A stretch of DNA of 64,000 nucleotides from contig OZ024740.1 in NCBI GenBank assembly GCA_964016885.1, positions 192,572,001 through 192,636,000 on the forward strand, given 5' to 3'. The notes under the pieces are model-generated. The model worked only from the letters and a program-made list of their open reading frames with translations, made no database searches and was not told the DNA's origin. Positions 1 to 64,000 of the stretch are shown piece after piece. This DNA comes from Eledone cirrhosa (Eukaryota). Positions within the stretch are counted from its first letter, which is position 1. Each line of letters opens with the position of its first letter. Position numbers and translations under genes: made by a program.

Positions 1-51
1 ATATTAAATGTGAAGACTAAAACCCAAAGAGAGCTCGATATTTTAATAAGG

Positions 52-98
<47 letters not shown>

Positions 99-413
99 TA
101 TATAAAGTGAGAAAATGCGAGAGCGGGAGAGAGACTGAGAAAGAGAGAGAAAGAGAGAGGGGAAGAGGGAGGAAGAATCATGTGGTTTATCCAATCAAAT
201 ACGATCAACAATGTTGTAGAGCAACATGGAGTCCATCTAATCGTTGAGAAAATTGAAAGAATAAAATAATTTTGAAACTTTGGATATTTTATTGCTCTTT
301 CTGTGTTTAGAAAATTCGTCATTATACGAGAGTTTATTAACTGATGGATTGCTCGGCAAATATTACGATTTATGATATGTATACACACATATATATATAT
401 ATATTTATGTGAA

Positions 414-470
<57 letters not shown>

Positions 471-540
471 TCCATTTACCAGTGGTTTCTTAAAAGCAAA
501 AGATGTTGCTTTCAATCCTCAGAATGAAAAAATCCTGGTC

Positions 541-598
541 TGTTTATTGAATTTGGATTTTAAAAACCAAATTTTTTAAAATCCCAATTCAATAAACA
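541..598. repeat. Short near-perfect inverted repeat (hairpin)
   Basis: tgtttattgaatttggattttaaaaa ... tttttaaaatcccaattcaataaaca; the arms are about 26 bp and reverse complementary. Confidence 0.75.
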
Positions 599-1094
599 TA
601 GCAGTTTATTATATATTATATGTGTTACTTTAATCATTTCATTACTTCATGTTATACTGTATATTAGATATACGTATTATTATTATTTTTATTCCTATTA
701 TGCTTATTTATATTTAAACTCTTAATAAGGTTTAATTTGTGCTGTTAATGATGGAAATGTGTATTGATGTATATGTATATGTGCGTACGTGTGCGTACAT
801 ATATACATATGTATATTGTGCCTTTTAATTTTAATTTTAATATTGTTACAAGTATATTATATTATATTGTATTATATATAGTACTATAATTCCCGCTCTA
901 TATAACCACCTTTGTTTAGTTCTAGTTTTCTTGCTTTGGACTATATTTGTAATATGGTTCAAAATGTTATCCACCTCAGTGATTTTTGTTATATATTTTA
1001 CCCATAATCTTCCAATACTTTAATGTATGTACACTCCATATTCTTCGGAGTTTCCGGCTTGTATTGGCCGATAGTACTTCTTGTGGTTTTGATC

Positions 1095-1132
1095 GCCCTG
1101 ATGAGTCCTTAATAGGACGAAACATTGTTGGC
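1095..1132 (+). ncRNA. Minimal type I hammerhead ribozyme motif
   Basis: GCC-CTGATGA-GTCCT(TAAT)AGGAC-GAAAC-ATT-GTT-GGC: intact core, 5-bp stem II, short stems I and III, followed by AATAAA. Confidence 0.7.
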
Positions 1133-1417
1133 TAATAAAGACTTTTGATGTATTGAAGGCTTCTTTGTTTTATTTTCATAATATATATATACATATAAAA
1201 ACACACACAGGACAAAATGAAAACACACACACACATAGAACAAACAACCAACCAACAATAAATAAATAAATAAATAAACAAATAGATAAATGAACACAAA
1301 CACACACATACACCCGGATGTGGCGCATGCGCAAACTGAGCACACAACACACACACAGAAACAAAATGGCGTAGGATAGAAGAAAGGAAAGGCACAGAAA
1401 CAAAGGAAGGAATCCCC

Positions 1418-1462
1418 AGTCACTGAAGAGGTCACAGAGTGTGTGACGAAAGGAGTATGACT
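1418..1462 (+). ncRNA. Type I hammerhead ribozyme motif (slightly degenerate)
   Basis: AGTCA-CTGAAGAG-GTCAC(AGAGTGT)GTGAC-GAAA-GGA-GTA-TGACT; 5-bp stems I and II, with a mismatch in stem III. Confidence 0.65.
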
Positions 1463-1687
1463 ATATATAAACAACTATCTGGTTGTGGAACCAACCAACC
1501 AACCAGAAATGTATAAGTTTGTAAATTTAAAAATTTATAAATTTATAAATATATAATAAATTGAAGTGAAAGCAACTGGTGCGTGTGTTTCTTATTGGCA
1601 ACATGACCCTCCCAAAGTATAACAATATCGGTTTCAACACACGATTTCAGATAAAGAATCTTGCTAAACAAATTCAGAAACGAAATA

Positions 1688-1742
<55 letters not shown>

Positions 1743-1899
1743 ATAGGGAGAAAAATACGATTATTAAGAAGAAAAATATTTTTTTCTCCTTTAATTTTGT
1801 TCCTTTTTTCTGAGTAAGAAAATGTTTAAGCAAGATATTTTACTTTGTGTCAAGTGTTAAGGTATTAGTTAATTTATTTATTAATTACCAATGGCATGG

Positions 1900-3160
1900 A
1901 ATTATTTATTTATATATTTAATAATTGTCTATTACCGGTTTCAGCATTTTATGCATTATAAAAGTGGGGAATTTGTATTGGTGTAAAATGTTGGTGATGT
2001 TGAACATGTTAAGGAGATGGGGAATAAAGAATAATATTATTTACAAACAATGTTTTTGAAGTGAAAATAAAAAATAAAAAAAATGGGGGAGTGATGTGGA
2101 ACATGATAAGGTATGGGAAAGAAAAAATAATATTATTTACAGGCATAGTTCTTGAGGATAAGCAGTTCAAAACGTGTTATTATGAGAAGAGCGCTTAGTT
2201 GATCCATGATGGAGGCAAATGATAGTCTAATGTTTGATATGATTTCTCTTGTTAGAGAGATAATATGCACGGGGAGGTAATCCAGGGTGGCCAGGTAGGG
2301 GAGAGAGAAATGAGAGGGGTTAATTCATTTATATACGAAAAAGGTTTAGTAGGGTGTGAGGGAGGTAACTCTTTAGAGAACATAGGAATTTGGTTTTGAT
2401 TCATTGTTCGTTCCAGTTTTAGTTTAGTCTGAAGTTTAGTCCATTAAGTAGAGGTTGTAATTTGTTCATGAAGTACGTTTCCATATTGGTACGATGGATG
2501 AAAGAAGCGTTGTCTATGAATTTGTAAATGGGGAACATTTTAAAGTTTAGATGTTGGCGATATGTTCACTATAAGCAATCGTTCTGTATTCCTGTATTTT
2601 AATTTGTGATCTATGGACGGTCATACGTTTTCGGGGACTGTTGTTTGTCTGTCATATGTAGTGCTCTTGACAACCTGAGAATGTCAAATCATAGATTAGG
2701 TTTTCAGATGCACATGTAAAGTTGTGTTTAACTGTGAAATGTTGTCCTTGTTTAACATGGAATGTTGAACCTACTATTATATTTAGGCAAATACCACAGT
2801 TAGGCCTTCCGCATGTGTTTTTACTATATAATTCATTGTGAGGGTTGGTTGGATTTTGGCTTGTGTGAGGATGTTTTTTATGGATTCAGGTTGTCTTTTG
2901 CTCTTTATGATGATGTGTGTTTGGAGGATTTTGTTCATTCTTGGGTCTCTTTTTAGTAAAGGAATGTTCTGGAGTATGGTGTCGAATGCTTCATTGTTGA
3001 GGGTTGTATGGTAGAGTTTTCGTTTGCGGCTCATTCCTGAGTTTGGGGTGTCTGAGTTCCTGGATGTTGAGTTTTAGGGCACGTTGGAATCCATTGTTGA
3101 TTAGGATGGTGGGTAGTTTCTGCTAGTTTCTTTAATTCTTCTAGTCGTGTGTAGCATGTC
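1900..3160 (-). mobile_element. Decayed Penelope-like element 3' part (Cys-rich linker, GIY-YIG region, 3' UTR)
   Basis: ORF 2783-3034 (IIKSKRQPESIKNILTQA) continues through frameshifts into FTCASENLIY..FSGCQEHYI.QT..RMTVHR, a GIY-YIG pattern typical of PLEs. A roughly 77-bp tandem duplication lies in the 3' UTR (about 1994-2150). The low-coordinate boundary is approximate. Confidence 0.7.
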
Positions 3161-3216
3161 TATTTATCTGCAACTATACACACACATATATATATGTGTG
3201 TGTGTGTATATATATA

Positions 3217-3432
3217 TGAGGTTAGCTGGACATGTTCACCGACATCCAGAGTTGACACTTCACTCACTTCTCCTGTGGGAGCCCCTACATGGGCACACTG
3301 GATGAGGAAGACCAAGGTTAACAGATGTTGATGCCCTGAAGACAGACACTGGTGTGTTGGAGATGCAGGACATGGCAGTGGTAATGAGAGATAGAGACTG
3401 CTGGAGAGAACTCGTCCATGGTTCTCGGGAAT
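3217..3432 (+). mobile_element. RTE/RTEX-type LINE 3' fragment (copy 1)
   Basis: Highly similar to 7203-7420 and 9545-9760 ([29 protein letters not shown]). Begins directly after a TA tract. Confidence 0.85.
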
Positions 3433-4011
3433 TATAATAGACAAATGATATAGCTTCTCGGGAAGGAATAATAGACACATCATATAGCTTCTTTTCCGCG
3501 ATATACAGCCACATGATATTCACCAAATATCCCTTCTCTCCAGTAGAAATTGACTAGACATATAGTTAACTACACGTAATTAGGTACAAAATCGAAGTTA
3601 GGAGAAAAAATGTACATACACTTTCTGCCTTGACAGGCACCAATCACAAACTTTCTACCTTGACCACTGGCCACGTGATGGTTCTTAGCCAGTTTGAATT
3701 CATTCCTGGCGTGGATCATGGTAGAAAAATCTTAGTCCAGTATGAGGTATCTCCTGATGAGTTCTGAGCCTCGTGGATTTATCCAAGACCGGATATATTC
3801 AAAAAGTGGAAGGAAACCGCAGTGTGGTAGAGATTATGAAGATTCTTGTAAATTTGATGTACATTTTTTCTCCCAACTTCGATTTTGTACCTAATTCATG
3901 TGTAGTTAACTATATGTCTAGTCAATTTCTACAGGCTAGTAGGAATATTAGGTAAATATCATGTGGCTGTATATCGCGGGAAAGAAGCTATATCATTTGT
4001 CTATTATTTCT
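3430..4011. repeat. Inverted repeat of about 160 bp (about 3460-3617 vs 3856-4011) around a hammerhead-containing spacer; PLE pseudo-LTR-like
   Basis: e.g. gtagaaattgactagacatatagttaactacac vs gtgtagttaactatatgtctagtcaatttctac; ccgcgatatacagccacatgatatt vs aatatcatgtggctgtatatcgcgg. Confidence 0.85.
3749..3834 (+). ncRNA. Type I hammerhead ribozyme motif with long stem II insertion
   Basis: ATCTC-CTGATGA-GTTC...GAAG-GAAAC-CGC(AGT)GTG-GTA-GAGAT; stems I and III pair well. Confidence 0.65.
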
Positions 4012-5089
4012 TCATAAGTACATTTTAAACTTATAGCCTTGTTATATATATATATAAGTATATAAGTATTTATTCCTTTTTAAGCAAAATGAGTACTGGC
4101 ACTTAAACTATGCATGTGTGTCTATGACTTAGTTTAGGCTTGTGTCTTCGGTTGTTTATTTAGGTGTTTCATTGTTTAGTGTAAGTTAGTGTTTCGACAA
4201 TTATGAATTGATTGTCAATCTTGAAATTATAAACATTGAGGTTGATAAATCTCTTAAGACGCGACGCCAGTATGGTCATTGTCGGCTAACTGAAACCAGT
4301 GAAAGAATATAAAGGTAGGTGTTTCTAATGATTCCTCCATTAATAAACACAATATAGCGCTGCTGATTTGAGGGGTGATTTCTTTTTCTAAAGCTTTGGG
4401 CAGTTAAGTATCAATTATCTTGTTTCTTAGATTAAAGTTGTTTGTGAGATGATCAACAGCAATCCGGAAAGTAATGAAAAACGAACAGCTAATTCTGTAT
4501 TACAAGTATGGATGTAAACATTTTATGTTTGTAACGTAACTGGAATATCTATTTATTTGCAATTAGTGTTTGTAATATTTTTTAACAATTATAGTGGTCT
4601 GCGTTTCTGTGTGTATCTGATTTATAGCAATTTCCTTAGCATTTATTATTTTGTTATTGCATATGATTCAATGTTTTGTGTGGTAACATTTGGCTAGCTC
4701 GCAAAGAACAAAAACATGACTGTATCAACGCATGCCTAATGTACATAATTTAAGCATTTAAAAATGTAATTCCGTTTATGCTAAGAGTATAGTTTCTTAA
4801 CCGATACTTCAAGTGGTTTCTCACTTAGAATCTCATACGTCAGGTCCTGAAATTCAATAATGACAATATGAACTATATTTCATGTAATACTGGTAGAAAA
4901 TAACGACCAGCGGGAACAAGTAAATATATTAGTTTGCTCTACATTGCTTTATATCGTTTCTAAAAGAGTGGGTTAAATGTTTGCACAAACACATAAGAAA
5001 CATCAATTACTACTGGAAGATACATTAAATGGTACCATACATTTTTGGAATTAACAGTTTATGCCATTAGATTCCATCCAAATGTTACA

Positions 5090-5245
5090 TTATACTATAT
5101 TGACACTACTGCCCCCAACCTTGTCACGTCGGCCACGAACCAAGCATCCGCTGCTAATAATGCAGAGGTGGAGAAGATAGTTAAATATTGTGACTTAACC
5201 AACCACATCCGATGTGTAGGGGTCTCTCTCAAGACCTATGGTGTT
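5090..5245 (+). mobile_element. Probable RLE-domain fragment of a CRE-like non-LTR retrotransposon
   Basis: IDTTAPNLVTSATNQASAANNAEVEKIVKYCDL...VSLKTYG resembles the DT.AP...AA..AE..K..KY..L...ET.G pattern of restriction-like endonuclease C-termini. Confidence 0.5.
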
Positions 5246-6568
5246 CGTAATGCCCGCAGCCCGCTTGAGGGAGGAGCTCGATAAGGTGGGGTGGCAGTTG
5301 CGGTGGGTTTTCTCTGGCCCTTCTCTGTGTTAATGTCTTTGCCATTTTATCCGCGAGGTAAAGCTGAAACACCGCTTAATGGTGTGAAGTGTATGTTCCT
5401 TTACCTCTCCCTTTCTTTGCTTAATTCTTTTTCTTCTTTTTATTACCTTTTTGGTTCCGTTTGATAGTGTTATGTTTCTGTACCAATAGATTTGTGAAAT
5501 AGAATAATCTTTCGATTTAATTATTCGACGCCGGGCCTATGATTTGTGTCTTGTACAGATATATCGCTATCTCTTCATTTTGATTTGCAGTTATTGTGTT
5601 TAAGCTTGGATGGTGCTTAGCCATATTTCAATCTTGTTTGATCAGATAATTTTTCAGGAGTATCCCATTCTTGCCGCTTTAATGATTGTAATGAATGCAT
5701 TATTCGGTGTGCGCCATCAACACACCATGAATATTATATATGCACGTAATAAATATTTAGATTAATCTTACACCTAAATTTTGAATTTCAGATTGACAAA
5801 AATATATGATGCCAAATAGAATAGAGAAATGAAGATTTTTTGTTACCTTTATCATTATTATCTAGTATACATTGCCTATACAATTATCTTTTGCGTGATC
5901 CAGTTAACCTAGTTTACCAACTACGAATCTAAAGGAAAATAGAGATTATCTATTTTAATATTAGCAGCTTTTTCTATAAATTTCCCTGGTTTAATTTGCT
6001 TAAAATTACCTCCGTTTTTCTATGCTAAAACAGAAAGCATTAGATATGTCCACGCCTGTAAGACTGATGGAGAAGAAGAAACAGGAGTCCTTCTCGGAAT
6101 ACAGTACGATACAGAGTAAGAGAATGGTGGTAATGATAAAATGCCAACCGTTTAATTCTTCCACCTAACTATTAATACATTTTACCCGACCGACATAGAG
6201 TTTCCATCGAACAAATGTCGTTCAGGGCACATAGAGTTACACGCAGCCAGAGATGATTATATTTCACGAGGATACCTATTTGTTGTGCAAATGAAAACAC
6301 GTCTGATGAGATGATAGGTAATAGAATGTGAGTGAACATCAAATACACTATGCACACTAAAACCATAACGAGATATGACGTACGCTAATGAATTTAGCAA
6401 ACTAGATCAGACAAGAAATATGAATGAATATTTATCAGTACATTTGACCGGAATCATATTTGCAACTCGCATAGAATTATGAAATCGTAGTTTTAAAAAT
6501 CAGTACAGATGAGCAATGTGAACATATATTAAGAAATATATATATATATATATACACATATATACAAT

Positions 6569-6643
<75 letters not shown>

Positions 6644-6837
6644 TTTATTTATTTATTAAAATAACAGATTAAATTTTAAGCAAAGAATCGCTGCTTTCAC
6701 CCTTAACGGGATCTTCTTAAACTAACAAAGTCAATCTGTAAACGCAGAAGTGGATATTTCAAAAAACGTTGCAACGGGGGGAAGACAGGAAGACGATACT
6801 TTTGTCGTAAACCCTAATTTATCCTGTTTGTTGTCTG

Positions 6838-7433
6838 CTTTTGAAGCCGCTAGAATTGGTTGAGGACTTCTTGTATTCGGGAGCAAAGATTGGGAATACG
6901 GAATATGATTTGGTTGAGAGTAAGAGCAAAGCCTGGGCGGCGTGCCACAGCTTGAGATCGGTGTGGAAATCGGACCTTCGTAAAGACCTGCAAATGCGTG
7001 TCTTCATTACTGTAGTGGAGTCTGTGCTGCTGTACGGGTCTGAGACTTGGACACTGACCAAGAAACTCACTCAATGGTGGATGGGTGCTACACGAGAATG
7101 CTGAGGATGGCTCTGAACATTAATCAGTATACACTGAGGATGAAAATTTCAGAGTTGTATGGGGGCCTCGCAAAAGTCAGCTCAAAAGTGACACAGAGGA
7201 GACTGAGGTTAACTGGACATGATCACCGACATCCAGAGTTGACATTGCACTCAGTGCTCCTGTGGGAGCCCCTACATGGACACACTGGAAGAGGAAGACG
7301 AAGGTTGACGTATGTTGATGCTCTAAGGACAGATACTGGTGTGTTAGAGACGCAAGACATGGCAGCGATGATGAGGGACAGAGACCGCTGGGGAGAACTT
7401 GTCCTTGGATATCGGAAATTTTACCCCCCCTAG
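6838..7433 (+). mobile_element. RTE/RTEX-type LINE, 5'-truncated (copy 2)
   Basis: Frameshifted ORFs 6841-7104 and 7047-7433: VEDFLYSG, VESVLLYGSETWTLTK, DGCYTRMLRMAL, RRLRLTGH..RGR.RLTYVD..DRDRW. The stop codon abuts (TA)n. Confidence 0.9.
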
Positions 7434-7850
<417 letters not shown>

Positions 7851-8085
7851 TGTTTAATTTGGTTCTTTTCGCTCTGTCCCGATAACTTAATTTAGTTATC
7901 GCTCGCACTGATTTTAGGTTCCTAGTCTTTAATGCGAAGAAATAGCAATGGTAATCAGTAGACTACTGATGATGGACAGTCGTGTCTCGGTCTATATTCT
8001 CTTATATAACTGAACAAAACGGGAACCATGTTTCAGTTTTCTATTTGATTTAGAAGTAGAAGTTTGGAGTATACTAATTTCAACA

Positions 8086-8163
8086 CCCACTGATGATCGC
8101 GCAATTTCGTATTTCTCTTCACAAATAATATTGCGAAACGGCTATATCAAAGACCGTCTGAGC
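8086..8163 (+). ncRNA. Hammerhead-like motif (degenerate, extended stems)
   Basis: CCCA-CTGATGA-TCGC-GCAAT...ATTGC-GAAAC-GG...CC-GTC-TGAG. Confidence 0.5.
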
Positions 8164-8617
8164 GATGGTAGTTACGACAATACGGGTTTGTATTTATTTT
8201 TCTTAATTTGTTCTCAAAGTGTGTCCAACAACCCTATTGTCTCTAGTTAGTATTTTTTTCACCTTAGCGATTTTGGTTCATTACGATTTGAACACAAACA
8301 CATATATATATTTATATATATGAATATATATATATACATATACATATGTCTGTGTTCGTTTTTCCCTTTTTTTTTTCTTTTTGTTCAGTTAGATATATAG
8401 ATATGTATTTTTATTGTGTGTTTTTTTGCTTGTGCTTTTTGCTTTTACTTATACCTATTACACATCCAACAACTGGTGCCTGTAATAGTGTTATTTCAAA
8501 TGGAACATCTTTTTAAATCCTGAATCTCCACAGGATGCCTTTGACACTAATACAAATATGTACCCTAAATGTTCTAAATGACTAGGATTTTAGTTACACG
8601 TTTTCGACATTCCTTAT

Positions 8618-8662
8618 GCTCCGATGAATCCAGACCTCCCTCTGGAAGAAACAATTGTCAGC
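8618..8662 (+). ncRNA. Hammerhead-like motif (core point mutation)
   Basis: GCT-CCGATGA-A-TCCAGA(CCTCCC)TCTGGA-A-GAAAC-AATT-GTC-AGC; the loop III region CAATTG is palindromic. Confidence 0.5.
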
Positions 8663-8698
8663 TAATTAATGTTCTAAACTAAATTTGATCGTTTTAAC

Positions 8699-9467
<769 letters not shown>

Positions 9468-9774
9468 GTATACACTGAGGATGAAAAACTCAGAGCTGTA
9501 TGGGAGCATCCCAAGAGTCAGCTCAAAAGTGACACAGAGGAGACTGAGGTTAGCTGGACATGCTCACCGACATCCAGAGTTGACATTGCACTCAGTGCTC
9601 CTTTGGGAGTCCCTACATGTACACACTAGAAGAGGAAGACCAAGGTTAACGTATGTTGTTGCCCTAAGGACAGACACTGGTCTGATGGAGACGCAGGACA
9701 TGGCAGCGATAATGAGGGACAGAGACCGCTGGAGAGAACTCGTCCATCGATCTCGGGAATTTTACCCGCCTTAG
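9468..9774 (+). mobile_element. RTE/RTEX-type LINE 3' fragment (copy 3) inside (TA)n
   Basis: [35 protein letters not shown]...SREFYPP*, with TA repeats on both sides. Confidence 0.9.
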
Positions 9775-10112
9775 AAAATATATATATATATATATGTATA
9801 TATATGTATATATACATATATATATATACACATATATACACATGTGCATAATATACACATACACATATATATACACACATATATATATATACACACAGAA
9901 TATAACATAAAAAACATACACACCCATATATATATATATATCATGTATGAGATGAATATGTTGAAAATATGATCATATTTTATATCAAATATACTAAGCA
10001 AAGTAATTATAATTAGTAGACAAAACGCCATCATTTAAATGGAACCGCAGTATCATTCCAAAACGGGAAGAGTGCGCACAAAAAATATGTTCAGAAGGTG
10101 TTATAGATAATA

Positions 10113-13100
10113 CTAGCATAGGCATCCGGCGTTGTCCGGGAATGAAATTGTTCCTTACATATTAGAAGAAAAGAGCAAAATATGTTGTATAGAAATGTGT
10201 TATTCAAAATTCAATCTATTCTTCAATTGGGACCCACGATGAAATCAATTCTGAGTTCATAAAAAAAATAATTGATGTGAGCAAAATAAATTTCAAATTC
10301 CATGAAGGAGGGGAGGGGGACAGAAGAAAGGGTCGTGTGTGTGTTCACCTTTAAACAAAGGAAGCAAATGTTGTTAGGAAGAATAAGTAAAGAGCGATAA
10401 CGTACCTGTCTGTCCATTGTAGCGCTTATAACACTGTTTTAGCAGATGCTTGTCGGTATGAATTTACCATTGCTGTAGTTATCAAACAATTTTAAGTAGG
10501 GCCTCTTAAATAGGGTTGTTTGTGCGTTCACTGACAGCCCTAAAAATGAGGACTCACCATCAACAGTTCCGGCCCTTAAAAGGGCCGTTTGATCGTTCTC
10601 TTGCAGCCCTTGAATGGAATTTGACTGCGTTCTCCAACGGCCGCAAAAGTACTTCAGTTGCGTTCATTGGCAGCCATTAGAATGAATCTGTATGTGTTCA
10701 CGATTTGTTCAGCTGCCTTAAATTGCCGCACCGATTGTCAAGCTGGTTTCCTCTCTGAAGGCGATCACCTTTAACCGAGGGAAATATACGTTTCAGATAA
10801 GAGACCGTTTAAAAGCTCATCAGGCTGGCTAAAGAAATGGTGATTACGGACCATCTCCTCGCTGTTGCTTTTACAGCACCTCGTTGTAAACGTTGTTTCT
10901 TGTTTTTCCTCGGCGTACAAATGAGAAACGACTTTTCCTGCTGCCCACTCTAGAGCACTCAACGTACAATTGTCCGTGGGATAAACACGGTCCTTCCAGA
11001 AGTCCGGCCACAGAAAAAGTCTGGCCCTGGGAGTTGTTGATGGACCCGAAACTGACCTGAAGTGGAAATTGGAGACTTCGGAAGGTGAACGGAATTTCTT
11101 CTCCGGAGGGAATGAGAGGAATTCTCGGAATGAAGACATCATCACCTTTTCCGCACCTAGAAAGGATTTTTGCCTAGATTACATGTGCCATCAATTTTTT
11201 TACAACCAGCCGTGTCCCATTGCAGTCTTGGTGGTTCCGAACGCAGCAGCATTACAGGGGTGCCAACTTTAAGGAGAAGCATGTGAAGCGGTAGTCCTGG
11301 GGGCTCCAAAGTATTGAGGAACTCTGGCAGAAAGTTCACCACTTCATTGGGATCTGGTATCATGTGAAGAACACCAGAAAGAGAGTGCAGTAGTTGGTCG
11401 TTGGTTTTGTTAACAGCAACGTTTTTTTGGAGCTAGCACTTCTCTTTCACACAACCATACGTGGTTCTGGTAATTGTCTCTCAAATCTAGAAACAGTCTT
11501 TCAGTTCCTCCGCAGAATTAACTGAGGTCGAAAATGGCAACACTTCCAACTCTCCTGCAGCATCCAGAGGTACTTTGACGTCCCCAAGTTTCAAAATGTC
11601 CTGCACAAATTCTGCGGACGTTTGGTCGCCGTGTAATTGAACTCTCATGTTGGTTGTAAGAATCAGTGTCCTGACATGGCGCCACAGAGGAGAGGACTTT
11701 AGGCATGCTTGGACCCCATCTGCTCTTGTGCCTTTGGGAATGACGGGAAGAGTCTGTCTGAAGTCACCCGAAAGCAGAAGGGTAACACCTCCCATGGGAG
11801 CCTGGCAACCTCTGATGTCCTTGAGAGCTCTGTTTAATACGTTCAGAGCTCCCTTATGTGCCATGGTGCACTCATCCCACACAATGAGCTGACATCATTT
11901 TAGGACTTGGCCCTGGTCGGAGGTCTTGCTGATGCTGCAAGTAGGCGTTTCTGACGTTGTGAAATTGAGAAGCAATTTAAAAGTGGAGTGTGTGGTCATG
12001 CCACCGGGCAACAAAGTGGCAGCAATTCCAGAAGAGGCAACAGCAACCGCAATTTCCTTGTGCATCCTGACTTTTGCAAGGAGGAGTCTCGTTAAACATG
12101 TTTTTCCCATCCCTGCAGGAACATCCAGAAAGAACGTACCTCCTTTTCTGTGGCGTACATAGTCGGCCACAATGGTGTAAGCACGACGTTGGTCCGGAAA
12201 AGTTTGTGGTTCAGTTTCAAGGACGTACTTGCTAAGAGCGTCGACGTCGTAGGATGTTTCTCGGAGAAGAGCTGTAGGAAGTATGTTTGACCCTGTATGA
12301 GACTTGGCCTCTCTTGATGAGCTCCATGGGATTGATAAGCTTCAGCCGAAAGACTCGGGCCAGGAGGTAATGCCTGTTGCTGTTGGAACAGTTCTACCCT
12401 GATCTCCTTCCACTTTGGCTTGCAAGTCAATGTGATGAACAGATCGGGCCAGCCGTAATGCCGTACGTAGGTCATAGCATCATGCGTTCTCTCGTGCATG
12501 TAGCGCGGACTTCCGGTGAAGGTGGAGGGGAGAATGCAGACGTTTCCTACGCTGCTGGTAGCTGCGTCATTGTTGATGGCATCTCGGAGATGGATGTAGC
12601 TCTCGGATCGCAGTTGCCTTTGCTGTGACCGTATGATACACAGTCTCTCCGATTCCATTTTTGCGCACATATCAACGGCAAATTGGTGAAGTAGGTCTCT
12701 TGACTGTTGCAGGTGATTGAAGGAATCGTGGCGAACCATGAAGCGGTAGGAGTAGAAATCCATGCCTGAAACTGTTTTTTTGACGGAGTGCTGAGTGTTT
12801 ACTGGATTATGCTGGTGAATTCCGTATTGATAGCCGTCCTCACCATTTACAAAGAGAATTGGATACTGGAGCGCATCGTAAGACCTATGTGTTTCGCTGA
12901 TTCGCTGAAGAGTGCTATCTCGACGCTTGAGGACAATGTCTCGTGGATTATGCTGACCCCCATGCATAAGTACAGCGATTTCATTACATGTAGGATAATT
13001 ATACCGACCCGGATGCTCCCCAGATGGCATTTTCGAGGCATCAATTACCACATTAAAATTGGCTGTGGTATCTGCTTCCAAGGCATACTTGAAGCTAATG

Positions 13101-13531
13101 ACATATATGTTTGTTGTGTGCTGAATGTCTTGCAGCTTCCTTATAAGCTCGACGTTGGGACCAGGTGAAATGGAGTTCTTCCTGGCTGCCTGCTTGTTGA
13201 CATTCCCAACAAAGTACAGCTGAAGAAATTGAGGTTCTTGATTGGCGGCAGGCTGGAGGGATCCGATTCTATGGTACACCTGAGCTTGAACCTTAAATGT
13301 GGGCATAAATCCGCCTTCCTTGACAATGTTCGCCCCGAAAGATGTCATTTAGAAAGCACAGTTATACCTCCGGATGTAAGTCAGGAAATGCCGTGACTCC
13401 GCAGTACTGCCTGAATATAGGAGCTTCAACGGTTATGGTGGATCCTCCAGGGGACGTAATTTTACTTTTCCATTGGTGCAACACAAGCCAGCTGTTTCTC
13501 CGGGACACTTTTTTGCATTGCAGAAAGAACA
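10113..13531 (-). mobile_element. Decayed Helitron (RepHel), internally deleted, with intact 3' end
   Basis: N-terminal CSFCNAKKCPGETAGLCCTNGKV; Rep region (TSFGA, YDALQYP, ILPSTFTGSPRYM, PDLFITLTC); PIF1-like helicase (GMGKT, VASSGIAATLL, WDECTM, GDFRQTLPV, PPGLPLHML.LKVG.PVMLLR). The 3' terminus reads CCGGACAACGCCGG hairpin, then CTAG|T at 10113. Confidence 0.92.
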
Positions 13532-15250
13532 CGTCTTCGACGTATAACCATCGCCATTCCTTCGATAAGGAGGCCAAAAGGAAAAGTACGGCTCCCTCCG
13601 ACCTGATCTGGAAGCTTAAGCTGGACAGGACCACGTACTCTCTGACCTTATCCATAATCAGGAAAGTACCACCCGATAAAGGGAGTTCTTGCATATGCAA
13701 ACTATCTCTGAACGAGACCCTCGAGATACTAAGAGGTGGAAGCGGCCTGATAAACCTCAGAACCGACTTCTTCGGGACATGCAGACACCTCAGGGCCGGG
13801 ACCTTCCTCAAGATATATGGACAGTAGCAACACAATAAGATGTGAACTACCCTCAAGCTATAGGGACTTCTCCAGCATATGTAGACACCTCTCGGCCAAA
13901 CCTCCCTCAAGCTATATGAGCAGTAACAACACCATAGGTTGGGAACTCCCCTCAAGCCATAGGGACCAACCCAGACTGAGCAGACACCGTGATAGCCTAG
14001 AGATTGATTCTGACACAGCCTTTATAATTTGGCCAACATCTTTATAACACACACACATTTTAATTTACTTCATTTTTGATTTCTCAATTTTGATTTCTCA
14101 TTATTCATTTGTATTTGTTTACTGTTTTCTTCACTTTATCAGCTTATATTTATATTTAAGTTAAGATTGGTTATAACATACACACATTTTATTTGATTTT
14201 CCTATTTCGTTTTATTCTTTTACCATCTTGTCCTCCTACCAATCTATCCAACATATTTCTGACCTTGAGATTGGTTATATCACTCACACATTTTATCTTA
14301 TTTTATTTGAATCTTCATTTTATTTTTCACTTTTCATTTTCATTTTTCATTTTCCATATTCATTTTTCATTACTATTTCATCACATTTTCATTAATTTTT
14401 CATTTATTCTTTTTTATTATTTATTTTCTGTTTACTTCATTTTATTGCCTTCTATATCTTCATATACATGGCATCTCCCATCACCACCACCACGGGAGAT
14501 GGTGGCAGGAGGGATGAAGAAACACACACACACACAGATAATTCTAAATTGTCAACAACAGAAAGACATAAGCTGACCAGAACACCAACAACACTACCAA
14601 AATAAGGGTAGAGGTCAGATGTACTTAACAATAGCAAACACAAACACTAGAGGGAGTCTCACCCCAGAAAGAATTTCTATAGACTTTGGACTGAGGAATG
14701 CTCTCAAAACTGACCAATGGGAAGTTTGACCTTACAAATCTTTAAGAGATGGGTATAACACACACATTTTATTCGATTATTTTATTTTATTTTGTTCCTT
14801 TACCATCTTATTCCTTCTACCACTTTATCACTTTTGTTTTAGCTGACTCCAACAATAACACCACTACCAACACAAGAATAGAGGTCAGATGTACCTAACA
14901 ATAATAAGAACAACAACTACAGATTGGCTTGCCTCAGAACGAATTTCTATAGACTTTTGACTGGGGAATGTTCTAACAACTGACCAATGAGAGATGAAGA
15001 GGCCCTTGACGCTGAAATTCGTTTGTTTGAATTCATCTGATTCCAGTTCCTCAGTGAAATAACAACCCAACCAGGAACTGGGCATATCAGAGTATTGATA
15101 AAGTTATACACCTCAACAACACCAACACTAATTCTGACTGCCTGAAGAGGTCACAGCCAAAGATGGGTGTCACAGAAATATATATAGCAGTAATAAACGA
15201 AGCCAAATTTAAACATTTGACTTATTTATATTATTTTATTTTACATTACT
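13531..15250 (+). mobile_element. Penelope-like element 3' end (GIY-YIG C-terminus, repetitive 3' UTR, hammerhead)
   Basis: YNHRHSF...STAPSDLIWKLK...CICKLSLNETLEI...LINLRTDFFGTCRH* (stop at 13827) matches the PLE EN C-terminus. Internal repeats of about 100 bp (13780-13990) and about 150 bp (14571 vs 14841), then an HHR and AATAAA. Confidence 0.7.
15137..15191 (+). ncRNA. Type I hammerhead ribozyme motif
   Basis: ACTGC-CTGAAGAG-GTCACAGCC...GGGTGTCACA-GAAAT-ATAT-ATA-GCAGT, immediately followed by AATAAA; stem II is imperfect. Confidence 0.6.
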
Positions 15251-15397
15251 CCGGAGTAACCAAACCAACCTGCGCACTTTGTCGAATGCTCCAATATGCA
15301 TACTGAGGTGTTGGTATACAACCAACATATACTCAAAATATATATATATCGGTGCCCCAGCATGGCCTCAGCCGGATGGCTGAAACAGGTAAAAGAG

Positions 15398-15697
<300 letters not shown>

Positions 15698-16512
15698 AAA
15701 GTGATAGTGGACAGTTATCTAGTTACATAAGAAAATACGTAGAAACACAATTTCCTCCGTACAACTCTACCTACGGTTTTAAACTATTCCACTTATATAG
15801 GCCTGTATATGTATAGGCCTGTACAGCTTCTCTCTACATGCAGGGCATTGCAGCAACGCATGACAATTGACGCTATTTGATATATAACATACACCCAAAT
15901 ACCGTGAAATAACGTACTGTAAATGATGTATTGGAAGTAAGTATTTTCTATTTGCAATCAAATCCATTCAACGCTTCACATATCTGTACCTTAACATTTT
16001 CAAAGGCTCTATACGGCTATGCAAACATAACAAAAGGAATTCGATTGTTTCCTTTTATAGACAACGAATCTTTCCGATTATTTGCGACATCGCCTATCTC
16101 AATTTTTATATATATATAATTTGAGATATGCTTAAGGTTCATTGAGTAATATAAATAACGTCAGTCAAAGGAACACAATTTTCCTTCCATAAGAAAAGCA
16201 AATACGAACCATCATATTATCTGCAATTTGGAAATAGATTAGTTCGGCGGTTTTTGTCCTTATTTCCGTCCCTTTTTCCTTAGACTTGATCGTAAATAAA
16301 TAATTCAGCGTTTGACATTGCAATTATGTACAACTATATTCTACGAAAAGTCTCTCTTTCTCTTTATCTCCATCTATTCCCATAAACGCAGACCTACCTA
16401 CATGTGTAACATCCGTGTGTCAGAATTGTTTGGTATCATTTCTGACATAACTACTCTAACGCAAAATATAAAAAATATATATAAAATAGCTATATATACA
16501 CATATACATATA

Positions 16513-16543
<31 letters not shown>

Positions 16544-17209
16544 ATATATATAAAACAGATATACGTATATAAATATATATATATATACATATACATATAT
16601 ATAGATATATAGATATACATATGTATATATATACATATACATATGTATATATACATATACATATAGATATACATATACATATATATTTAACATATATATA
16701 ATATATATATATATATAATTGTGTGTGTATGTGTGTGTGTGTTTGCATGTGGGTATATGTTAACAACCTCCGTACTGTCTTAAGTGGCGATAATAACGTT
16801 ACTCCATTGACATTCTATTTTACACATAGCTTGACGTGATTGCTCTGAAGAACACGTCACGTTTGTGATTGTAAGCTTATTTATAGATAATATATTTACT
16901 GCCATTTTAAACCTTTCTGTATTCAAAATGCCTTGGGTCTAACAATAACAATATTATTTATGAAAGTCTAGTATCTTTTTCGGGATATGTATCTATTTGT
17001 AAATAATATATAATTTCATTTATTTATCCTGTCAATAGAGATGTAGAAAGGAAAATAAATGTGTTGATATATGCAGCTGTTTTTGCTAACAAAGCACATT
17101 TGTTATGAAATGCATTCCATCCATGACCATCCTATGTTCTACATATTACTTACATTTCTCTCCCTCTCTTTTTATCCCCACTCTCTATATTCCTTTCCCC
17201 GCCATGTAT

Positions 17210-17318
<109 letters not shown>

Positions 17319-17327
17319 TTTTTAATA

Positions 17328-18072
<745 letters not shown>

Positions 18073-19218
18073 TGCCTCCCACTCTCTCACAATTTGGTCT
18101 GGCAGTGGTGCATTTATGTAGCTAATGCACAGGCTTGATTATGTGCTGAAACTTTCATTTCCCAAACACATCGTCCGATATACTATTTCCAGTCCAAATG
18201 CGCAGCACATTCAAGAATACCTTTTTATTGTAAACTTACGGAAGCCAGAAAATTGTCAGTAAAAGTTAAAATTAGAACATTTTTTAGTCAATAACCTAAA
18301 TCAATGATTATGATATTTACCAATACTCAAATATTTACTTAACTGTGAATCTAGCCATCATAGTGATGCACTATAGAAGGATCATATGTGTGGTTGTTAT
18401 ATCTTCAAGAAATAGCAGCCTAATCTAACACTAATGACATCTTACTGTATTGAACTAAAAAGAAAGAATATAGTCAATACTGTAGACCTAAGAGGCTTTG
18501 ATCAGAAAACCACACGGATTTATAAAACCATATTAGAACACTGACTATAACACCTGACATTTTGTGGAACGTTGTTTGCTAAATTTTGTGCAAGGACAAA
18601 ACTATATTTTTCTGGAAGCGAATAATCAATTATATCGTCCCCACTTCTGTATTAGTACTTATTTTGTACGCGGTGTAATAGTATAAGAAGCAAGCCTGAA
18701 CCGGTAAAGGCTATGAAGACAGAAAACGAAAGGATTTCGGTTAATATTGAATTCTAAAATTCATATCGGATCTTGGTTGTCGGTTGAGAGTCCGATTATT
18801 TCAACACAACACGATATTCATTAGAAATGTTTACCCATCACAAAAGGATGAATAGTAGTGCTGTGCTTGCTAAATAGAGCATATAATTTAGCTCTTTCTA
18901 ATATAGTTAGTGTACTATTTCCCTAAAATAACAGACTACAAATCTGTTAACCGCAATATATTATGGAACAGGGAACATCACCAAGACAGAAAATGCAGAA
19001 CATATATATTTTATATACACTCCAGAAAGATATAATATATTTTCACGCAGTAGTAGCATGATATCACTGTCGCCGGGTACATAATTACAAATGCCCATGC
19101 AACCGTTCCTGCAGGATACCTTGCAAGCTTCCTCATTCGCAGGTTACCCTAATAAGGATGCATACACAACCATCATACACACCAACAAATCCACACATAA
19201 ACCACAAACATACACACG

Positions 19219-19298
<80 letters not shown>

Positions 19299-19324
19299 AA
19301 TATATATATATATAAATATATGTA

Positions 19325-19414
<90 letters not shown>

Positions 19415-19418
<4 letters not shown>

Positions 19419-19556
19419 AACCAGTAAGACCCCGACGGCTGAGCTCAAGCCGTTTCGACAGCTAATTCTGGACTCAGAATTAGCCGTCGAAATTCTGGTC
19501 CAGAATTAGCGTTCGAAACGGCTTGAGCTCAGCCGTCGGGGTCTTACTGGCTCCTA
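19415..19556. repeat. Palindrome built from two head-to-head hammerhead 3' halves
   Basis: ccagtaagaccccgacggctgagctcaagccgtttcga ... tcgaaacggcttgagctcagccgtcggggtcttactgg. Confidence 0.85.
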
Positions 19557-19633
19557 TTACCCACTCTACTACCCTAAGTATTGAGTACTTTGGTGCGTTA
19601 TGGTCCACCTGGTTCCTTACCACATTTCCTTCG

Positions 19634-19682
<49 letters not shown>

Positions 19683-19703
19683 TAAGTGTATATATATATA
19701 TAA

Positions 19704-19820
<117 letters not shown>

Positions 19821-19822
19821 AT

Positions 19823-19882
<60 letters not shown>

Positions 19883-19933
19883 AGCAAATTATAAACATGT
19901 AAGTATGTTTTTGAAACGGTGCGCGAGATTGAA

Positions 19934-20151
19934 ATTAGAAATTAGAAATTATAAGCTATCACCGTATTTCAGACTAAAGACATTTCTAGCCTGATAGTGG
20001 GGTTTATAACCCTCGGAGAAATGGAAAAAGATGTGTGTTAACGTCAACACTCATCTTTTTCCAGTTCTCCGAGGGTTATAAACCCAACTATCAGGCTAGA
20101 AATTTCTTTAGTCTAAAATACGGTGAAAGCTTATAATTTCTAATTTCTAAT
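19934..20151. repeat. Near-perfect foldback palindrome (arms about 105 bp, essentially no spacer)
   Basis: attagaaattagaaattataagct...ggaaaagatg.gtgtt / aacactcatcttttcc...agcttataatttctaatttctaat. Confidence 0.9.
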
Positions 20152-20259
20152 ATATATATATATGAGAAAAATGGAGAGCTGCTTGGTTTCACATGGGTTA
20201 CATATGAATAACATTAGTCCTTCCACAGTGATCTTCCAACTTTCATTGGTATTTCATCG

Positions 20260-20301
<42 letters not shown>

Positions 20302-20519
20302 TAAGTTAAAAATGTACATCCGCATATGTATACTGAAATACTAGTATGCATATGAATACACACACGTATACATATGTAGATGTACCAAGTCTTTCACTGG
20401 TTACTTTACTGTGAGTATCCAGCTATTCTGTATGTAAACACACAGACAAACCGGTTTTTAGAGTCATACTGGTTTTTGAGGAAACACCTTTCCTCTATTC
20501 TCCAGAAAGCCAGACAAGG

Positions 20520-20564
20520 AATATTGAACTAGTTTCGTTGTTGTTACAACTCATCAGCAATATT
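20520..20564 (-). ncRNA. Minimal type I hammerhead ribozyme (copy 1)
   Basis: Minus strand AATATTG-CTGATGA-GTTGT(AACA)ACAAC-GAAAC-TA-GTT-CAATATT; 7-bp stem I, 5-bp stem II, palindromic AACTAGTT stem III. Confidence 0.85.
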
Positions 20565-20985
20565 TACTTATCTACCGGCCTTTCTGGAGAATCGTAAAAG
20601 CACATATCGTTATATGCTTTTTCAATGAAAATTAATAGTGGGCAGACTAATTTGCATAGAGTGTGAGTACGTACCGGTTCAACGGAGACGATAAAAACAA
20701 ATAACGAAACGAAATTAAATTTCGTTTCGTTTGTAACTCACATTTGTATGACTGACGCTTAAACAATTAAGTTAAAAATGTACATCCGCATATGTATACT
20801 GAAATACTAGTATGCATATGAATACACACACGTATACATATGTAGATGTACCAATTCGTTCACTGGTTACTTTACTGTGAGTATCCAGCTATTCTGTATG
20901 TAAACACACAGACAAACCGGTTTTTAGAGTCATACTGGTTTTTGAGGAAACACCTTTCCTCTATTCTCCAGAAAGCCAGACAAGG

Positions 20986-21030
20986 AATATTGAACTAGTT
21001 TCGTTGTTGTTACAACTCATCAGCAATATT
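20986..21030 (-). ncRNA. Minimal type I hammerhead ribozyme (copy 2)
   Basis: Identical motif to 20520-20564, offset by 466 bp. Confidence 0.85.
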
Positions 21031-21146
21031 TACCTATCTACCGGCCTTTCTGGAGAATCGTAAAAGCACATATCGTTATATGCTTTTTCTATGAAAATTA
21101 GTTTGTTTTTATATATTTGTTTTTATATATATATATATATATTTAC

Positions 21147-21340
21147 AAAGAAAAAAAGATGAAATCGAAAATGCATCTGGAGTCTTATTTTAAAAAATAT
21201 ATATATATTTAGTTGATTCTTTTACCGGTTTTTGAAAAGCAGAAGAACTGCGAAACCGGTAAAGGAACCAAATAAATATATATAAATTTAAAAAAAAATA
21301 AGACTCCAGTTGCATTTTCGATTTCATCTCTTTTTCTTTA
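21147..21340. repeat. Inverted repeat centred on a degenerate hammerhead core
   Basis: gatgaaatcgaaaatgca.ctggagtcttatttt vs aaaataagactccag.tgcattttcgatttcatc; the centre reads TTGAAAA-GCAG(AAGAA)CTGC-GAAAC-CG-GTA. Confidence 0.8.
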
Positions 21341-21659
21341 TACTTTCACTCGTGTAGGACACCTCGGTTATTTTTCATTTTGATCCTGGGTGCTAATATG
21401 AGATATGTAGGTATAATTGTGTGATCCTAAAGAATAAACAACAGCAAAGACGAGATTGATTTATGGGCTGACAAGATAACTGGTAAATGTTTGTAGACAT
21501 TGCCGTCCTATCTTGGTGGTATAGATGTAGGGAGGCTGGAAGGTGTTTATAGAAGTTTATGGTTCTGAAATAGGCTGTGTGAGAACGTGGATTTTATACG
21601 TTAAAGTTTAAGTGGTTTTCCATTAATTTTGGGGATGCTGGTTCTAATCATGGTGGTTT

Positions 21660-22375
21660 AACTCTCGTAAATTTAGTAGCAATCCTATGTCTGCAGAAAA
21701 TTGACCTTTCTATTTTGCTGTTAAGTAGCATGTTATCGTACTGTATGATATGTAACAATTCAAGGTTGCAGAGCCTGCAATGGGACATACCGCTGCTATG
21801 GGCCTATGCGGCCGCTAGTTTTGACCAGCTATAATGTAATCAAGGTCTTTGTCCTTAAGTTGCCAGATTTTATTGGCGAGGATTGTAGAATTCACCAGTG
21901 CGCGGTTCTTCATTGAATGTCTGTGGACATACCACCTTTGTTTAAAATCACCCCCAGTGGATCCTAAGAACTGCCATGTGGAGTTGCCCGAGTTTACAGT
22001 ACACATGTACGCTAAGCTAGAATCTAGGCACCTATTCCCTAATGGGCACTTATCTGGTAGGTGGCAATTGCAGTTTGAGTTATTATTCCATGCAGCTTTC
22101 ACTTTGCGGTTTTGTTATGTGTGGGTTGAAATTGATGCCTATTGAATTTTTGCTGGGGTGTGTTCAGAAGCGTTTGTGGTTGTGATACTATTATGTGTTT
22201 GTGTTTTGTATTTGGTGCTATGTTGTGTATTGGTGGGGTAATTTCCTTAGAGATATTTTTCTGGTTGATCTTACGTATGTGCGATTCTATGTTGGCTGCA
22301 GTTGAGTATGGAAGTTTTATAGTTTTTCTATTGAAGATTTTATGGTATCCTATGCGAGGTAGATTGAGTATTTGA
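21660..22375 (-). mobile_element. Decayed Penelope-like element (thumb linker and GIY-YIG)
   Basis: KIFNRKTIKLPYS; CNCHLPDKCPLGNRCLDSSLAYMCTV...FLGSTGGDFKQRWYVHRHS...IWQLK. Confidence 0.85.
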
Positions 22376-23229
22376 GTTAAGGGTCCATATGACGGGAAAA
22401 CGCACATACTGACACCTTAACTCAAATACCCAACCCTACACACAGCCCCTTGGTGGCCTACATGGCGTTTGCTTGCACGCACAGATTTGAGGACTCAGAT
22501 TCTCAATGGGACAACGACACAGACAGAGTTCGATATGAGCTGACTACTTGCTCTTCACATGGATGTGTATATACCAAAACATACACTTTTTAGACGATAC
22601 GGATGTGTATATACCAAAATATACACTATTTACAATTCAATAGATACACGTATAGCAGAACATTGAACTGAATTTACTTGCGTGTGTATAGAGTTGCGGT
22701 TGACACAATTTCTCCAATTTACATCGTCAAATGGACATTTGACCAATATAACATTTGTTGTTTTGTAAACTAACTTTTGGTGAATACTATGTTGGTTTGT
22801 ATATATATATTTTTTTCTTCGACATCACGTCGGTGTGTGTGAGTGGGTGTGTACTGACTCACACTAACTGTGACCGAGTGTAATTCTAAAGATTTGATGT
22901 TGAGATTAGACCGGTCCAGCGTCTTTTACAGCTATTGAGAGATAGAGAGTTGATAGCTGTATGACCCTAACTGAAGACGATAGCAGCCATCGTGTTTTGG
23001 CTGCTTAATCTTCATATGGGGGACAAAACTCTAGTGATTGAACATCATTAGATTTTCTCCCTCATATCAAGGATTTGAAAACAATTCATTTTAACCTGAC
23101 GAGTTCAGTGATAATCGATCATGACCGCACGATGGATCTATCTCTTATTGAAATATGTGTCGTGATTAAAATGATTGGAAATGTGTACCATGCCTTCGGA
23201 TCTTTATTTTGATATATATATATATATAC

Positions 23230-23341
<112 letters not shown>

Positions 23342-23689
23342 ATGTGCGTGTGTTTATGTGTGTGTGTGTGTGTGTATGTATGTGTGTATATATAGGGAGA
23401 CGCAAAGTAGTATTTGTTTTAAAACGGGTAGCGAATTTGAAAAGTACTAAGGACATGCATTTGAAAACCTTTTTTCCATTCAGCGGGTTTTCTAAAGTCA
23501 CAACTAACAGACTAATTCTACTTAGTCCAATGCGGCGTAAGCACATGTTACAATACATAAATATATATATAACCTAAACGTTTGAATATGTATAATAAAG
23601 CCAAAACAATGCAGGTATGGACATAGAAAAAAGAATGCAATTGCAAAAGATATTGTTGACAATTCGTCTTTTACCTTAGATTTATTTAA

Positions 23690-24682
23690 ATGTCTTTAAT
23701 TTTCGAGATAATATCTCTTCTTCAGAGGGAAATAAATGTTTCAAACCAGCCTTCTAAATATCTTGCCAAGCCATGCTGACAGGAAATAGTATAGAGTATC
23801 TGTTCTATATCTAATGTCAAAGAGTTAAAATTAGGTGGATAAAGAGTAGTCTCCTTTTAAAAGAGGTTTGTTTAGGGTTCTTCTTTTATATATACATGCC
23901 TGTTTAAGTGTGTGGGAGAATGCATGAAGGTGTAAGTATGTGAGTGTGTGTGTGTGAGTGTGGGAAGATAAGTCTATTCGTAAATGTGGGGGATAGGTGT
24001 TATCTGGTGTTAGAACTGGTTTTGTGTGTGTGTATGTGTGAGAGAGAATAAGTGGAGGCGTAAGCGTGTGTGTGTGTGGGGGGGGTGTAAATATGGGGCT
24101 AGAAGCCCTATCAGGTTATAAATTGGGTGTTGAGTTCTAGTCTATTATTGATTGGTGGTCGTGTTTTATCTATAATTAGTGCTTCTTTAATTCTAAGATT
24201 GCCGAGGTTTCTTTCCTTAGTTTCTATCCTAACTGTTATGGTTTTGTCGGTGTTTTTGCATTTAACTAGGTGTTTCTTAAATGAGGAAGCGTTAGTATTG
24301 AGGTGTTCTTTTATTCTTATGTCGAGTGGTCTGGTGGTGCTACCTACGTAGACGTTGTTGCATTTGTCACACTCTAGTCTGTATACGACGTAAGCCTGGT
24401 GGCATAGGCCTGTGTCGTTGATGGGGCAGTTGGCTAGTCTGCAGCAGTTGTCATGTCTGGTGGAGTGTCTTTTGGTTAGCTGTCCGCGTAGAGAAGGACC
24501 TGAGTGGGCCAGTTGGATATCTAGTCCCTCTGGTCTGATGGCTCTACGGATGGCTGTTGTTGTTTCTTCACTGAAGTGTGGGAACTTCAGGAAGCAAGTG
24601 TTAGTGCCTCGGGTGTGGTGTCCTCTGTTCTTTCTGGCACGGTTTGTGGTGGATGTCGTGTATCCGTTCAGTTTAAGTACTG
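23690..24682 (-). mobile_element. Penelope-like element 3' end with open GIY-YIG frame and downstream hammerhead remnant
   Basis: ORF 24111-24682: VVYRLECDKCNNVYVGSTTRPLDIRIKEH...LRIKEALII...PPINNR. Remnant CTGAAGA-AGAGAT(ATT)ATCTC-GAAA at about 23700-23726 on the minus strand. Confidence 0.85.
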
Positions 24683-24878
24683 TATATAACCGTTTTAAAG
24701 TTATCACTATGTTTCAGAAAATTTGCCATTGCGAGCGCATCATGTATTTAAATTGTGCCCAGCTGCTATTACATACATATAATGAGCACTTACCTGTGAT
24801 ATTTTAATTTGTGTTTCGTTAATGATTTAAATCACACATTTTCTGAAACATGGTGATAACATTAAAACAGTTATATAT
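24683..24878. mobile_element. MITE-like element with about 40-bp terminal inverted repeats in a TA context
   Basis: tatataaccgttttaaagttatcactatgtttcagaaaat ... attttctgaaacatggtgataacattaaaacagttatata. Confidence 0.65.
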
Positions 24879-25954
24879 ATTTACGTGTTGTAACATATAT
24901 ATATATATATATATATTCTATTGATTGGTTAATTATTTATGTTTGTTTAATAACATCTAGTTGAAAGTAATATTCGGTATGTGGAATGGAATTAATTCCT
25001 TTGTTCACACTTTGAATTTGCCCGCTAAAAATCGGGGGTTATTTCCCTTTGGGGAATAGCACGTGATGGCCAGTGGTTTACTACTACGCTTCACACCGGT
25101 TCGAGGCACAGAACAGAAGCCTGTCGATAACGTGAGTCGACAGTTCTTTCATCGAATACCACAAACTTGCATACAGCGGAGGTAGGATTGTTGATTTCAG
25201 TTTCATAGAAAGCTATAGGAGGTATTGCCTAATATCGATCGAGATGGTCCAGATTTGTTTGTCAATACCTGATTGGTCTTTTTGTTGCTTTGGTTTCACG
25301 TGGCAGGGTTCATCGGTCGCAGTTTTCAATTCGTCAAGCTATCTAACGTATGTTATTTCTGTAAGGTGGCACAACCTTATCGAGTGCTTTGCAGCACATT
25401 CCTAATTGTAGATCGTTAGCTTGGACACAGCCAAAACTTCGATTTTACTAAACTTTCATGTGTGTATAGATATATATATATATTTATATAAAAAATATAA
25501 TTTGAGTTAAAGACTAACAATAGTCCCTTATAATCGAATTATCTCAAGGAAAGATTTTAACGCACATGTGTTATGAGAGAAATCACATGGATAGTGCGTT
25601 ATTTAGTCTTCTAAGAAATTTAGTAGTGAGGAGATTACTGGTCACGAGTATCCATTGAACATTATCGGACCCATATTTCTCTTCACTGATTTGGGAAACA
25701 GTTCTACCCGTAAGCTCTCTGGATACGTGATAGTTGTCATAGTAGGTTTGTATATCTCGATTTATCCTTTTAATTGAGTTCTCTGTATAATACTTTTTTA
25801 GTCAGTATTTTCTATACTCTGGCGTTTCCTATCGCTTCTAGTATGAACGCATATAGTTATATATCGGTGGTCTTCTCTCTTTACTGTGTTATATATATAT
25901 TTATATATATATATGTGTGTGTGTCTGTGTCTGTGTCTGTGAGTGGTGGGTGTA

Positions 25955-25991
<37 letters not shown>

Positions 25992-26354
25992 ATGTGTGTG
26001 TGTGTGTGCGCGTGCGTGCGTCTGTATGCATGTGTGTATGTGTGTAAACATATATGACATACACGCACAGAAAAAATCATATGTATGTGTGTGCGCGCGC
26101 ATGTGTGTGTATATATATATATATACGGGGGGATTAGAAAATATACTTTACATAAACGCACAGTAAAATCCTATATATGTGAGTGCGTGTATATATCTGT
26201 GTGTTTCTCACCCTGTTTGTCTTCATGCGCCAAATTTGATTGATAGAATATGTACTAAACAAAAGAATCGTTCGACTTTCGTCAAATCGGACCGAGGAAA
26301 CAATTTATTTCGTCGGTCTTTCCAGTTGTTAGTACTATCTATTAGTCGCAACTC

Positions 26355-26484
26355 CAGGTAGAAGGAGCAACGTGAAATAAAGTGTCTTGCTCAAGGACAT
26401 AACGCATCGCCCGGTCGAGGAATCGAACTCACAACCTGAAGATTGTAAACCCGATTCTCTAACAGCTCAGCCACACGCCTTCAC
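26355..26484 (-). mobile_element. tRNA-derived SINE 5' part (CORE-like)
   Basis: Minus strand: A-box-like gtggctgagctgttagag, B box gagttcgattcc, then tgtccttgagcaagacactttatttcac. Confidence 0.7.
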
Positions 26485-26849
26485 ATGTACTAAATATGTA
26501 CTAAATATGACAAAAATATATACAGTTTTCAATATGGTCGACAGAATCAACCTGTTTCTCTAGCATGACCACAGTCTAATGACTGACACTAGTAGAACTA
26601 AAGATATTTCCAACAGGAAAATCAAGTACAGTATCGTTGGAAATTAACAGATGTTATCTACAGATGGTATAGCATATGTTATAAGCACTTAAATCTTTAA
26701 AATCTTAAAGTGAAATTATTTAGGATTATAATTGGAAATTACAAATATAAACAATTTGCTGATATACTTATACATTTAACTTGACTAAGACAACCCTAAT
26801 CCCTGATGTTCTGACTCTTTTGGAAAGAAAATGGATCCTAAGAAAATTA

Positions 26850-28309
26850 TATTTAGTTGATATACTTTTAAGCTATCATCAAGAATGGGGAAATTCACGT
26901 CTGTTTCCTTCAGTACATGGCTTTCCAGCCTCATGGATGATCGCTTATCAGAGTGTCTAAAGGCCGTTGATGGTTATGGAAACATTTTTTAAAGCGGCCC
27001 TCCGACCACCTACATATGATTTGTCCTCCTGCTGTTGTTTTAGCCGAGTGGATGTAACTTCATCCTCATAGAAGACTGCGGGTATGTTACAATGTTGTTA
27101 AAGAGGGCATGATCCTGACATGTTGTAAGAGCGGCGGTTGGGAGCAAGTCTTTGTCGTTGGTGTTGATGTGGGCTTTCATATTTTTAGCATAGAAATATA
27201 CAAGTTTCACCCTGTGTATATTAAATATAGGTCTGTTTCCATGTGCTATATGGAACTGTTTGTCTAGGAGTGCCAAGAATTTCTTAACTTCATTTGTTTT
27301 AACACCAAGCGATAAGGGTGGAAATAAATAAATTATTTTTAAATTTCTGTTTTTCTTTCTACTGGTCGTGTGATTAGGAGGCAGTAAGAAATGTTATCAG
27401 AGAAGACGCTGTTGCCTAACGCAGTGTTTATAGTGAGGCACCTCTCTCTCAAAGATGGCCTTGTTAGAAGAAATATTAGAAATCCCAGAGCTGATGATTT
27501 TTACGAATTTTTAAAGACCATAAGGTGGGTGACATGAGTCCTTGTGAACATAAGGTAACTTGTCATTAAGTTTGTGGAAAGGTATGAATATGTGTGAGTG
27601 TGTGGGGGGGGGGGGGGGGGGCTGCGTATGGGTGTGTGTGATGGTCTGGGTAGATGCTTAAATAATATATGCTAGTCAGATTGGTGGCTACAGTCATCTT
27701 AAGTCCTAAATCATTGAACGTGTCTATTTGGTTTTTCTTAAATCGGTCAAGGTAATAACCGCTTTTATGACTCGATACAGTCAGACAGTTGTCACGTTAT
27801 AAAGCCGTGTGGAAGTCCAAGAATTTGATTCGCAACGTATCTAAGAAATATAATCAACCAAAAAACATACATACATACATCAGCACTATCGAAGGATCCC
27901 ATTGAAACATCGAGTAGTTCTGACGGAGTTGATTATACTTTTGGCCCAGTCTACACCATTACTGAAGAGGGGTTTTTTTGCAGTGGGTAATGAATAATCT
28001 GCCTCTCATAGTCCATTATGTGGAACTTAACAGCAAGTTACCTTTGCTGCTGTTGAAGGAATGGAAGCACTTAAGTACAGAGTATCTGTCTTCCCATTGG
28101 AACTGGTACGATTTATTCCTAATGGTCACAACTAGTCCTCTATGAATAGAGTTTCTAATTAGCCCTATCTCTGTCCATAATGAGTTCATTGGTCTACAAT
28201 TAGGCTTCATAGCCAAATAGTCCTTGTTATCCTTAAGGGTAAAAATGGCCTCTAGCTTAGCTAGGCATTCTAGTAGTTTCTTATCTACATTAAAGGTGGA
28301 TGCTATGTG

Positions 28310-28310
<1 letters not shown>
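26850..28310 (-). mobile_element. Heavily decayed Penelope-like element (RT and linker)
   Basis: Frameshifted PLE motifs: MGSFDSADV, ALLDKQF...IFNIHRVKLVY..KNMKAHIN. Confidence 0.7.
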
Positions 28311-28365
<55 letters not shown>

Positions 28366-28519
28366 TCAGTAGTTAAGAAAATAAAGACCACCAACTCACA
28401 TTGAAGACATTAGTCACAGAGCGTCAATATTAATTGCAGTTTAATATAAAAAAGAGGATAAAGTGTCAATTTACAACCCTAGATTACGAAATTGTAATAG
28501 GCTGACCATTAGCAAGCAC

Positions 28520-29210
28520 CTTGGCAATAATAACCCTAGTAAAGCCCCTGCCAATTCTGCTAGAACCCATAGACGTAGCAGGCCTAGACAAATCACCTGG
28601 CTTAACCCCACTTTCTCATCTAATTTAGCTACCAACATCCCTAAACGCTTCTTCTCCATCCTATCTAAACACCCTCCCCCCAACCATAAATATTACCAAC
28701 TCATTAATAGAAACTATTAAAATCTCCTTCTCCACTACACCAACCTAGCTAGCCACATCGCATTCAGTAACCATCAGAAAATAAAAATATATACCCCCCC
28801 CCCCCGCCTGCGGCACCATAAGCACTGCATGCAAACATACCAATACTCATCCTAGTAGCAGAACACCCCCTTCCAACCCCACTAGTACACACCAGCCGCA
28901 GAGTTTAAACAACCCTACTCCTACTAATCGCAATCGTAATTGCAACTGCCGTAACCCCACTGCGTGCCCGCTTAACAGGCAGTGCCTTACGTCCAATATC
29001 GTATATAGATGCACGGTTAGAACGACCTCATCTACGAGCTCTTATATTGGCTCTACATCTAACTCCTTCAAGGTTCGCTATAATGCGCACTCATTTTCCT
29101 GCCGTGATCCTAACCATAGATGCTCAATTTCTCTAGCTAGGCTCATTAAAAACCTTAAACTAGCCAACATTAAACATTCACTAGTTTGGGATATCTTACT
29201 CATTCTGTGA
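28520..29210 (+). mobile_element. Decayed Penelope-like element (linker and GIY-YIG)
   Basis: RQITWLNPTFSSNLATNIPKRFFSILSKH.PPNHKY..LINRN; CNCRNPTACPLNRQCLTSNIVYRCTV...YIGSTSNSFKVRYNAH. Confidence 0.85.
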
Positions 29211-31544
29211 CATACACAATGACTTTTCTTTATATTTGTTTTCTTCTCTTCGTTTTAATTTGATTTTCTTTACCCTATGCAAACACAATCTGACTTCAAT
29301 AAAACATATCAAAACAAAGAGCAAGTGCTATCGATGAGAATGTCACAAAATAAGTCACGAAACAAGTTTCATAATTAAATATGGCAATTAATAAACTAAC
29401 CGTTAAACCCATTGTTTACGTGCCGAATAATAAAACAGAGATGAAACGCAAATTGTGCCTGTGTTTTACAGGCAGCATGAACTCGCAATATATAACAATT
29501 TTTCAACACACAAATTCAAATAAAGAATCTTGCATAACAGATACTAAACTAAGTCAATCTATATACTGCGCGGGGGCGCCATTATTCCTCTATTTCTTTC
29601 AATACACTGACCATACTGTAGCAGCATGGCGCAGTCACCAGTAATTATGACGCCATTTCATTTTCGTATTGGCAGTCTTAATAGAACAAAAGTGGGCGAC
29701 ATATATATTAAATTTCTGGCACACGTTCCTCTACATTTACAAGAGAAATACGACATACATTTTGATGTGTGTCATTTATGTCTCTGCTGCAGACACAATT
29801 AACTTTGGAAAAAGTCGATAGTTATTAAATATTTCGAATAACTACATGCTACAAATACAGTTTGATCAGGTGAAAAGGATTAATGGTGTCGAAATACACT
29901 ATATATTTTATGTAGAATTAAACGTACTGAAAATATTTGAAGCCAAATTCTATTTGGCATGCTTCAGAAAACGATACAAAAATTACAACCGGAGCATAAA
30001 ATTCGCATTGGCAACAGATCAAAGTAAGTCTTTTAAGCATTTTTCTTATTGAGTCTAATCTTTATAGGCTAACAAGAGTGCATCATTTGGAAATTTAGTT
30101 AATTTAGGTTATTTCATTTTTCTTCTTTCCACGTCAACTTATTTTTATTATCATTATCATCATAGCGATCGGCATTATTTGACGTGAAAATCGATTTCTC
30201 TGCCAAGATGTTTTGAAATAAACACCGCAAACAATGATTTCTGGAACAAGGTTTCATGCGCATAGTTACTTTAATCACGTTTGTGTTTTAAGATTTGTGT
30301 CCACAATATTTTGGACCTGATCATTAAAGTTTACATCGTAAAAGATAATAGTTTGTAATAGCTGTAATGTTTGAAAATCTCACCAGATTTGTTTATCGCG
30401 CGGTACGTTATCTGACAATCAATATGATAAAGTAGTGAATATAATAGGGTTTTATAGAATACGTAATTTGAAGCGAATGCTGCAGTAAAAGTGATTAATC
30501 ACTATTCAAAACCATTAGGTGAAAGCAAGGAATTTACTATACCAAAATATTCGTGGAGTTGATCATGGTTTACTATGGTTTCTGTTCTTATGTTGCCAGC
30601 ATAGTTCTATTGACACCGAATGAAATTGTCAATCTCAATAAACTATATAATTTAGATAATCCAGAGCGTCTTCCGTTTTCACTAATTACATATGATACAC
30701 TGTTCATTGCATAGATCCAATGCAAACCATTGATATTTATACTTGGCGGTGTATTACTCACTAGATGCAAGTCGCACATTTATAATTCAAAGTTATGTTT
30801 ACAAGTGAAAGACACGGTTAGAGAATATCTCAAGTTTAGTTAATATTCCTTTTACGTTCGAAAATTAACGTAAATCTCAGAATCCGAGGTAACTAGTGAT
30901 GGTCTTGTTATATAATATTTTCCTGGCATAGTGACAAAGCAACACTATTTTCTAGATTTTCTTCACTCTAAAGTAATGTTTACAAACACAAAAGATTATC
31001 CATGTCACGTAGCAAATGAACTGACGAAACCATTACAAAATTAGAATACTCAGAGATGAAAATGTCAAAGGCATTTTAACCATAATATGTTTGGAATTGT
31101 GTGGTTTGAAACACAATTAACCCTTTTGATACTGAACTGCTTGAAATTGCCACCGATTTTAAAATGAAAAACTGTTTTCAAAGAATATATCTACCTAAAA
31201 TATTTCCGTCATTCTTTAATGAAAAGCATTTGTTACAAACAACAATTCAATGCGAAAAAGTAAATTCTTGATATATTTCAAAATTATTTAAAACATAAGG
31301 AATATGGGAATGAAATTGTTCATATATTAGAGCTAGAAATATGTTTGTTATGGATCACACAGGCTAGTAAATTATGCAAAATATTTACACTCACTCCGTC
31401 GGGGAGCCCTTACGGGTTACCAACAGGGCTAGAGTTAGCAGCGTTCTGTCTGACGTTCGTAAAAATTCATTGATATTACCAGAACGCTTTTTGAGCATAC
31501 ATGTGCATGATTAGGTTGGTCAGACGAAAATAATATTAAAATAG

Positions 31545-31729
31545 AGCCCGTTGGATTGGCAGTTTAGGTAGAGGATCGGACACCATGCATAGAGTTAAGG
31601 CCCTTACCATTCTGAGTTCAAATCCCACCAACGTTAACTTTGCCTTTCATCCGTACGGGGTCGATAAAATAAAGTACCAGTAATGCACTGGGTAATTGCT
31701 GGCCTTTGCCAAAAGTAGAAACAATTATT
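31545..31729 (+). mobile_element. tRNA-derived SINE with ATT tail
   Basis: A-box-like tggcagtttaggt, B box gagttcaaatccc, central gcctttcatcc..cggggtcgataaaataaagtacc (resembles the MetaSINE-type domain, from memory), 3' end ctggcct.tgccaaaagtagaaacaattatt. Confidence 0.8.
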
Positions 31730-31949
31730 TTGTCTCGCAGAACATATATTTAAAACACCTTTGGAGTCACAACATGTGTTCTCCTCATGACTCTTCCGCA
31801 CTTTACTATGGATATGCTAATAACGTGTGTAGTCTTTCAGAATGAGTCTAGTTTCACGAACATAACTCCAAATTCCATTCATCCTGATTGTTTGCTGCGT
31901 TTAAGAGCTAATACAACGATCTGACATAGACACAAAATAATATTGATTT

Positions 31950-32140
31950 ATGTAGGAACAAGACCAAAATATTTGGGGTAAGGAGAATGACGAATAAGTC
32001 GACCCCGTACTTGTCTAGTACTTAATGTATCAAGTATGATGAAAGATAACGTTAGGATTTGTATATAAAAAGTAAAGAGCTGGAAAAATACTGCTAAGCA
32101 TATGTCCGATGTTCTAAAATTTCTGCAAATTCAACGCCCA
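31950..32140 (-). mobile_element. Degenerate copy of the same SINE
   Basis: Remnants gtcgacccc, aggatttg, aagcatatgtccga and ctgcaaattcaacgccc are collinear with the 33194-33381 copy. Confidence 0.5.
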
Positions 32141-32151
32141 TTTAAACATGA

Positions 32152-32173
32152 AATACTACTACTACTAATACTG

Positions 32174-32208
<35 letters not shown>

Positions 32209-32302
32209 GATGATGTTGCTACTACTACTACTACTAATACTACTACTATTATTGTTGAAGCTAATGTTGTTACTGCTGCTACAGTTGCTGCTGTTGCTAA
32301 TA
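32152..32302. repeat. Degenerate trinucleotide repeat (ACT/AAT/GCT)n
   Basis: Direct reading; source of the poly-Leu ORF 32102-32557. Confidence 0.9.
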
Positions 32303-32600
32303 GTAACACCGTCTGACAGAAATTTGTCAGCAAAAGAGTATGAGAAACTTGCTAAATATAAAGATCTAGAATTTGAGATAAACAGAATGTGGTACCTTAA
32401 AACAAACTTTACCGGTATCGATAGCAGAGCTAGGTGTCATAAAGAAGGTGTTCAGATTTTTCTAGGAAACATATCTTGTAAATCTAGCATCTATGAAATC
32501 CAATTGAGAGTTAGAACAAGTACCACTCATAGATATCGTAAATCTTTGTCTTTGTAATATATTACAAAACACATTTTTTTCTGTTTAATTTTTAGAGCAA
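32303..32600 (+). mobile_element. Old R4/Dong-like RLE retrotransposon 3' fragment
   Basis: PSDRNLSAKEYEKLAKYKDLEFEINRMWYLKT...IYEIQ...T.H..RKSLSL*, homologous to 54075-54400. Confidence 0.75.
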
Positions 32601-32918
32601 ATATAGTCAATAATTCATACTATTCAAATATCATTAATGCAAAATCAATTCATATATATTATACATCTTAAAACTCCATTTTTATTGTTTCTGATTTTTA
32701 AATTATTTACCTCTCAACTTTTGTGATGTGACATGTTATGAGAATGTAAGAAGGAATAAAAAAAAAAACTATCAAAAACTCTCAAAAGACAACGATGCCT
32801 GACCAAGTATCTGTTCGATACTCGGTAGTCGTTGCACATAAAAGGAAATCAAAGAAAAAAAGAATAATAATGATAACAACAACGAGAAGAAGAACAACAA
32901 CAACAATAGTAAAAATAA

Positions 32919-33091
32919 TTGTTTCTATATTTGGCACAAGGCCAGCAATTACCCAGTACATTACTGGTACTTTATTTTATCGACCCGGTAAGGATGAAAG
33001 TTAAAGTTAACCTCGGCAGGATTTGAACTTAGAATGGCAAGGGCCGTAACTCTATACGTCAAAGCATGGCGTCCGACCCTCAACCGATACT
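32919..33091 (-). mobile_element. tRNA-derived SINE with ATT tail
   Basis: Reverse complement of the 31545-31729 family; flanked by degenerate AAT/AAC repeats. Confidence 0.8.
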
Positions 33092-33193
33092 AATAAAAAT
33101 AATGGTTACTCATATGGATTTTAATGGTTGTATGGTGGACCAGGTTGAAAGGACTGAAGACAGACACTTTTCACTTAATAATAATAATAATAA

Positions 33194-33381
33194 TTGTTTG
33201 TACGTAAGGCACAAGGCCAGCAATTGACCAGTGCATTACTGGTACTTTATTTTATCGACCCCGTAAGGATGAAAGGCAAAGTCAACCTCGGCGGGATTTG
33301 AACTCAGATCGTAAAGGGACGTAACTATGCTGGAAAGCATGGCATCCGCCCCTCTACCGATACTGCCAATCCACCGCCCTT
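33194..33381 (-). mobile_element. Full-length tRNA-derived SINE between two (AAT)n tracts
   Basis: Minus strand ggcggtggattggcagtatcggtaga...gagttcaaatcccgcc...gcctttcatccttacggggtcgataaaataaagtacc...ggccttgtgcc..caaaca(att)n. Confidence 0.88.
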
Positions 33382-33650
33382 AATAATAATAATAATGCTG
33401 TCTTTATTAACCACAAAGGTTTACATAAAGTAGACATTAAGGACAGTACAGGACAATACAGGACGGTACAAATGGGCATTTCTGCGTATTAAAAATAAAA
33501 ACAAAAAAAACAGAGGATGTAATAAAAGGTCAATGAAAAATTCCCCCAATAGGGGCGAGACTTCCGCGGGCCATCGTGGAGAAAGCCCATTAAATAAAAC
33601 CAAGGCGTCCCTGATCACCAAGGCAAATGTCCTCTCCCAGTTTTCCATCT

Positions 33651-36366
33651 TCAATTTACAAACACATACTCAGAGTAGGCCCATTCACTCGGGCCATACT
33701 CTCTCACCCATCTTTCAACAAAATGCTGGGATGAGAGTACTTCCCTCTCTACACTGATTTTCCTTTTTAAATGAAAATGGAAAAAGTTAATCAGGGCATC
33801 ACCGAAAAGGTAAGTGCTCGTCTTCATCCCTTTCAGACGCGTCCACCATACTATCTCTTTCGCCATGGCCACCAAACAGATAAAAACTGTCTGCCCTTTC
33901 CGGCTAAAGGAGGAGGGCAGGGCAATCCTCACGATGGACTCAACTGGCAGTGGATCCATTCTACACGCGACAGCAGGTGTTCGACATAAACCCACAAGTC
34001 AGCAATGCTCGGAACTGTACGAGTGCATGCAGGACGGTTTCGTCCCTCTGCGCTCTTCTCGGACATGAGCGGCTGACGGCACCACCATGCCTGTAGAGTT
34101 TATCCCGAACTGGCAAAGCTCCGCGGTAGCAATGCCAGGCCAGGGATTTCTGGAAGTTGTCCATAGGCCCCGGCCCGAAAGTCCTTCCAAAGAGATTGGC
34201 TAGTTGATATTCGTCGACGCCTAGAGTTTCCCCAAGTACGTCGTCGCTCTTCCCCTCCACTAATCCTCTATAAAACGCCAAGGTGGAGTTTCCACCGATC
34301 ACATTGCCCGATTGGTCGGGGCTGTGAACGCCTGAAGACATTCCAGTCTCGAAACACTCCCTCTCGGCCTTCGCTCGACCCAGCACTGAAGCTCCGTCAA
34401 GGAGAGGAGCTGGGGAAAGACACGTCTAGCAAACGGCGACCACACCTGATCACCGTTGAGGAACAGGTCGAGATGTCGTAGCCTTAGCGCGTACTGTTCA
34501 TCATCATCCATGGCATGCCCGGCCCTCCACGTAGCGGGTGTTGACAGCAGATGGACTGCCTCACCATCAGAGCGCATCCCTTCCACAAAAAGCGGAATAG
34601 CAAACTCTCCAGCGCAGTCAGACGAGGCTTAGGACAAGGCACGACGGTCAGGTGGTAGTAGATGACGGACGCGATGTACGCATTCGCCACCTCCGCTCGA
34701 CCTTTCAGGGATAGCTTCCTCTCCGCAGATTTCTGGGTGAAAATAGCCACCCTGCTCGTCACCTCGTCACAGTTTTTGTACGTCTGGTGTCCGGACCGAA
34801 CCATACCCCTAGCAATTTAAGCGGTCCGTCCGTCCAGCGCCCGACGACGCTGTTGGACGGCATGGACCTGCCTCTCCATTGATATTTCCTGGTTGATCAT
34901 TGCTCCTGTCACCGCTTCGTATTCTCTTAGTGTAGTGCCGATCACCTCGATGTGTTTGGCGTTCGACACCACTACGGTGACATCGTCCGCATATGCTGAC
35001 ACGGATCTTCAACATCCTGTTGCCAGTTGCAGTAGACGTCCGCCAAGAGCCCTCCGAACAAGTCTGGCATCCGTACGTAGAGTTCATAGGGCAGACCTTT
35101 GAAACGAGGCGATTTACCCCTTGTGCAGCCAGTCATTGCCTCTCGTACTTCAGCTGCTGTTATCGGCTTTTCGCAACACTCCGACTCAGTGTCCGGGATC
35201 GAGTAACATGCGCCCATCGTGGTCCACCTAAGGCCGGATCGTGGCTTTGAGGCTACGCCGCGCCTCCGCCACTCGGGCAGATTGAACGGCTTTCGTCTCC
35301 TCGTGTCTGAGAGCACGCACACTAGCTCTGACAACGCAGCATTCGTGCTTTGCAATGAAGAATTGGTCAAGGGCCAATTTCGCCGCAAGTACGTCGGTCG
35401 CGATGCCTTTGCTAAGCGCCTCTTCTAATTGTCTAACTAGTTCTCCCTCTGCTCTATTTTTCTCTATTGCTAAAGCCTTACTAAACCTAATGGACCCTAT
35501 TATAATTGCTCTTTTCAGAGCAAACCACCACTTGTTGTTGACGATGGCCCCTGTCAACGCCCGCTTAACTAGTTCGCTAATCCGGTCTCTGTAGGCCTTG
35601 CGCGCTGGTAAGAACGCGTTTAGCTTCCAGTAGCCGGGTCCTCGTCTATGAAGCCTATCTAAGTCAAGCACACGGATCACGAATGTGTGGTCCGTGTAGC
35701 TGACTGTCTTGAATTGTGGATAGCCTATGCTAGACCTATCTATTTCCCTACAAAATACTCTATCTAGATACGATCTGGTGGCCCTATGCGATTTGTCCAA
35801 GTCTACATTGGTACATACGGGAAATCCAATCGGTACCTGTCAGACAGTTCAAAACGCCTGAGCAGGTTGGTGAGACTCTTGCACCCTCCTCCCCTATCCA
35901 CTAATCCCACAAAATCCCAGCGTGCATCTAAGATCCCGTTCCAGTCGCCCACTAACACTAAAGAGCGGGACGTTCCAAGAATGGTCTCCAGACGCCGGGA
36001 GAAATCAGGCCGCCCTGCTCCTGTCGGGGCATAAACGGCCACTAACCTGAAAGCTTGCCCGTCGCTGCTGGTCACGTCCAGCACCACCAACTTACATTCT
36101 GGGTCCAGGAAGATGGCCCGTAAGACAAGATCCAAACCTCTCCGAAAAAGCACAGCAACTCCTCCCTCCGATCCCGGACGGCTGGGAGATGCGTACACAT
36201 CGTAACCGCCGAAGATCGGTGCGAAGGCCCGTGCTTCGGAGATTCTGATCTCGCTGATGGCCACTACATCTATGTTTAGTGACCTGAGGTCGTTGAGCAG
36301 GTGGCCCTGCTTCCATAACGACCCCAAGCCACGCGCGTTTATGTTGCCTATTCTGAGTGAGGTCAT
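33651..36366 (-). pseudogene. LINE ORF2 (APE endonuclease, RT, zinc-binding C-terminus), frameshifted
   Basis: MTSLRIGNINARGL..VAISE, VAVYAP, LVGDWN, SYLDRVF, DHTFV, GPGYWKLN, GKSP..GLPYELY, SAYADD, CPR...ETVLHAL. The sequence jumps from CNWQQD to SVSAYADD, so the central RT is missing. Confidence 0.9.
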
Positions 36367-36402
36367 GTTGAAATGGAGTGGAAAAGATGGGAAAGACCAC
36401 TT

Positions 36403-38397
36403 ACCTTACTTCTCGTAGAGGAAGGACGGCTTTTCCATCCTTTTCACTGCTTGTGGCCTCCTCAGGAAGGATGTCCTTATAAATCCTCCTGGAGAGTGCT
36501 TGTCGGAAGTCTCCGATGTCTTTGGGGAATTTTTGTTTTAGTGTCATGTACGTTTTCTGTGTGATGCGAGTGATTTGTATGTGTGGAGGTGGTGTGAATT
36601 TTGGGGTTGTTGTGTAGTCTTTTTCTGTGATGCTGGTGTTGTGTTTGATGTAGTGTAATCATTGGTTGTTCAAATTTAAAGCTGTGTAGTGTGTATCGTT
36701 TTGGTTGTTTTGTTTTGTTTGCGTTTGTTGTGGGTTTGTTTCTGTTTCGCATTTTGGTGACTTTTGTGGTGTAGGTAATGGTGGTGTTGGGGTTAATGAT
36801 GGTGATGGTGTTGGTGTTTGGGGTGATGGGGTTGGTGATGCTGGTGTGGATGGTGGCATATCTGTCCTAACTGTTTTGTTTGGTAATTTATTTGTTTCCC
36901 TCTGTATTTTGTTTTTGGAGGGGAAGGAAGAGAATTTTTCTTTTTTGGTTTCTTTTTTTCTTTTTTCCTGATACCGTTTCCAACTCCTCGTCGTCACAAT
37001 CTGTCTCCAGTCGTGATAGGCCGAGGAGTGTAAAATCCTCCACAAGCGTTAGTTTTGGTTGTGGCGTGGTGGATGGTGTAGGCGCTGGTGCTAGTTCTGA
37101 AGCGTTGGCTGGTGGTGGTGTTGGTTTTGCTGGTAGTGGTGTTGGTTTTGCTGGTGGTGGTGGTTTTGGTTTTGCTACTGTTGCTGGGCTTGTTGCTGTT
37201 ATAGTTGCTTCTGTTGCTGATACAGTTGTTGCTGCCATCTCTGCTACTGGTGGTGTTGATGGTTGAGTCACTGAGGTGGGTAGGAGAGGTGGCCTCAACC
37301 TTTTAGCCTGAGGGAAGAAAGCCCTTAGGTGGGTTCCTTCACCACAAACGACACACCTAAGCCTTCTGCCCTCGACAATTACGGTTCGGTGGCTGCCGTC
37401 AGTGAGCTCTATTACCTCTGGGATCTCCTCAATGCTTTTTTGGTCCGCTTGGATCAGGAGCTCCATCCCAGATCCGGACCAGTTCTCCTGCTTTTCTTTT
37501 GCTATTTCTATTATCTTTGTGTTGGCTTCGATGCCGGCGAGGACGGCCGCTATTAGCCAGGGAATTTCGATCGCCGGTGGAACGTGGGTCACCCTGATCT
37601 TTAAGAGTCTCTGGCCACAATAGCTTGGGACGAGTGTGAAGTCGTCACTTCTTAATGGGGCCATGAAGTGTTCTCTAGCCTCCTCTGATGTTTCAAAGAA
37701 CACGTCCACGGTTCCATACTTCTGTCCAGGTCTGATGTGGGTTTTTCTTGCCCACACATGTACCAAAGCTTTTGGGATTTGGGACTCGGATGCCCGTTCC
37801 ACTCGGCGCGATTTTACATTAATTGTTCGATACGACACGGTGCATAGGCGCCCATGCTCCATTTTATTAGGTGGGGGTGAGGCTGACCCTGTACCCATCT
37901 TTCTTTACCATTTTTTTGGCATTTTCTAATTCTTCCTGAGTTACCGTAAATGCTTCGCACTGTTTTGCTACTCTGGCAAAACTCAGGGTGGTTTTTTAAT
38001 GTCATTGTTGCTGTTGTTGTATCGTTATTTTTGTTATTATTAAATTTAGTTTCAGTTGTGGTGGTGGTGACGTCAGTGGTGTTCGGTGTGGATGAGTCCA
38101 TTTTGGTTGAAATTATTTCGACATTACGAGTTGATTTATTTTTTCCTTTTGTTTCTGTTGTCGCGGTGGTGGTGGGGTGGTGGTTGTCGCGGTGGTGGTG
38201 GTGGTGGCGGCTTTAACACCTACAGTCATTGGTAATGGCGGGAAATGAAAGTCTGTCTGAGACAAATTTAAAATATTGCCACTGCTTAAATTCTTTGTGT
38301 TGGCAAACGTAGTAATATTTACAATGGTGGTGTCGGTGTGAGGTGTTAGTTTGTGAGGAAAGCTCTCAGCTGCTTGGTGCAGAGGTGAATTAACCAT
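36403..38397 (-). pseudogene. LINE ORF1 (gag-like, zinc knuckle, Pro/Thr-rich tail), frameshifted
   Basis: ORF 36888-37898 contains VIVEGRRLRCVVCGEGTHLRAF (degenerate CCHC). The N-terminal extension in ORFs 38113-38397 and 37814-38101 is shared with copy 2. Confidence 0.8.
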
Positions 38398-38604
38398 TTT
38401 TTTCAAAGAAATGTTTTGATAATCATAAAAGTTTAAATTTTGGGCATAAGGCCCCAATCTTTTTGGGTGTCCTTTTCGGAAAACAATGTATGTGCGCTTA
38501 TAAACTGTTAACAATAAAATTTTCGATAAATGGCAATTTTTAACAAACGGAAATAACAAACCTTTGCGGAGCTCACGATGATACGATTTACTACGTAGGT
38601 CGCC

Positions 38605-38637
<33 letters not shown>

Positions 38638-38639
<2 letters not shown>

Positions 38640-41600
38640 TTTCATTTATTAGCCACAAGGGCCGACATGTAGGGGACAATACAAAGAGAGGGACAGTGGT
38701 GGTTTATAATAAGTTCGAGTAAATGTGCACAATGGCAAGACTAATTTAACAATGAAGATATAAAAATATAAAATACACTATGCATAAATATAACAAAGTA
38801 AATTCCCCTATAGGCGTGGACGACCCAGGGGTGACTCAGGTACCCCACCAATCCTGAACCCCCCTGCGCTTCTAGGGCACCCAGGGAGAGCACCCCTCTC
38901 CTCAAGTTAGCTAGCCTATAGGCGCATGGTCAAAGTAGGCCCAATCACACGGGCCATTCTCGCCACATTCATCCACCTTTTAGGAAATGTACTGGAGGGA
39001 AGCAATTCTCTCTCTACCCTCACCCTCCTTTCCAGGTGACTCTTGAAGAAGTTGTTGAGGGATTGGCCGAAAAGAAAAGTGTCTGTCTACAATCCTTTTA
39101 ATCTGGTCCACCATATTTCCTCTTTCGCAACGGCCACCAGACAGAGGAAAATTGCCTGCTCTTTCCTGACCTAAGGAAGGCGGCGGGTCGATCTTCACTA
39201 TGGACTCGGCCGATAGCCGGATCCGTTACACACGCCCTAGAAGCTATAACACCACAAGAAGGTAAGGCACGGACATTGGACAAGTGCGTGCAGAACGGTT
39301 TCGTCGCTCTGTGCTCATCTTGGGCAGGTCCGTCTGACAGTACTGCCGTGCCTGTAGAGTTTATCCTTAACGGCAGTGACCCCCGGTAGCACTGCCGAGC
39401 GAGGGATTTCTGGAAATGTTCCATCGTCCCCGGCTCGAAAGTCCTCCGGTACAGACTGGTCAGTTCGACTTCGTCAAGGTCCAAAGCTTCTCCGAGTGTG
39501 TCATCGCACTTGCCCACCACTAATCCTCTATAGATCTCGAGAGTAGAAGTTCCACTGATCGCATTGCCCGCTTGGTAGAGGGCAGTGAGTGCCTGGCAAC
39601 ATTCCAGGTGCCAGTCACCCAGTCTCGGTCTCTTCTTGACCCAGGACTGCAGCTCAGTCAAAGAAACGAGCTGCGGAAAGCCCGTCTGTTAAACGGCGAC
39701 CACACCTGTTCACTGTTTAGGCAGAATATCTGGAGATGTCGCAGTCTCAGCGCATGTCTGCGCATCATTAGCCACGGCAGCCCAGCCATCCGCGTAGAGG
39801 GTGCTGGCAGCAGAGGGACCGCGTCACCAATGGAACTTGTACTTTCCACAAGAATTTGAAGTGGAGGCGTTCCAACTTGACGAGGCGCAGCCGGGGGCAA
39901 GGCACGACGGTCAAGCGGTAATAGATGACGGACGCGATGTACGCATTCGCCACCTCCGCGCGACCTTTCAGTAATAGCTTCCTCCCAGGCCATTTTTGGG
40001 TGAGATTGGCTACTCTGCTCGTTACCTCGTCCCAATTCTTTTCCACCTGGAGGTCTGGTCCAAACCAAAACCCGAGGAACTTTGCCGGTTGGTCCGCCCA
40101 GCGCTCCACGACACTGTTGGACGGCATAGGCTTGCCTCTCCAGGTTCCTATCTGCAAGCCCACCGACTTTTCCTGGTTAAGTTTGGCTCCTGTCAACCTT
40201 TCATATTCCTTCAATAAGGAGCCGACCACCTCAATTTCTGAGGTGTCCGACACCATAACGGTGATGTCGTCCGCATAAGCCGAGACCGCCTTTCCACATC
40301 CCGGTTCGTGTTCGATGCCCTGCAACAGATCCAGCTTCCGCAGTACAGGCTAGAGAATCAATACGTACAGAAGGGAAGGTAGAGGGCACCCTTGACGGAC
40401 GGATCTGGAGAGCCGAAATGGTTCCGAGAGGTGGTCATTAACCTTAACCACCGAGCGTGTGCCGTTGTGCATTGCAGCGATCCAGCTTCTGAAGACAGGG
40501 CCGAAGTCAGCTGCTTTGAGGGCAAACTCCAGATACCGATGCTCGACCCTATCGAATGTTTTCGATTGGTCTAAATTGATCAGTGCCCCACCGAAGCCAG
40601 GTTTACACCCTACCCTCACTATGATGTATCGAATGAAGTGGAGTTGTAGTGTATAGACCAGGATGGGATTACACAGGTTTGCGCCTCCTCAACCAAATCC
40701 TCGACGACAAGCGTTAATCTCTTTGCAAACCCCTTGGCCAAAATCTTAAACTATGTGTTGAGCAGAGTTATGGGCCTGAAGTTGTCTAATGTATCCCTCT
40801 TGTTCTCGTCTTTCCTTATCAGCGTCACCACTCCTCTTCTCACAGAACTGGGAATACCCCCATCCTGTTGCCAGTAGCGTAGAGTGCTTCGATGAGATCC
40901 GAGAACTAGTGTGGCTTATTTACGTAAAGCTCATAGGGCAGGTCATCCAAACCAGGTGACTTGCGCCTCATGCAGCCGCAATGGCGTCCTGAATTTCGGC
41001 TGAAGTAATCGGCCTTTCTCAGCGCTCAGTGTAGATCGTCGAGATGCCTGGCAAGCCGTCAGGGTATGGACTGAAATCCGCTACTCTCTCTGACTCGTCA
41101 CTCTCTCCGAACAACCGAGCAAAGTGCTGGCAAAAGGCCTCACACATCCGCTTGGAATCGTTTATCTAGTGTCCGTCTCGGTCCGGCAAAGACCAAATTG
41201 TGGTTTTATTACCACGTTGCGCCTCTGCCACACGGGCCCATCGAACAGCTTTGGTTCCATCGTTTCTCAGCGCACGCGCCATAGCTCTGACAATGCAACA
41301 TTCGTGTTTCGCATTGAAGAAATGATCTAATGCAATTCTCCCCGCTAGCACGCCAGTTGCAATGCCACTACAAATAGCCTCGTCTAACTTATCTACCAGT
41401 TCCGCCTCCTTTCTATTTTTCTCTAACGCTAGTTCTTTGCTGAACCCTATCGAAGTTACTCTAATCTCACTTTTGAGGGCCTCCCACCATCTGTTGTTGA
41501 CGATCCCCCTGTCAACTTTTGCTTAATTAAATGTTTGACTCGGTCCCTGTAAGATTTACGTGCCGCAAATGATATGTTCAGCTTCCAGTAACGAGCTCCT

Positions 41601-43539
41601 AACCTACGTGTTTTATCTAGGTCGACTATACAGATCGAAAATGTGTGATCTCAATAGGCGACCGTTATAAAAAGTGGGCAGCCGACACTATTTCTATATA
41701 TTTTCCTAATGAAGATCCTATCTATATACGATCTAGATGACCCTATGTGGTTGGTCCACGTCCACACTGACGCATTGGGGAAATCTAGTCGGTACCTGTC
41801 AGACAGTTGGAACCGGCTGATTATGTGCTTGAGGCTTTTGCACACTCCGCTCCTGTCAGCTACTCCCACACAATCCCAGCGTGCGTCTAAGATGCCGTTC
41901 CAGTCATCCCTAACAGTAAAAGGCGAGACGTATGCAAAAGGTTTCCAGGCGCCTAAAGAAGCCCGCTCGTCCGGATCCAGTATAGGCGTAGATGGCCAGC
42001 AGTCTGAAGGAACCACCTTCGCTATTGCTCACATCCAGTATCACCAACTTAACGTCCGAGTACAGGAAGATCGAACTTACCTCGAGATCCAGGCCTTTCC
42101 TAAACAGTAATGCTACTCCACCTCCCATTCCCGGCCTGCTAGCAGATGCGAAGATATGATAGTCGTCGAAAAGAGGGCTAGTGCGCGCATGACGAAAATC
42201 CTGGTCTCGCTGACGGCAATCACATCCATTTCTAGAGACCTGATGTCGTTGAGCACGCAACCCTCATTCCAGGGTGAGCCCAGGCCACGAACATTTAAAC
42301 CTCCTACTCTTCATATTGTCCTGTTGGCATATTAAACGAGAGAGGGAAGTTATACTTACCTCCCGGGGTTTTGTGAAGGTCGGGTGGTTCGACCTCCTTC
42401 GTTGGTTGGGTTTCTTTTGGGAACCCCTTTGAAAGTCTCGATGTGGGTTTCACGTTCGGGGTTCCCACGTCTTGAGCAAAGCTCTCTCGAATTTCTTTGT
42501 AGGTATCGAGCGACATTCGCACCAGAAACAAATCTTCTGGCACGCAAAATGTGCTCAATTCAAAGATCTCCCCCTTTGTTTGAATGTCCTCGCTTTGTGC
42601 TAAGAATGCCATCAATTTATCGTTGGCCCTTCTGACAAGCACGAAGTTTTTTAATGTTTTGTTGGTCTGGTTTTATTTGCTTTCGTTTCGGTGACTGTGG
42701 TGGTGATCATTATGGTGGTGTTGTTTCGTGTATGTCTGTATTTGTTGTAGGTGTGGTGTCTGCAATTTCAGGTGAATGTGTGTTTATTTGTTCTTATGTT
42801 GGTTTAGGATGTTGGGGTTGATGTTATTGGGGAAGTGTTTGCGTTAGTGGTGTCTGTATATTTTGTTGTGTATGTTTTTGTGTTTTATGGGGGCTTTTTT
42901 ATGTTTTTTGGCACTTTGGAGTTTTCCTTCTTCACTGCTGGAAGACAAAGTGTCTGTGGCTGGTAGTGTATCTTTGTGTGTGCATTTACGGTTTGTCTAT
43001 GTGTATAATTGAAGGGGTAGGAGGAGAGGGAAAGCTATCCTCGTTATCCTTTTGGCTTGGTTACAGTGATGGCGGTGGTCCGGCTGTTTTTGAAGTTGAT
43101 GGAGTTAACCGTGTCATTGTTGGTGTTGTTTTTGGTGGTAGTGATGCAGCTTTCCGTGCTAACAATGGCGTTGTCAACAAATGAGGTTTGCGACCCCCGC
43201 ATCTTTGAGATGAGGGCAGAAGGCTTGCAGATACCTTGCTTCCTCGCAGACGAAGCAGTGCGGGTTTCTTCCCTCAGTGATTAATTGAATTGTTGTCCTG
43301 TCCTGCAGGCGGGCAATATCCGAGATGTTGTTGATGTCCTCTGGTTTCATTTGGAGAAGAATCTCAAAATCCATTCCGGACCAGATCTCTCCCTCTGTAT
43401 GTTTGATATCTAGGAGGGTATTGTCTGTTCCATCCCCAATTATGCATCCCAGGAGCCACCATATAATTTATTTATGTTGGGATCCTATGCCCATGGAGGA
43501 CGAGTGCATAATAATGCCTTCCGTTCTGCAGGGGCTCAC
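38638..43539 (-). mobile_element. Tx1/L1-clade LINE, divergent subfamily B, 5'-truncated within ORF1
   Basis: EGRNPHCFVCEEARYLQAFCPH (ORF1); [43 protein letters not shown] (ORF2); 3' end CCCTTGTGGCTAATAAA..(ATT)n. Confidence 0.9.
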
Positions 43540-43587
43540 AATAATAATAATAATAATATTAATAATAATAATAATAATAATAATAAT

Positions 43588-44409
43588 GATTTATTTAATA
43601 ACCACAAGGGTTTACATAAAGTAGACCTTAAGAACAGTGCAGGAAAATACAGGACGGTACAAATGGGCATTTCTGCGTGTAAAAAAAACAAAAACAGAGG
43701 ATGTAACAAAAAAATAACAATGAAACAATAGCGGGGAGACTTCGGAGGGACATTTGTGGAGAAAGCCCATTAAAAGGCCACAGTGACCCTGACGACCAGG
43801 GCAAGTGCCGTCACCCAGTTGTCCACCTTTAATTTACAGACACATACTCAGAGTAGGCCCATTCACTCGGGCCATTCTTGCTTCTCATACCCATCTTTCA
43901 ACAAAATACTGGGAAGAAATTTGAAAAAGTGAATCAGGGCATCACCGAAGAGGTAAGTGCTCGTCTTCAGCCCTTTCAAACGTGTCCACCATACTATCTC
44001 TTTCGCCATGGCCAGACAGATAAAAACTGCCTGCCCTTCCCGGCTAAAGGAAGAGGGCGGGGCAATCCTCACGATGGACTCAGATGATAGCCGGATCCGT
44101 CCTACACGCGACAGCAGGTGTTCAACATAAACCCACAAGTCAGCAATTTTCGGACACTGGACGAGTGCGTGCAGGACGGGTCGTCGCCCTGCACGCATCT
44201 CGGACATGCCCGGCTGACGGCACCTCCATTACTGTAGAGTTTATCCCGAACTAGCAAGGCTCCTCGGTAGCACTGCCAGGCCAGGGATTTTTGGAAGTTG
44301 TCCATAGGTCCCGAAAGTTTTTCCGAAGAGATTGGCTAGTTGATTTTCGTCGACGCCGAGAGTTTCCCCAAGTACATCGTCGCTCTTCCCCTCCACTAAT
44401 CTTCTATAG
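43588..44409 (-). mobile_element. Tx1/L1-clade LINE subfamily A copy 3 (5'-truncated, about 0.8 kb)
   Basis: MDNFQKSLAWQCYRGAL.VRDKLY..CPRC; the 3' UTR is collinear with 33397-33700 and 54580-54850. Confidence 0.92.
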
Positions 44410-44445
<36 letters not shown>

Positions 44446-45675
44446 AATAATAATAATAATAATATGTTTACTTGGTTGCTAAGAACACTGTTTAAACATG
44501 AGTGCTTTCATTTTTAAATATCTATATAAAACACAAGTTACACCACAATCATGAGATAAGAAGGAAATGAAAGCCATCAAATATAGCGCTATGATGTCCT
44601 TAGATATGTTATAATTATTTACATTACTATATTTAAAAACAACAGGTGTAAATCTACCATTGTGATGAGCAAAACAAGAATGTGATTATGATCACAGGTC
44701 TGCTCAATTTGAGGTAACATAGAATTAGACAACAAACAACCCACTCTTAACGAAAGCGTGAGCATTGAGTAATTTGATTCACCCTTCTCCATACAAGCAA
44801 TTGTTTCTACTGATAGAGAGCAGCGAATCAACTGTAATGTTGAATATAATTAATCAAATTTTGAATCTGTTGTTGATCATATTTAAATATCATTTCAAAG
44901 GCTTTCAGTTAAACAATAAAGTTAATATGTGCATTGTTTCTGTTATACCAACAACTGGAGAATCTCCCAAACTGTCTGCATTAAAATATAATGTCTAGCC
45001 TCTCCGTCGCAACTCAAAGGATTAATTGATGAGCTGAAAGAAGTTTAATACGCTTTTGTACTTTGGTATCATCAAATAGTTTATATTCACTTGTAAAGGA
45101 ATTTACATTAATGGATTCCTTTTAATAATGCTTGATAACTTTCAAATATCCATCTGGTTGTGATACTCATCCCTTTTAATTATAACTATATTATTAGTAA
45201 TCGACGAATGTCAACATAATATATGTGCTACCTTGATATCTAATTCACTTTCAATTATAGTGACTCATCTACCAAAATTCCTAACTTCGGATACACAAAG
45301 TCTGAATTGTTTCTGCTTTATAGCACTTTCATCTCGTTTAAATATATTCTAATTAGCACCAAACAGTAATTCGAACCCGATTACAGAGGTCGTATAACAC
45401 GTTAGTTCAAAAGACGAATATATCTATTACGTGAGTTCGAAAGAGCTTCGTTTGTTCAATTAGGAGAACGTGATTTATGGTTATTGATCTTTCTTCAACC
45501 TATCTATTGGGACGAAAAATATGTTTTCACGCTTCAAATTTTATACATCATAAATAAAATTACAATTTCAACATAAATCGATTTTCCTTTCCTCCTCTTT
45601 GATAGAAACATCTAGACTAGAGATTCTAAATTTGTAATGTAATGATTTATTTCTCAGTCACCAAAGCAATATATG

Positions 45676-45706
<31 letters not shown>

Positions 45707-46329
45707 GAGAGGGAGAAAGAGAGGAATAGAAGCACACTTCAATTAATCAACCACCTGGTATTATGGGTACTTGTCAATAGTAGAGTGGCCACAAGATATG
45801 AAGAAATGAAAGGAAATATTCTATTCAATAAAATTTATCACAATCGTTACGTTTTATGTATTATTTTTTTCTTAAACTCACCATACAAGAAAGTATGACA
45901 TAAGTATTTTACGTGAACATTGCGTTTTTATAATCTGTATTGAAAAAATGTAATTAAATTCACAATACTATTTGTTGTTTCAAACTTTATATAGAATTTT
46001 CATTTGAAAGTGAAACTGTTATACGGAAATGAATACGGAAATGTGACCATGCAATTTGATGGCAATGTGAAAGCCCTACAGGAGGCGAACGAAAACGCAA
46101 TAAATTAAATGTTTCAATTGATATAATCTAAAAAAAAAATCATGACCTCATAGTATTTATTTTACATGAGTATAATATAAATATGACATAAGAAAATGAG
46201 TATTTGATTTATTATTGTGAAAATCTGAATCAAACAGAAGCATCAGAAAACTAACCAGATTTAGTTGACTGAATTTGTAAGGCTTAGCTTTCTGAAACGA
46301 TGAAAACTGTCAAAGAAGCACACATTCTT

Positions 46330-47064
46330 GACCTGCCAATGGCTGTTGTTCACTACATGAGCAGCTTAAAAGAGTATGACCAATGGGCCATGTGGTTCTG
46401 GAAATCCTTATTCCCCATGCATATAAAATATATTTTGTCAAAAGCCCTATCCAAAAATCTACAGAGATGAAACATTATTGAACATAAATGAATGTTCAGA
46501 GTACAGGAGGCGCAAGACAGGAACTATATTGGAAAGTGAACGACATTCTGTAGACAACAGGAATGTTGTGCCGTTTAATGCCTTTTTGCTATGGAAATAT
46601 TGCGCATATTATTGTTGAAGTTTTCTCTTCTCTAACAAGCGACACATACATACTTAAATATGTTTACAAAGAACATGATTTTGCGTCTATCGAAGTAACC
46701 AATAATACATTACCTAAAGACGATCAGTACCAACATAACCATACTGAAATAAGAAGATATCTTGGTTGCAGGCATGTGTCCCCTGTGAAGTATTGTGGCG
46801 TCTCTCTGAAGTTAAGCTTCCTGGAACATCACATACACTATACAGACTACCTTTATACCAACTGCGCAAGACATAGCCTATCTCAGACCATTGATATGCT
46901 TGAACTTGAGTCCCAAGCTGACATCAAACACACTGATATTGATTCTCGTGCTGAAAAGCAACGAGTGATTATTGATACTCTAATTGATGCCGTTCAACAT
47001 ATGAGAGACAGGGAGATGCCTGCAAATATCTGATTCCCCGTAGATGTACATGGTGGCGGTGTGT

Positions 47065-47095
<31 letters not shown>

Positions 47096-48528
47096 TAAAA
47101 CATAACTGTTCTATAAACAATATCAAGTCTGTTGCAGTGTTTGGACCGGCATAGCGTCTACACTGCTTCTGGGAGATAGAACTATCCAAATTCATCCAAA
47201 ATATTAATTCCAATAACGGTGACCAGTGTGTGTAAAGTGTCTGGCTCGTGTAACCATGCCGATTAGATACGGAACTCAGCTTCTATGATTCCTTCCTATG
47301 CAATTCATGCCATTGACAAGTGCCTTCACCATATCACTGGTGTCAATGAAGTGATTGTAAGAAAGAATTTGCTTTGGGGAGGTGACTTCAGGCCCGTGCT
47401 GCCAATATTAAAAAGGTGTACTTGTGAACCCACGTTAGAATTATGCCTTTAAAAAATAATATCAGAGTAAGAGAAGATGAGACAGAGTATACGAAGTGGC
47501 AATGGAACAACACCTCGAATTGTAGAACGAAGATGATGTTGAAGTGAGTCCTTTCTCATGTGTAAATGATTCTTTAGTGAAACAAACTTTCATTAATACA
47601 ACGCAACAAGAGAAAAGTAAGCGAGTAATTTTATCTCCCCAAAATGTTGATCGCTTATTAATCAATGAAGATGTTCGGGGACAACTACCCGGTATCAGCC
47701 ATACTTATTACAGTACTGATAGTGTGATAGCTGATGACCCTAAAGAGGATGAAAGATATTATATTGACTTTCTGAAGTCACTTACACCTTCCGGTGTAAT
47801 TAAACGCAGGAACAATAATAATGATTTTACGAAATATTTCACTCCAGAATAGAAGTAATGGACCTTTGATGGACAGGCGTGTTTTGATCCCAAGATTCTT
47901 AATGATCACAATATGCCCTTTACTTTGGAATGAGCACACTTTTCAGTAAGACTGTCGTATGTTATGACAATCAACAAGACACGGGGTCAAAAATAAGATA
48001 AAGTGGATATATATTCCTTTCTCTGCCAGTATTTAGCCATAGACAAATATATGTCGCTTGTCAACAGTATACAGACTGTCATATATAGTATTAAAAAAAG
48101 TATCAAACACTGATGAGCAAGAGAGGCAAGGTAATGAGCTATAGCAAAGAATATCGTATGTAAAGAGATATTGACATACATCTGAGCTCAGTTAAAGAAT
48201 TGCAAGTTGAATTGAAAATAATCACGTAAATATAAATACTCAGTATATGCTCTATATCGCTGTGTATATAATGGAAAGTAATTTTGATACTATATTCCGT
48301 AATAATGAATATGTAATTATATATTGATCTTGAGCTTCAAAGCAATTAAATACTAACGAATGATATGTATATCAAGTATTGTATAGATTGTTATTATACA
48401 TTTTAGTATCATTTATTGCACAAGCAACAATAAGGTTTATATGCAATAAAACTTCAAATCATATTTTCTATCTTAAATAGCTCCTATTTGATAATTTCTT
48501 TACGTGGAATTTCCAAGGGTCCCACTAG
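46330..48528 (+). mobile_element. Highly decayed Helitron (Rep and helicase remnants)
   Basis: GPCGSGNP.SPC, EYRRR, VDNRNVVP, YILKYVYK.HD.A, GGDFRPVLP, FLKSLTPSG, MTINKTRGQ; putative 3' end gtgg...cccaCTAG|T at 48528. Confidence 0.75.
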
Positions 48529-49811
48529 TAACCTGCAATGCAAAAATATTTAGTTGATCGCAATAATCAGTTACCTATGTTCAAGATAATTTCGAAACTT
48601 TTATTCCCTTTTTAAAAGATATTTAATACATGAATACGTTTAAAAACTAGAAGGGATGTGTTGAGAATTTAGGAATAAATGTAGTGTTTCACGGATCAAC
48701 TTGATATTGTATGTATGTGTGCTTATACATACACTCACACACACACAGCCATGTGTGTAGAGAGAAAGAGATAGGAAAAAAGGAAGAACATTAGAAAAAT
48801 GTAGCAAGATCAAGAGTTGTGTGTAAGACAAAAAAAATATCAACAAATGTTACACATTATATACGAGGGGCTACTGAAAATGAAATGGGGAAATGGAATA
48901 AGGCGATGAATGTTCAACACCTTCTTCACAATATTTCATATGGAATTCAGTGGTATACTTATGTATAGAAGTTTTAAATATTGAAATATGATTTGCAATA
49001 CAGGGTTCTGATGGCGGATTTTCTTATATTATGACGTAAATCACGCGCTGTCACTGAAGAAAGAATATTTATTTTTCTGAGATAGAACAATTTTAATTCA
49101 AATTGATTAAAATAAATTAAAATAGATTAAAGAGATATAAATCATTTGCCTGAATGTAATGTAAAACGTAAATTAAAAGATTAAAACATTAGTGGAATAA
49201 CATTTAATGTGAAACGGGTTGTTTTTGGAAGTATAAAGAAAGGAATAACATTGAATACTTCGTATCAAATAGCAATCTCTCACAGACTTCGTAAATTGAT
49301 ATTTTAATCCCTTCTTGGCTTGAAGGTTGATAATTATCTATAACCAGCTATTGCTTTACGTATTTAATGTTTCAGAGAACATAAATCCATGCCTGCTACA
49401 TTATCGTCACACAATATACAAATTTAGAACATAGTTATGTATATGAGGATGACACTTCTAAAATCTCATCTCAATATCCATTAATTTAATCTAACATAAT
49501 TCACCGAAAATATGTTGTGGCGTCCTGCAGAAAATCATATAGATACAGTGTGCAAAGTCATGAAATATTCAAATTTGTATTTGTGCAACAAAATTAAAAA
49601 ATTAAATAAATCCACACGTTTCCTGCAGCCAAGTAATCAAACACAGGACAGGATAGATTGGTTAGTTATACGAATAAGACATCCACATATATGGATATGT
49701 ATATATATATATATATATGTGTATTCAAAAGTATAAACAGAAATAACAAAGTGAACGGCACAGTACAATGAAGAAATATATTAGTTTAACGTTTGATATA
49801 TTTGGAAAAGT

Positions 49812-49850
49812 GTCATAACGTTTTGGACACTAGTCATTCATCAGTAGTAG
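49812..49850 (-). ncRNA. Degenerate hammerhead-like motif
   Basis: Minus strand CTGATGA-ATGAC(TAGT)GTCC-AAAAC-GT-TA; core G12 is mutated and stem I is poor. Confidence 0.35.
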
Positions 49851-50994
49851 AATGAAATATAAAATATGAAATATAAAGATATAGAGGGAGGAGAGAAAGG
49901 AAAGGAAAACAATTATTTGAGACAAATACGTGTGTATTTACTCAGCCATTTTGAAGATAAATACAAAGATAAGACCTGACTCATGTCCGTTTGATATCAC
50001 AGTAGAAAGTTAACTGAGAGTAGGTCGCATAACTATTGTTATGTTTAAACGTTTTATAACTTCTATGTCTAGAAGGTTACGCCTGAAGGTCATGGTTGGA
50101 ACATAGTTAATTACAAATATACTTGTTAAGGCTTATGATTCTTAACTTGAAGATAAACAACAATAACAATACAATGGTTTCGAGAATGTATTTTCTTCCA
50201 AGGGCAGCCTCTTTATATTAAACAAGACGATGAGTTAAGTATATCTACGAAGAAATTATACATTACTTCTAACATGTCTTCGCAGTTAATTTAACGTAAG
50301 TAGTGTAGGGTGGCGGGAGACGATAGTAGAAGTTACCTACCAATGGTATCCCACTGTGGTATTGAACGTGGAACCATGTAATAACGAAGTGAAATTCTAA
50401 AACACACCGTCATGGTTGCGTCAACTACATACCGATATTTGTACATATATTAAGTGCATTTAATAATAAGATATATGTACTTTCGATTATCAGTTTACCT
50501 TATAAAAATAATAACAGTTAAAAGAGTATCTGAAAGAAAATACAAATGAAACAAGATTAATGTTTCATACATCTGACAAGAGATTCAAATCACAGAGGAA
50601 CAGAGTAAATGAAAATGGAAATGATTTACACAACTTATTGTTCTAACAGTTGAATCCTCGGGAATAAAATTGTGACATTAGTTCTACATTTCCTGTCTTC
50701 AACACAATCGCTGTATTCATAAAATCATTCAACAAATACACTCGGCGCATTAACTGAATGCATTTCATTCGTTTGCATGAAGCTGCCGGATGTTCAATGA
50801 ATATATGTATAATATACAATATATATATATATATATGTGTGCGTGTGTGTGTGTGTATGTATGTGTTCGTGTGTGCGTGCGTGTGTGTGCGCGCGTGCGT
50901 GTGGATGTTTGAGTTCATCAATATTTATTCACCGTCTTCTTAGAATCAACCTATCCTTATCTCTAATAAAAAAGCATGCACGTATGTACATACG

Positions 50995-51029
<35 letters not shown>

Positions 51030-51038
51030 TATATATAC

Positions 51039-51116
<78 letters not shown>

Positions 51117-51798
51117 GTGCATACATACACACAGAGACACACACACCGATGCATACATATAAATGTAGTTAAGAATTTCAATTCGCATCTATTGGTTTTC
51201 GGGTAGAGATCCGGTGCATGAGACCTTCATAAATCTTCAGCTATTGCCTCGAAACGATCGATGAATTTTCAATAGCTAATACGCGTCATGTATGTATATA
51301 TGAGTGTGACTATGTGCATCCCAGTGTTAAAATAAATATGTATGTTGTAACGTGTACTCAGCCTCTGAACCAGTGTTGTTTGTTTATACCCCGTAACCTG
51401 CCGGTCTAATGAATCGCGATCCATAAAAAAATGGTTACAGAATTAAAGATAAGTACTGAAGTCGACATGTGCGTATGCACGTATTTATGTGATGTGCTTA
51501 TGTCTATGTTTGAGTGTATGAGTATGTAAGTATCGCTTGCTCTTCCTCCTCTCTCTCTCTCGTCCTCTCTTACCGCTTGCTCGCTGTTTTTCTGTCTCTG
51601 TTATACTCTGTAAATTTACGATTAGCTTATTATGATAGATCTATATACATAAGGAAATATAATATCGATGTTCACAACCAGTCAACGAGGTAAAATAGCA
51701 GTCAAACACTCAAATGATGTCCTAACGTCTGAAAATTAGGATACTTTCGATAATGTAGACTTTAATATACAAACATTATAGATGGAAAGTCTTATTTA

Positions 51799-51915
51799 GG
51801 CAACGAATTAGCAAAGTCGTTAGAGTGTCGGGTTAAATGCCTTAGTATCTATTCCTAGTCTTTGTGCTCTGAGTTCAAATCCTACCAAGGTGAACGCTAC
51901 TTTTCATCCTTTCGT
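51799..51915 (+). mobile_element. tRNA-derived SINE 5' fragment
   Basis: tagcaaagtcgttaga...ctgagttcaaatcctacc...ttttcatcctttcg. Confidence 0.65.
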
Positions 51916-53194
51916 GATGTTGATTGTGGCATTGTTTAGTTTCTGAGCTTTATTACTTCAAATTCTGCCTTCTTCTGCTAGGAGTTCCAATGGAAGATAG
52001 TATCAGCAAAGAAAAAAAAAACAATGGATAAATGGTTTCCTTGGTTAGATTTGGTGAACGGTTGGATGAACGACAAACTCTAACTAAATGACAACACCAA
52101 CTGTCCTAACACTCAAATAAGCTTTGCATATATAAACAGAAGAGACTCGTAACTTTCAGAGAACGTTTAAGTAAAACATTTTAATGGATTTTAGTAACAT
52201 TATTTGGTATATTTCACTTCATACTGCTTGGTTGACATAATAACGTTACTGCTTAGGCATATCAGGTAGGTAATTGTATAATTAGGCAGTAAATATCATC
52301 AAAGATGATTTTATGATAAAAAAACACTGAGTACACCCTCTAAAGTTTATAAAAGCTGCTTTAGAAAACAAATGCGTCCCTTCATAGTTTTATCATTGAA
52401 TATCTATTTCTGCCTGTTCTTCACGATTCCAATAAACTATACGACACACATAGTTTACAGGTTTGTTTATCTTGTCTGTGTAAGTTTTAGTTTCATGAAA
52501 TGAAAGTTCCCTATTATATAAACATTGAAAGATGTACGTTTATCTGCTGAACTGCCGAACATTATCACCAGAACTAAATTTCCTTACAGCTGCTTTACTT
52601 TCAGATATTTTCCTTTTAATAACCATTTAGTTTTATCGTTAAACAAAATCTTTCGTTCAAAGAACCGGTCGGAAATTCTGAACACATTACAAGAAATCGA
52701 GACGGCTGTCTGGTGCTCTGATATTCAGAGATCAATCGTCTCGTACGGACAAAGTTCAAATTACTAAAAGTAAATATTAAGTGATTGAGTATAACCTAAT
52801 ATCGGATAAAGGCTAATTGACGTATATGTTAACAAACATAGTGAGAATAAATGTCCTCGATATTTGTATCAAACACTAGGTGTTTATTTAGTAAAATTTT
52901 ATATAATTCCATCGCTTATAGACCACAACTCTTTTGTAAATAACAAGTCAATGGACGCTAAGCTACAAAAGTGGTTTAGACAAACACTTAAACGATATTG
53001 AAATTCTGTATAGACATAAAATAAGCTTCTAGACAATACCAACAAATAATTATACTTAATGCTTATATTACCATTAGCGTCGCTGATAAAATAACAGTGA
53101 TATATCCGATTAGGAATGGTCAATTCTGTATCAAAGCTGAGAGATTTAAATTATTTATTGTGAATTCAATACGATGACAACAATAATAACAACA

Positions 53195-53569
53195 AAGATT
53201 TCTATTTCAGGTACAAAGCCAATAATTTAGAGGCATAGAGTGGGTAGTATATTTTATCGAACTCGGAAGGATAAAGTCTTAGTTGACCTTGGCGTGTGTA
53301 AACTCAGAACATAGAATGTTGTATCTCCAAACGGGAAATCATTTGTCCAACAATCCAAATATTAATAATGGTTTCTTATATAGGCACAAGGCCAGCAATT
53401 TCGGGGAGGGCAAAGTCGATTAAATCAACCCCAGTGCGTAACTGGTAATTTATTTTATCGACCCTGTATGGATAAAAAGCAAAGTTAACATTGGCGAAAT
53501 TTGAACTCAGATCATAAACACTATGCTGCAAAGCATTGCGTCCTCCCTCTACCTATACTGCAATCCACC
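53195..53569 (-). mobile_element. Two adjacent SINE copies (old 53195-53360; younger 53370-53569) in an AAT context
   Basis: ggcacaaggccagcaatt...tattttatcgaccc..ggataaaaagcaaagttaac..gaaatttgaactcag; same family as 33194-33381. Confidence 0.8.
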
Positions 53570-53590
53570 AATAATAATAATAATAATAAC

Positions 53591-53624
<34 letters not shown>

Positions 53625-53625
<1 letters not shown>

Positions 53626-54011
53626 GACAAGAATGTATCTATAAAAACATTTGAAAAATTGAGCAAGTATAAGGACCTGGAGATAGAAATTGGAAAAATG
53701 TGGAAATTGAGAACTAAAACAATACCAGTGGTTGTAGGCGCTCTGGGAATGATACCTAAGGGGTCTAACGACTACTTATCGCAAATCCCAGGAAACCCGC
53801 GTATAGGAGAAATACAAAAGATAGTTCTAATGGGAACTGCCCATATACTAAGGAAGATCCTGTCAATATAAGTACATCACAAGTCTAAACACTAAGGATG
53901 CATGTGTGAATATGTATGTTCTTTCTTGAACATGGCGGACCTTGTTGTCTCTTGAGGTCACTGGTTGTGACTTGGTGATAACTCGTATAAACATAAAGCA
54001 AGATAAATGCA
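53625..54011 (+). mobile_element. R4/Dong-like RLE retrotransposon, short 3' copy between (TAA)n tracts
   Basis: EKLSKYKDLEIEIGKMWKLRTKTIPVVVGALG...IQKIVLMGTAHILRKILSI*, then 3' UTR and (TAA)n. Confidence 0.88.
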
Positions 54012-54065
<54 letters not shown>

Positions 54066-54069
<4 letters not shown>

Positions 54070-54543
54070 ACCTAATGGATGCAAATAGACCTGATATATT
54101 ACTGAAGGACTTTAAAAAGAGGGCATGCCTGCTAATTGATATGTCCGTTCCAATAGACAAGAATGTATCTATAAAAACATTTGAAAAATTGAGCAAGTAT
54201 AAGGACCTGGAGATAGAAATTGGAAACATGTGGAAATTGAGAACTAAAACAATACCAGTGGTTGTAGGCGCTCTATGAATGATACCTAAGGGGTCTAATG
54301 ATTACTTATCGCAAATCCCAGGAAACCCGCGTATAGGAGAAATACAAAAGATAGTACTAATGGGAACTGTTCATATACTAAGGAAGATTCTGTCAATATA
54401 AGTACGTCACAAGTATAAACACCTAAAGAGGCATGTGTGAGTATGTATGTTCTTTCTTGAACATGGCGGATCTTGTTGTCTCTTGAGGCCACTGGTTGTG
54501 ACTTGGTGATAACTCGCATGAACATAAAGCAAGATAAATGCAA
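54066..54543 (+). mobile_element. R4/Dong-like RLE retrotransposon, second short 3' copy
   Basis: NRPDILLKD....CLLIDMSVP.D.NVS.K..EKLSKYKDL (PD..D..K RLE motif); nearly identical to the preceding copy but with a longer 5' extent. Confidence 0.88.
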
Positions 54544-54829
54544 CTATAATAATAATAATAATAAAATAATAATAATAATGCTTTATTTATTAACCACAAG
54601 GGTTTACACAAAGTAGACATTAAGGACAGTACGGGACAATACAGGAGTGTACAAAACGGCATTTCTGCGTGTAAAAAAACAAAAAACAGAGGATGTAATA
54701 ACAGAACAATAAAGAAATTCCCCAATAGGTGGGAGACTTCCGAGGGACATTCGTGGAGAAAGCCCATTAAAAAGCCACAGTGACCCTGACCACCAGGGCA
54801 AGTCCCCTCTCCCAATATTCCACCTTTAA

Positions 54830-57800
54830 TTTACAGACACATATTCACTCGGGCCATACTCTCTCATCCATCCTTCAACAAAATGCTGGGAAGAGAGCAC
54901 TTCCCTCTCTACCCTGATTTTCCTTTTTCAATTGAAATTTGAAAAAGTTAATCACGGCATCACCGAAGAGGTAATTGCTCGTCTTCAGCCCTTTCAGACG
55001 TGTCCACCTTACTATCTCTTTTGCCATGGCAACCAGACAGATAAAAACTGCCTGTCCTTCCAGGCTAAAGGAAGAGGGCGGGGCGATCCTCACGATGGAC
55101 TCAGCTGATAGCTGGATCCGTCCTACACGCGACAGCAGGTGTTCGACATAAAGCCAAAAGTGAGAAATTTTCGGACACTGGACGAGTGCGTGCAGGACGG
55201 TTTCGTCGCCCTCCGTGCATCTCGGACATGCGCGGCTGACGGCACCACCATGCCTGTAGAGTTTATCCCGAACTGGCAAAGCTCCTCGGTAGCACTGCCA
55301 GGCCAGAGATTTCTGGAAGTTGTCCATAGAACCGGCCCGAGAGTTCTTCCGAAGAGATTGGCTAGTTGATATTCGTCGACGCCTGGAGTATCCCCAAGTA
55401 CGTCGTCGCTCTTCCCCTCCACTAATCCTCTATAGAACGCCAAGGTGGAGTTTCCACCGATCACATTGCCCGATTGGTCGAGAGCTGTGAGCGCCTGAAG
55501 ACATTCCAGTCTCCAAGCGCTCCCTCTCGGTCTTCGCTTGACCCAGGACTGCAGCTCCGTCAAGGAGACGAGCTGGGGAAATACGCGTCTAGCAAACGGC
55601 GACCATACCTGATCACCGCCGAGGAGGAGGTGGAGATGTCGTAGCCTGAGCGCGTGTCTGCGCAACATCAGCCACTGCATTCCCAGCCCTCCACGTAGCG
55701 GGTGTTGACAGCAGATGGACAGCCTGACCATCGGAGCGCGTCCCTTCCACAAAAAGCGAAAGAGCAAACGCTCCAGCGCAGTCAGGTGAGACTTAGGAAA
55801 AGATACGACGGTCAGGCGGTAGTAGATGACGGACGCGATCTACGCGTTAGCCACCTCTGCTCGACCTTTCAGGGATAGCTTCTTCGCCCATTTCTGGGTG
55901 AAAGAAGCCACCTTGCTCGTCAACTCGTCCCAGTTTTTGTCCGTCTGGGTTCCGGACCGAACCAGACCCATAGCAATTTAACCGGTCCTTCTGTCCAGCG
56001 CCAGACGACGCTGTTGGACGGCATGGACCTGCCTCTCCAGGTGCCGAGCTGCAGGCCCACTGACCTTTCCTGGTTGATAATTGCTCCTGTCACCGCTTCG
56101 TATTCTCTTAGTGTAGTGCCGATCGCCTCGATCTGTTTGGCGTTCGACACCACTACCGTGACATCGTCCGCATATGCTTACACGGATATTCCGCATCCTA
56201 GTTCGCGCGGGACCCACCTCAACATCTCCGGTTTGTGCAGTAATGGCTCGAGAGTCAATACGTACAAGAGGGATGAGAGGGGACATCCTTGGCGGACCGA
56301 GCGCATGATGTTGAACGGTTCCGAAAGGTGACCGTTCACTCTCACCACAGAGCAGATGTCGCTGAGAATGGCAGCGATCTAGCCTCTGAAGACTTGCCAA
56401 AAGCCAGCCGCCCTCTTGACTGCTACTAGTTAACGATGGTCGACCCTATCGAAAGCTTTCGACTGATCGAAATTGATCAAGGACCCACCCGTGTCTGCGC
56501 CTCTCCCACCAGACCACCAAGCCAAGCGCCAACCCCTCTGCTAGCACCTTGTCCAAAATCTTGTAATCTGAGTTTAGCAGAGTTTTGGACCTGAAATTAT
56601 CTATGTTATCCCCCTTGTTTGGTTCCTTTCTCAGCAGCGCCACCGCTCCTCGGCTTACAGAGATGGGAATTATCCCATTATTTTGCCAGTTGCAGTAGAC
56701 GTCCGCCAAGAGGCCTCCGAACAAGTCTGGCATATGTACGTAAAGTTTATAGGGCAGACCATCGAAACGAGGCGATTTACCCCTTGTGCAGCCAGTCATT
56801 GCCTCCCGTACTGCAGCGGCTGTTATCGGCTTTTCGCAACACTCCGCCTCAGTGGCCGAGAGCCGGGGAAGTTCGTCGAGGTAGACACTAAAGTCCATCC
56901 CTCGATCCGGCCCGCCGCTTCCCGCGTGTCTGAGAGCATGCACACTAGCTCTGACAACGCAGCCTTTGTGCTTTGCATTGAAGAATTGGTCAAGGGCCAA
57001 TTTCGCCGCAAGTACGTCGGTCGCGATGCCTTTGCTAAGCGCCTCGTCTAATTTTCTAACTAGTTCTCCCTCTGCTCTATGTTTCTCTATTGTTAAAGTC
57101 TTACTAAACCTAATGGACTCTATTCTAATCGCTCTTTTCAGAGCAAAACACCACTTGATGTTGACGATGGCCGTCGTCAACGTCCGCTACTAGTTCGCTA
57201 ATCCGGTCTCTGTAAGCCTTGCGCGCTAGTAAGGACGCGTTTAGCTTCCAGTAGCCGGGTCCGCGTCTACGAAGCCTATCTAAGTGAAGCACACAGATCA
57301 CGAATTTGTGGTACGTGTAGCTGACTATCTTGAATTGTGGACAGCCTATGCTAGACCTATCTATTTCCCTACAAAATACTCTATCTAGATATGAGATCTT
57401 GATGATACTGTGCGATTTGTCCAAGTCCACATTGGCACATTCGGGAAATATAATCGGTACCTGTCAGACAGTTAAAATCACCTGTGCAGGTAGCTGAGGC
57501 TCGTGTACCCTCCTCCCCTATCCGCTAATCTCACACAGTCCCAGCGTGCATCTAAGATCCCGTTCCAGTCGCCCACTAACACTAAAGAGCGGGACGTTCC
57601 AAGAAAGGTCTACAGACGCCGGTAGAAATCAGGCCGCCCGGCTCCTGTTGGGGCATAAACGGCCACTAGCCTGAAAGCTTGCCCGTCTCCGCTGGTCACG
57701 TCCGACACCACCAACTAACCCTCTGGGTCCAGGAATATGGCCCGTATGGCGAGATCCAAACCTCTCCGAAAAAGCTCAGCAAGTCCACCTCCCGATCCAG

Positions 57801-57990
57801 GACGGCTGGGAGATGCGTACACATCGTAGCCGCCGAAGATCGGTGCGAAGGCCCGTGCTTTGGAGATTCTGGTCTCGCTGATGGCCACTACATCTATGTT
57901 TAGTGACCTGAGGTCGTTGAGCAGGTGGCCCTGCTTCCATGACGACTCCAAGTCACGCGCATTTATGCTGCCTATTCTGAATGAGGTCAT
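54830..57990 (-). pseudogene. LINE ORF2 (APE-RT), frameshifted
   Basis: MTSFRIGSINAR, SYLDRVF, GPGYWKLN, DGLPYKLY, DNFRS.TLLNSDYKIL, CPRCTEGDETVLHALVQCP. Confidence 0.9.
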
Positions 57991-58024
57991 GTTGAAATGG
58001 AGTGGAAAAGATGGGAAATACCAC

Positions 58025-59965
58025 TTACCTTACTTCTCGTAGAGGAAGGACGGTTTCACCATCCTTTTCAGTGCTTCTGTCCTCCTTTGGAAGGATGTCC
58101 TTATAAATCCTCCTGGAGAGTGCTTGTCGGAAGTCTCCGATGTCTTTGGGGTATTTTTGTTTTAGTGTCGTGTACGTTTTCTGTGCGATGCGAGTAGTTT
58201 GTATGTGTGCAGGTGTTGTGAACTTTTGGGTTGTTGTGTAGTCTTTTTCTGTGGTGCTGCTGTTGTGTTGGATGTAGTGTAATAATTTGTTGTTGTCCAA
58301 ATTTATTACTGTGTAGTGTGTATCGTTTTGGTTGTTTTGTTTTGCTTGCGTTTGTTGTGGGTTTGTTTGTGTTACGCTTTTTGGTGACCTTTGTGGTGTG
58401 GTGTTGGTGGTGGTGTTGGGGTTAATGATGGTGATGGTGTTGGTGTTTGTGGTGATGCTGTTGGTGATGATGGTGTGGATGGTGGCATATCTGTCCTAAC
58501 TTTTTTTGTATCATAGTTTATCTTTTCCCTCTGAGTTTTGTTTTTGGAGGAGGAAGGAAGAGGAATTTTTCTTTTTTGGTTTCTATTCCTTTTTTTCTTT
58601 TTTACTGATACCGTTTCCCACTCCTCGCGTCACAATCTGTCTCCAGTTGCGATAGGTCGGTGAGTGGAAAATCCTCCACAGGCGTTGGTTTTGGTTGTGG
58701 CGTGGTAGATGGTGTAGGCGCTGGTGCTTGTTCTGGCGCGTTGGGTTGTGTTGGTTTTGTTACTGTTGCTGGGGTTGTTGCTGTTACAGTTGCTTCTGTT
58801 GTTGCTGCTACAGTTGTGGCTGCCATTTCTGCTGCTGGTGGTGCTGATGGTTGTGTCATTGGGTTGGGTAAGAGAGGTGGTCTCAGCCTTTTAACCTGAT
58901 GGTAGAAAGCTCTTAGGTGTGTTCCTTCACCACAAACGACAAACCTAGGCCTTCTTCCTTCGACGATTACGGTGAGGTGGCTGCTGTCAGTGAGGTCTAT
59001 TACCTCTGGGATCTCCTCAATGCTTTTTTGGTCCGCTTGGATCAGGAGCTCCATCCCTGCTCCGGACCAGTTCTCCTGCTTTTCTTTCGCTATTTCAATT
59101 ATCTTGGTATTGGCCTCGATGCCGGCGAGGACGGCAGCCATTAGCCAGGGAATTTCGATGGCCGGTGGAACGTGGGTCACCCTGATATTCACGAGACTCT
59201 GGCCACAAAGGCTTGGGACGAGTGTGAAGTCGTCACTTTTTAATGGGGCCATGGAGTGTTTTCTGGCCTCCTGTGGTGTTCCAAAGAACACGTCAACGGT
59301 TCCATATTTCTGCCCACGTCTGATGTCGTTTTTCTTTGCCCACACATGTCCCAAAGCTTTTTGGATTTGGGACTCGGATGCCCGTTCCACTCGGCGCGAT
59401 TTTATGTTAATCGTCGGATAAGACACGGTGCATAGGCACCGATGCTCCATTTTTATTAGGTGGGAGGGTGAGGCTGATCCTCTACCCATCTTTCTTTACC
59501 GTTCTTTTGGCTTCTTCTAATTCCTCCTGAGTTACCTGCATTGCTTCGCACTTTTTTGCTACTCTGGCAAAAAGACACGGTGGTTTCTTATTCTCATTGT
59601 TGTTGTTGCTCTTGTTGCTATCGTTATTTTTGTTATTGTTAATTTTAGTTTCAGTTGTGGTGGTGGTGGCGTCAGTGATGTTGGGTTTGGAAGAGTTCAT
59701 TTTGGGTGAATCCATTTCGATGTCACAAGAACATTTCTTTCTTTCTTTTGTTTCTGTTGTCGATGTGGTGTTGGTGGGGGGGGGGAGTGGCGGATTCAAC
59801 ACCTGCAGTCATTGGTAATGGCGGGAAATGAATGTCTGCATGAGACAAATTTAAAATATTGCTATTGCTTATATCTTTAGTGTTGGCAAACGTAGTAATA
59901 TTTACAATGGTGGTGTCGGTGTGAGGTGTTAGATTGTGAGGAAGGTGTGACTCTGAGTCGTCCAT
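58025..59965 (-). pseudogene. LINE ORF1, frameshifted
   Basis: ORF pieces 59723-59965, 59482-59802, 58602-59489 and 58025-58300 are collinear with copy 1 ORF1. Confidence 0.8.
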
Positions 59966-60187
59966 GATTTTTTTTCAAAGAAAATATTTGTTTGATAATT
60001 AGAAAAGTTTAAATCTCTTTGAGTGTCCTTTTCAGAGAACAATGCATGTGCACTTATATACAGTTAACAATACTAATTTTCCATAAATAGCAATTTTACA
60101 CAACTGAAAATAACAAATATTTGCGGAGCTCACCATAATACGATTTACTATGTAGGTCGCCAATAATAATAATAATAGTAAACATAA

Positions 60188-60218
<31 letters not shown>

Positions 60219-60225
60219 AAAAATA

Positions 60226-62677
60226 AACCAGAAGATGCTGTTTGTACAGCTTGAAGGGAAAGAAAGAGTCAACGACTTGATCCCTGAGGTGGAACAAACT
60301 AAGACATTCTGGAGAGGAATATGGGAGCAGGATGTTAAACATAATGACCAGGCAGTGTGGATTGACACAGTACAAACAAGGAGAATAGTGAACAGGCACA
60401 CCAACAAACTGATTTGAGTATCAGAGTTGAAACTCTTAAGGGGCAGGCCAAAAAACTAACCAACTGGAAACCACCAGGCCCAGATGGTGTGCAGGAGTAT
60501 TGGATTAAAAATATAACATCCCTCCACCCGAAAGTGACAACCATGTACAAAGACTGCTTGTTCAATGTCAGGTCAGGTACCAGAGTGGTTGACAAAAGGT
60601 ACCGCAGTTCTGGTAATGAAAGACCGAATCAAGGGTAATGATGTTACCAACTATAGAGCTATCACATGTCTGTCCGTAATGTGTAAACTGTTGACAAGCA
60701 TTATGTCTGAGGAAATCTACCATCACCTCCACACAAACAACTTGTTACCGGACGAACAGAAAGGATGCCGAAAGAAGTCCCGTAGTACAAAGGACCAGTT
60801 ACTTATTGATAAGATGGTAATGAGGAATTGCAAGAGGAGACAAACTGGTCTTGCCATGGGATGGATAGACTACAAAAACGCATTTGACATGGTGCTCCAT
60901 TCTTGGATCACCAAAAGCCTAGAGATCTTCAGGGCGGCATATAACTTCAGACAGTTGTTGAGCAAAAGTATGAAGTCATTTAAAAACAGAGTTATCACCA
61001 GCTGGAGAATTCTTGGGAGGCGTGAAGATCAAGAGAGGTATCTTCCAGGGAGATAGTCTGTCCCCTCTGTTGTTTGTCCTTGCCTTTATGCCCCTGACCA
61101 TTATACTACGAAAAGTGAGAGCAGGATACAAGTTGGGAAAGGGAGAGCTTACTATCAATCACCTCATCTTCATGGACGATCTTAAGCTCTTCGGGAAGAG
61201 TGAGAAGTAGTTGGATGTGCTTGTTGACACTGTCCGTATTTTCAGCAATGATATATGTATGCAATTTGGTATTAGTAAGTGTGGAGTCCTTGTGATGAAG
61301 AAGGGTAAATTGAGAAGAAGCAACGGAATCCAGGTACCAACAGGTGAGATGATAAAGGAAATTGACACTGAAGAAGGATTCAAGTATTTGGGTGTTCTGG
61401 AGTCTGATGACATCAAGAACAAAAAAAAATGAAGGAATTTATAAGATCTGAATACATTCGGAGAGTAAGGACCGTATTAAAGTCACATCTGAACAGTGGG
61501 AATGCCATAGGTGCAGTAAATTCGCAAGCTGTGTCTATTATTAGGTACAGTGCGGGAATTCTGAGATGGAATGTTGCTGAACAAAAAGAAATGGATAGGA
61601 AGACTAGGAAGTTATTGACTATCTACAACATCTTTCACAACAGGAGTGATGTCGATAGACTCTACTTAAGGAGATCTGAATCTGGAAGAGGTCTTATCAG
61701 CATAGAGGACTGTGGTCTGATGGAGGAAAAACAACCTACACAAATACGTGACCGATAGTAAGGAGCCCATGCTCAGAATTGTACTGCAGGAGAGGACAAT
61801 AGACCAGGGGATCTCCAAGGAGGAAATAACAACAAGGAGAAAGAGCAGCCTTCATGAAAAATCCCTTCATAGTACCTTTTTAGAGAAAACAGAATTCAGA
61901 GATCCACAGACATGGAACTGGTTGAAAGGAGGAGACGTTAAAACGGCTACAGAAGGAATGCTAATGGCTGCGCAAGAGCAAGCCCTCAAAATGAAGTGGC
62001 TGAAACACCATATTTACAAGGAGGAGGCTAGCCCACTGTGCAGGTTCTGTGGAGAGAGGAAACTGTGGCTCACATTGTATCCGAGTGTAAACACCTAGCC
62101 CAGACTCACTATAAAGGCTGGAGACATGATGTAATGGGCAGGGTGATCCTCTGGCACCTATGCAAAGTAAACAATTTACCACATTCTGAGAAGTGGTATG
62201 AGCATAAGCCAGAGTCGGTGATAGAAAACGATTAGGTGAAGCTGCTGTGGGATTTTAGGATACAGACGGACAAAAACTGGAACAAAATAGGTCTGACCTG
62301 GTGGTTTGGGACAAGGAAAAAAGATCGTACCTGATTGTGGATGTGGCCTGCCCATTCGACACAAGAATGCAAGAGAAGGAGAGGGAGAAAATTAACCGAT
62401 ACCAGGATTTACAGTGGGAGGTAAAAATGATTTGGAACTGCCATGAATTCAAAGTGATCCCGATTGTCATTAGCGCATTATATACTATCTCAAAAAGTTT
62501 CCAGGGATGGTTAAAGAAAATTGGCCCCGCTCCACCTTTTGGAACACTTCAAAAGGCATGCTTGCTGGGAACAGCAAGAACCCTCAGATATGTCCTGAAT
62601 CTCTGAGGCTGCAGGTAGCAGCTTGATATTCATTTCAACAAACTTTCCAGTTAAATGACATTAATGACTGAGACTCA
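60226..62677 (+). mobile_element. R4/Dong-like non-LTR retrotransposon (RT, CCHC, RLE), 5'-truncated
   Basis: NWKPPGPDGVQEYWIK, NYRAITCL, EQKGC, WIDYKNAFD, GIFQGDSLSPLLF, HLIFMDDLKL, CRFCG...ETVAHIVSEC...RHD, DLVV..IVDVACP..EKINRYQDL; ends in (TAA)n. Confidence 0.92.
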
Positions 62678-62686
62678 AATAATAAC

Positions 62687-62734
<48 letters not shown>

Positions 62735-62736
<2 letters not shown>

Positions 62737-64000
62737 TTTCTTTATTGGCCACAAGGGTTGACATCAAGAAAAACATCACAGATGGAACAGGTGGTACGAT
62801 GTGGGTTTTGTGCGTGTAAATATTTTTTTATTATTTATATAAGAAAAGAAAAAAGACATAAAACATATATATATATAAACAATAAAATGAAAATTGAAAC
62901 AATGAAAAATTCCCCAATAGGAGGGAAACCTCCGAGGGTTACTCGTGGCGAAAACCACACAAAAGACCACGGCCAACCTGACTACCAGGGCAAGCGCCCT
63001 CTCTCAATTTTTCCATCTCTCAAACTAGAGACGTTTATTCAGAGTGGTCCCGTTCACTCGGACCAACCTCCCTACATTCACCCAACTTTCAACAAACTTG
63101 CTAGAAAGCAGCACTTGCCTCTCCACCCTGATATTCCTCTTCAAGTGAAACTTGAAAATCAGGGATTCGCCGAAGGGGAAAGTGTTTGTCTTTAATCCTT
63201 TTAACCTTGTCCACCACACAATCTCTTTAGCCATGGCCACCAGGCAGATGAAAACCGCCTGCCCTTCCTCCTCAAAGAAAGACGGCGAGACCATCTGCAC
63301 AATGGACTCAGTCGACAACGGGTTCAGTCCCAGACGTGACAGCCACTGTTCGACATAGCTCCACAAGTCAGCAATGCTCGGTCACTGAACGAGTGCGTGC
63401 ACAACGGTTTCGCTCTGCGCGCATCTCGGAGAGGCTCGGATGACGGCACTTCCGTGCCTGTAGAGCTTATCTCGAACCGGCAGCGCTTCCCGGTAGCACT
63501 GCCAGGCCAGGTATTTTTGGAAGTTATCCATAGGCCCCGGGCTGAAAGTTCTCCGGAAGAGAGCAAGCAGCTGATCTTCTTCGACGCCCAGGATCTCTCC
63601 GAGAACGTCGTCGCTCTTCCCCTCCACTATTCCTCTATAGAACGCCGAGGTGAATGTTCCACCGATACTGGTGCCCAACTGGGAGAGGGCAGTGAGCGCC
63701 TGGAGACATTCCAGTTTCCAAGCGCTATCCCTCGGTCTTTTTCTGACCCAGGACTGCAGCTCCGTCAAGGAGACGAGCTGTGGGAAAATGTGCCTGGCGA
63801 ACGGCGACCACACCCGTTCACCATCAAGGAAGCACCAGAGATGTCGCAGCCTCAGCGCATGATTGCGCATCATCAGCTATGGCATGCCCAGTCCTCAACG
63901 CAACGGGTGTTGACAGCAGATGGATCGTCTGACCATGGGAGCGTGTCCCTTCCACAATAAGCGGAAGAGGAAGCGCTCCATTTTTGTGAGAGTTGGGCTG
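62735..64000 (-). mobile_element. Tx1/L1-clade LINE, subfamily C, 3' part (runs off the window)
   Basis: RNHALRLRHL...MDNFQKYLAWQCYREALPVRDKLYRHG...ETVVHAL; distinct 3' UTR ending CCCTTGTGGCCAATAAAGAAATC(ATT)n. Confidence 0.9.

Follow-up and report, generated by a model that had tools for sequence, protein, structure and literature searches.

Broken LINEs of the L1/Tx1 group, octopod and Tx1-like, probably target (TTA)n/(AAT)n repeats by target-primed reverse transcription in a single orientation, which would account for their arrangement in chains and would make them converge on the TAA target of Dong (rough probability 70%). In the stretch of Eledone cirrhosa DNA analysed (64,000 nucleotides, here called the window), two unrelated kinds of LINE are stacked end to end, likely because both aim at the AAT repeat.

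The earlier note had placed SINE, SINE, LINE-A, LINE-B and LINE-A on the minus strand with AAT linkers between them, and sequence and TRF analyses reproduced this order with all linker coordinates; its statement that no element breaks into the body of another was likewise borne out. The arrangement is larger than first stated. Chain 1 probably starts earlier, with a fragment (D0) that has only degenerate repeats nearby at its flanks, and a second chain was found about 9 kb away at 53199-64000. Chain 1 comprises the following features:

32154..32300: degenerate (TAC)n/ATT/GTT tract, 5′ flank of D0 (TRF rows 32154-32248 and 32260-32299)
32315..32554, plus strand: D0, old frame-broken C-terminal (RLE) Dong/R4-like fragment (tblastn)
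32860..32915: degenerate AAT/AAC tract on the tail side of SINE1 (sequence; TRF AAC 32875-32906)
32916..33091, minus strand: SINE1, tRNA-type head about 10 nt short (nhmmer E 2e-60, model position 11-190; alignment)
33092..33175: micro-insertion between the SINEs (blastn)
33176..33193: (TAA)6 linker (TRF)
33194..33380, minus strand: SINE2, complete (alignment, nhmmer)
33381..33396: (TAA)5 linker, A1 tail and SINE2 5′ flank (TRF)
33397..38604, minus strand: LINE-A1 with full 5′ end (Pfam; frameshift-aware alignment; first bases identical to A3)
38605..38637: (AAT)11 linker, B tail and A1 5′ flank (TRF)
38638..43539, minus strand: LINE-B, second subfamily, 5′-truncated inside ORF1 (Pfam RVT_1; ORF1 alignment)
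43540..43587: (AAT)16 linker with one slip, A2 tail and B 5′ flank (TRF)
43588..44409, minus strand: LINE-A2, 822 bp, 5′-truncated
44410..44464: (ATT)11 then (AAT)7 (plus strand), inverted repeat at the A2 5′ junction (sequence, TRF)

Chain 2 comprises:

53199..53350, minus strand: old diverged SINE, head-to-tail with SINE3, opening the chain (nhmmer E 3e-13)
53366..53569, minus strand: SINE3 (alignment, nhmmer)
53570..53623: (AAT)n between SINE3 head and D1 5′ truncation, head-to-head
53625..54011, plus strand: D1, 387-bp 3′ fragment with AAT tail
54012..54062: (AAT)17 linker
54063..54545, plus strand: D2, 483-bp 3′ fragment with RPD..D..K restriction-like motif
54546..54579: (AAT)n between D2 and A3 3′ ends, tail-to-tail
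54580..60161, minus strand: LINE-A3, full 5′ end, broken (ORF2 APE-RT-zf-RVT)
60162..60218: (AAT)n between A3 5′ end and D3 5′ truncation, head-to-head
60220..62686, plus strand: D3, 2.5 kb, 5′-truncated, with RT, zinc knuckle and restriction-like endonuclease
62687..62734: (AAT)16 between D3 and LINE-C 3′ ends
62735..64000, minus strand: LINE-C, third subfamily, 5′ part beyond the window edge

The window contains five L1/Tx1-group LINEs, every one broken, and their three subfamilies (74-80% alike) showed the same junction behaviour. All five 3′ ends read C+(ATT)n, and all four visible 5′ ends sit in an AAT/ATT tract. Three of the latter share strand and phase (..ATT|G), one being a truncation within ORF1, and the fourth, of LINE-A2, adjoins an inverted tract, with a same-sense tract beginning 33 bp farther out and followed by unique DNA. 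The claim of AAT at both junctions of every chain-1 LINE held, with the qualification that the A2 5′ junction touches the inverted tract. All visible junctions (9/9) were base-precise, and orientation tracked clade, with five L1/Tx1-group LINEs on the minus and four Dong/R4-like elements on the plus strand. Masked blastn and tblastn of the window revealed no L1-group piece outside the two chains. Tracts of at least four AAT/ATT units lay inside the chains in 10 of 13 cases, and an ATT-like 12-nt 5′ flank was found at 358 of 83,818 strand-aware non-element positions (0.43%, chain tracts themselves included); since the window was chosen for its pattern and the two loci it contains are separated by just 9 kb or so, these figures do not amount to a genome-wide test. 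The (AT)n tracts (n = 56, 2028 bases) touched none of the nine visible LINE ends, and AT-richness alone was rejected as an explanation because these far commoner tracts are unused.

Each chain-1 linker is the tail of its right-hand element, so that A1 and B each have a neighbour's tail as 5′ flank. Together with the single strand and the similar decay of the copies (1.6, 1.9 and 2.1 breaks per 100 codons in A1, B and A2; insertion ages within chain 1 are not separated), this agrees with an account in which the repeats are 3′ tails only, template jumps having built chain 1 in one or a few events and chain 2 having grown around Dong-targeted tracts. Template switches do occur at this locus, as the micro-insertion between the SINEs shows. 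The 84-bp gap between SINE1 and SINE2, previously taken as plain spacer, instead consists of a 12-nt degenerate AAT run, approximately 12 nt resembling the SINE/LINE 3′ end, and an inverted 42-49 bp ORF2 piece. The latter (33128-33176; VWWTRLKGLKT on the plus strand) was 90% identical to LINE-B over 42 bp (blastn, E 8e-12) and 84% to LINE-C over 49 bp; the resemblance of the first 24 nt to the SINE3 end was weak (E 0.045). The tails-only account fails, however, for the A3 5′ flank, on the far side of which lies the 5′ end of a Dong-like element, for the SINE3 5′ flank, and for the (AAT)7 beyond A2: the tracts 60162-60218 and 53570-53623 lie between two 5′ ends and thus cannot be the tail of any element, and the same applies to the outer (AAT)7 (44443-44464). 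It also requires that RNAs of two subfamilies and of a SINE took part in a single event, and that insertion at both loci happened by chance to hit tracts of a kind covering 0.43% of sites. We consider it quite unlikely. The (ATT)n/(AAT)n targeting proposed in the earlier note is supported within the window, with its strongest support coming from the chain-2 tract 60162-60218 and not from chain 1.

The A3 5′ flank is the cleanest of the four, but A3 is a full-length copy, the RNA of which might itself begin in the repeat. A segmental duplication of chain 1 as the origin of chain 2 was rejected on the basis of different content and order and of private deletions.

The minus-strand LINEs have the two-ORF architecture of the L1 group, with Pfam matches to Exo_endo_phos, RVT_1 and zf-RVT on the window pieces. 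In LINE-A1, ORF1 lies at about 36891-37904, and ORF2 starts at 36366 and contains APE (Exo_endo_phos, E 2e-9), RT and zf-RVT domains; all catalytic motifs of the APE are legible (NARG, SE, YAP, GDWN, YLD, DH). Approximately 188 codons of the RT are deleted near 35019, and nine frameshifts and two stops were counted over 669 aligned codons. LINE-B, 74-76% identical to A in the ORF2 piece compared, has nine frameshifts and eight stops over 899 codons, and its ORF1 alignment begins at residue 115 of the A1 ORF1; LINE-C is 77-80% identical to A and B. The best solved-structure match of an intact relative, P0155, was human L1 ORF2p (E 4e-75 versus 5e-20 for R2), and 22 of 23 unnamed or generic relatives outscored human L1 (256 bits). 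In an RT tree of 32 rows with no named Tx1, LINE-B grouped with an Argonauta hians protein and P0234 (100/96) within a 13-row clade (99/98). The label "Tx1" appeared in none of the homologue names found, turtle proteins included, and as judged from architecture the LINEs are candidate members of the Tx1 clade, a sister position within the L1 group being the alternative. Tx1 ORF1 proteins typically combine RNA-binding domains with a CCHC knuckle, unlike those of vertebrate L1. A knuckle-like motif is legible in ORF1, and the A3 ORF1 resembles CCHC/ZCCHC3-type RNA-binding proteins (Atlas clusters at 0.90-0.93); ORF1 gave no Pfam match above cut-off and no significant match to P0143, and its single-sequence model (pLDDT 45) returned nothing in a fold search. 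No Rfam family, ribozymes included, was detected at the A1 5′ end.

The elements on the plus strand, an RLE-type clade overlooked in the earlier reading, are unrelated and lie in the same tracts in the opposite orientation. They show the order RT, zinc knuckle, PD-(D/E)xK nuclease, and all copies are 5′-truncated. D0 was 42% identical to D1 over 81 amino acids (tblastn, E 6e-13) and D2 95% identical to D1; D3 represents a second Dong/R4-like family (35-37% amino acid identity to D1/D2) with a Pfam RVT_1 match (E 6e-10), a weak HSDR_N_2 match, and R2 proteins as nearest solved RTs. D1, D2 and D3 each have AAT at both ends. From their sequence features, D0-D3 look like ordinary Dong/R4-type members, a name given provisionally on the strength of characteristic motifs, of the TAA flanks and of the high Dong-R4 content reported for octopus. 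The minus-strand LINEs are not Dong, since they have an ORF1, an APE at the N-terminus and a preference for the strand opposite to that of D0-D3.

The LINE 3′ end present on the SINE had also been overlooked. In SINE1 and SINE3, the terminal 35 nt gave their best LINE-C match at its very end (none of 239 other windows scored as high) and no match to the D3 end; the tails of SINE0 (31549-31727) and SINE2 did not exceed background in this window test. The test was thus positive for two of four SINE copies, and the alignment-supported common 3′ stretch spans only about 25 nt. A 3′ hairpin with the loop CUUGU appears to be common to SINE and LINEs: 86.5% of 37 cells were paired, nine cells were changed on both sides, pairing dropped to 19-51% when the hairpin was slid, and none of 500 shuffles scored as high, a control that overstates the support because the hairpin was drawn from the tested sequences, which form three to four related groups. 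Minimum-energy folding yielded this hairpin in A1, A3 and B, a widened form in C, and other folds in A2 and the SINEs. Having the hairpin and tail of the LINEs, the SINE is likely their passenger; a partnership with the Dong-like element was rejected, as no 3′ match was found. The SINE is not strictly AAT-bound, an ATT 5′ flank being absent at SINE0 and at a partial SINE at 51805; the 5′ flank of SINE3 is the (AAT)n facing the Dong-like 5′ truncation. Families named for octopus SINEs are OR1/OR2, tRNA-CORE, tRNA-Deu and Meta. The SINE had no match in Rfam or by ARAGORN, and in the available text of PMC4824008 octopus is named only under CORE-SINEs.

In the proposed mechanism, ORF2 would bind the small hairpin approximately 15 nt ahead of the (AUU)n RNA tail and, through its APE domain, nick the AAT strand, whereupon the tail would pair with the freed DNA end. 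Reverse transcription would then proceed toward the 5′ end, often halting early, and second-strand joining may fall back into the repeat, sometimes with inversion, as in the inverted tract of A2 and the piece 33128-33176. As each insertion leaves repeat on both sides, the site remains a target. Dong/R4-like LINEs, with their unrelated restriction-like nuclease, would enter these tracts on the opposite strand, and the tRNA-type SINE would likely be mobilised in trans by the LINE, its target choice appearing looser. The orientation and the 3′ junctions are equally well accounted for if targeting is real and set by the RNA tail, a loosely AT-preferring APE nicking widely and only (AUU)n-pairing ends being extended, since tail and target are the same repeat. 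Pairing of the L1 poly(A) tail with its primer provides a precedent (PMC3812793), and Dong-like elements, which adjoin 6 of the 10 chain tracts, could also supply usable nicks in the AAT strand. Yet the identical phase at three 5′ ends fits a defined cut, chain-1 LINE junctions occur with no adjoining Dong-like element, and in the text available from PMC4494074 the endonuclease mainly sets target choice. We consider a tail-set specificity unlikely.

Beyond the window, the LINE and SINE families had a high copy number in read runs X4, X7 and X3 and a lower one in X1; depth dropped toward the 5′ ends. In run X4, 590 contigs extended from the SINE head through (TAA)5 into further AAT (aligned part at most 52 nt). 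Reads were cut at 38597-38647, the A1/B linker, and among the 24 matches listed, of about 17,190, none was an internal loose end into AAT. One X3 contig ends 32 letters beyond 38596 and was not counted as evidence. Among the reads and contigs listed, none spanned a linker completely, as would be compatible with an AAT-joined assembly artefact; alternatively, random insertions may persist in a repeat-rich, low-recombination patch with no active targeting. Octopus genomes have TE hotspots (PMC13282606, in its available text), and Waldo-A/B of Drosophila has been suggested to build up passively close to microsatellites. These explanations are very improbable given the base-precise junctions (9/9), the lack of any element inside the body of another and the clade-specific orientation, and copies that are 74-92% alike with private deletions are not collapsed duplicates. 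The LINE 3′-end pattern had no match in viral and metagenome contigs, and the SINE pattern none in GTDB contigs; an ORF2 C-terminal profile gave 80 candidates in metagenome and 76 in GTDB contigs, of which none was confirmed.

A wider proposal, put forward tentatively and at slightly under even odds, is that a Tx1-like octopod lineage shared at least with Argonauta has an (AAT)n-specific APE, converges with Dong/R4 from the opposite strand and drives an abundant tRNA-type SINE via the CUUGU hairpin, AAT tracts being self-renewing sites built and fed by three element types and a main source of octopus AAT microsatellites. If true, an AT-only target would join the short list of APE specificities, an APE and a restriction-like nuclease reading one three-base repeat from opposite strands would offer a natural comparison, as would TTA against the TTC of Koshi, and it would become clear which element drives an abundant octopus SINE. 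Some TE hotspots would gain a mechanistic account, with the warning that octopus AAT microsatellite markers and assemblies rest on retroelement junctions.

The mechanism is not new, as both microsatellite-targeting Tx1 and TAA-targeting Dong elements have been published. An AAT/TAA-targeting Tx1 family was not found in the literature searched; Repbase, Dfam or the Octopus vulgaris library may already list one. In O. vulgaris and O. bimaculoides, L1-Tx1, Dong-R4 and SINE families have been annotated, 13 L1-Tx1 and 5 Dong-R4 families being listed as recently active in O. vulgaris (PMC13282606, PMC8967140, PMC9115989) and SINEs making up 11.6% of its genome (PMC13282606); both the lineage and the element classes match those of the window, and the available text of these sources mentions neither target sites nor a pairing of SINEs with LINEs. 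For bivalve SINEs, four LINE partners have been identified, none of them a Tx1 element (PMC11481361). In crocodilians, SINEU is moved by Tx1-Mar (PMC4494074, in part) and resembles the present case as a SINE using the same target sites as a Tx1 family, but that link consists of shared targets and snRNA heads, whereas the window SINE has a tRNA-type head and the 3′ hairpin and tail of the LINE. Dong, of the R4 lineage, targets TAA in Bombyx mori (Dong), as DongAg, and in the snail Biomphalaria glabrata (DongBg) (PMC3812793, PMC3774820); D0-D3 resemble it in RT, zinc knuckle and restriction-like nuclease, and D1-D3 also in having AAT on both sides. Similar in mode of action are the teleost Tx1-clade LINEs Kibi (TC)n and Koshi (TTC)n and the crocodilian (TTCC)n/(TTTC)n Tx1 families (PMC4494074, PMC3812793); the available text of PMC4494074 sets as criterion for such families that the target flanks >20% of the copies in a genome. 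The likeness is that of an APE-RT LINE inside a microsatellite. With a target of TTA/AAT, which is not among TC, TTC, TTCC and TTTC, the window LINEs appear to work alike and are not a listed family; on the element strand, their TTA is one base apart from the TTC of Koshi, although the strand of the published unit may differ. They differ from all three in their AT-only unit, their mollusc host, and a tract shared with an RLE clade.

The five elements and four (AAT)n linkers that the earlier note had described for chain 1 (32900..44465) were all recovered in their places, with an older Dong-like fragment directly to their left. The chain holds two SINEs and three minus-strand APE-RT LINEs, A1 and A2 of subfamily LINE-A and one LINE-B. 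One of these LINEs is

33397-38604, minus strand, LINE-A1, first base the same as in A3 (the LINE-A copy of chain 2)

and, since A1 and A3 begin at the same base, each has a complete 5' end. The truncation point of LINE-B lies within ORF1, while A2 consists of an 822-bp 3' fragment. The AAT repeat claimed for the 5' end of A2 was present, but in inverted orientation, (ATT)11 followed by (AAT)7 on the plus strand. Nor are the 84 bp between the chain 1 SINEs plain spacer: an inverted 42-bp piece of LINE ORF2 (90% to LINE-B, E 8e-12) is preceded by a short run similar to AAT and by ~12 nt that weakly match the end of the SINE (E 0.045), suggesting a tiny insertion, truncated and inverted. At 3336-3350 in the window, 15 bp are identical to this inverted piece (E 0.004-0.013), which may be chance or another scrap. 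All LINE copies are dead, with 0.9-2.1 stops or frameshifts per 100 aligned codons relative to the closest relative, some of the frameshifts possibly being assembly errors.

C followed by (ATT)n was found at 5/5 LINE 3' ends, and all four visible 5' ends lie within a tract, three of them as ..ATT|G (LINE-C, the other LINE of chain 2, runs off the window); these counts represent two loci only, both chosen for the pattern, and two of the 5' flanks also serve as tails. An ATT-like 5' flank occurred at 358 of 83,818 strand-aware background positions. Of the 13 AAT/ATT tracts in the window, 10 belong to the chains, and no LINE end coincides with any of the 56 (AT)n tracts; a search of the window for L1-group pieces beyond the two chains found none. 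The array is real, and it is probably targeted; passive accumulation or an artefact is a very improbable source of the pattern. We give a probability of about 70% to a LINE family that targets (AAT)n/(ATT)n with its specificity set by the APE. In target-primed reverse transcription (TPRT), the primer strand is the opposite of the element's sense strand, and by this rule the primer is the AAT strand for the APE LINEs and the ATT strand for the Dong-like elements. The APE would cut the AAT strand specifically, the AUU tail would pair with the cut strand, and second-strand priming within the repeat would generate the inversions. That the RNA tail itself directs the targeting is rather unlikely.

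For the targeting question, chain 2 (53199 to the window end) is more decisive than chain 1. Five AAT tracts join two SINEs, D1, D2, A3, D3, and LINE-C, where D1-D3 are plus-strand pieces whose coding sequence combines RT with a zinc knuckle and a motif of restriction-like type. We take these motifs to be those of Dong/R4 and, as the flanks are TAA and Dong-R4 elements are abundant in octopus, regard D1-D3 as presumably Dong/R4-like. Abundant Dong-R4 elements are described for octopus genomes in PMC13282606 and in excerpts of PMC8967140 and PMC9115989. Orientation tracks clade, with five APE LINEs on the minus and four Dong-like elements on the plus strand. The repeats could instead be tails, assembled into chains by template jumping: the two LINE 5' flanks doubling as tails fit this, and the similar decay of A1, B, and A2 permits a single event for part of chain 1. 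However, the tracts 60162-60218 and 53570-53623 are each flanked by two 5' ends and thus are not tails, and we consider this explanation improbable. Within the SINE of chain 2 termed SINE3, an extra 25 nt ahead of the tail, in the stretch 53366-53430, copy part of its own central domain.

The window holds four near-complete and two diverged copies of the SINE, which is likely a passenger of the LINEs. Its 3' ~25 nt can be aligned with the LINE ends, and a hairpin of a 4-bp stem and a CUUGU-type loop is conserved, with substitutions in both arms (A, AACC/GGUU; B, GGCC/GGCU; SINE1, UGGC/GCCA). Hairpin cells were 86.5% paired and 0/500 shuffles scored as high, the control being generous as these related sequences had themselves served to derive the structure. 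The LINE-C end was the best window of LINE-C for two of the four SINE copies and not for the other two, and none of the four matched the D3 end. Stem-loops mark stringent LINE-SINE pairs (PMC3747384, excerpt). On their 5' side, 2/6 SINE copies have clear ATT, 2/6 degenerate ATT, and 2/6 none, so SINE targeting is loose.

Reads from 4 of 9 sequencing runs were compared with 33345-43557, leaving out 38597-38647, a comparison informative for tails and the SINE. Organism D has the families at high copy, organisms A and C carry them as well, and depth declines toward the 5' ends. About 990 reads of run X7 had longer AAT runs ahead of the A 3' end. In 590 contigs of run X4 the SINE head and (TAA)5 continued into further AAT, and in 10 X4 and 6 X3 contigs the SINE head was followed by 20 letters of AAT repeat. 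Many SINE copies thus appear to carry ATT on the 5' side, the aligned part being ≤52 nt and 24 of ~17,190 loose-end rows being listed. Pattern and profile scans of viral, metagenome, and GTDB contigs found no further loci. In run X3, depth was >30-fold lower over ORF1 and the 5' UTR than over ORF2; relatives thus seem to retain ORF2, with upstream parts diverged or swapped. In family A, a long low-complexity A/C-rich stretch separates ORF1 from ORF2 (36400-36900 and 58030-58600).

LINE ORF2 has the order APE-RT-zf-RVT and falls into the L1 group. In a tree that included no named Tx1 element, the LINE-B RT grouped with an Argonauta hians protein (64%), and for P0155, an intact relative (45% to B, RT), the nearest solved structure was human L1 ORF2p; 22 of 23 other relatives tested outscored human L1. 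ORF1 look-alikes in the Atlas were CCHC/ZCCHC3-type proteins. The APE piece of LINE-A1 showed 62% to an Octopus sinensis gene model, which together with the Argonauta grouping of LINE-B makes an octopus the likely host. P0002, an Octopus sinensis 'tectonic-3-like' protein, carries a LINE APE-domain piece near its N-terminus, a mis-annotation or an exonised fragment. P0155, P0177, P0200, P0006, and kin form a sister clade with intact ORF2 proteins of 1145-1155 aa, some clusters having hundreds of members. The APE LINEs are likely Tx1 members, since L1-Tx1 is the type reported from 35 mollusc genomes (PMC10294476, excerpt) and likewise from gastropods (PMC11203168, excerpt).

Other repeats of the window include a Helitron-like replication protein ORF (12092-14021, minus strand; Pfam Helitron_like_N, E 3e-33) and, at 46300-48100, notably ~46700-48000, a stretch resembling by eye a decayed helicase piece of the Helitron-like kind. 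Among (TA)n tracts at 19228-21342 lie palindromic or inverted stretches (19228-19775, 19934-20151 [94%], 21144-21342) and a 341-bp direct repeat (20294-20634 versus 20760-21100, 98.5%), MITE-like or fold-back products. Three copies of another dispersed repeat (~220-500 bp; 3217-3617, 7127-7622, 9468-9961) adjoin long (TA)n tracts.

The literature searched, with Repbase, Dfam, and Kojima and Fujiwara 2004 outside its reach, yielded no AAT-targeting Tx1 element, and excerpts of PMC4824008 and PMC9004415 added nothing decisive. An excerpt of PMC11481361 names CR1, CR1-Zenon, L2, and Nimb as partners of bivalve SINEs and does not mention Tx1. Dong targets TAA, a snail case included (PMC3812793, excerpt); it is filed there under APE elements, but in the RLE-bearing R4 lineage in excerpts of PMC3774820 and PMC4640811. 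The Tx1 families Kibi, Koshi, and those of crocodilians target TC, TTC, TTCC, and TTTC repeats, and SINEU is mobilised by Tx1-Mar (PMC4494074, excerpt). The behaviour itself is already known, and the target unit and the host would be new to it; further interest lies in the SINE link and in tracts shared with Dong-like elements on the opposite strand.

Follow-up and report, generated by a model that had tools for sequence, protein, structure and literature searches.

Across the genome of Eledone cirrhosa, two groups of retrotransposons occupy the same microsatellite in opposite and nearly fixed orientation: elements with a restriction-like endonuclease (RLE), of Dong/R4 type, and APE LINEs of L1/Tx1 type. 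Both are present in the window, i.e. the whole stretch of 64,000 nucleotides that was analysed, where a chain reads SINE(-), SINE(-), Dong-1(+), Dong-1(+), L1/Tx1-like LINE(-), Dong-2(+), L1/Tx1-like LINE(-). The initial annotation had given this order and these strands for 53170-64000, which our annotation bears out, and had placed five plus-strand (AAT)n tracts between the elements, all of which were found. Its picture of a chain joined throughout by tracts does not hold for the two SINEs, which are separated merely by a 10-base AT-rich stretch (53360-53369).

53195..53359, minus strand: SINE, old and degenerate, left end of the chain; 76% identical to the main SINE family across 68 bases; ends placed by reading the sequence
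53370..53569, minus strand: SINE, 81% identical to the main SINE family; 3′ end with a small hairpin common to the Tx1-like LINEs
53570..53625, plus strand: (AAT)n tract, 18.7 units
53625..54011, plus strand: Dong-1, R4/Dong-like RLE element, 5′-truncated; protein identical (100%) to an intact 1,216-aa copy at residues 1136-1216
54012..54064, plus strand: (AAT)n tract, 17.7 units
54074..54542, plus strand: Dong-1, older, 5′-truncated at another point; 94.5% identical to a full-length copy, 94.8% to the neighbouring Dong-1
54546..54579, plus strand: (AAT)n tract at a Dong-1/LINE-A tail-to-tail junction
54580..60161, minus strand: LINE-A (TxA), L1/Tx1-like APE LINE, both ends present; 87-92% identical to an intact copy
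60162..60226, plus strand: (AAT)n tract, imperfect, at a LINE-A/Dong-2 head-to-head junction
60228..62677, plus strand: Dong-2, second Dong lineage, 5′-truncated and frameshifted; RVT_1 match, 92% identical to other copies
62678..62734, plus strand: (AAT)n tract, 19 units, at a Dong-2/LINE-C tail-to-tail junction
62735..64000, running on past the window, minus strand: LINE-C (TxC), 3′ part; 5.9 kb in all, ORF2 83% identical to LINE-A

LINE-C extends 4.6 kb beyond the window edge and is followed by a tract, a further Dong-1(+) and (AAT)21, so that the whole chain measures about 17.3 kb. The LINE-A copy has broken frames and two internal deletions. The Dong-1 copy at 53625-54011, for which 40 of 40 scored genomic copies were 99-100% identical, appears to be the youngest member. 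The window contains another chain:

32918..44463, all minus strand: SINE, SINE, LINE-A, LINE-B and truncated LINE-A, joined by (AAT)n

Dong is absent from 32918-44463, so the two-clade architecture is present once in the window and not twice, as had been proposed. The truncated LINE-A of this first chain (43590-44410) adjoins the (AAT)11 of an inverted compound tract, counter to the polarity described below.

The R4/Dong clade is recognised by a C-terminal CCHC knuckle together with a restriction-like endonuclease (RHD, PD..D..K), and by lack of APE. Dong-1 encodes, in a single 1,216-aa frame, a central reverse transcriptase (RT; RVT_1, E 5e-29) followed by a C-terminal CCHC knuckle and a restriction-like endonuclease with RHD and PD..D..K (residues 1029-1046, 1057 and 1113-1146), and a search for APE in Dong-1 gave no Exo_endo_phos match. 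Among solved structures, R2 proteins come closest (E 5e-26), and none of the 120 matches listed was a named Dong or R4 sequence. Dong-2 is 39% identical to Dong-1 in protein and keeps the CCHC and endonuclease motifs.

The intact reference copy of LINE-A has two ORFs, a 531-aa ORF1 and a 1,152-aa ORF2 with N-terminal APE, RT and C-terminal CCHC, catalytic motifs present (Exo_endo_phos 9e-14, RVT_1 1e-28, zf-RVT 6e-8); its best solved-structure match is human L1 ORF2p (E 2e-52). These L1-superfamily domains were tested on LINE-A, and LINE-B, LINE-C and a fourth family were placed with it by DNA likeness (the four are called Tx below). ORF1 contains one C-x2-C-x4-H-x4-C knuckle and no Transposase_22 match; its Atlas look-alikes, which are a lead only, are CCHC and ZCCHC3-type RNA-binding proteins (score 0.90-0.93), and passages of PMC5203782 tie ORF1s of the RRM-like/CCHC knuckle type to the Tx1 clade. 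Named relatives come closest in Argonauta hians (a protein, 73%) and medaka (an unclassified RT protein, 31-37%); since no named Tx1 reference was among the matches returned, "Tx1-like" is a working label. A search for relatives in other genomes, by two metagenome scans, gave none. Target preference is set, in passages of PMC4494074, at one sequence type in more than 20% of flanks; the figures here are 96% of LINE-A heads and 52% of truncated Tx copies.

Orientation relative to the AAT strand was examined genome-wide, as proposed initially, and was found to be non-random. Dong-1 and LINE-A meet tail to tail on opposite strands at 221 junctions, and same-strand tail-to-head junctions between them number 0 in the genome, against ~36 expected. 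The polarity of 3′ junctions is trivial, being fixed by each family's own tail, but 5′ junctions show the same polarity, which tails do not explain. In a genome-wide pattern count, ATTATT precedes 1,614 of 1,687 exact LINE-A heads, in phase. Among fetched loci, (ATT)n precedes every Tx head (LINE-A 49/49, LINE-B 1/1, LINE-C 2/2, fourth family 8/8) and (AAT)n precedes 11 of 12 full Dong-1 heads. Truncated copies were counted once per truncation point: 63 of 75 Dong boundaries lie on AAT, 0 on ATT and 12 on neither, and together with the full heads this is the (TAA)n insertion characteristic of R4/Dong elements. For Tx, 16 of 31 boundaries lie on ATT, 1 on AAT and 14 on neither, several of the latter being internal deletions or alignment ends. 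Taking 5′ ends at 306 tracts oriented as AAT, 111/111 Dong are on the plus strand, and 81/82 Tx and 26/29 SINEs on the minus strand. We conclude that the polarity covers 3′ and 5′ junctions, two Dong lineages and four Tx1-like families; at 5′ junctions of Dong and Tx the orientation, initially described as invariable, is nearly fixed, with rare exceptions. A degraded internal Dong-2 fragment at one other locus sits between ATT runs.

The SINE, initially described like the APE LINEs as always reading into (ATT)n, does not specialise in the microsatellite: 2 of 30 copies have an upstream tract. Its targets are short ATT sites mostly outside microsatellites, with 9-22 bp duplications: non-repetitive duplications were found for 35 of 75 copies, 32 of them beginning with ATT, and one SINE lies within a LINE-C 3′ UTR whose empty site carries the duplicated stretch once. 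SINE 3′ ends match those of Tx (p 0.0003-0.02) and not those of CR1, Dong or RTE (p 0.06-0.98), and CR1 and RTE were rejected as partners on this ground; for the copy at 53370-53569, p against shuffles was 0.0003, 0.002 and 0.009 with LINE-B, LINE-C and LINE-A. The hairpin stem shows compensatory pairs between LINE and SINE families (C-G to G-C, A-T to G-C), while conservation of the loop is by construction, the loop having served as search key. On the strength of the common 3′ hairpin, the SINE probably owes its mobility to the Tx1-like machinery, but with relaxed specificity. Rfam gave no tRNA match over 53100-53650, and the likeness of the SINE to A and B boxes is by eye only.

CR1-like LINEs, which end in (ATT)n tails, served as negative control: of 27 truncated copies, each identified by its own 3′ end, none had an upstream tract, and CR1 was rejected as a third targeting clade. 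A third, non-targeting clade likewise provides (ATT)n tails.

Elements and tracts are closely associated. At least 5 units of tract flank 25 of 37 Dong-1 copies on each side. Among the first 100 LINE-A 3′ ends listed, 38 of 99 gaps were 15 kb or less, against 3.4 expected, and 34 of these 38 were on one strand. Most loci studied were chosen by likeness to the window copies and so lean to young copies. Within an unselected stretch of 800 kb, a Dong or Tx element adjoins 8 of the 9 tracts that reach 8 units or more; two loci (L201, L267) contribute 7 of the 8 tract-flanked Dong 5′ ends found at tracts there. The unselected sample also yielded 14 Tx-related pieces, all of them 65-77% diverged fragments, and for 13 of these no tract lies at the 5′ boundary. 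The CR1 coverage of this sample (315 short matches) seems inflated and was left out of the analysis.

As to insertion order, neighbouring pairs were Dong-Dong in 54 cases, Tx-Tx in 29 and Dong-Tx in 72, and in 63 Dong-Tx pairs Dong was younger in 29, Tx in 7, with no call in 27 (relative ages are nearest-neighbour identities in a small sample). The idea that each clade makes the landing sites of the other is partly supported: insertions leave a tract on either side, and in some pairs Dong, in others Tx, is the younger member. Neighbours of the same clade are, however, no rarer than cross-clade ones, so the landing sites do not serve the other clade in particular. Where a tract is pure, the repeat for the most part hides target duplications, and an automatic search detected them in 1 of 36 Tx copies and in 2 of 87 Dong copies. 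A search for nested LINE insertions whose empty site is known yielded SINE cases alone, and no LINE empty allele was found. Open-frame copies of both Dong and LINE-A are present.

The chain is probably a stack of independent insertions into (AAT)n/(ATT)n, Dong reading into (AAT)n and Tx1-like LINEs into (ATT)n, with nicking of opposite strands as the likely cause of the polarity. Target-primed reverse transcription is an established mechanism. If both clades use it, the two endonucleases would nick and prime opposite strands of the repeat: the APE LINE would cut the (AAT)n strand at AAT/AAT and prime there, and Dong would nick the (ATT)n strand. Each insertion would turn one tract into two, so that a tract once hit would keep gathering elements of either clade. 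A short ATT site would suffice for the SINE, with 9-22 bases duplicated, and the (ATT)n tails of CR1-like LINEs, inserted without targeting, would be likely seeds of new tracts.

Could the polarity merely restate the tail of each element, with neighbours accumulating passively in tolerated regions? Family tails do set the 3′ polarity, and CR1-like LINEs carry (ATT)n tails without targeting. But the same polarity holds at 5′ junctions, the tail-bearing CR1 control lacks an upstream tract in 27 of 27 copies, and the same-strand Dong-to-LINE-A junctions expected are absent. The 5′ counts largely refute this explanation, which we consider very unlikely. More unlikely still is an assembly join across microsatellites, or unequal recombination between tracts. 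Joining across (AAT)n would preserve tract polarity, and no read or contig spans the chain among the contigs and short reads searched with 52600-62900, repeats skipped; for one sample, two runs agree with the unique left flank (52600-53385) to within 0-1 differences and cross no tract. However, the tracts measure just 35-65 bases within a 443-Mb contig, the members are distinct copies (84-99.7% identical to family references) with their own truncation points, the pattern is repeated at hundreds of loci, and joins would not explain why, in 63 of 75 truncated Dong copies, a tract lies exactly where the 5′ end is cut off.

A different cause for the same polarity, improbable though with more in its favour, is that Dong is the sole true specialist and that the Tx1-like LINE, not recognising the microsatellite as such, has a loose ATT(AT) preference, governed in large part by base pairing between the nicked strand and an RNA ending in AUU. 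Transcription would then begin in the upstream tract, so that part of the tract found before full-length heads would come from the RNA. This agrees with the short ATT site that suffices for the SINE, which probably relies on this LINE's enzyme to move, with a truncated LINE-A at one locus (L092) whose 15-base imperfect duplication begins with ATT, with tracts at 60 of 60 Tx heads against none at 14 of 31 truncated copies, and with the nearly invariant phase before LINE-A heads. Truncated copies lack the RNA 5′ end, though, so their upstream (ATT)n is not RNA-carried, and it precedes 16 of 31 truncated Tx copies against 2 of 28 CR1-like LINEs and 2 of 30 SINEs; LINE-A 3′ ends are moreover clustered elevenfold over chance.

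Passages of PMC7998251 and PMC3812793 describe Dong as inserting in (TAA)n, according to the former its target in most insects, molluscs and cnidarians, and Table 1 of PMC13282606 has Dong-R4 abundant and recently active in Octopus vulgaris. The present elements resemble Dong, including DongBg of the snail Biomphalaria, in their single ORF, RT, CCHC, PD..D..K and (TAA)n insertion, and as Dong elements they show no essential difference. What this genome adds is two lineages, 39% identical, that agree in polarity and occur in tracts used by an APE clade as well. On the APE side, passages of PMC4494074 report L1/Tx1-group LINEs in microsatellites with tandem insertions (Kibi, Koshi and the crocodilian (TTCC)n/(TTTC)n Tx1), and a SINE, SINEU, with the target preference of its partner Tx1-Mar. 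The units in those passages are TC, TTC, TTCC and TTTC, whereas here the unit is (ATT)n and the host a mollusc, neither of which was found for Tx1 in those passages. (ATT)n would be a further microsatellite target for the L1/Tx1 group.

RLE/APE convergence on one target is known from Keno (APE, Tx1) and Utopia (RLE), both in U2 snRNA genes; they have identical 3′ flanks and so share orientation, and their target is a low-copy gene that is not multiplied by insertion. In the present case the two clades face opposite ways, and their target is scattered and is regenerated. SART and TRAS are both APE elements of the R1 clade. Like the present groups, they are two families in one simple repeat: passages of PMC7265360 place them in the (TTAGG)n telomeric repeats of Bombyx in opposite directions, on opposite strands. 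The enzymes here, in contrast, are unrelated and the target interstitial. An RLE/APE pairing on opposite strands of one microsatellite was not found in the literature searched, where both halves have precedents; the present case joins RLE/APE convergence on one target with opposite-strand use of one repeat, two phenomena reported separately. It also bears on the open question of what decides the target of APE elements, the endonuclease itself or the pairing of RNA with DNA at priming. This genome offers a clean test, since in it the LINE coexists with a SINE partner of relaxed specificity and with a CR1 that has the same tail but does not target.

Passages of PMC8967140 list L1-Tx1 and Dong-R4 among the families expanded in cephalopod genomes, and our findings are relevant to that expansion. 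We offer as a tentative possibility that a Tx1-like LINE lineage of octopods evolved (ATT)n specificity and shares the microsatellite with the unrelated Dong clade, which uses the other strand; CR1 tails would act as seeds and the SINE as a passenger in a self-amplifying ecosystem that might build several percent of the 3-Gb genome as polarised chains and generate most long AAT tracts. For AAT microsatellite markers, flanks would be multi-copy in the E. cirrhosa genome.

All five (AAT)n tracts of the initial annotation were found in place, and the order and strands of the elements between them stood as well: from 53170, SINE(−), SINE(−), Dong-1(+), Dong-1(+), LINE-A(−), Dong-2(+) and LINE-C(−). 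Its statement that the same architecture occurs twice was half right, as another chain exists, made of minus-strand SINEs and APE LINEs only. These features, and other remnants in the window, are as follows.

3217-3436, 7204-7423 and 9545-9764: three 3′ fragments, mutually 85-88% alike, adjoining (AT)n arrays; we take them to be RTE-like from their peptide
12092-14021: Helitron fragment (Helitron_like_N, E 3e-33)
24111-24713: Penelope-like GIY-YIG endonuclease fragment (E 1e-7)
32306-32554, plus strand: old Dong-like 3′ fragment, 42% to the Dong-1 protein, behind a (TAC)n/(TGC)n field, not (AAT)n
32918-44463, minus-strand elements: the other chain
53570-53624, 54012-54065, 54546-54579, 60162-60225 and 62678-62734, plus strand: (AAT)n tracts of the chain
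53625-54011, plus strand: innermost Dong-1

No element inside the window has an intact reading frame. The genome measures 3.0 Gb, and the window lies within one of its contigs, 443 Mb long. The chain runs past the window's end: LINE-C (5.9 kb) is followed by a tract, then by a third Dong-1(+) and (AAT)21, and with this outside part the whole reaches ~17.3 kb. In this chain the innermost Dong-1 is the last to have arrived, and LINE-C is younger than the Dong-1 lying beyond it.

Intact copies were found at other loci of the genome (L numbers). LINE-A at L145 has an ORF1 frame of 531 aa with one CCHC knuckle, and an ORF2 frame of 1,152 aa with APE, RT and CCHC, whose best solved-structure match is human L1 ORF2p. 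Among named proteins, the one closest to that of LINE-A comes from Argonauta hians (73% identical), which makes an octopod the likely host; unnamed proteins from metagenome assemblies (hits P0006-P0083) form a large clade ~50% identical to the LINE-A RT region. LINE-A, -B and -C are mutually 71-83% alike across ORF2. A fourth family was met in flanks (L136:3291 onward, L143:7903 onward); it is young, since two copies are 98% alike, and every head (5′ end) seen was preceded by (ATT)n. We provisionally call all four Tx1-like (Tx), a working label taken from ORF1 type and targeting. The single 1,216-aa frame of Dong-1 at L133 encodes RT, CCHC and a PD..D..K motif, R2 structures being nearest to it. 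Dong-1 is very young, as all 40 copies scored match the window copy at 99-100% identity; Dong-2, 39% identical to Dong-1, is a distinct lineage.

It had been claimed that Dong elements read into (TAA)n, and APE LINEs and SINEs into (ATT)n. Dong-1 and Dong-2 each read into (AAT)n at 30/30 loci, and AAT followed the LINE-A 3′ end at 0/30. Such 3′ ends are uninformative alone, because the tail (3′ end) of each family fixes its 3′ flank; the test rests on 5′ junctions. Over the whole genome, ATTATT, in phase, precedes 1,614 of 1,687 exact LINE-A heads. The count of truncated copies, one per truncation point, covered the window and the loci numbered to L262, excluding copies with <100 aligned bases or no 3′ end: upstream of Dong, (AAT)n was present in 63/75 and (ATT)n in 0/75, and upstream of Tx, (ATT)n in 16/31, (AAT)n in 1/31 and neither in 14/31. 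Across 306 tracts, each oriented to read AAT, 5′ ends were Dong(+) in 111/111, Tx(−) in 81/82 and SINE(−) in 26/29. Genome-wide, there are 221 cases in which the tails of Dong-1 and LINE-A meet no more than 39 bases apart, and none in which a Dong-1 tail so meets a LINE-A head on the same strand, ~36 being expected with free orientation (from 1,687 heads versus 10,244 tails). By these 5′ junction counts, the claimed polarity holds genome-wide. Several of the few exceptions are due to inverted compound tracts, (ATT)n beside (AAT)n, at some 5′ junctions (window 44410-44463, L121:8260-8289, L112, L137, L160), which may possibly form by fold-back or top-strand copying while the 5′ end is joined.

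Could a repeat tail alone produce this pattern? A CR1-like LINE (L087, L203-L232) likewise has an (ATT)n tail, and among truncated copies located through their own 3′ end, 0/27 had an upstream tract (3 more ran off the locus), so the tail is not sufficient. Two of 28 CR1 copies sit in Tx tails, both met as neighbours of Tx elements. The 13 junctions at CR1 tails involved Dong (3, opposite strand), SINE (5) and Tx (5, same strand); several CR1-like tails hold SINE heads.

In target-primed reverse transcription, an established process, the first nick falls on the strand complementary to the 3′ flank. If both groups use it, APE LINEs and the SINE would first nick the (AAT)n strand, and Dong the (ATT)n strand. 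Tracts flanking Dong-1 insertions have medians of 14 and 8 units, with at least 5 on both sides in 25/37; insertions thus leave a tract on each side, and one target becomes two. Contrary to the proposal that each clade makes sites for the other, same-clade neighbours are as frequent as Dong-Tx neighbours (83 versus 72), so that regenerated sites serve both clades alike. By nearest-neighbour identity, a crude age proxy, the younger partner in 63 Dong-Tx pairs, a sample biased to young Dong-1, was Dong in 29 and Tx in 7, with no call in 27.

The SINE, presented initially as another user of the microsatellite, is no specialist of it: a tract lies upstream of only 2 of the 30 closest copies, and of 13/69 copies with a 3′ end in an unselected sample (80 stretches of 10 kb at fixed positions). 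Duplications of 9-22 bases were detected in 35/75 copies, starting with ATT in 32/35, and the apparent tail is largely the beginning of the duplication. For a SINE within one LINE-C 3′ UTR, the insertion site pre-existed, since the duplicated stretch is single in the reference copy. The last 40 bases resemble Tx ends, sharing a hairpin whose stem pairs are altered on both sides between families; no likeness to CR1, Dong or RTE ends was found. The Tx1-like enzyme, acting with relaxed specificity, probably moves the SINE, judging from these ends. At L040 and L125, SINEs have inserted in antisense orientation where the 5′ UTR of Dong-1 has a short AAT run of its own.

We conclude that the Dong/Tx polarity is real and extends across the genome, as a variant on the target-specific retrotransposition already described and not a new kind. 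In the parts of the literature available, Dong in (TAA)n is already described, molluscs included (PMC7998251, PMC3812793), as are Tx1 families in TC, TTC, TTCC and TTTC repeats and a SINE with the same target as its Tx1 partner (PMC4494074). Keno and Utopia are a precedent for APE/RLE convergence on a single site (PMC4640811), SART and TRAS for the use of opposite strands of one repeat (PMC7265360). L1-Tx1 and Dong-R4 are abundant or active in cephalopods, the available text naming no target for them (PMC13282606, PMC9115989, PMC8967140). The portions of full text covered, including PMC4824008, PMC4758252, PMC9004415 and PMC5203782, show neither a Tx1 family that targets ATT nor Dong paired with Tx1; Repbase, Kojima and Fujiwara 2004 and Xiong and Eickbush 1993 lie outside this scope and may bear on both points.

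Chains are not confined to the window. For the first 100 LINE-A 3′ ends among the matches listed, 38 of 99 gaps were ≤15 kb where 3.4 would be expected, and 34 of the 38 fell on one strand. In the unselected sample, which is small and draws most of its Dong copies from two loci, a library element adjoins 23/30 tracts, and 8 of the 9 tracts of at least 8 units touch Dong or Tx; Tx-related sequence covers 2.6% and Dong 1.6%. Against this reading, 13/14 Tx-related pieces there are old fragments that lack a tract at the 5′ end, and a single degraded fragment of Dong-2 sits between ATT runs. In one of the 10-kb stretches (L201:3288-10000), at least 8 elements form a chain in which Dong predominates. 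Two further recurring sequences, outside the library, lie beside Dong tails (3′ flanks of L041, L078 and L134, and of L085 and L090), and are likely other families using or supplying tracts. Tracts beside elements also grade into (AAG)n/(CTT)n (L013, L035, L086, L159), and further ones pass into (AAC)n or (AT)n, which suggests that the repeat unit changes after insertion.
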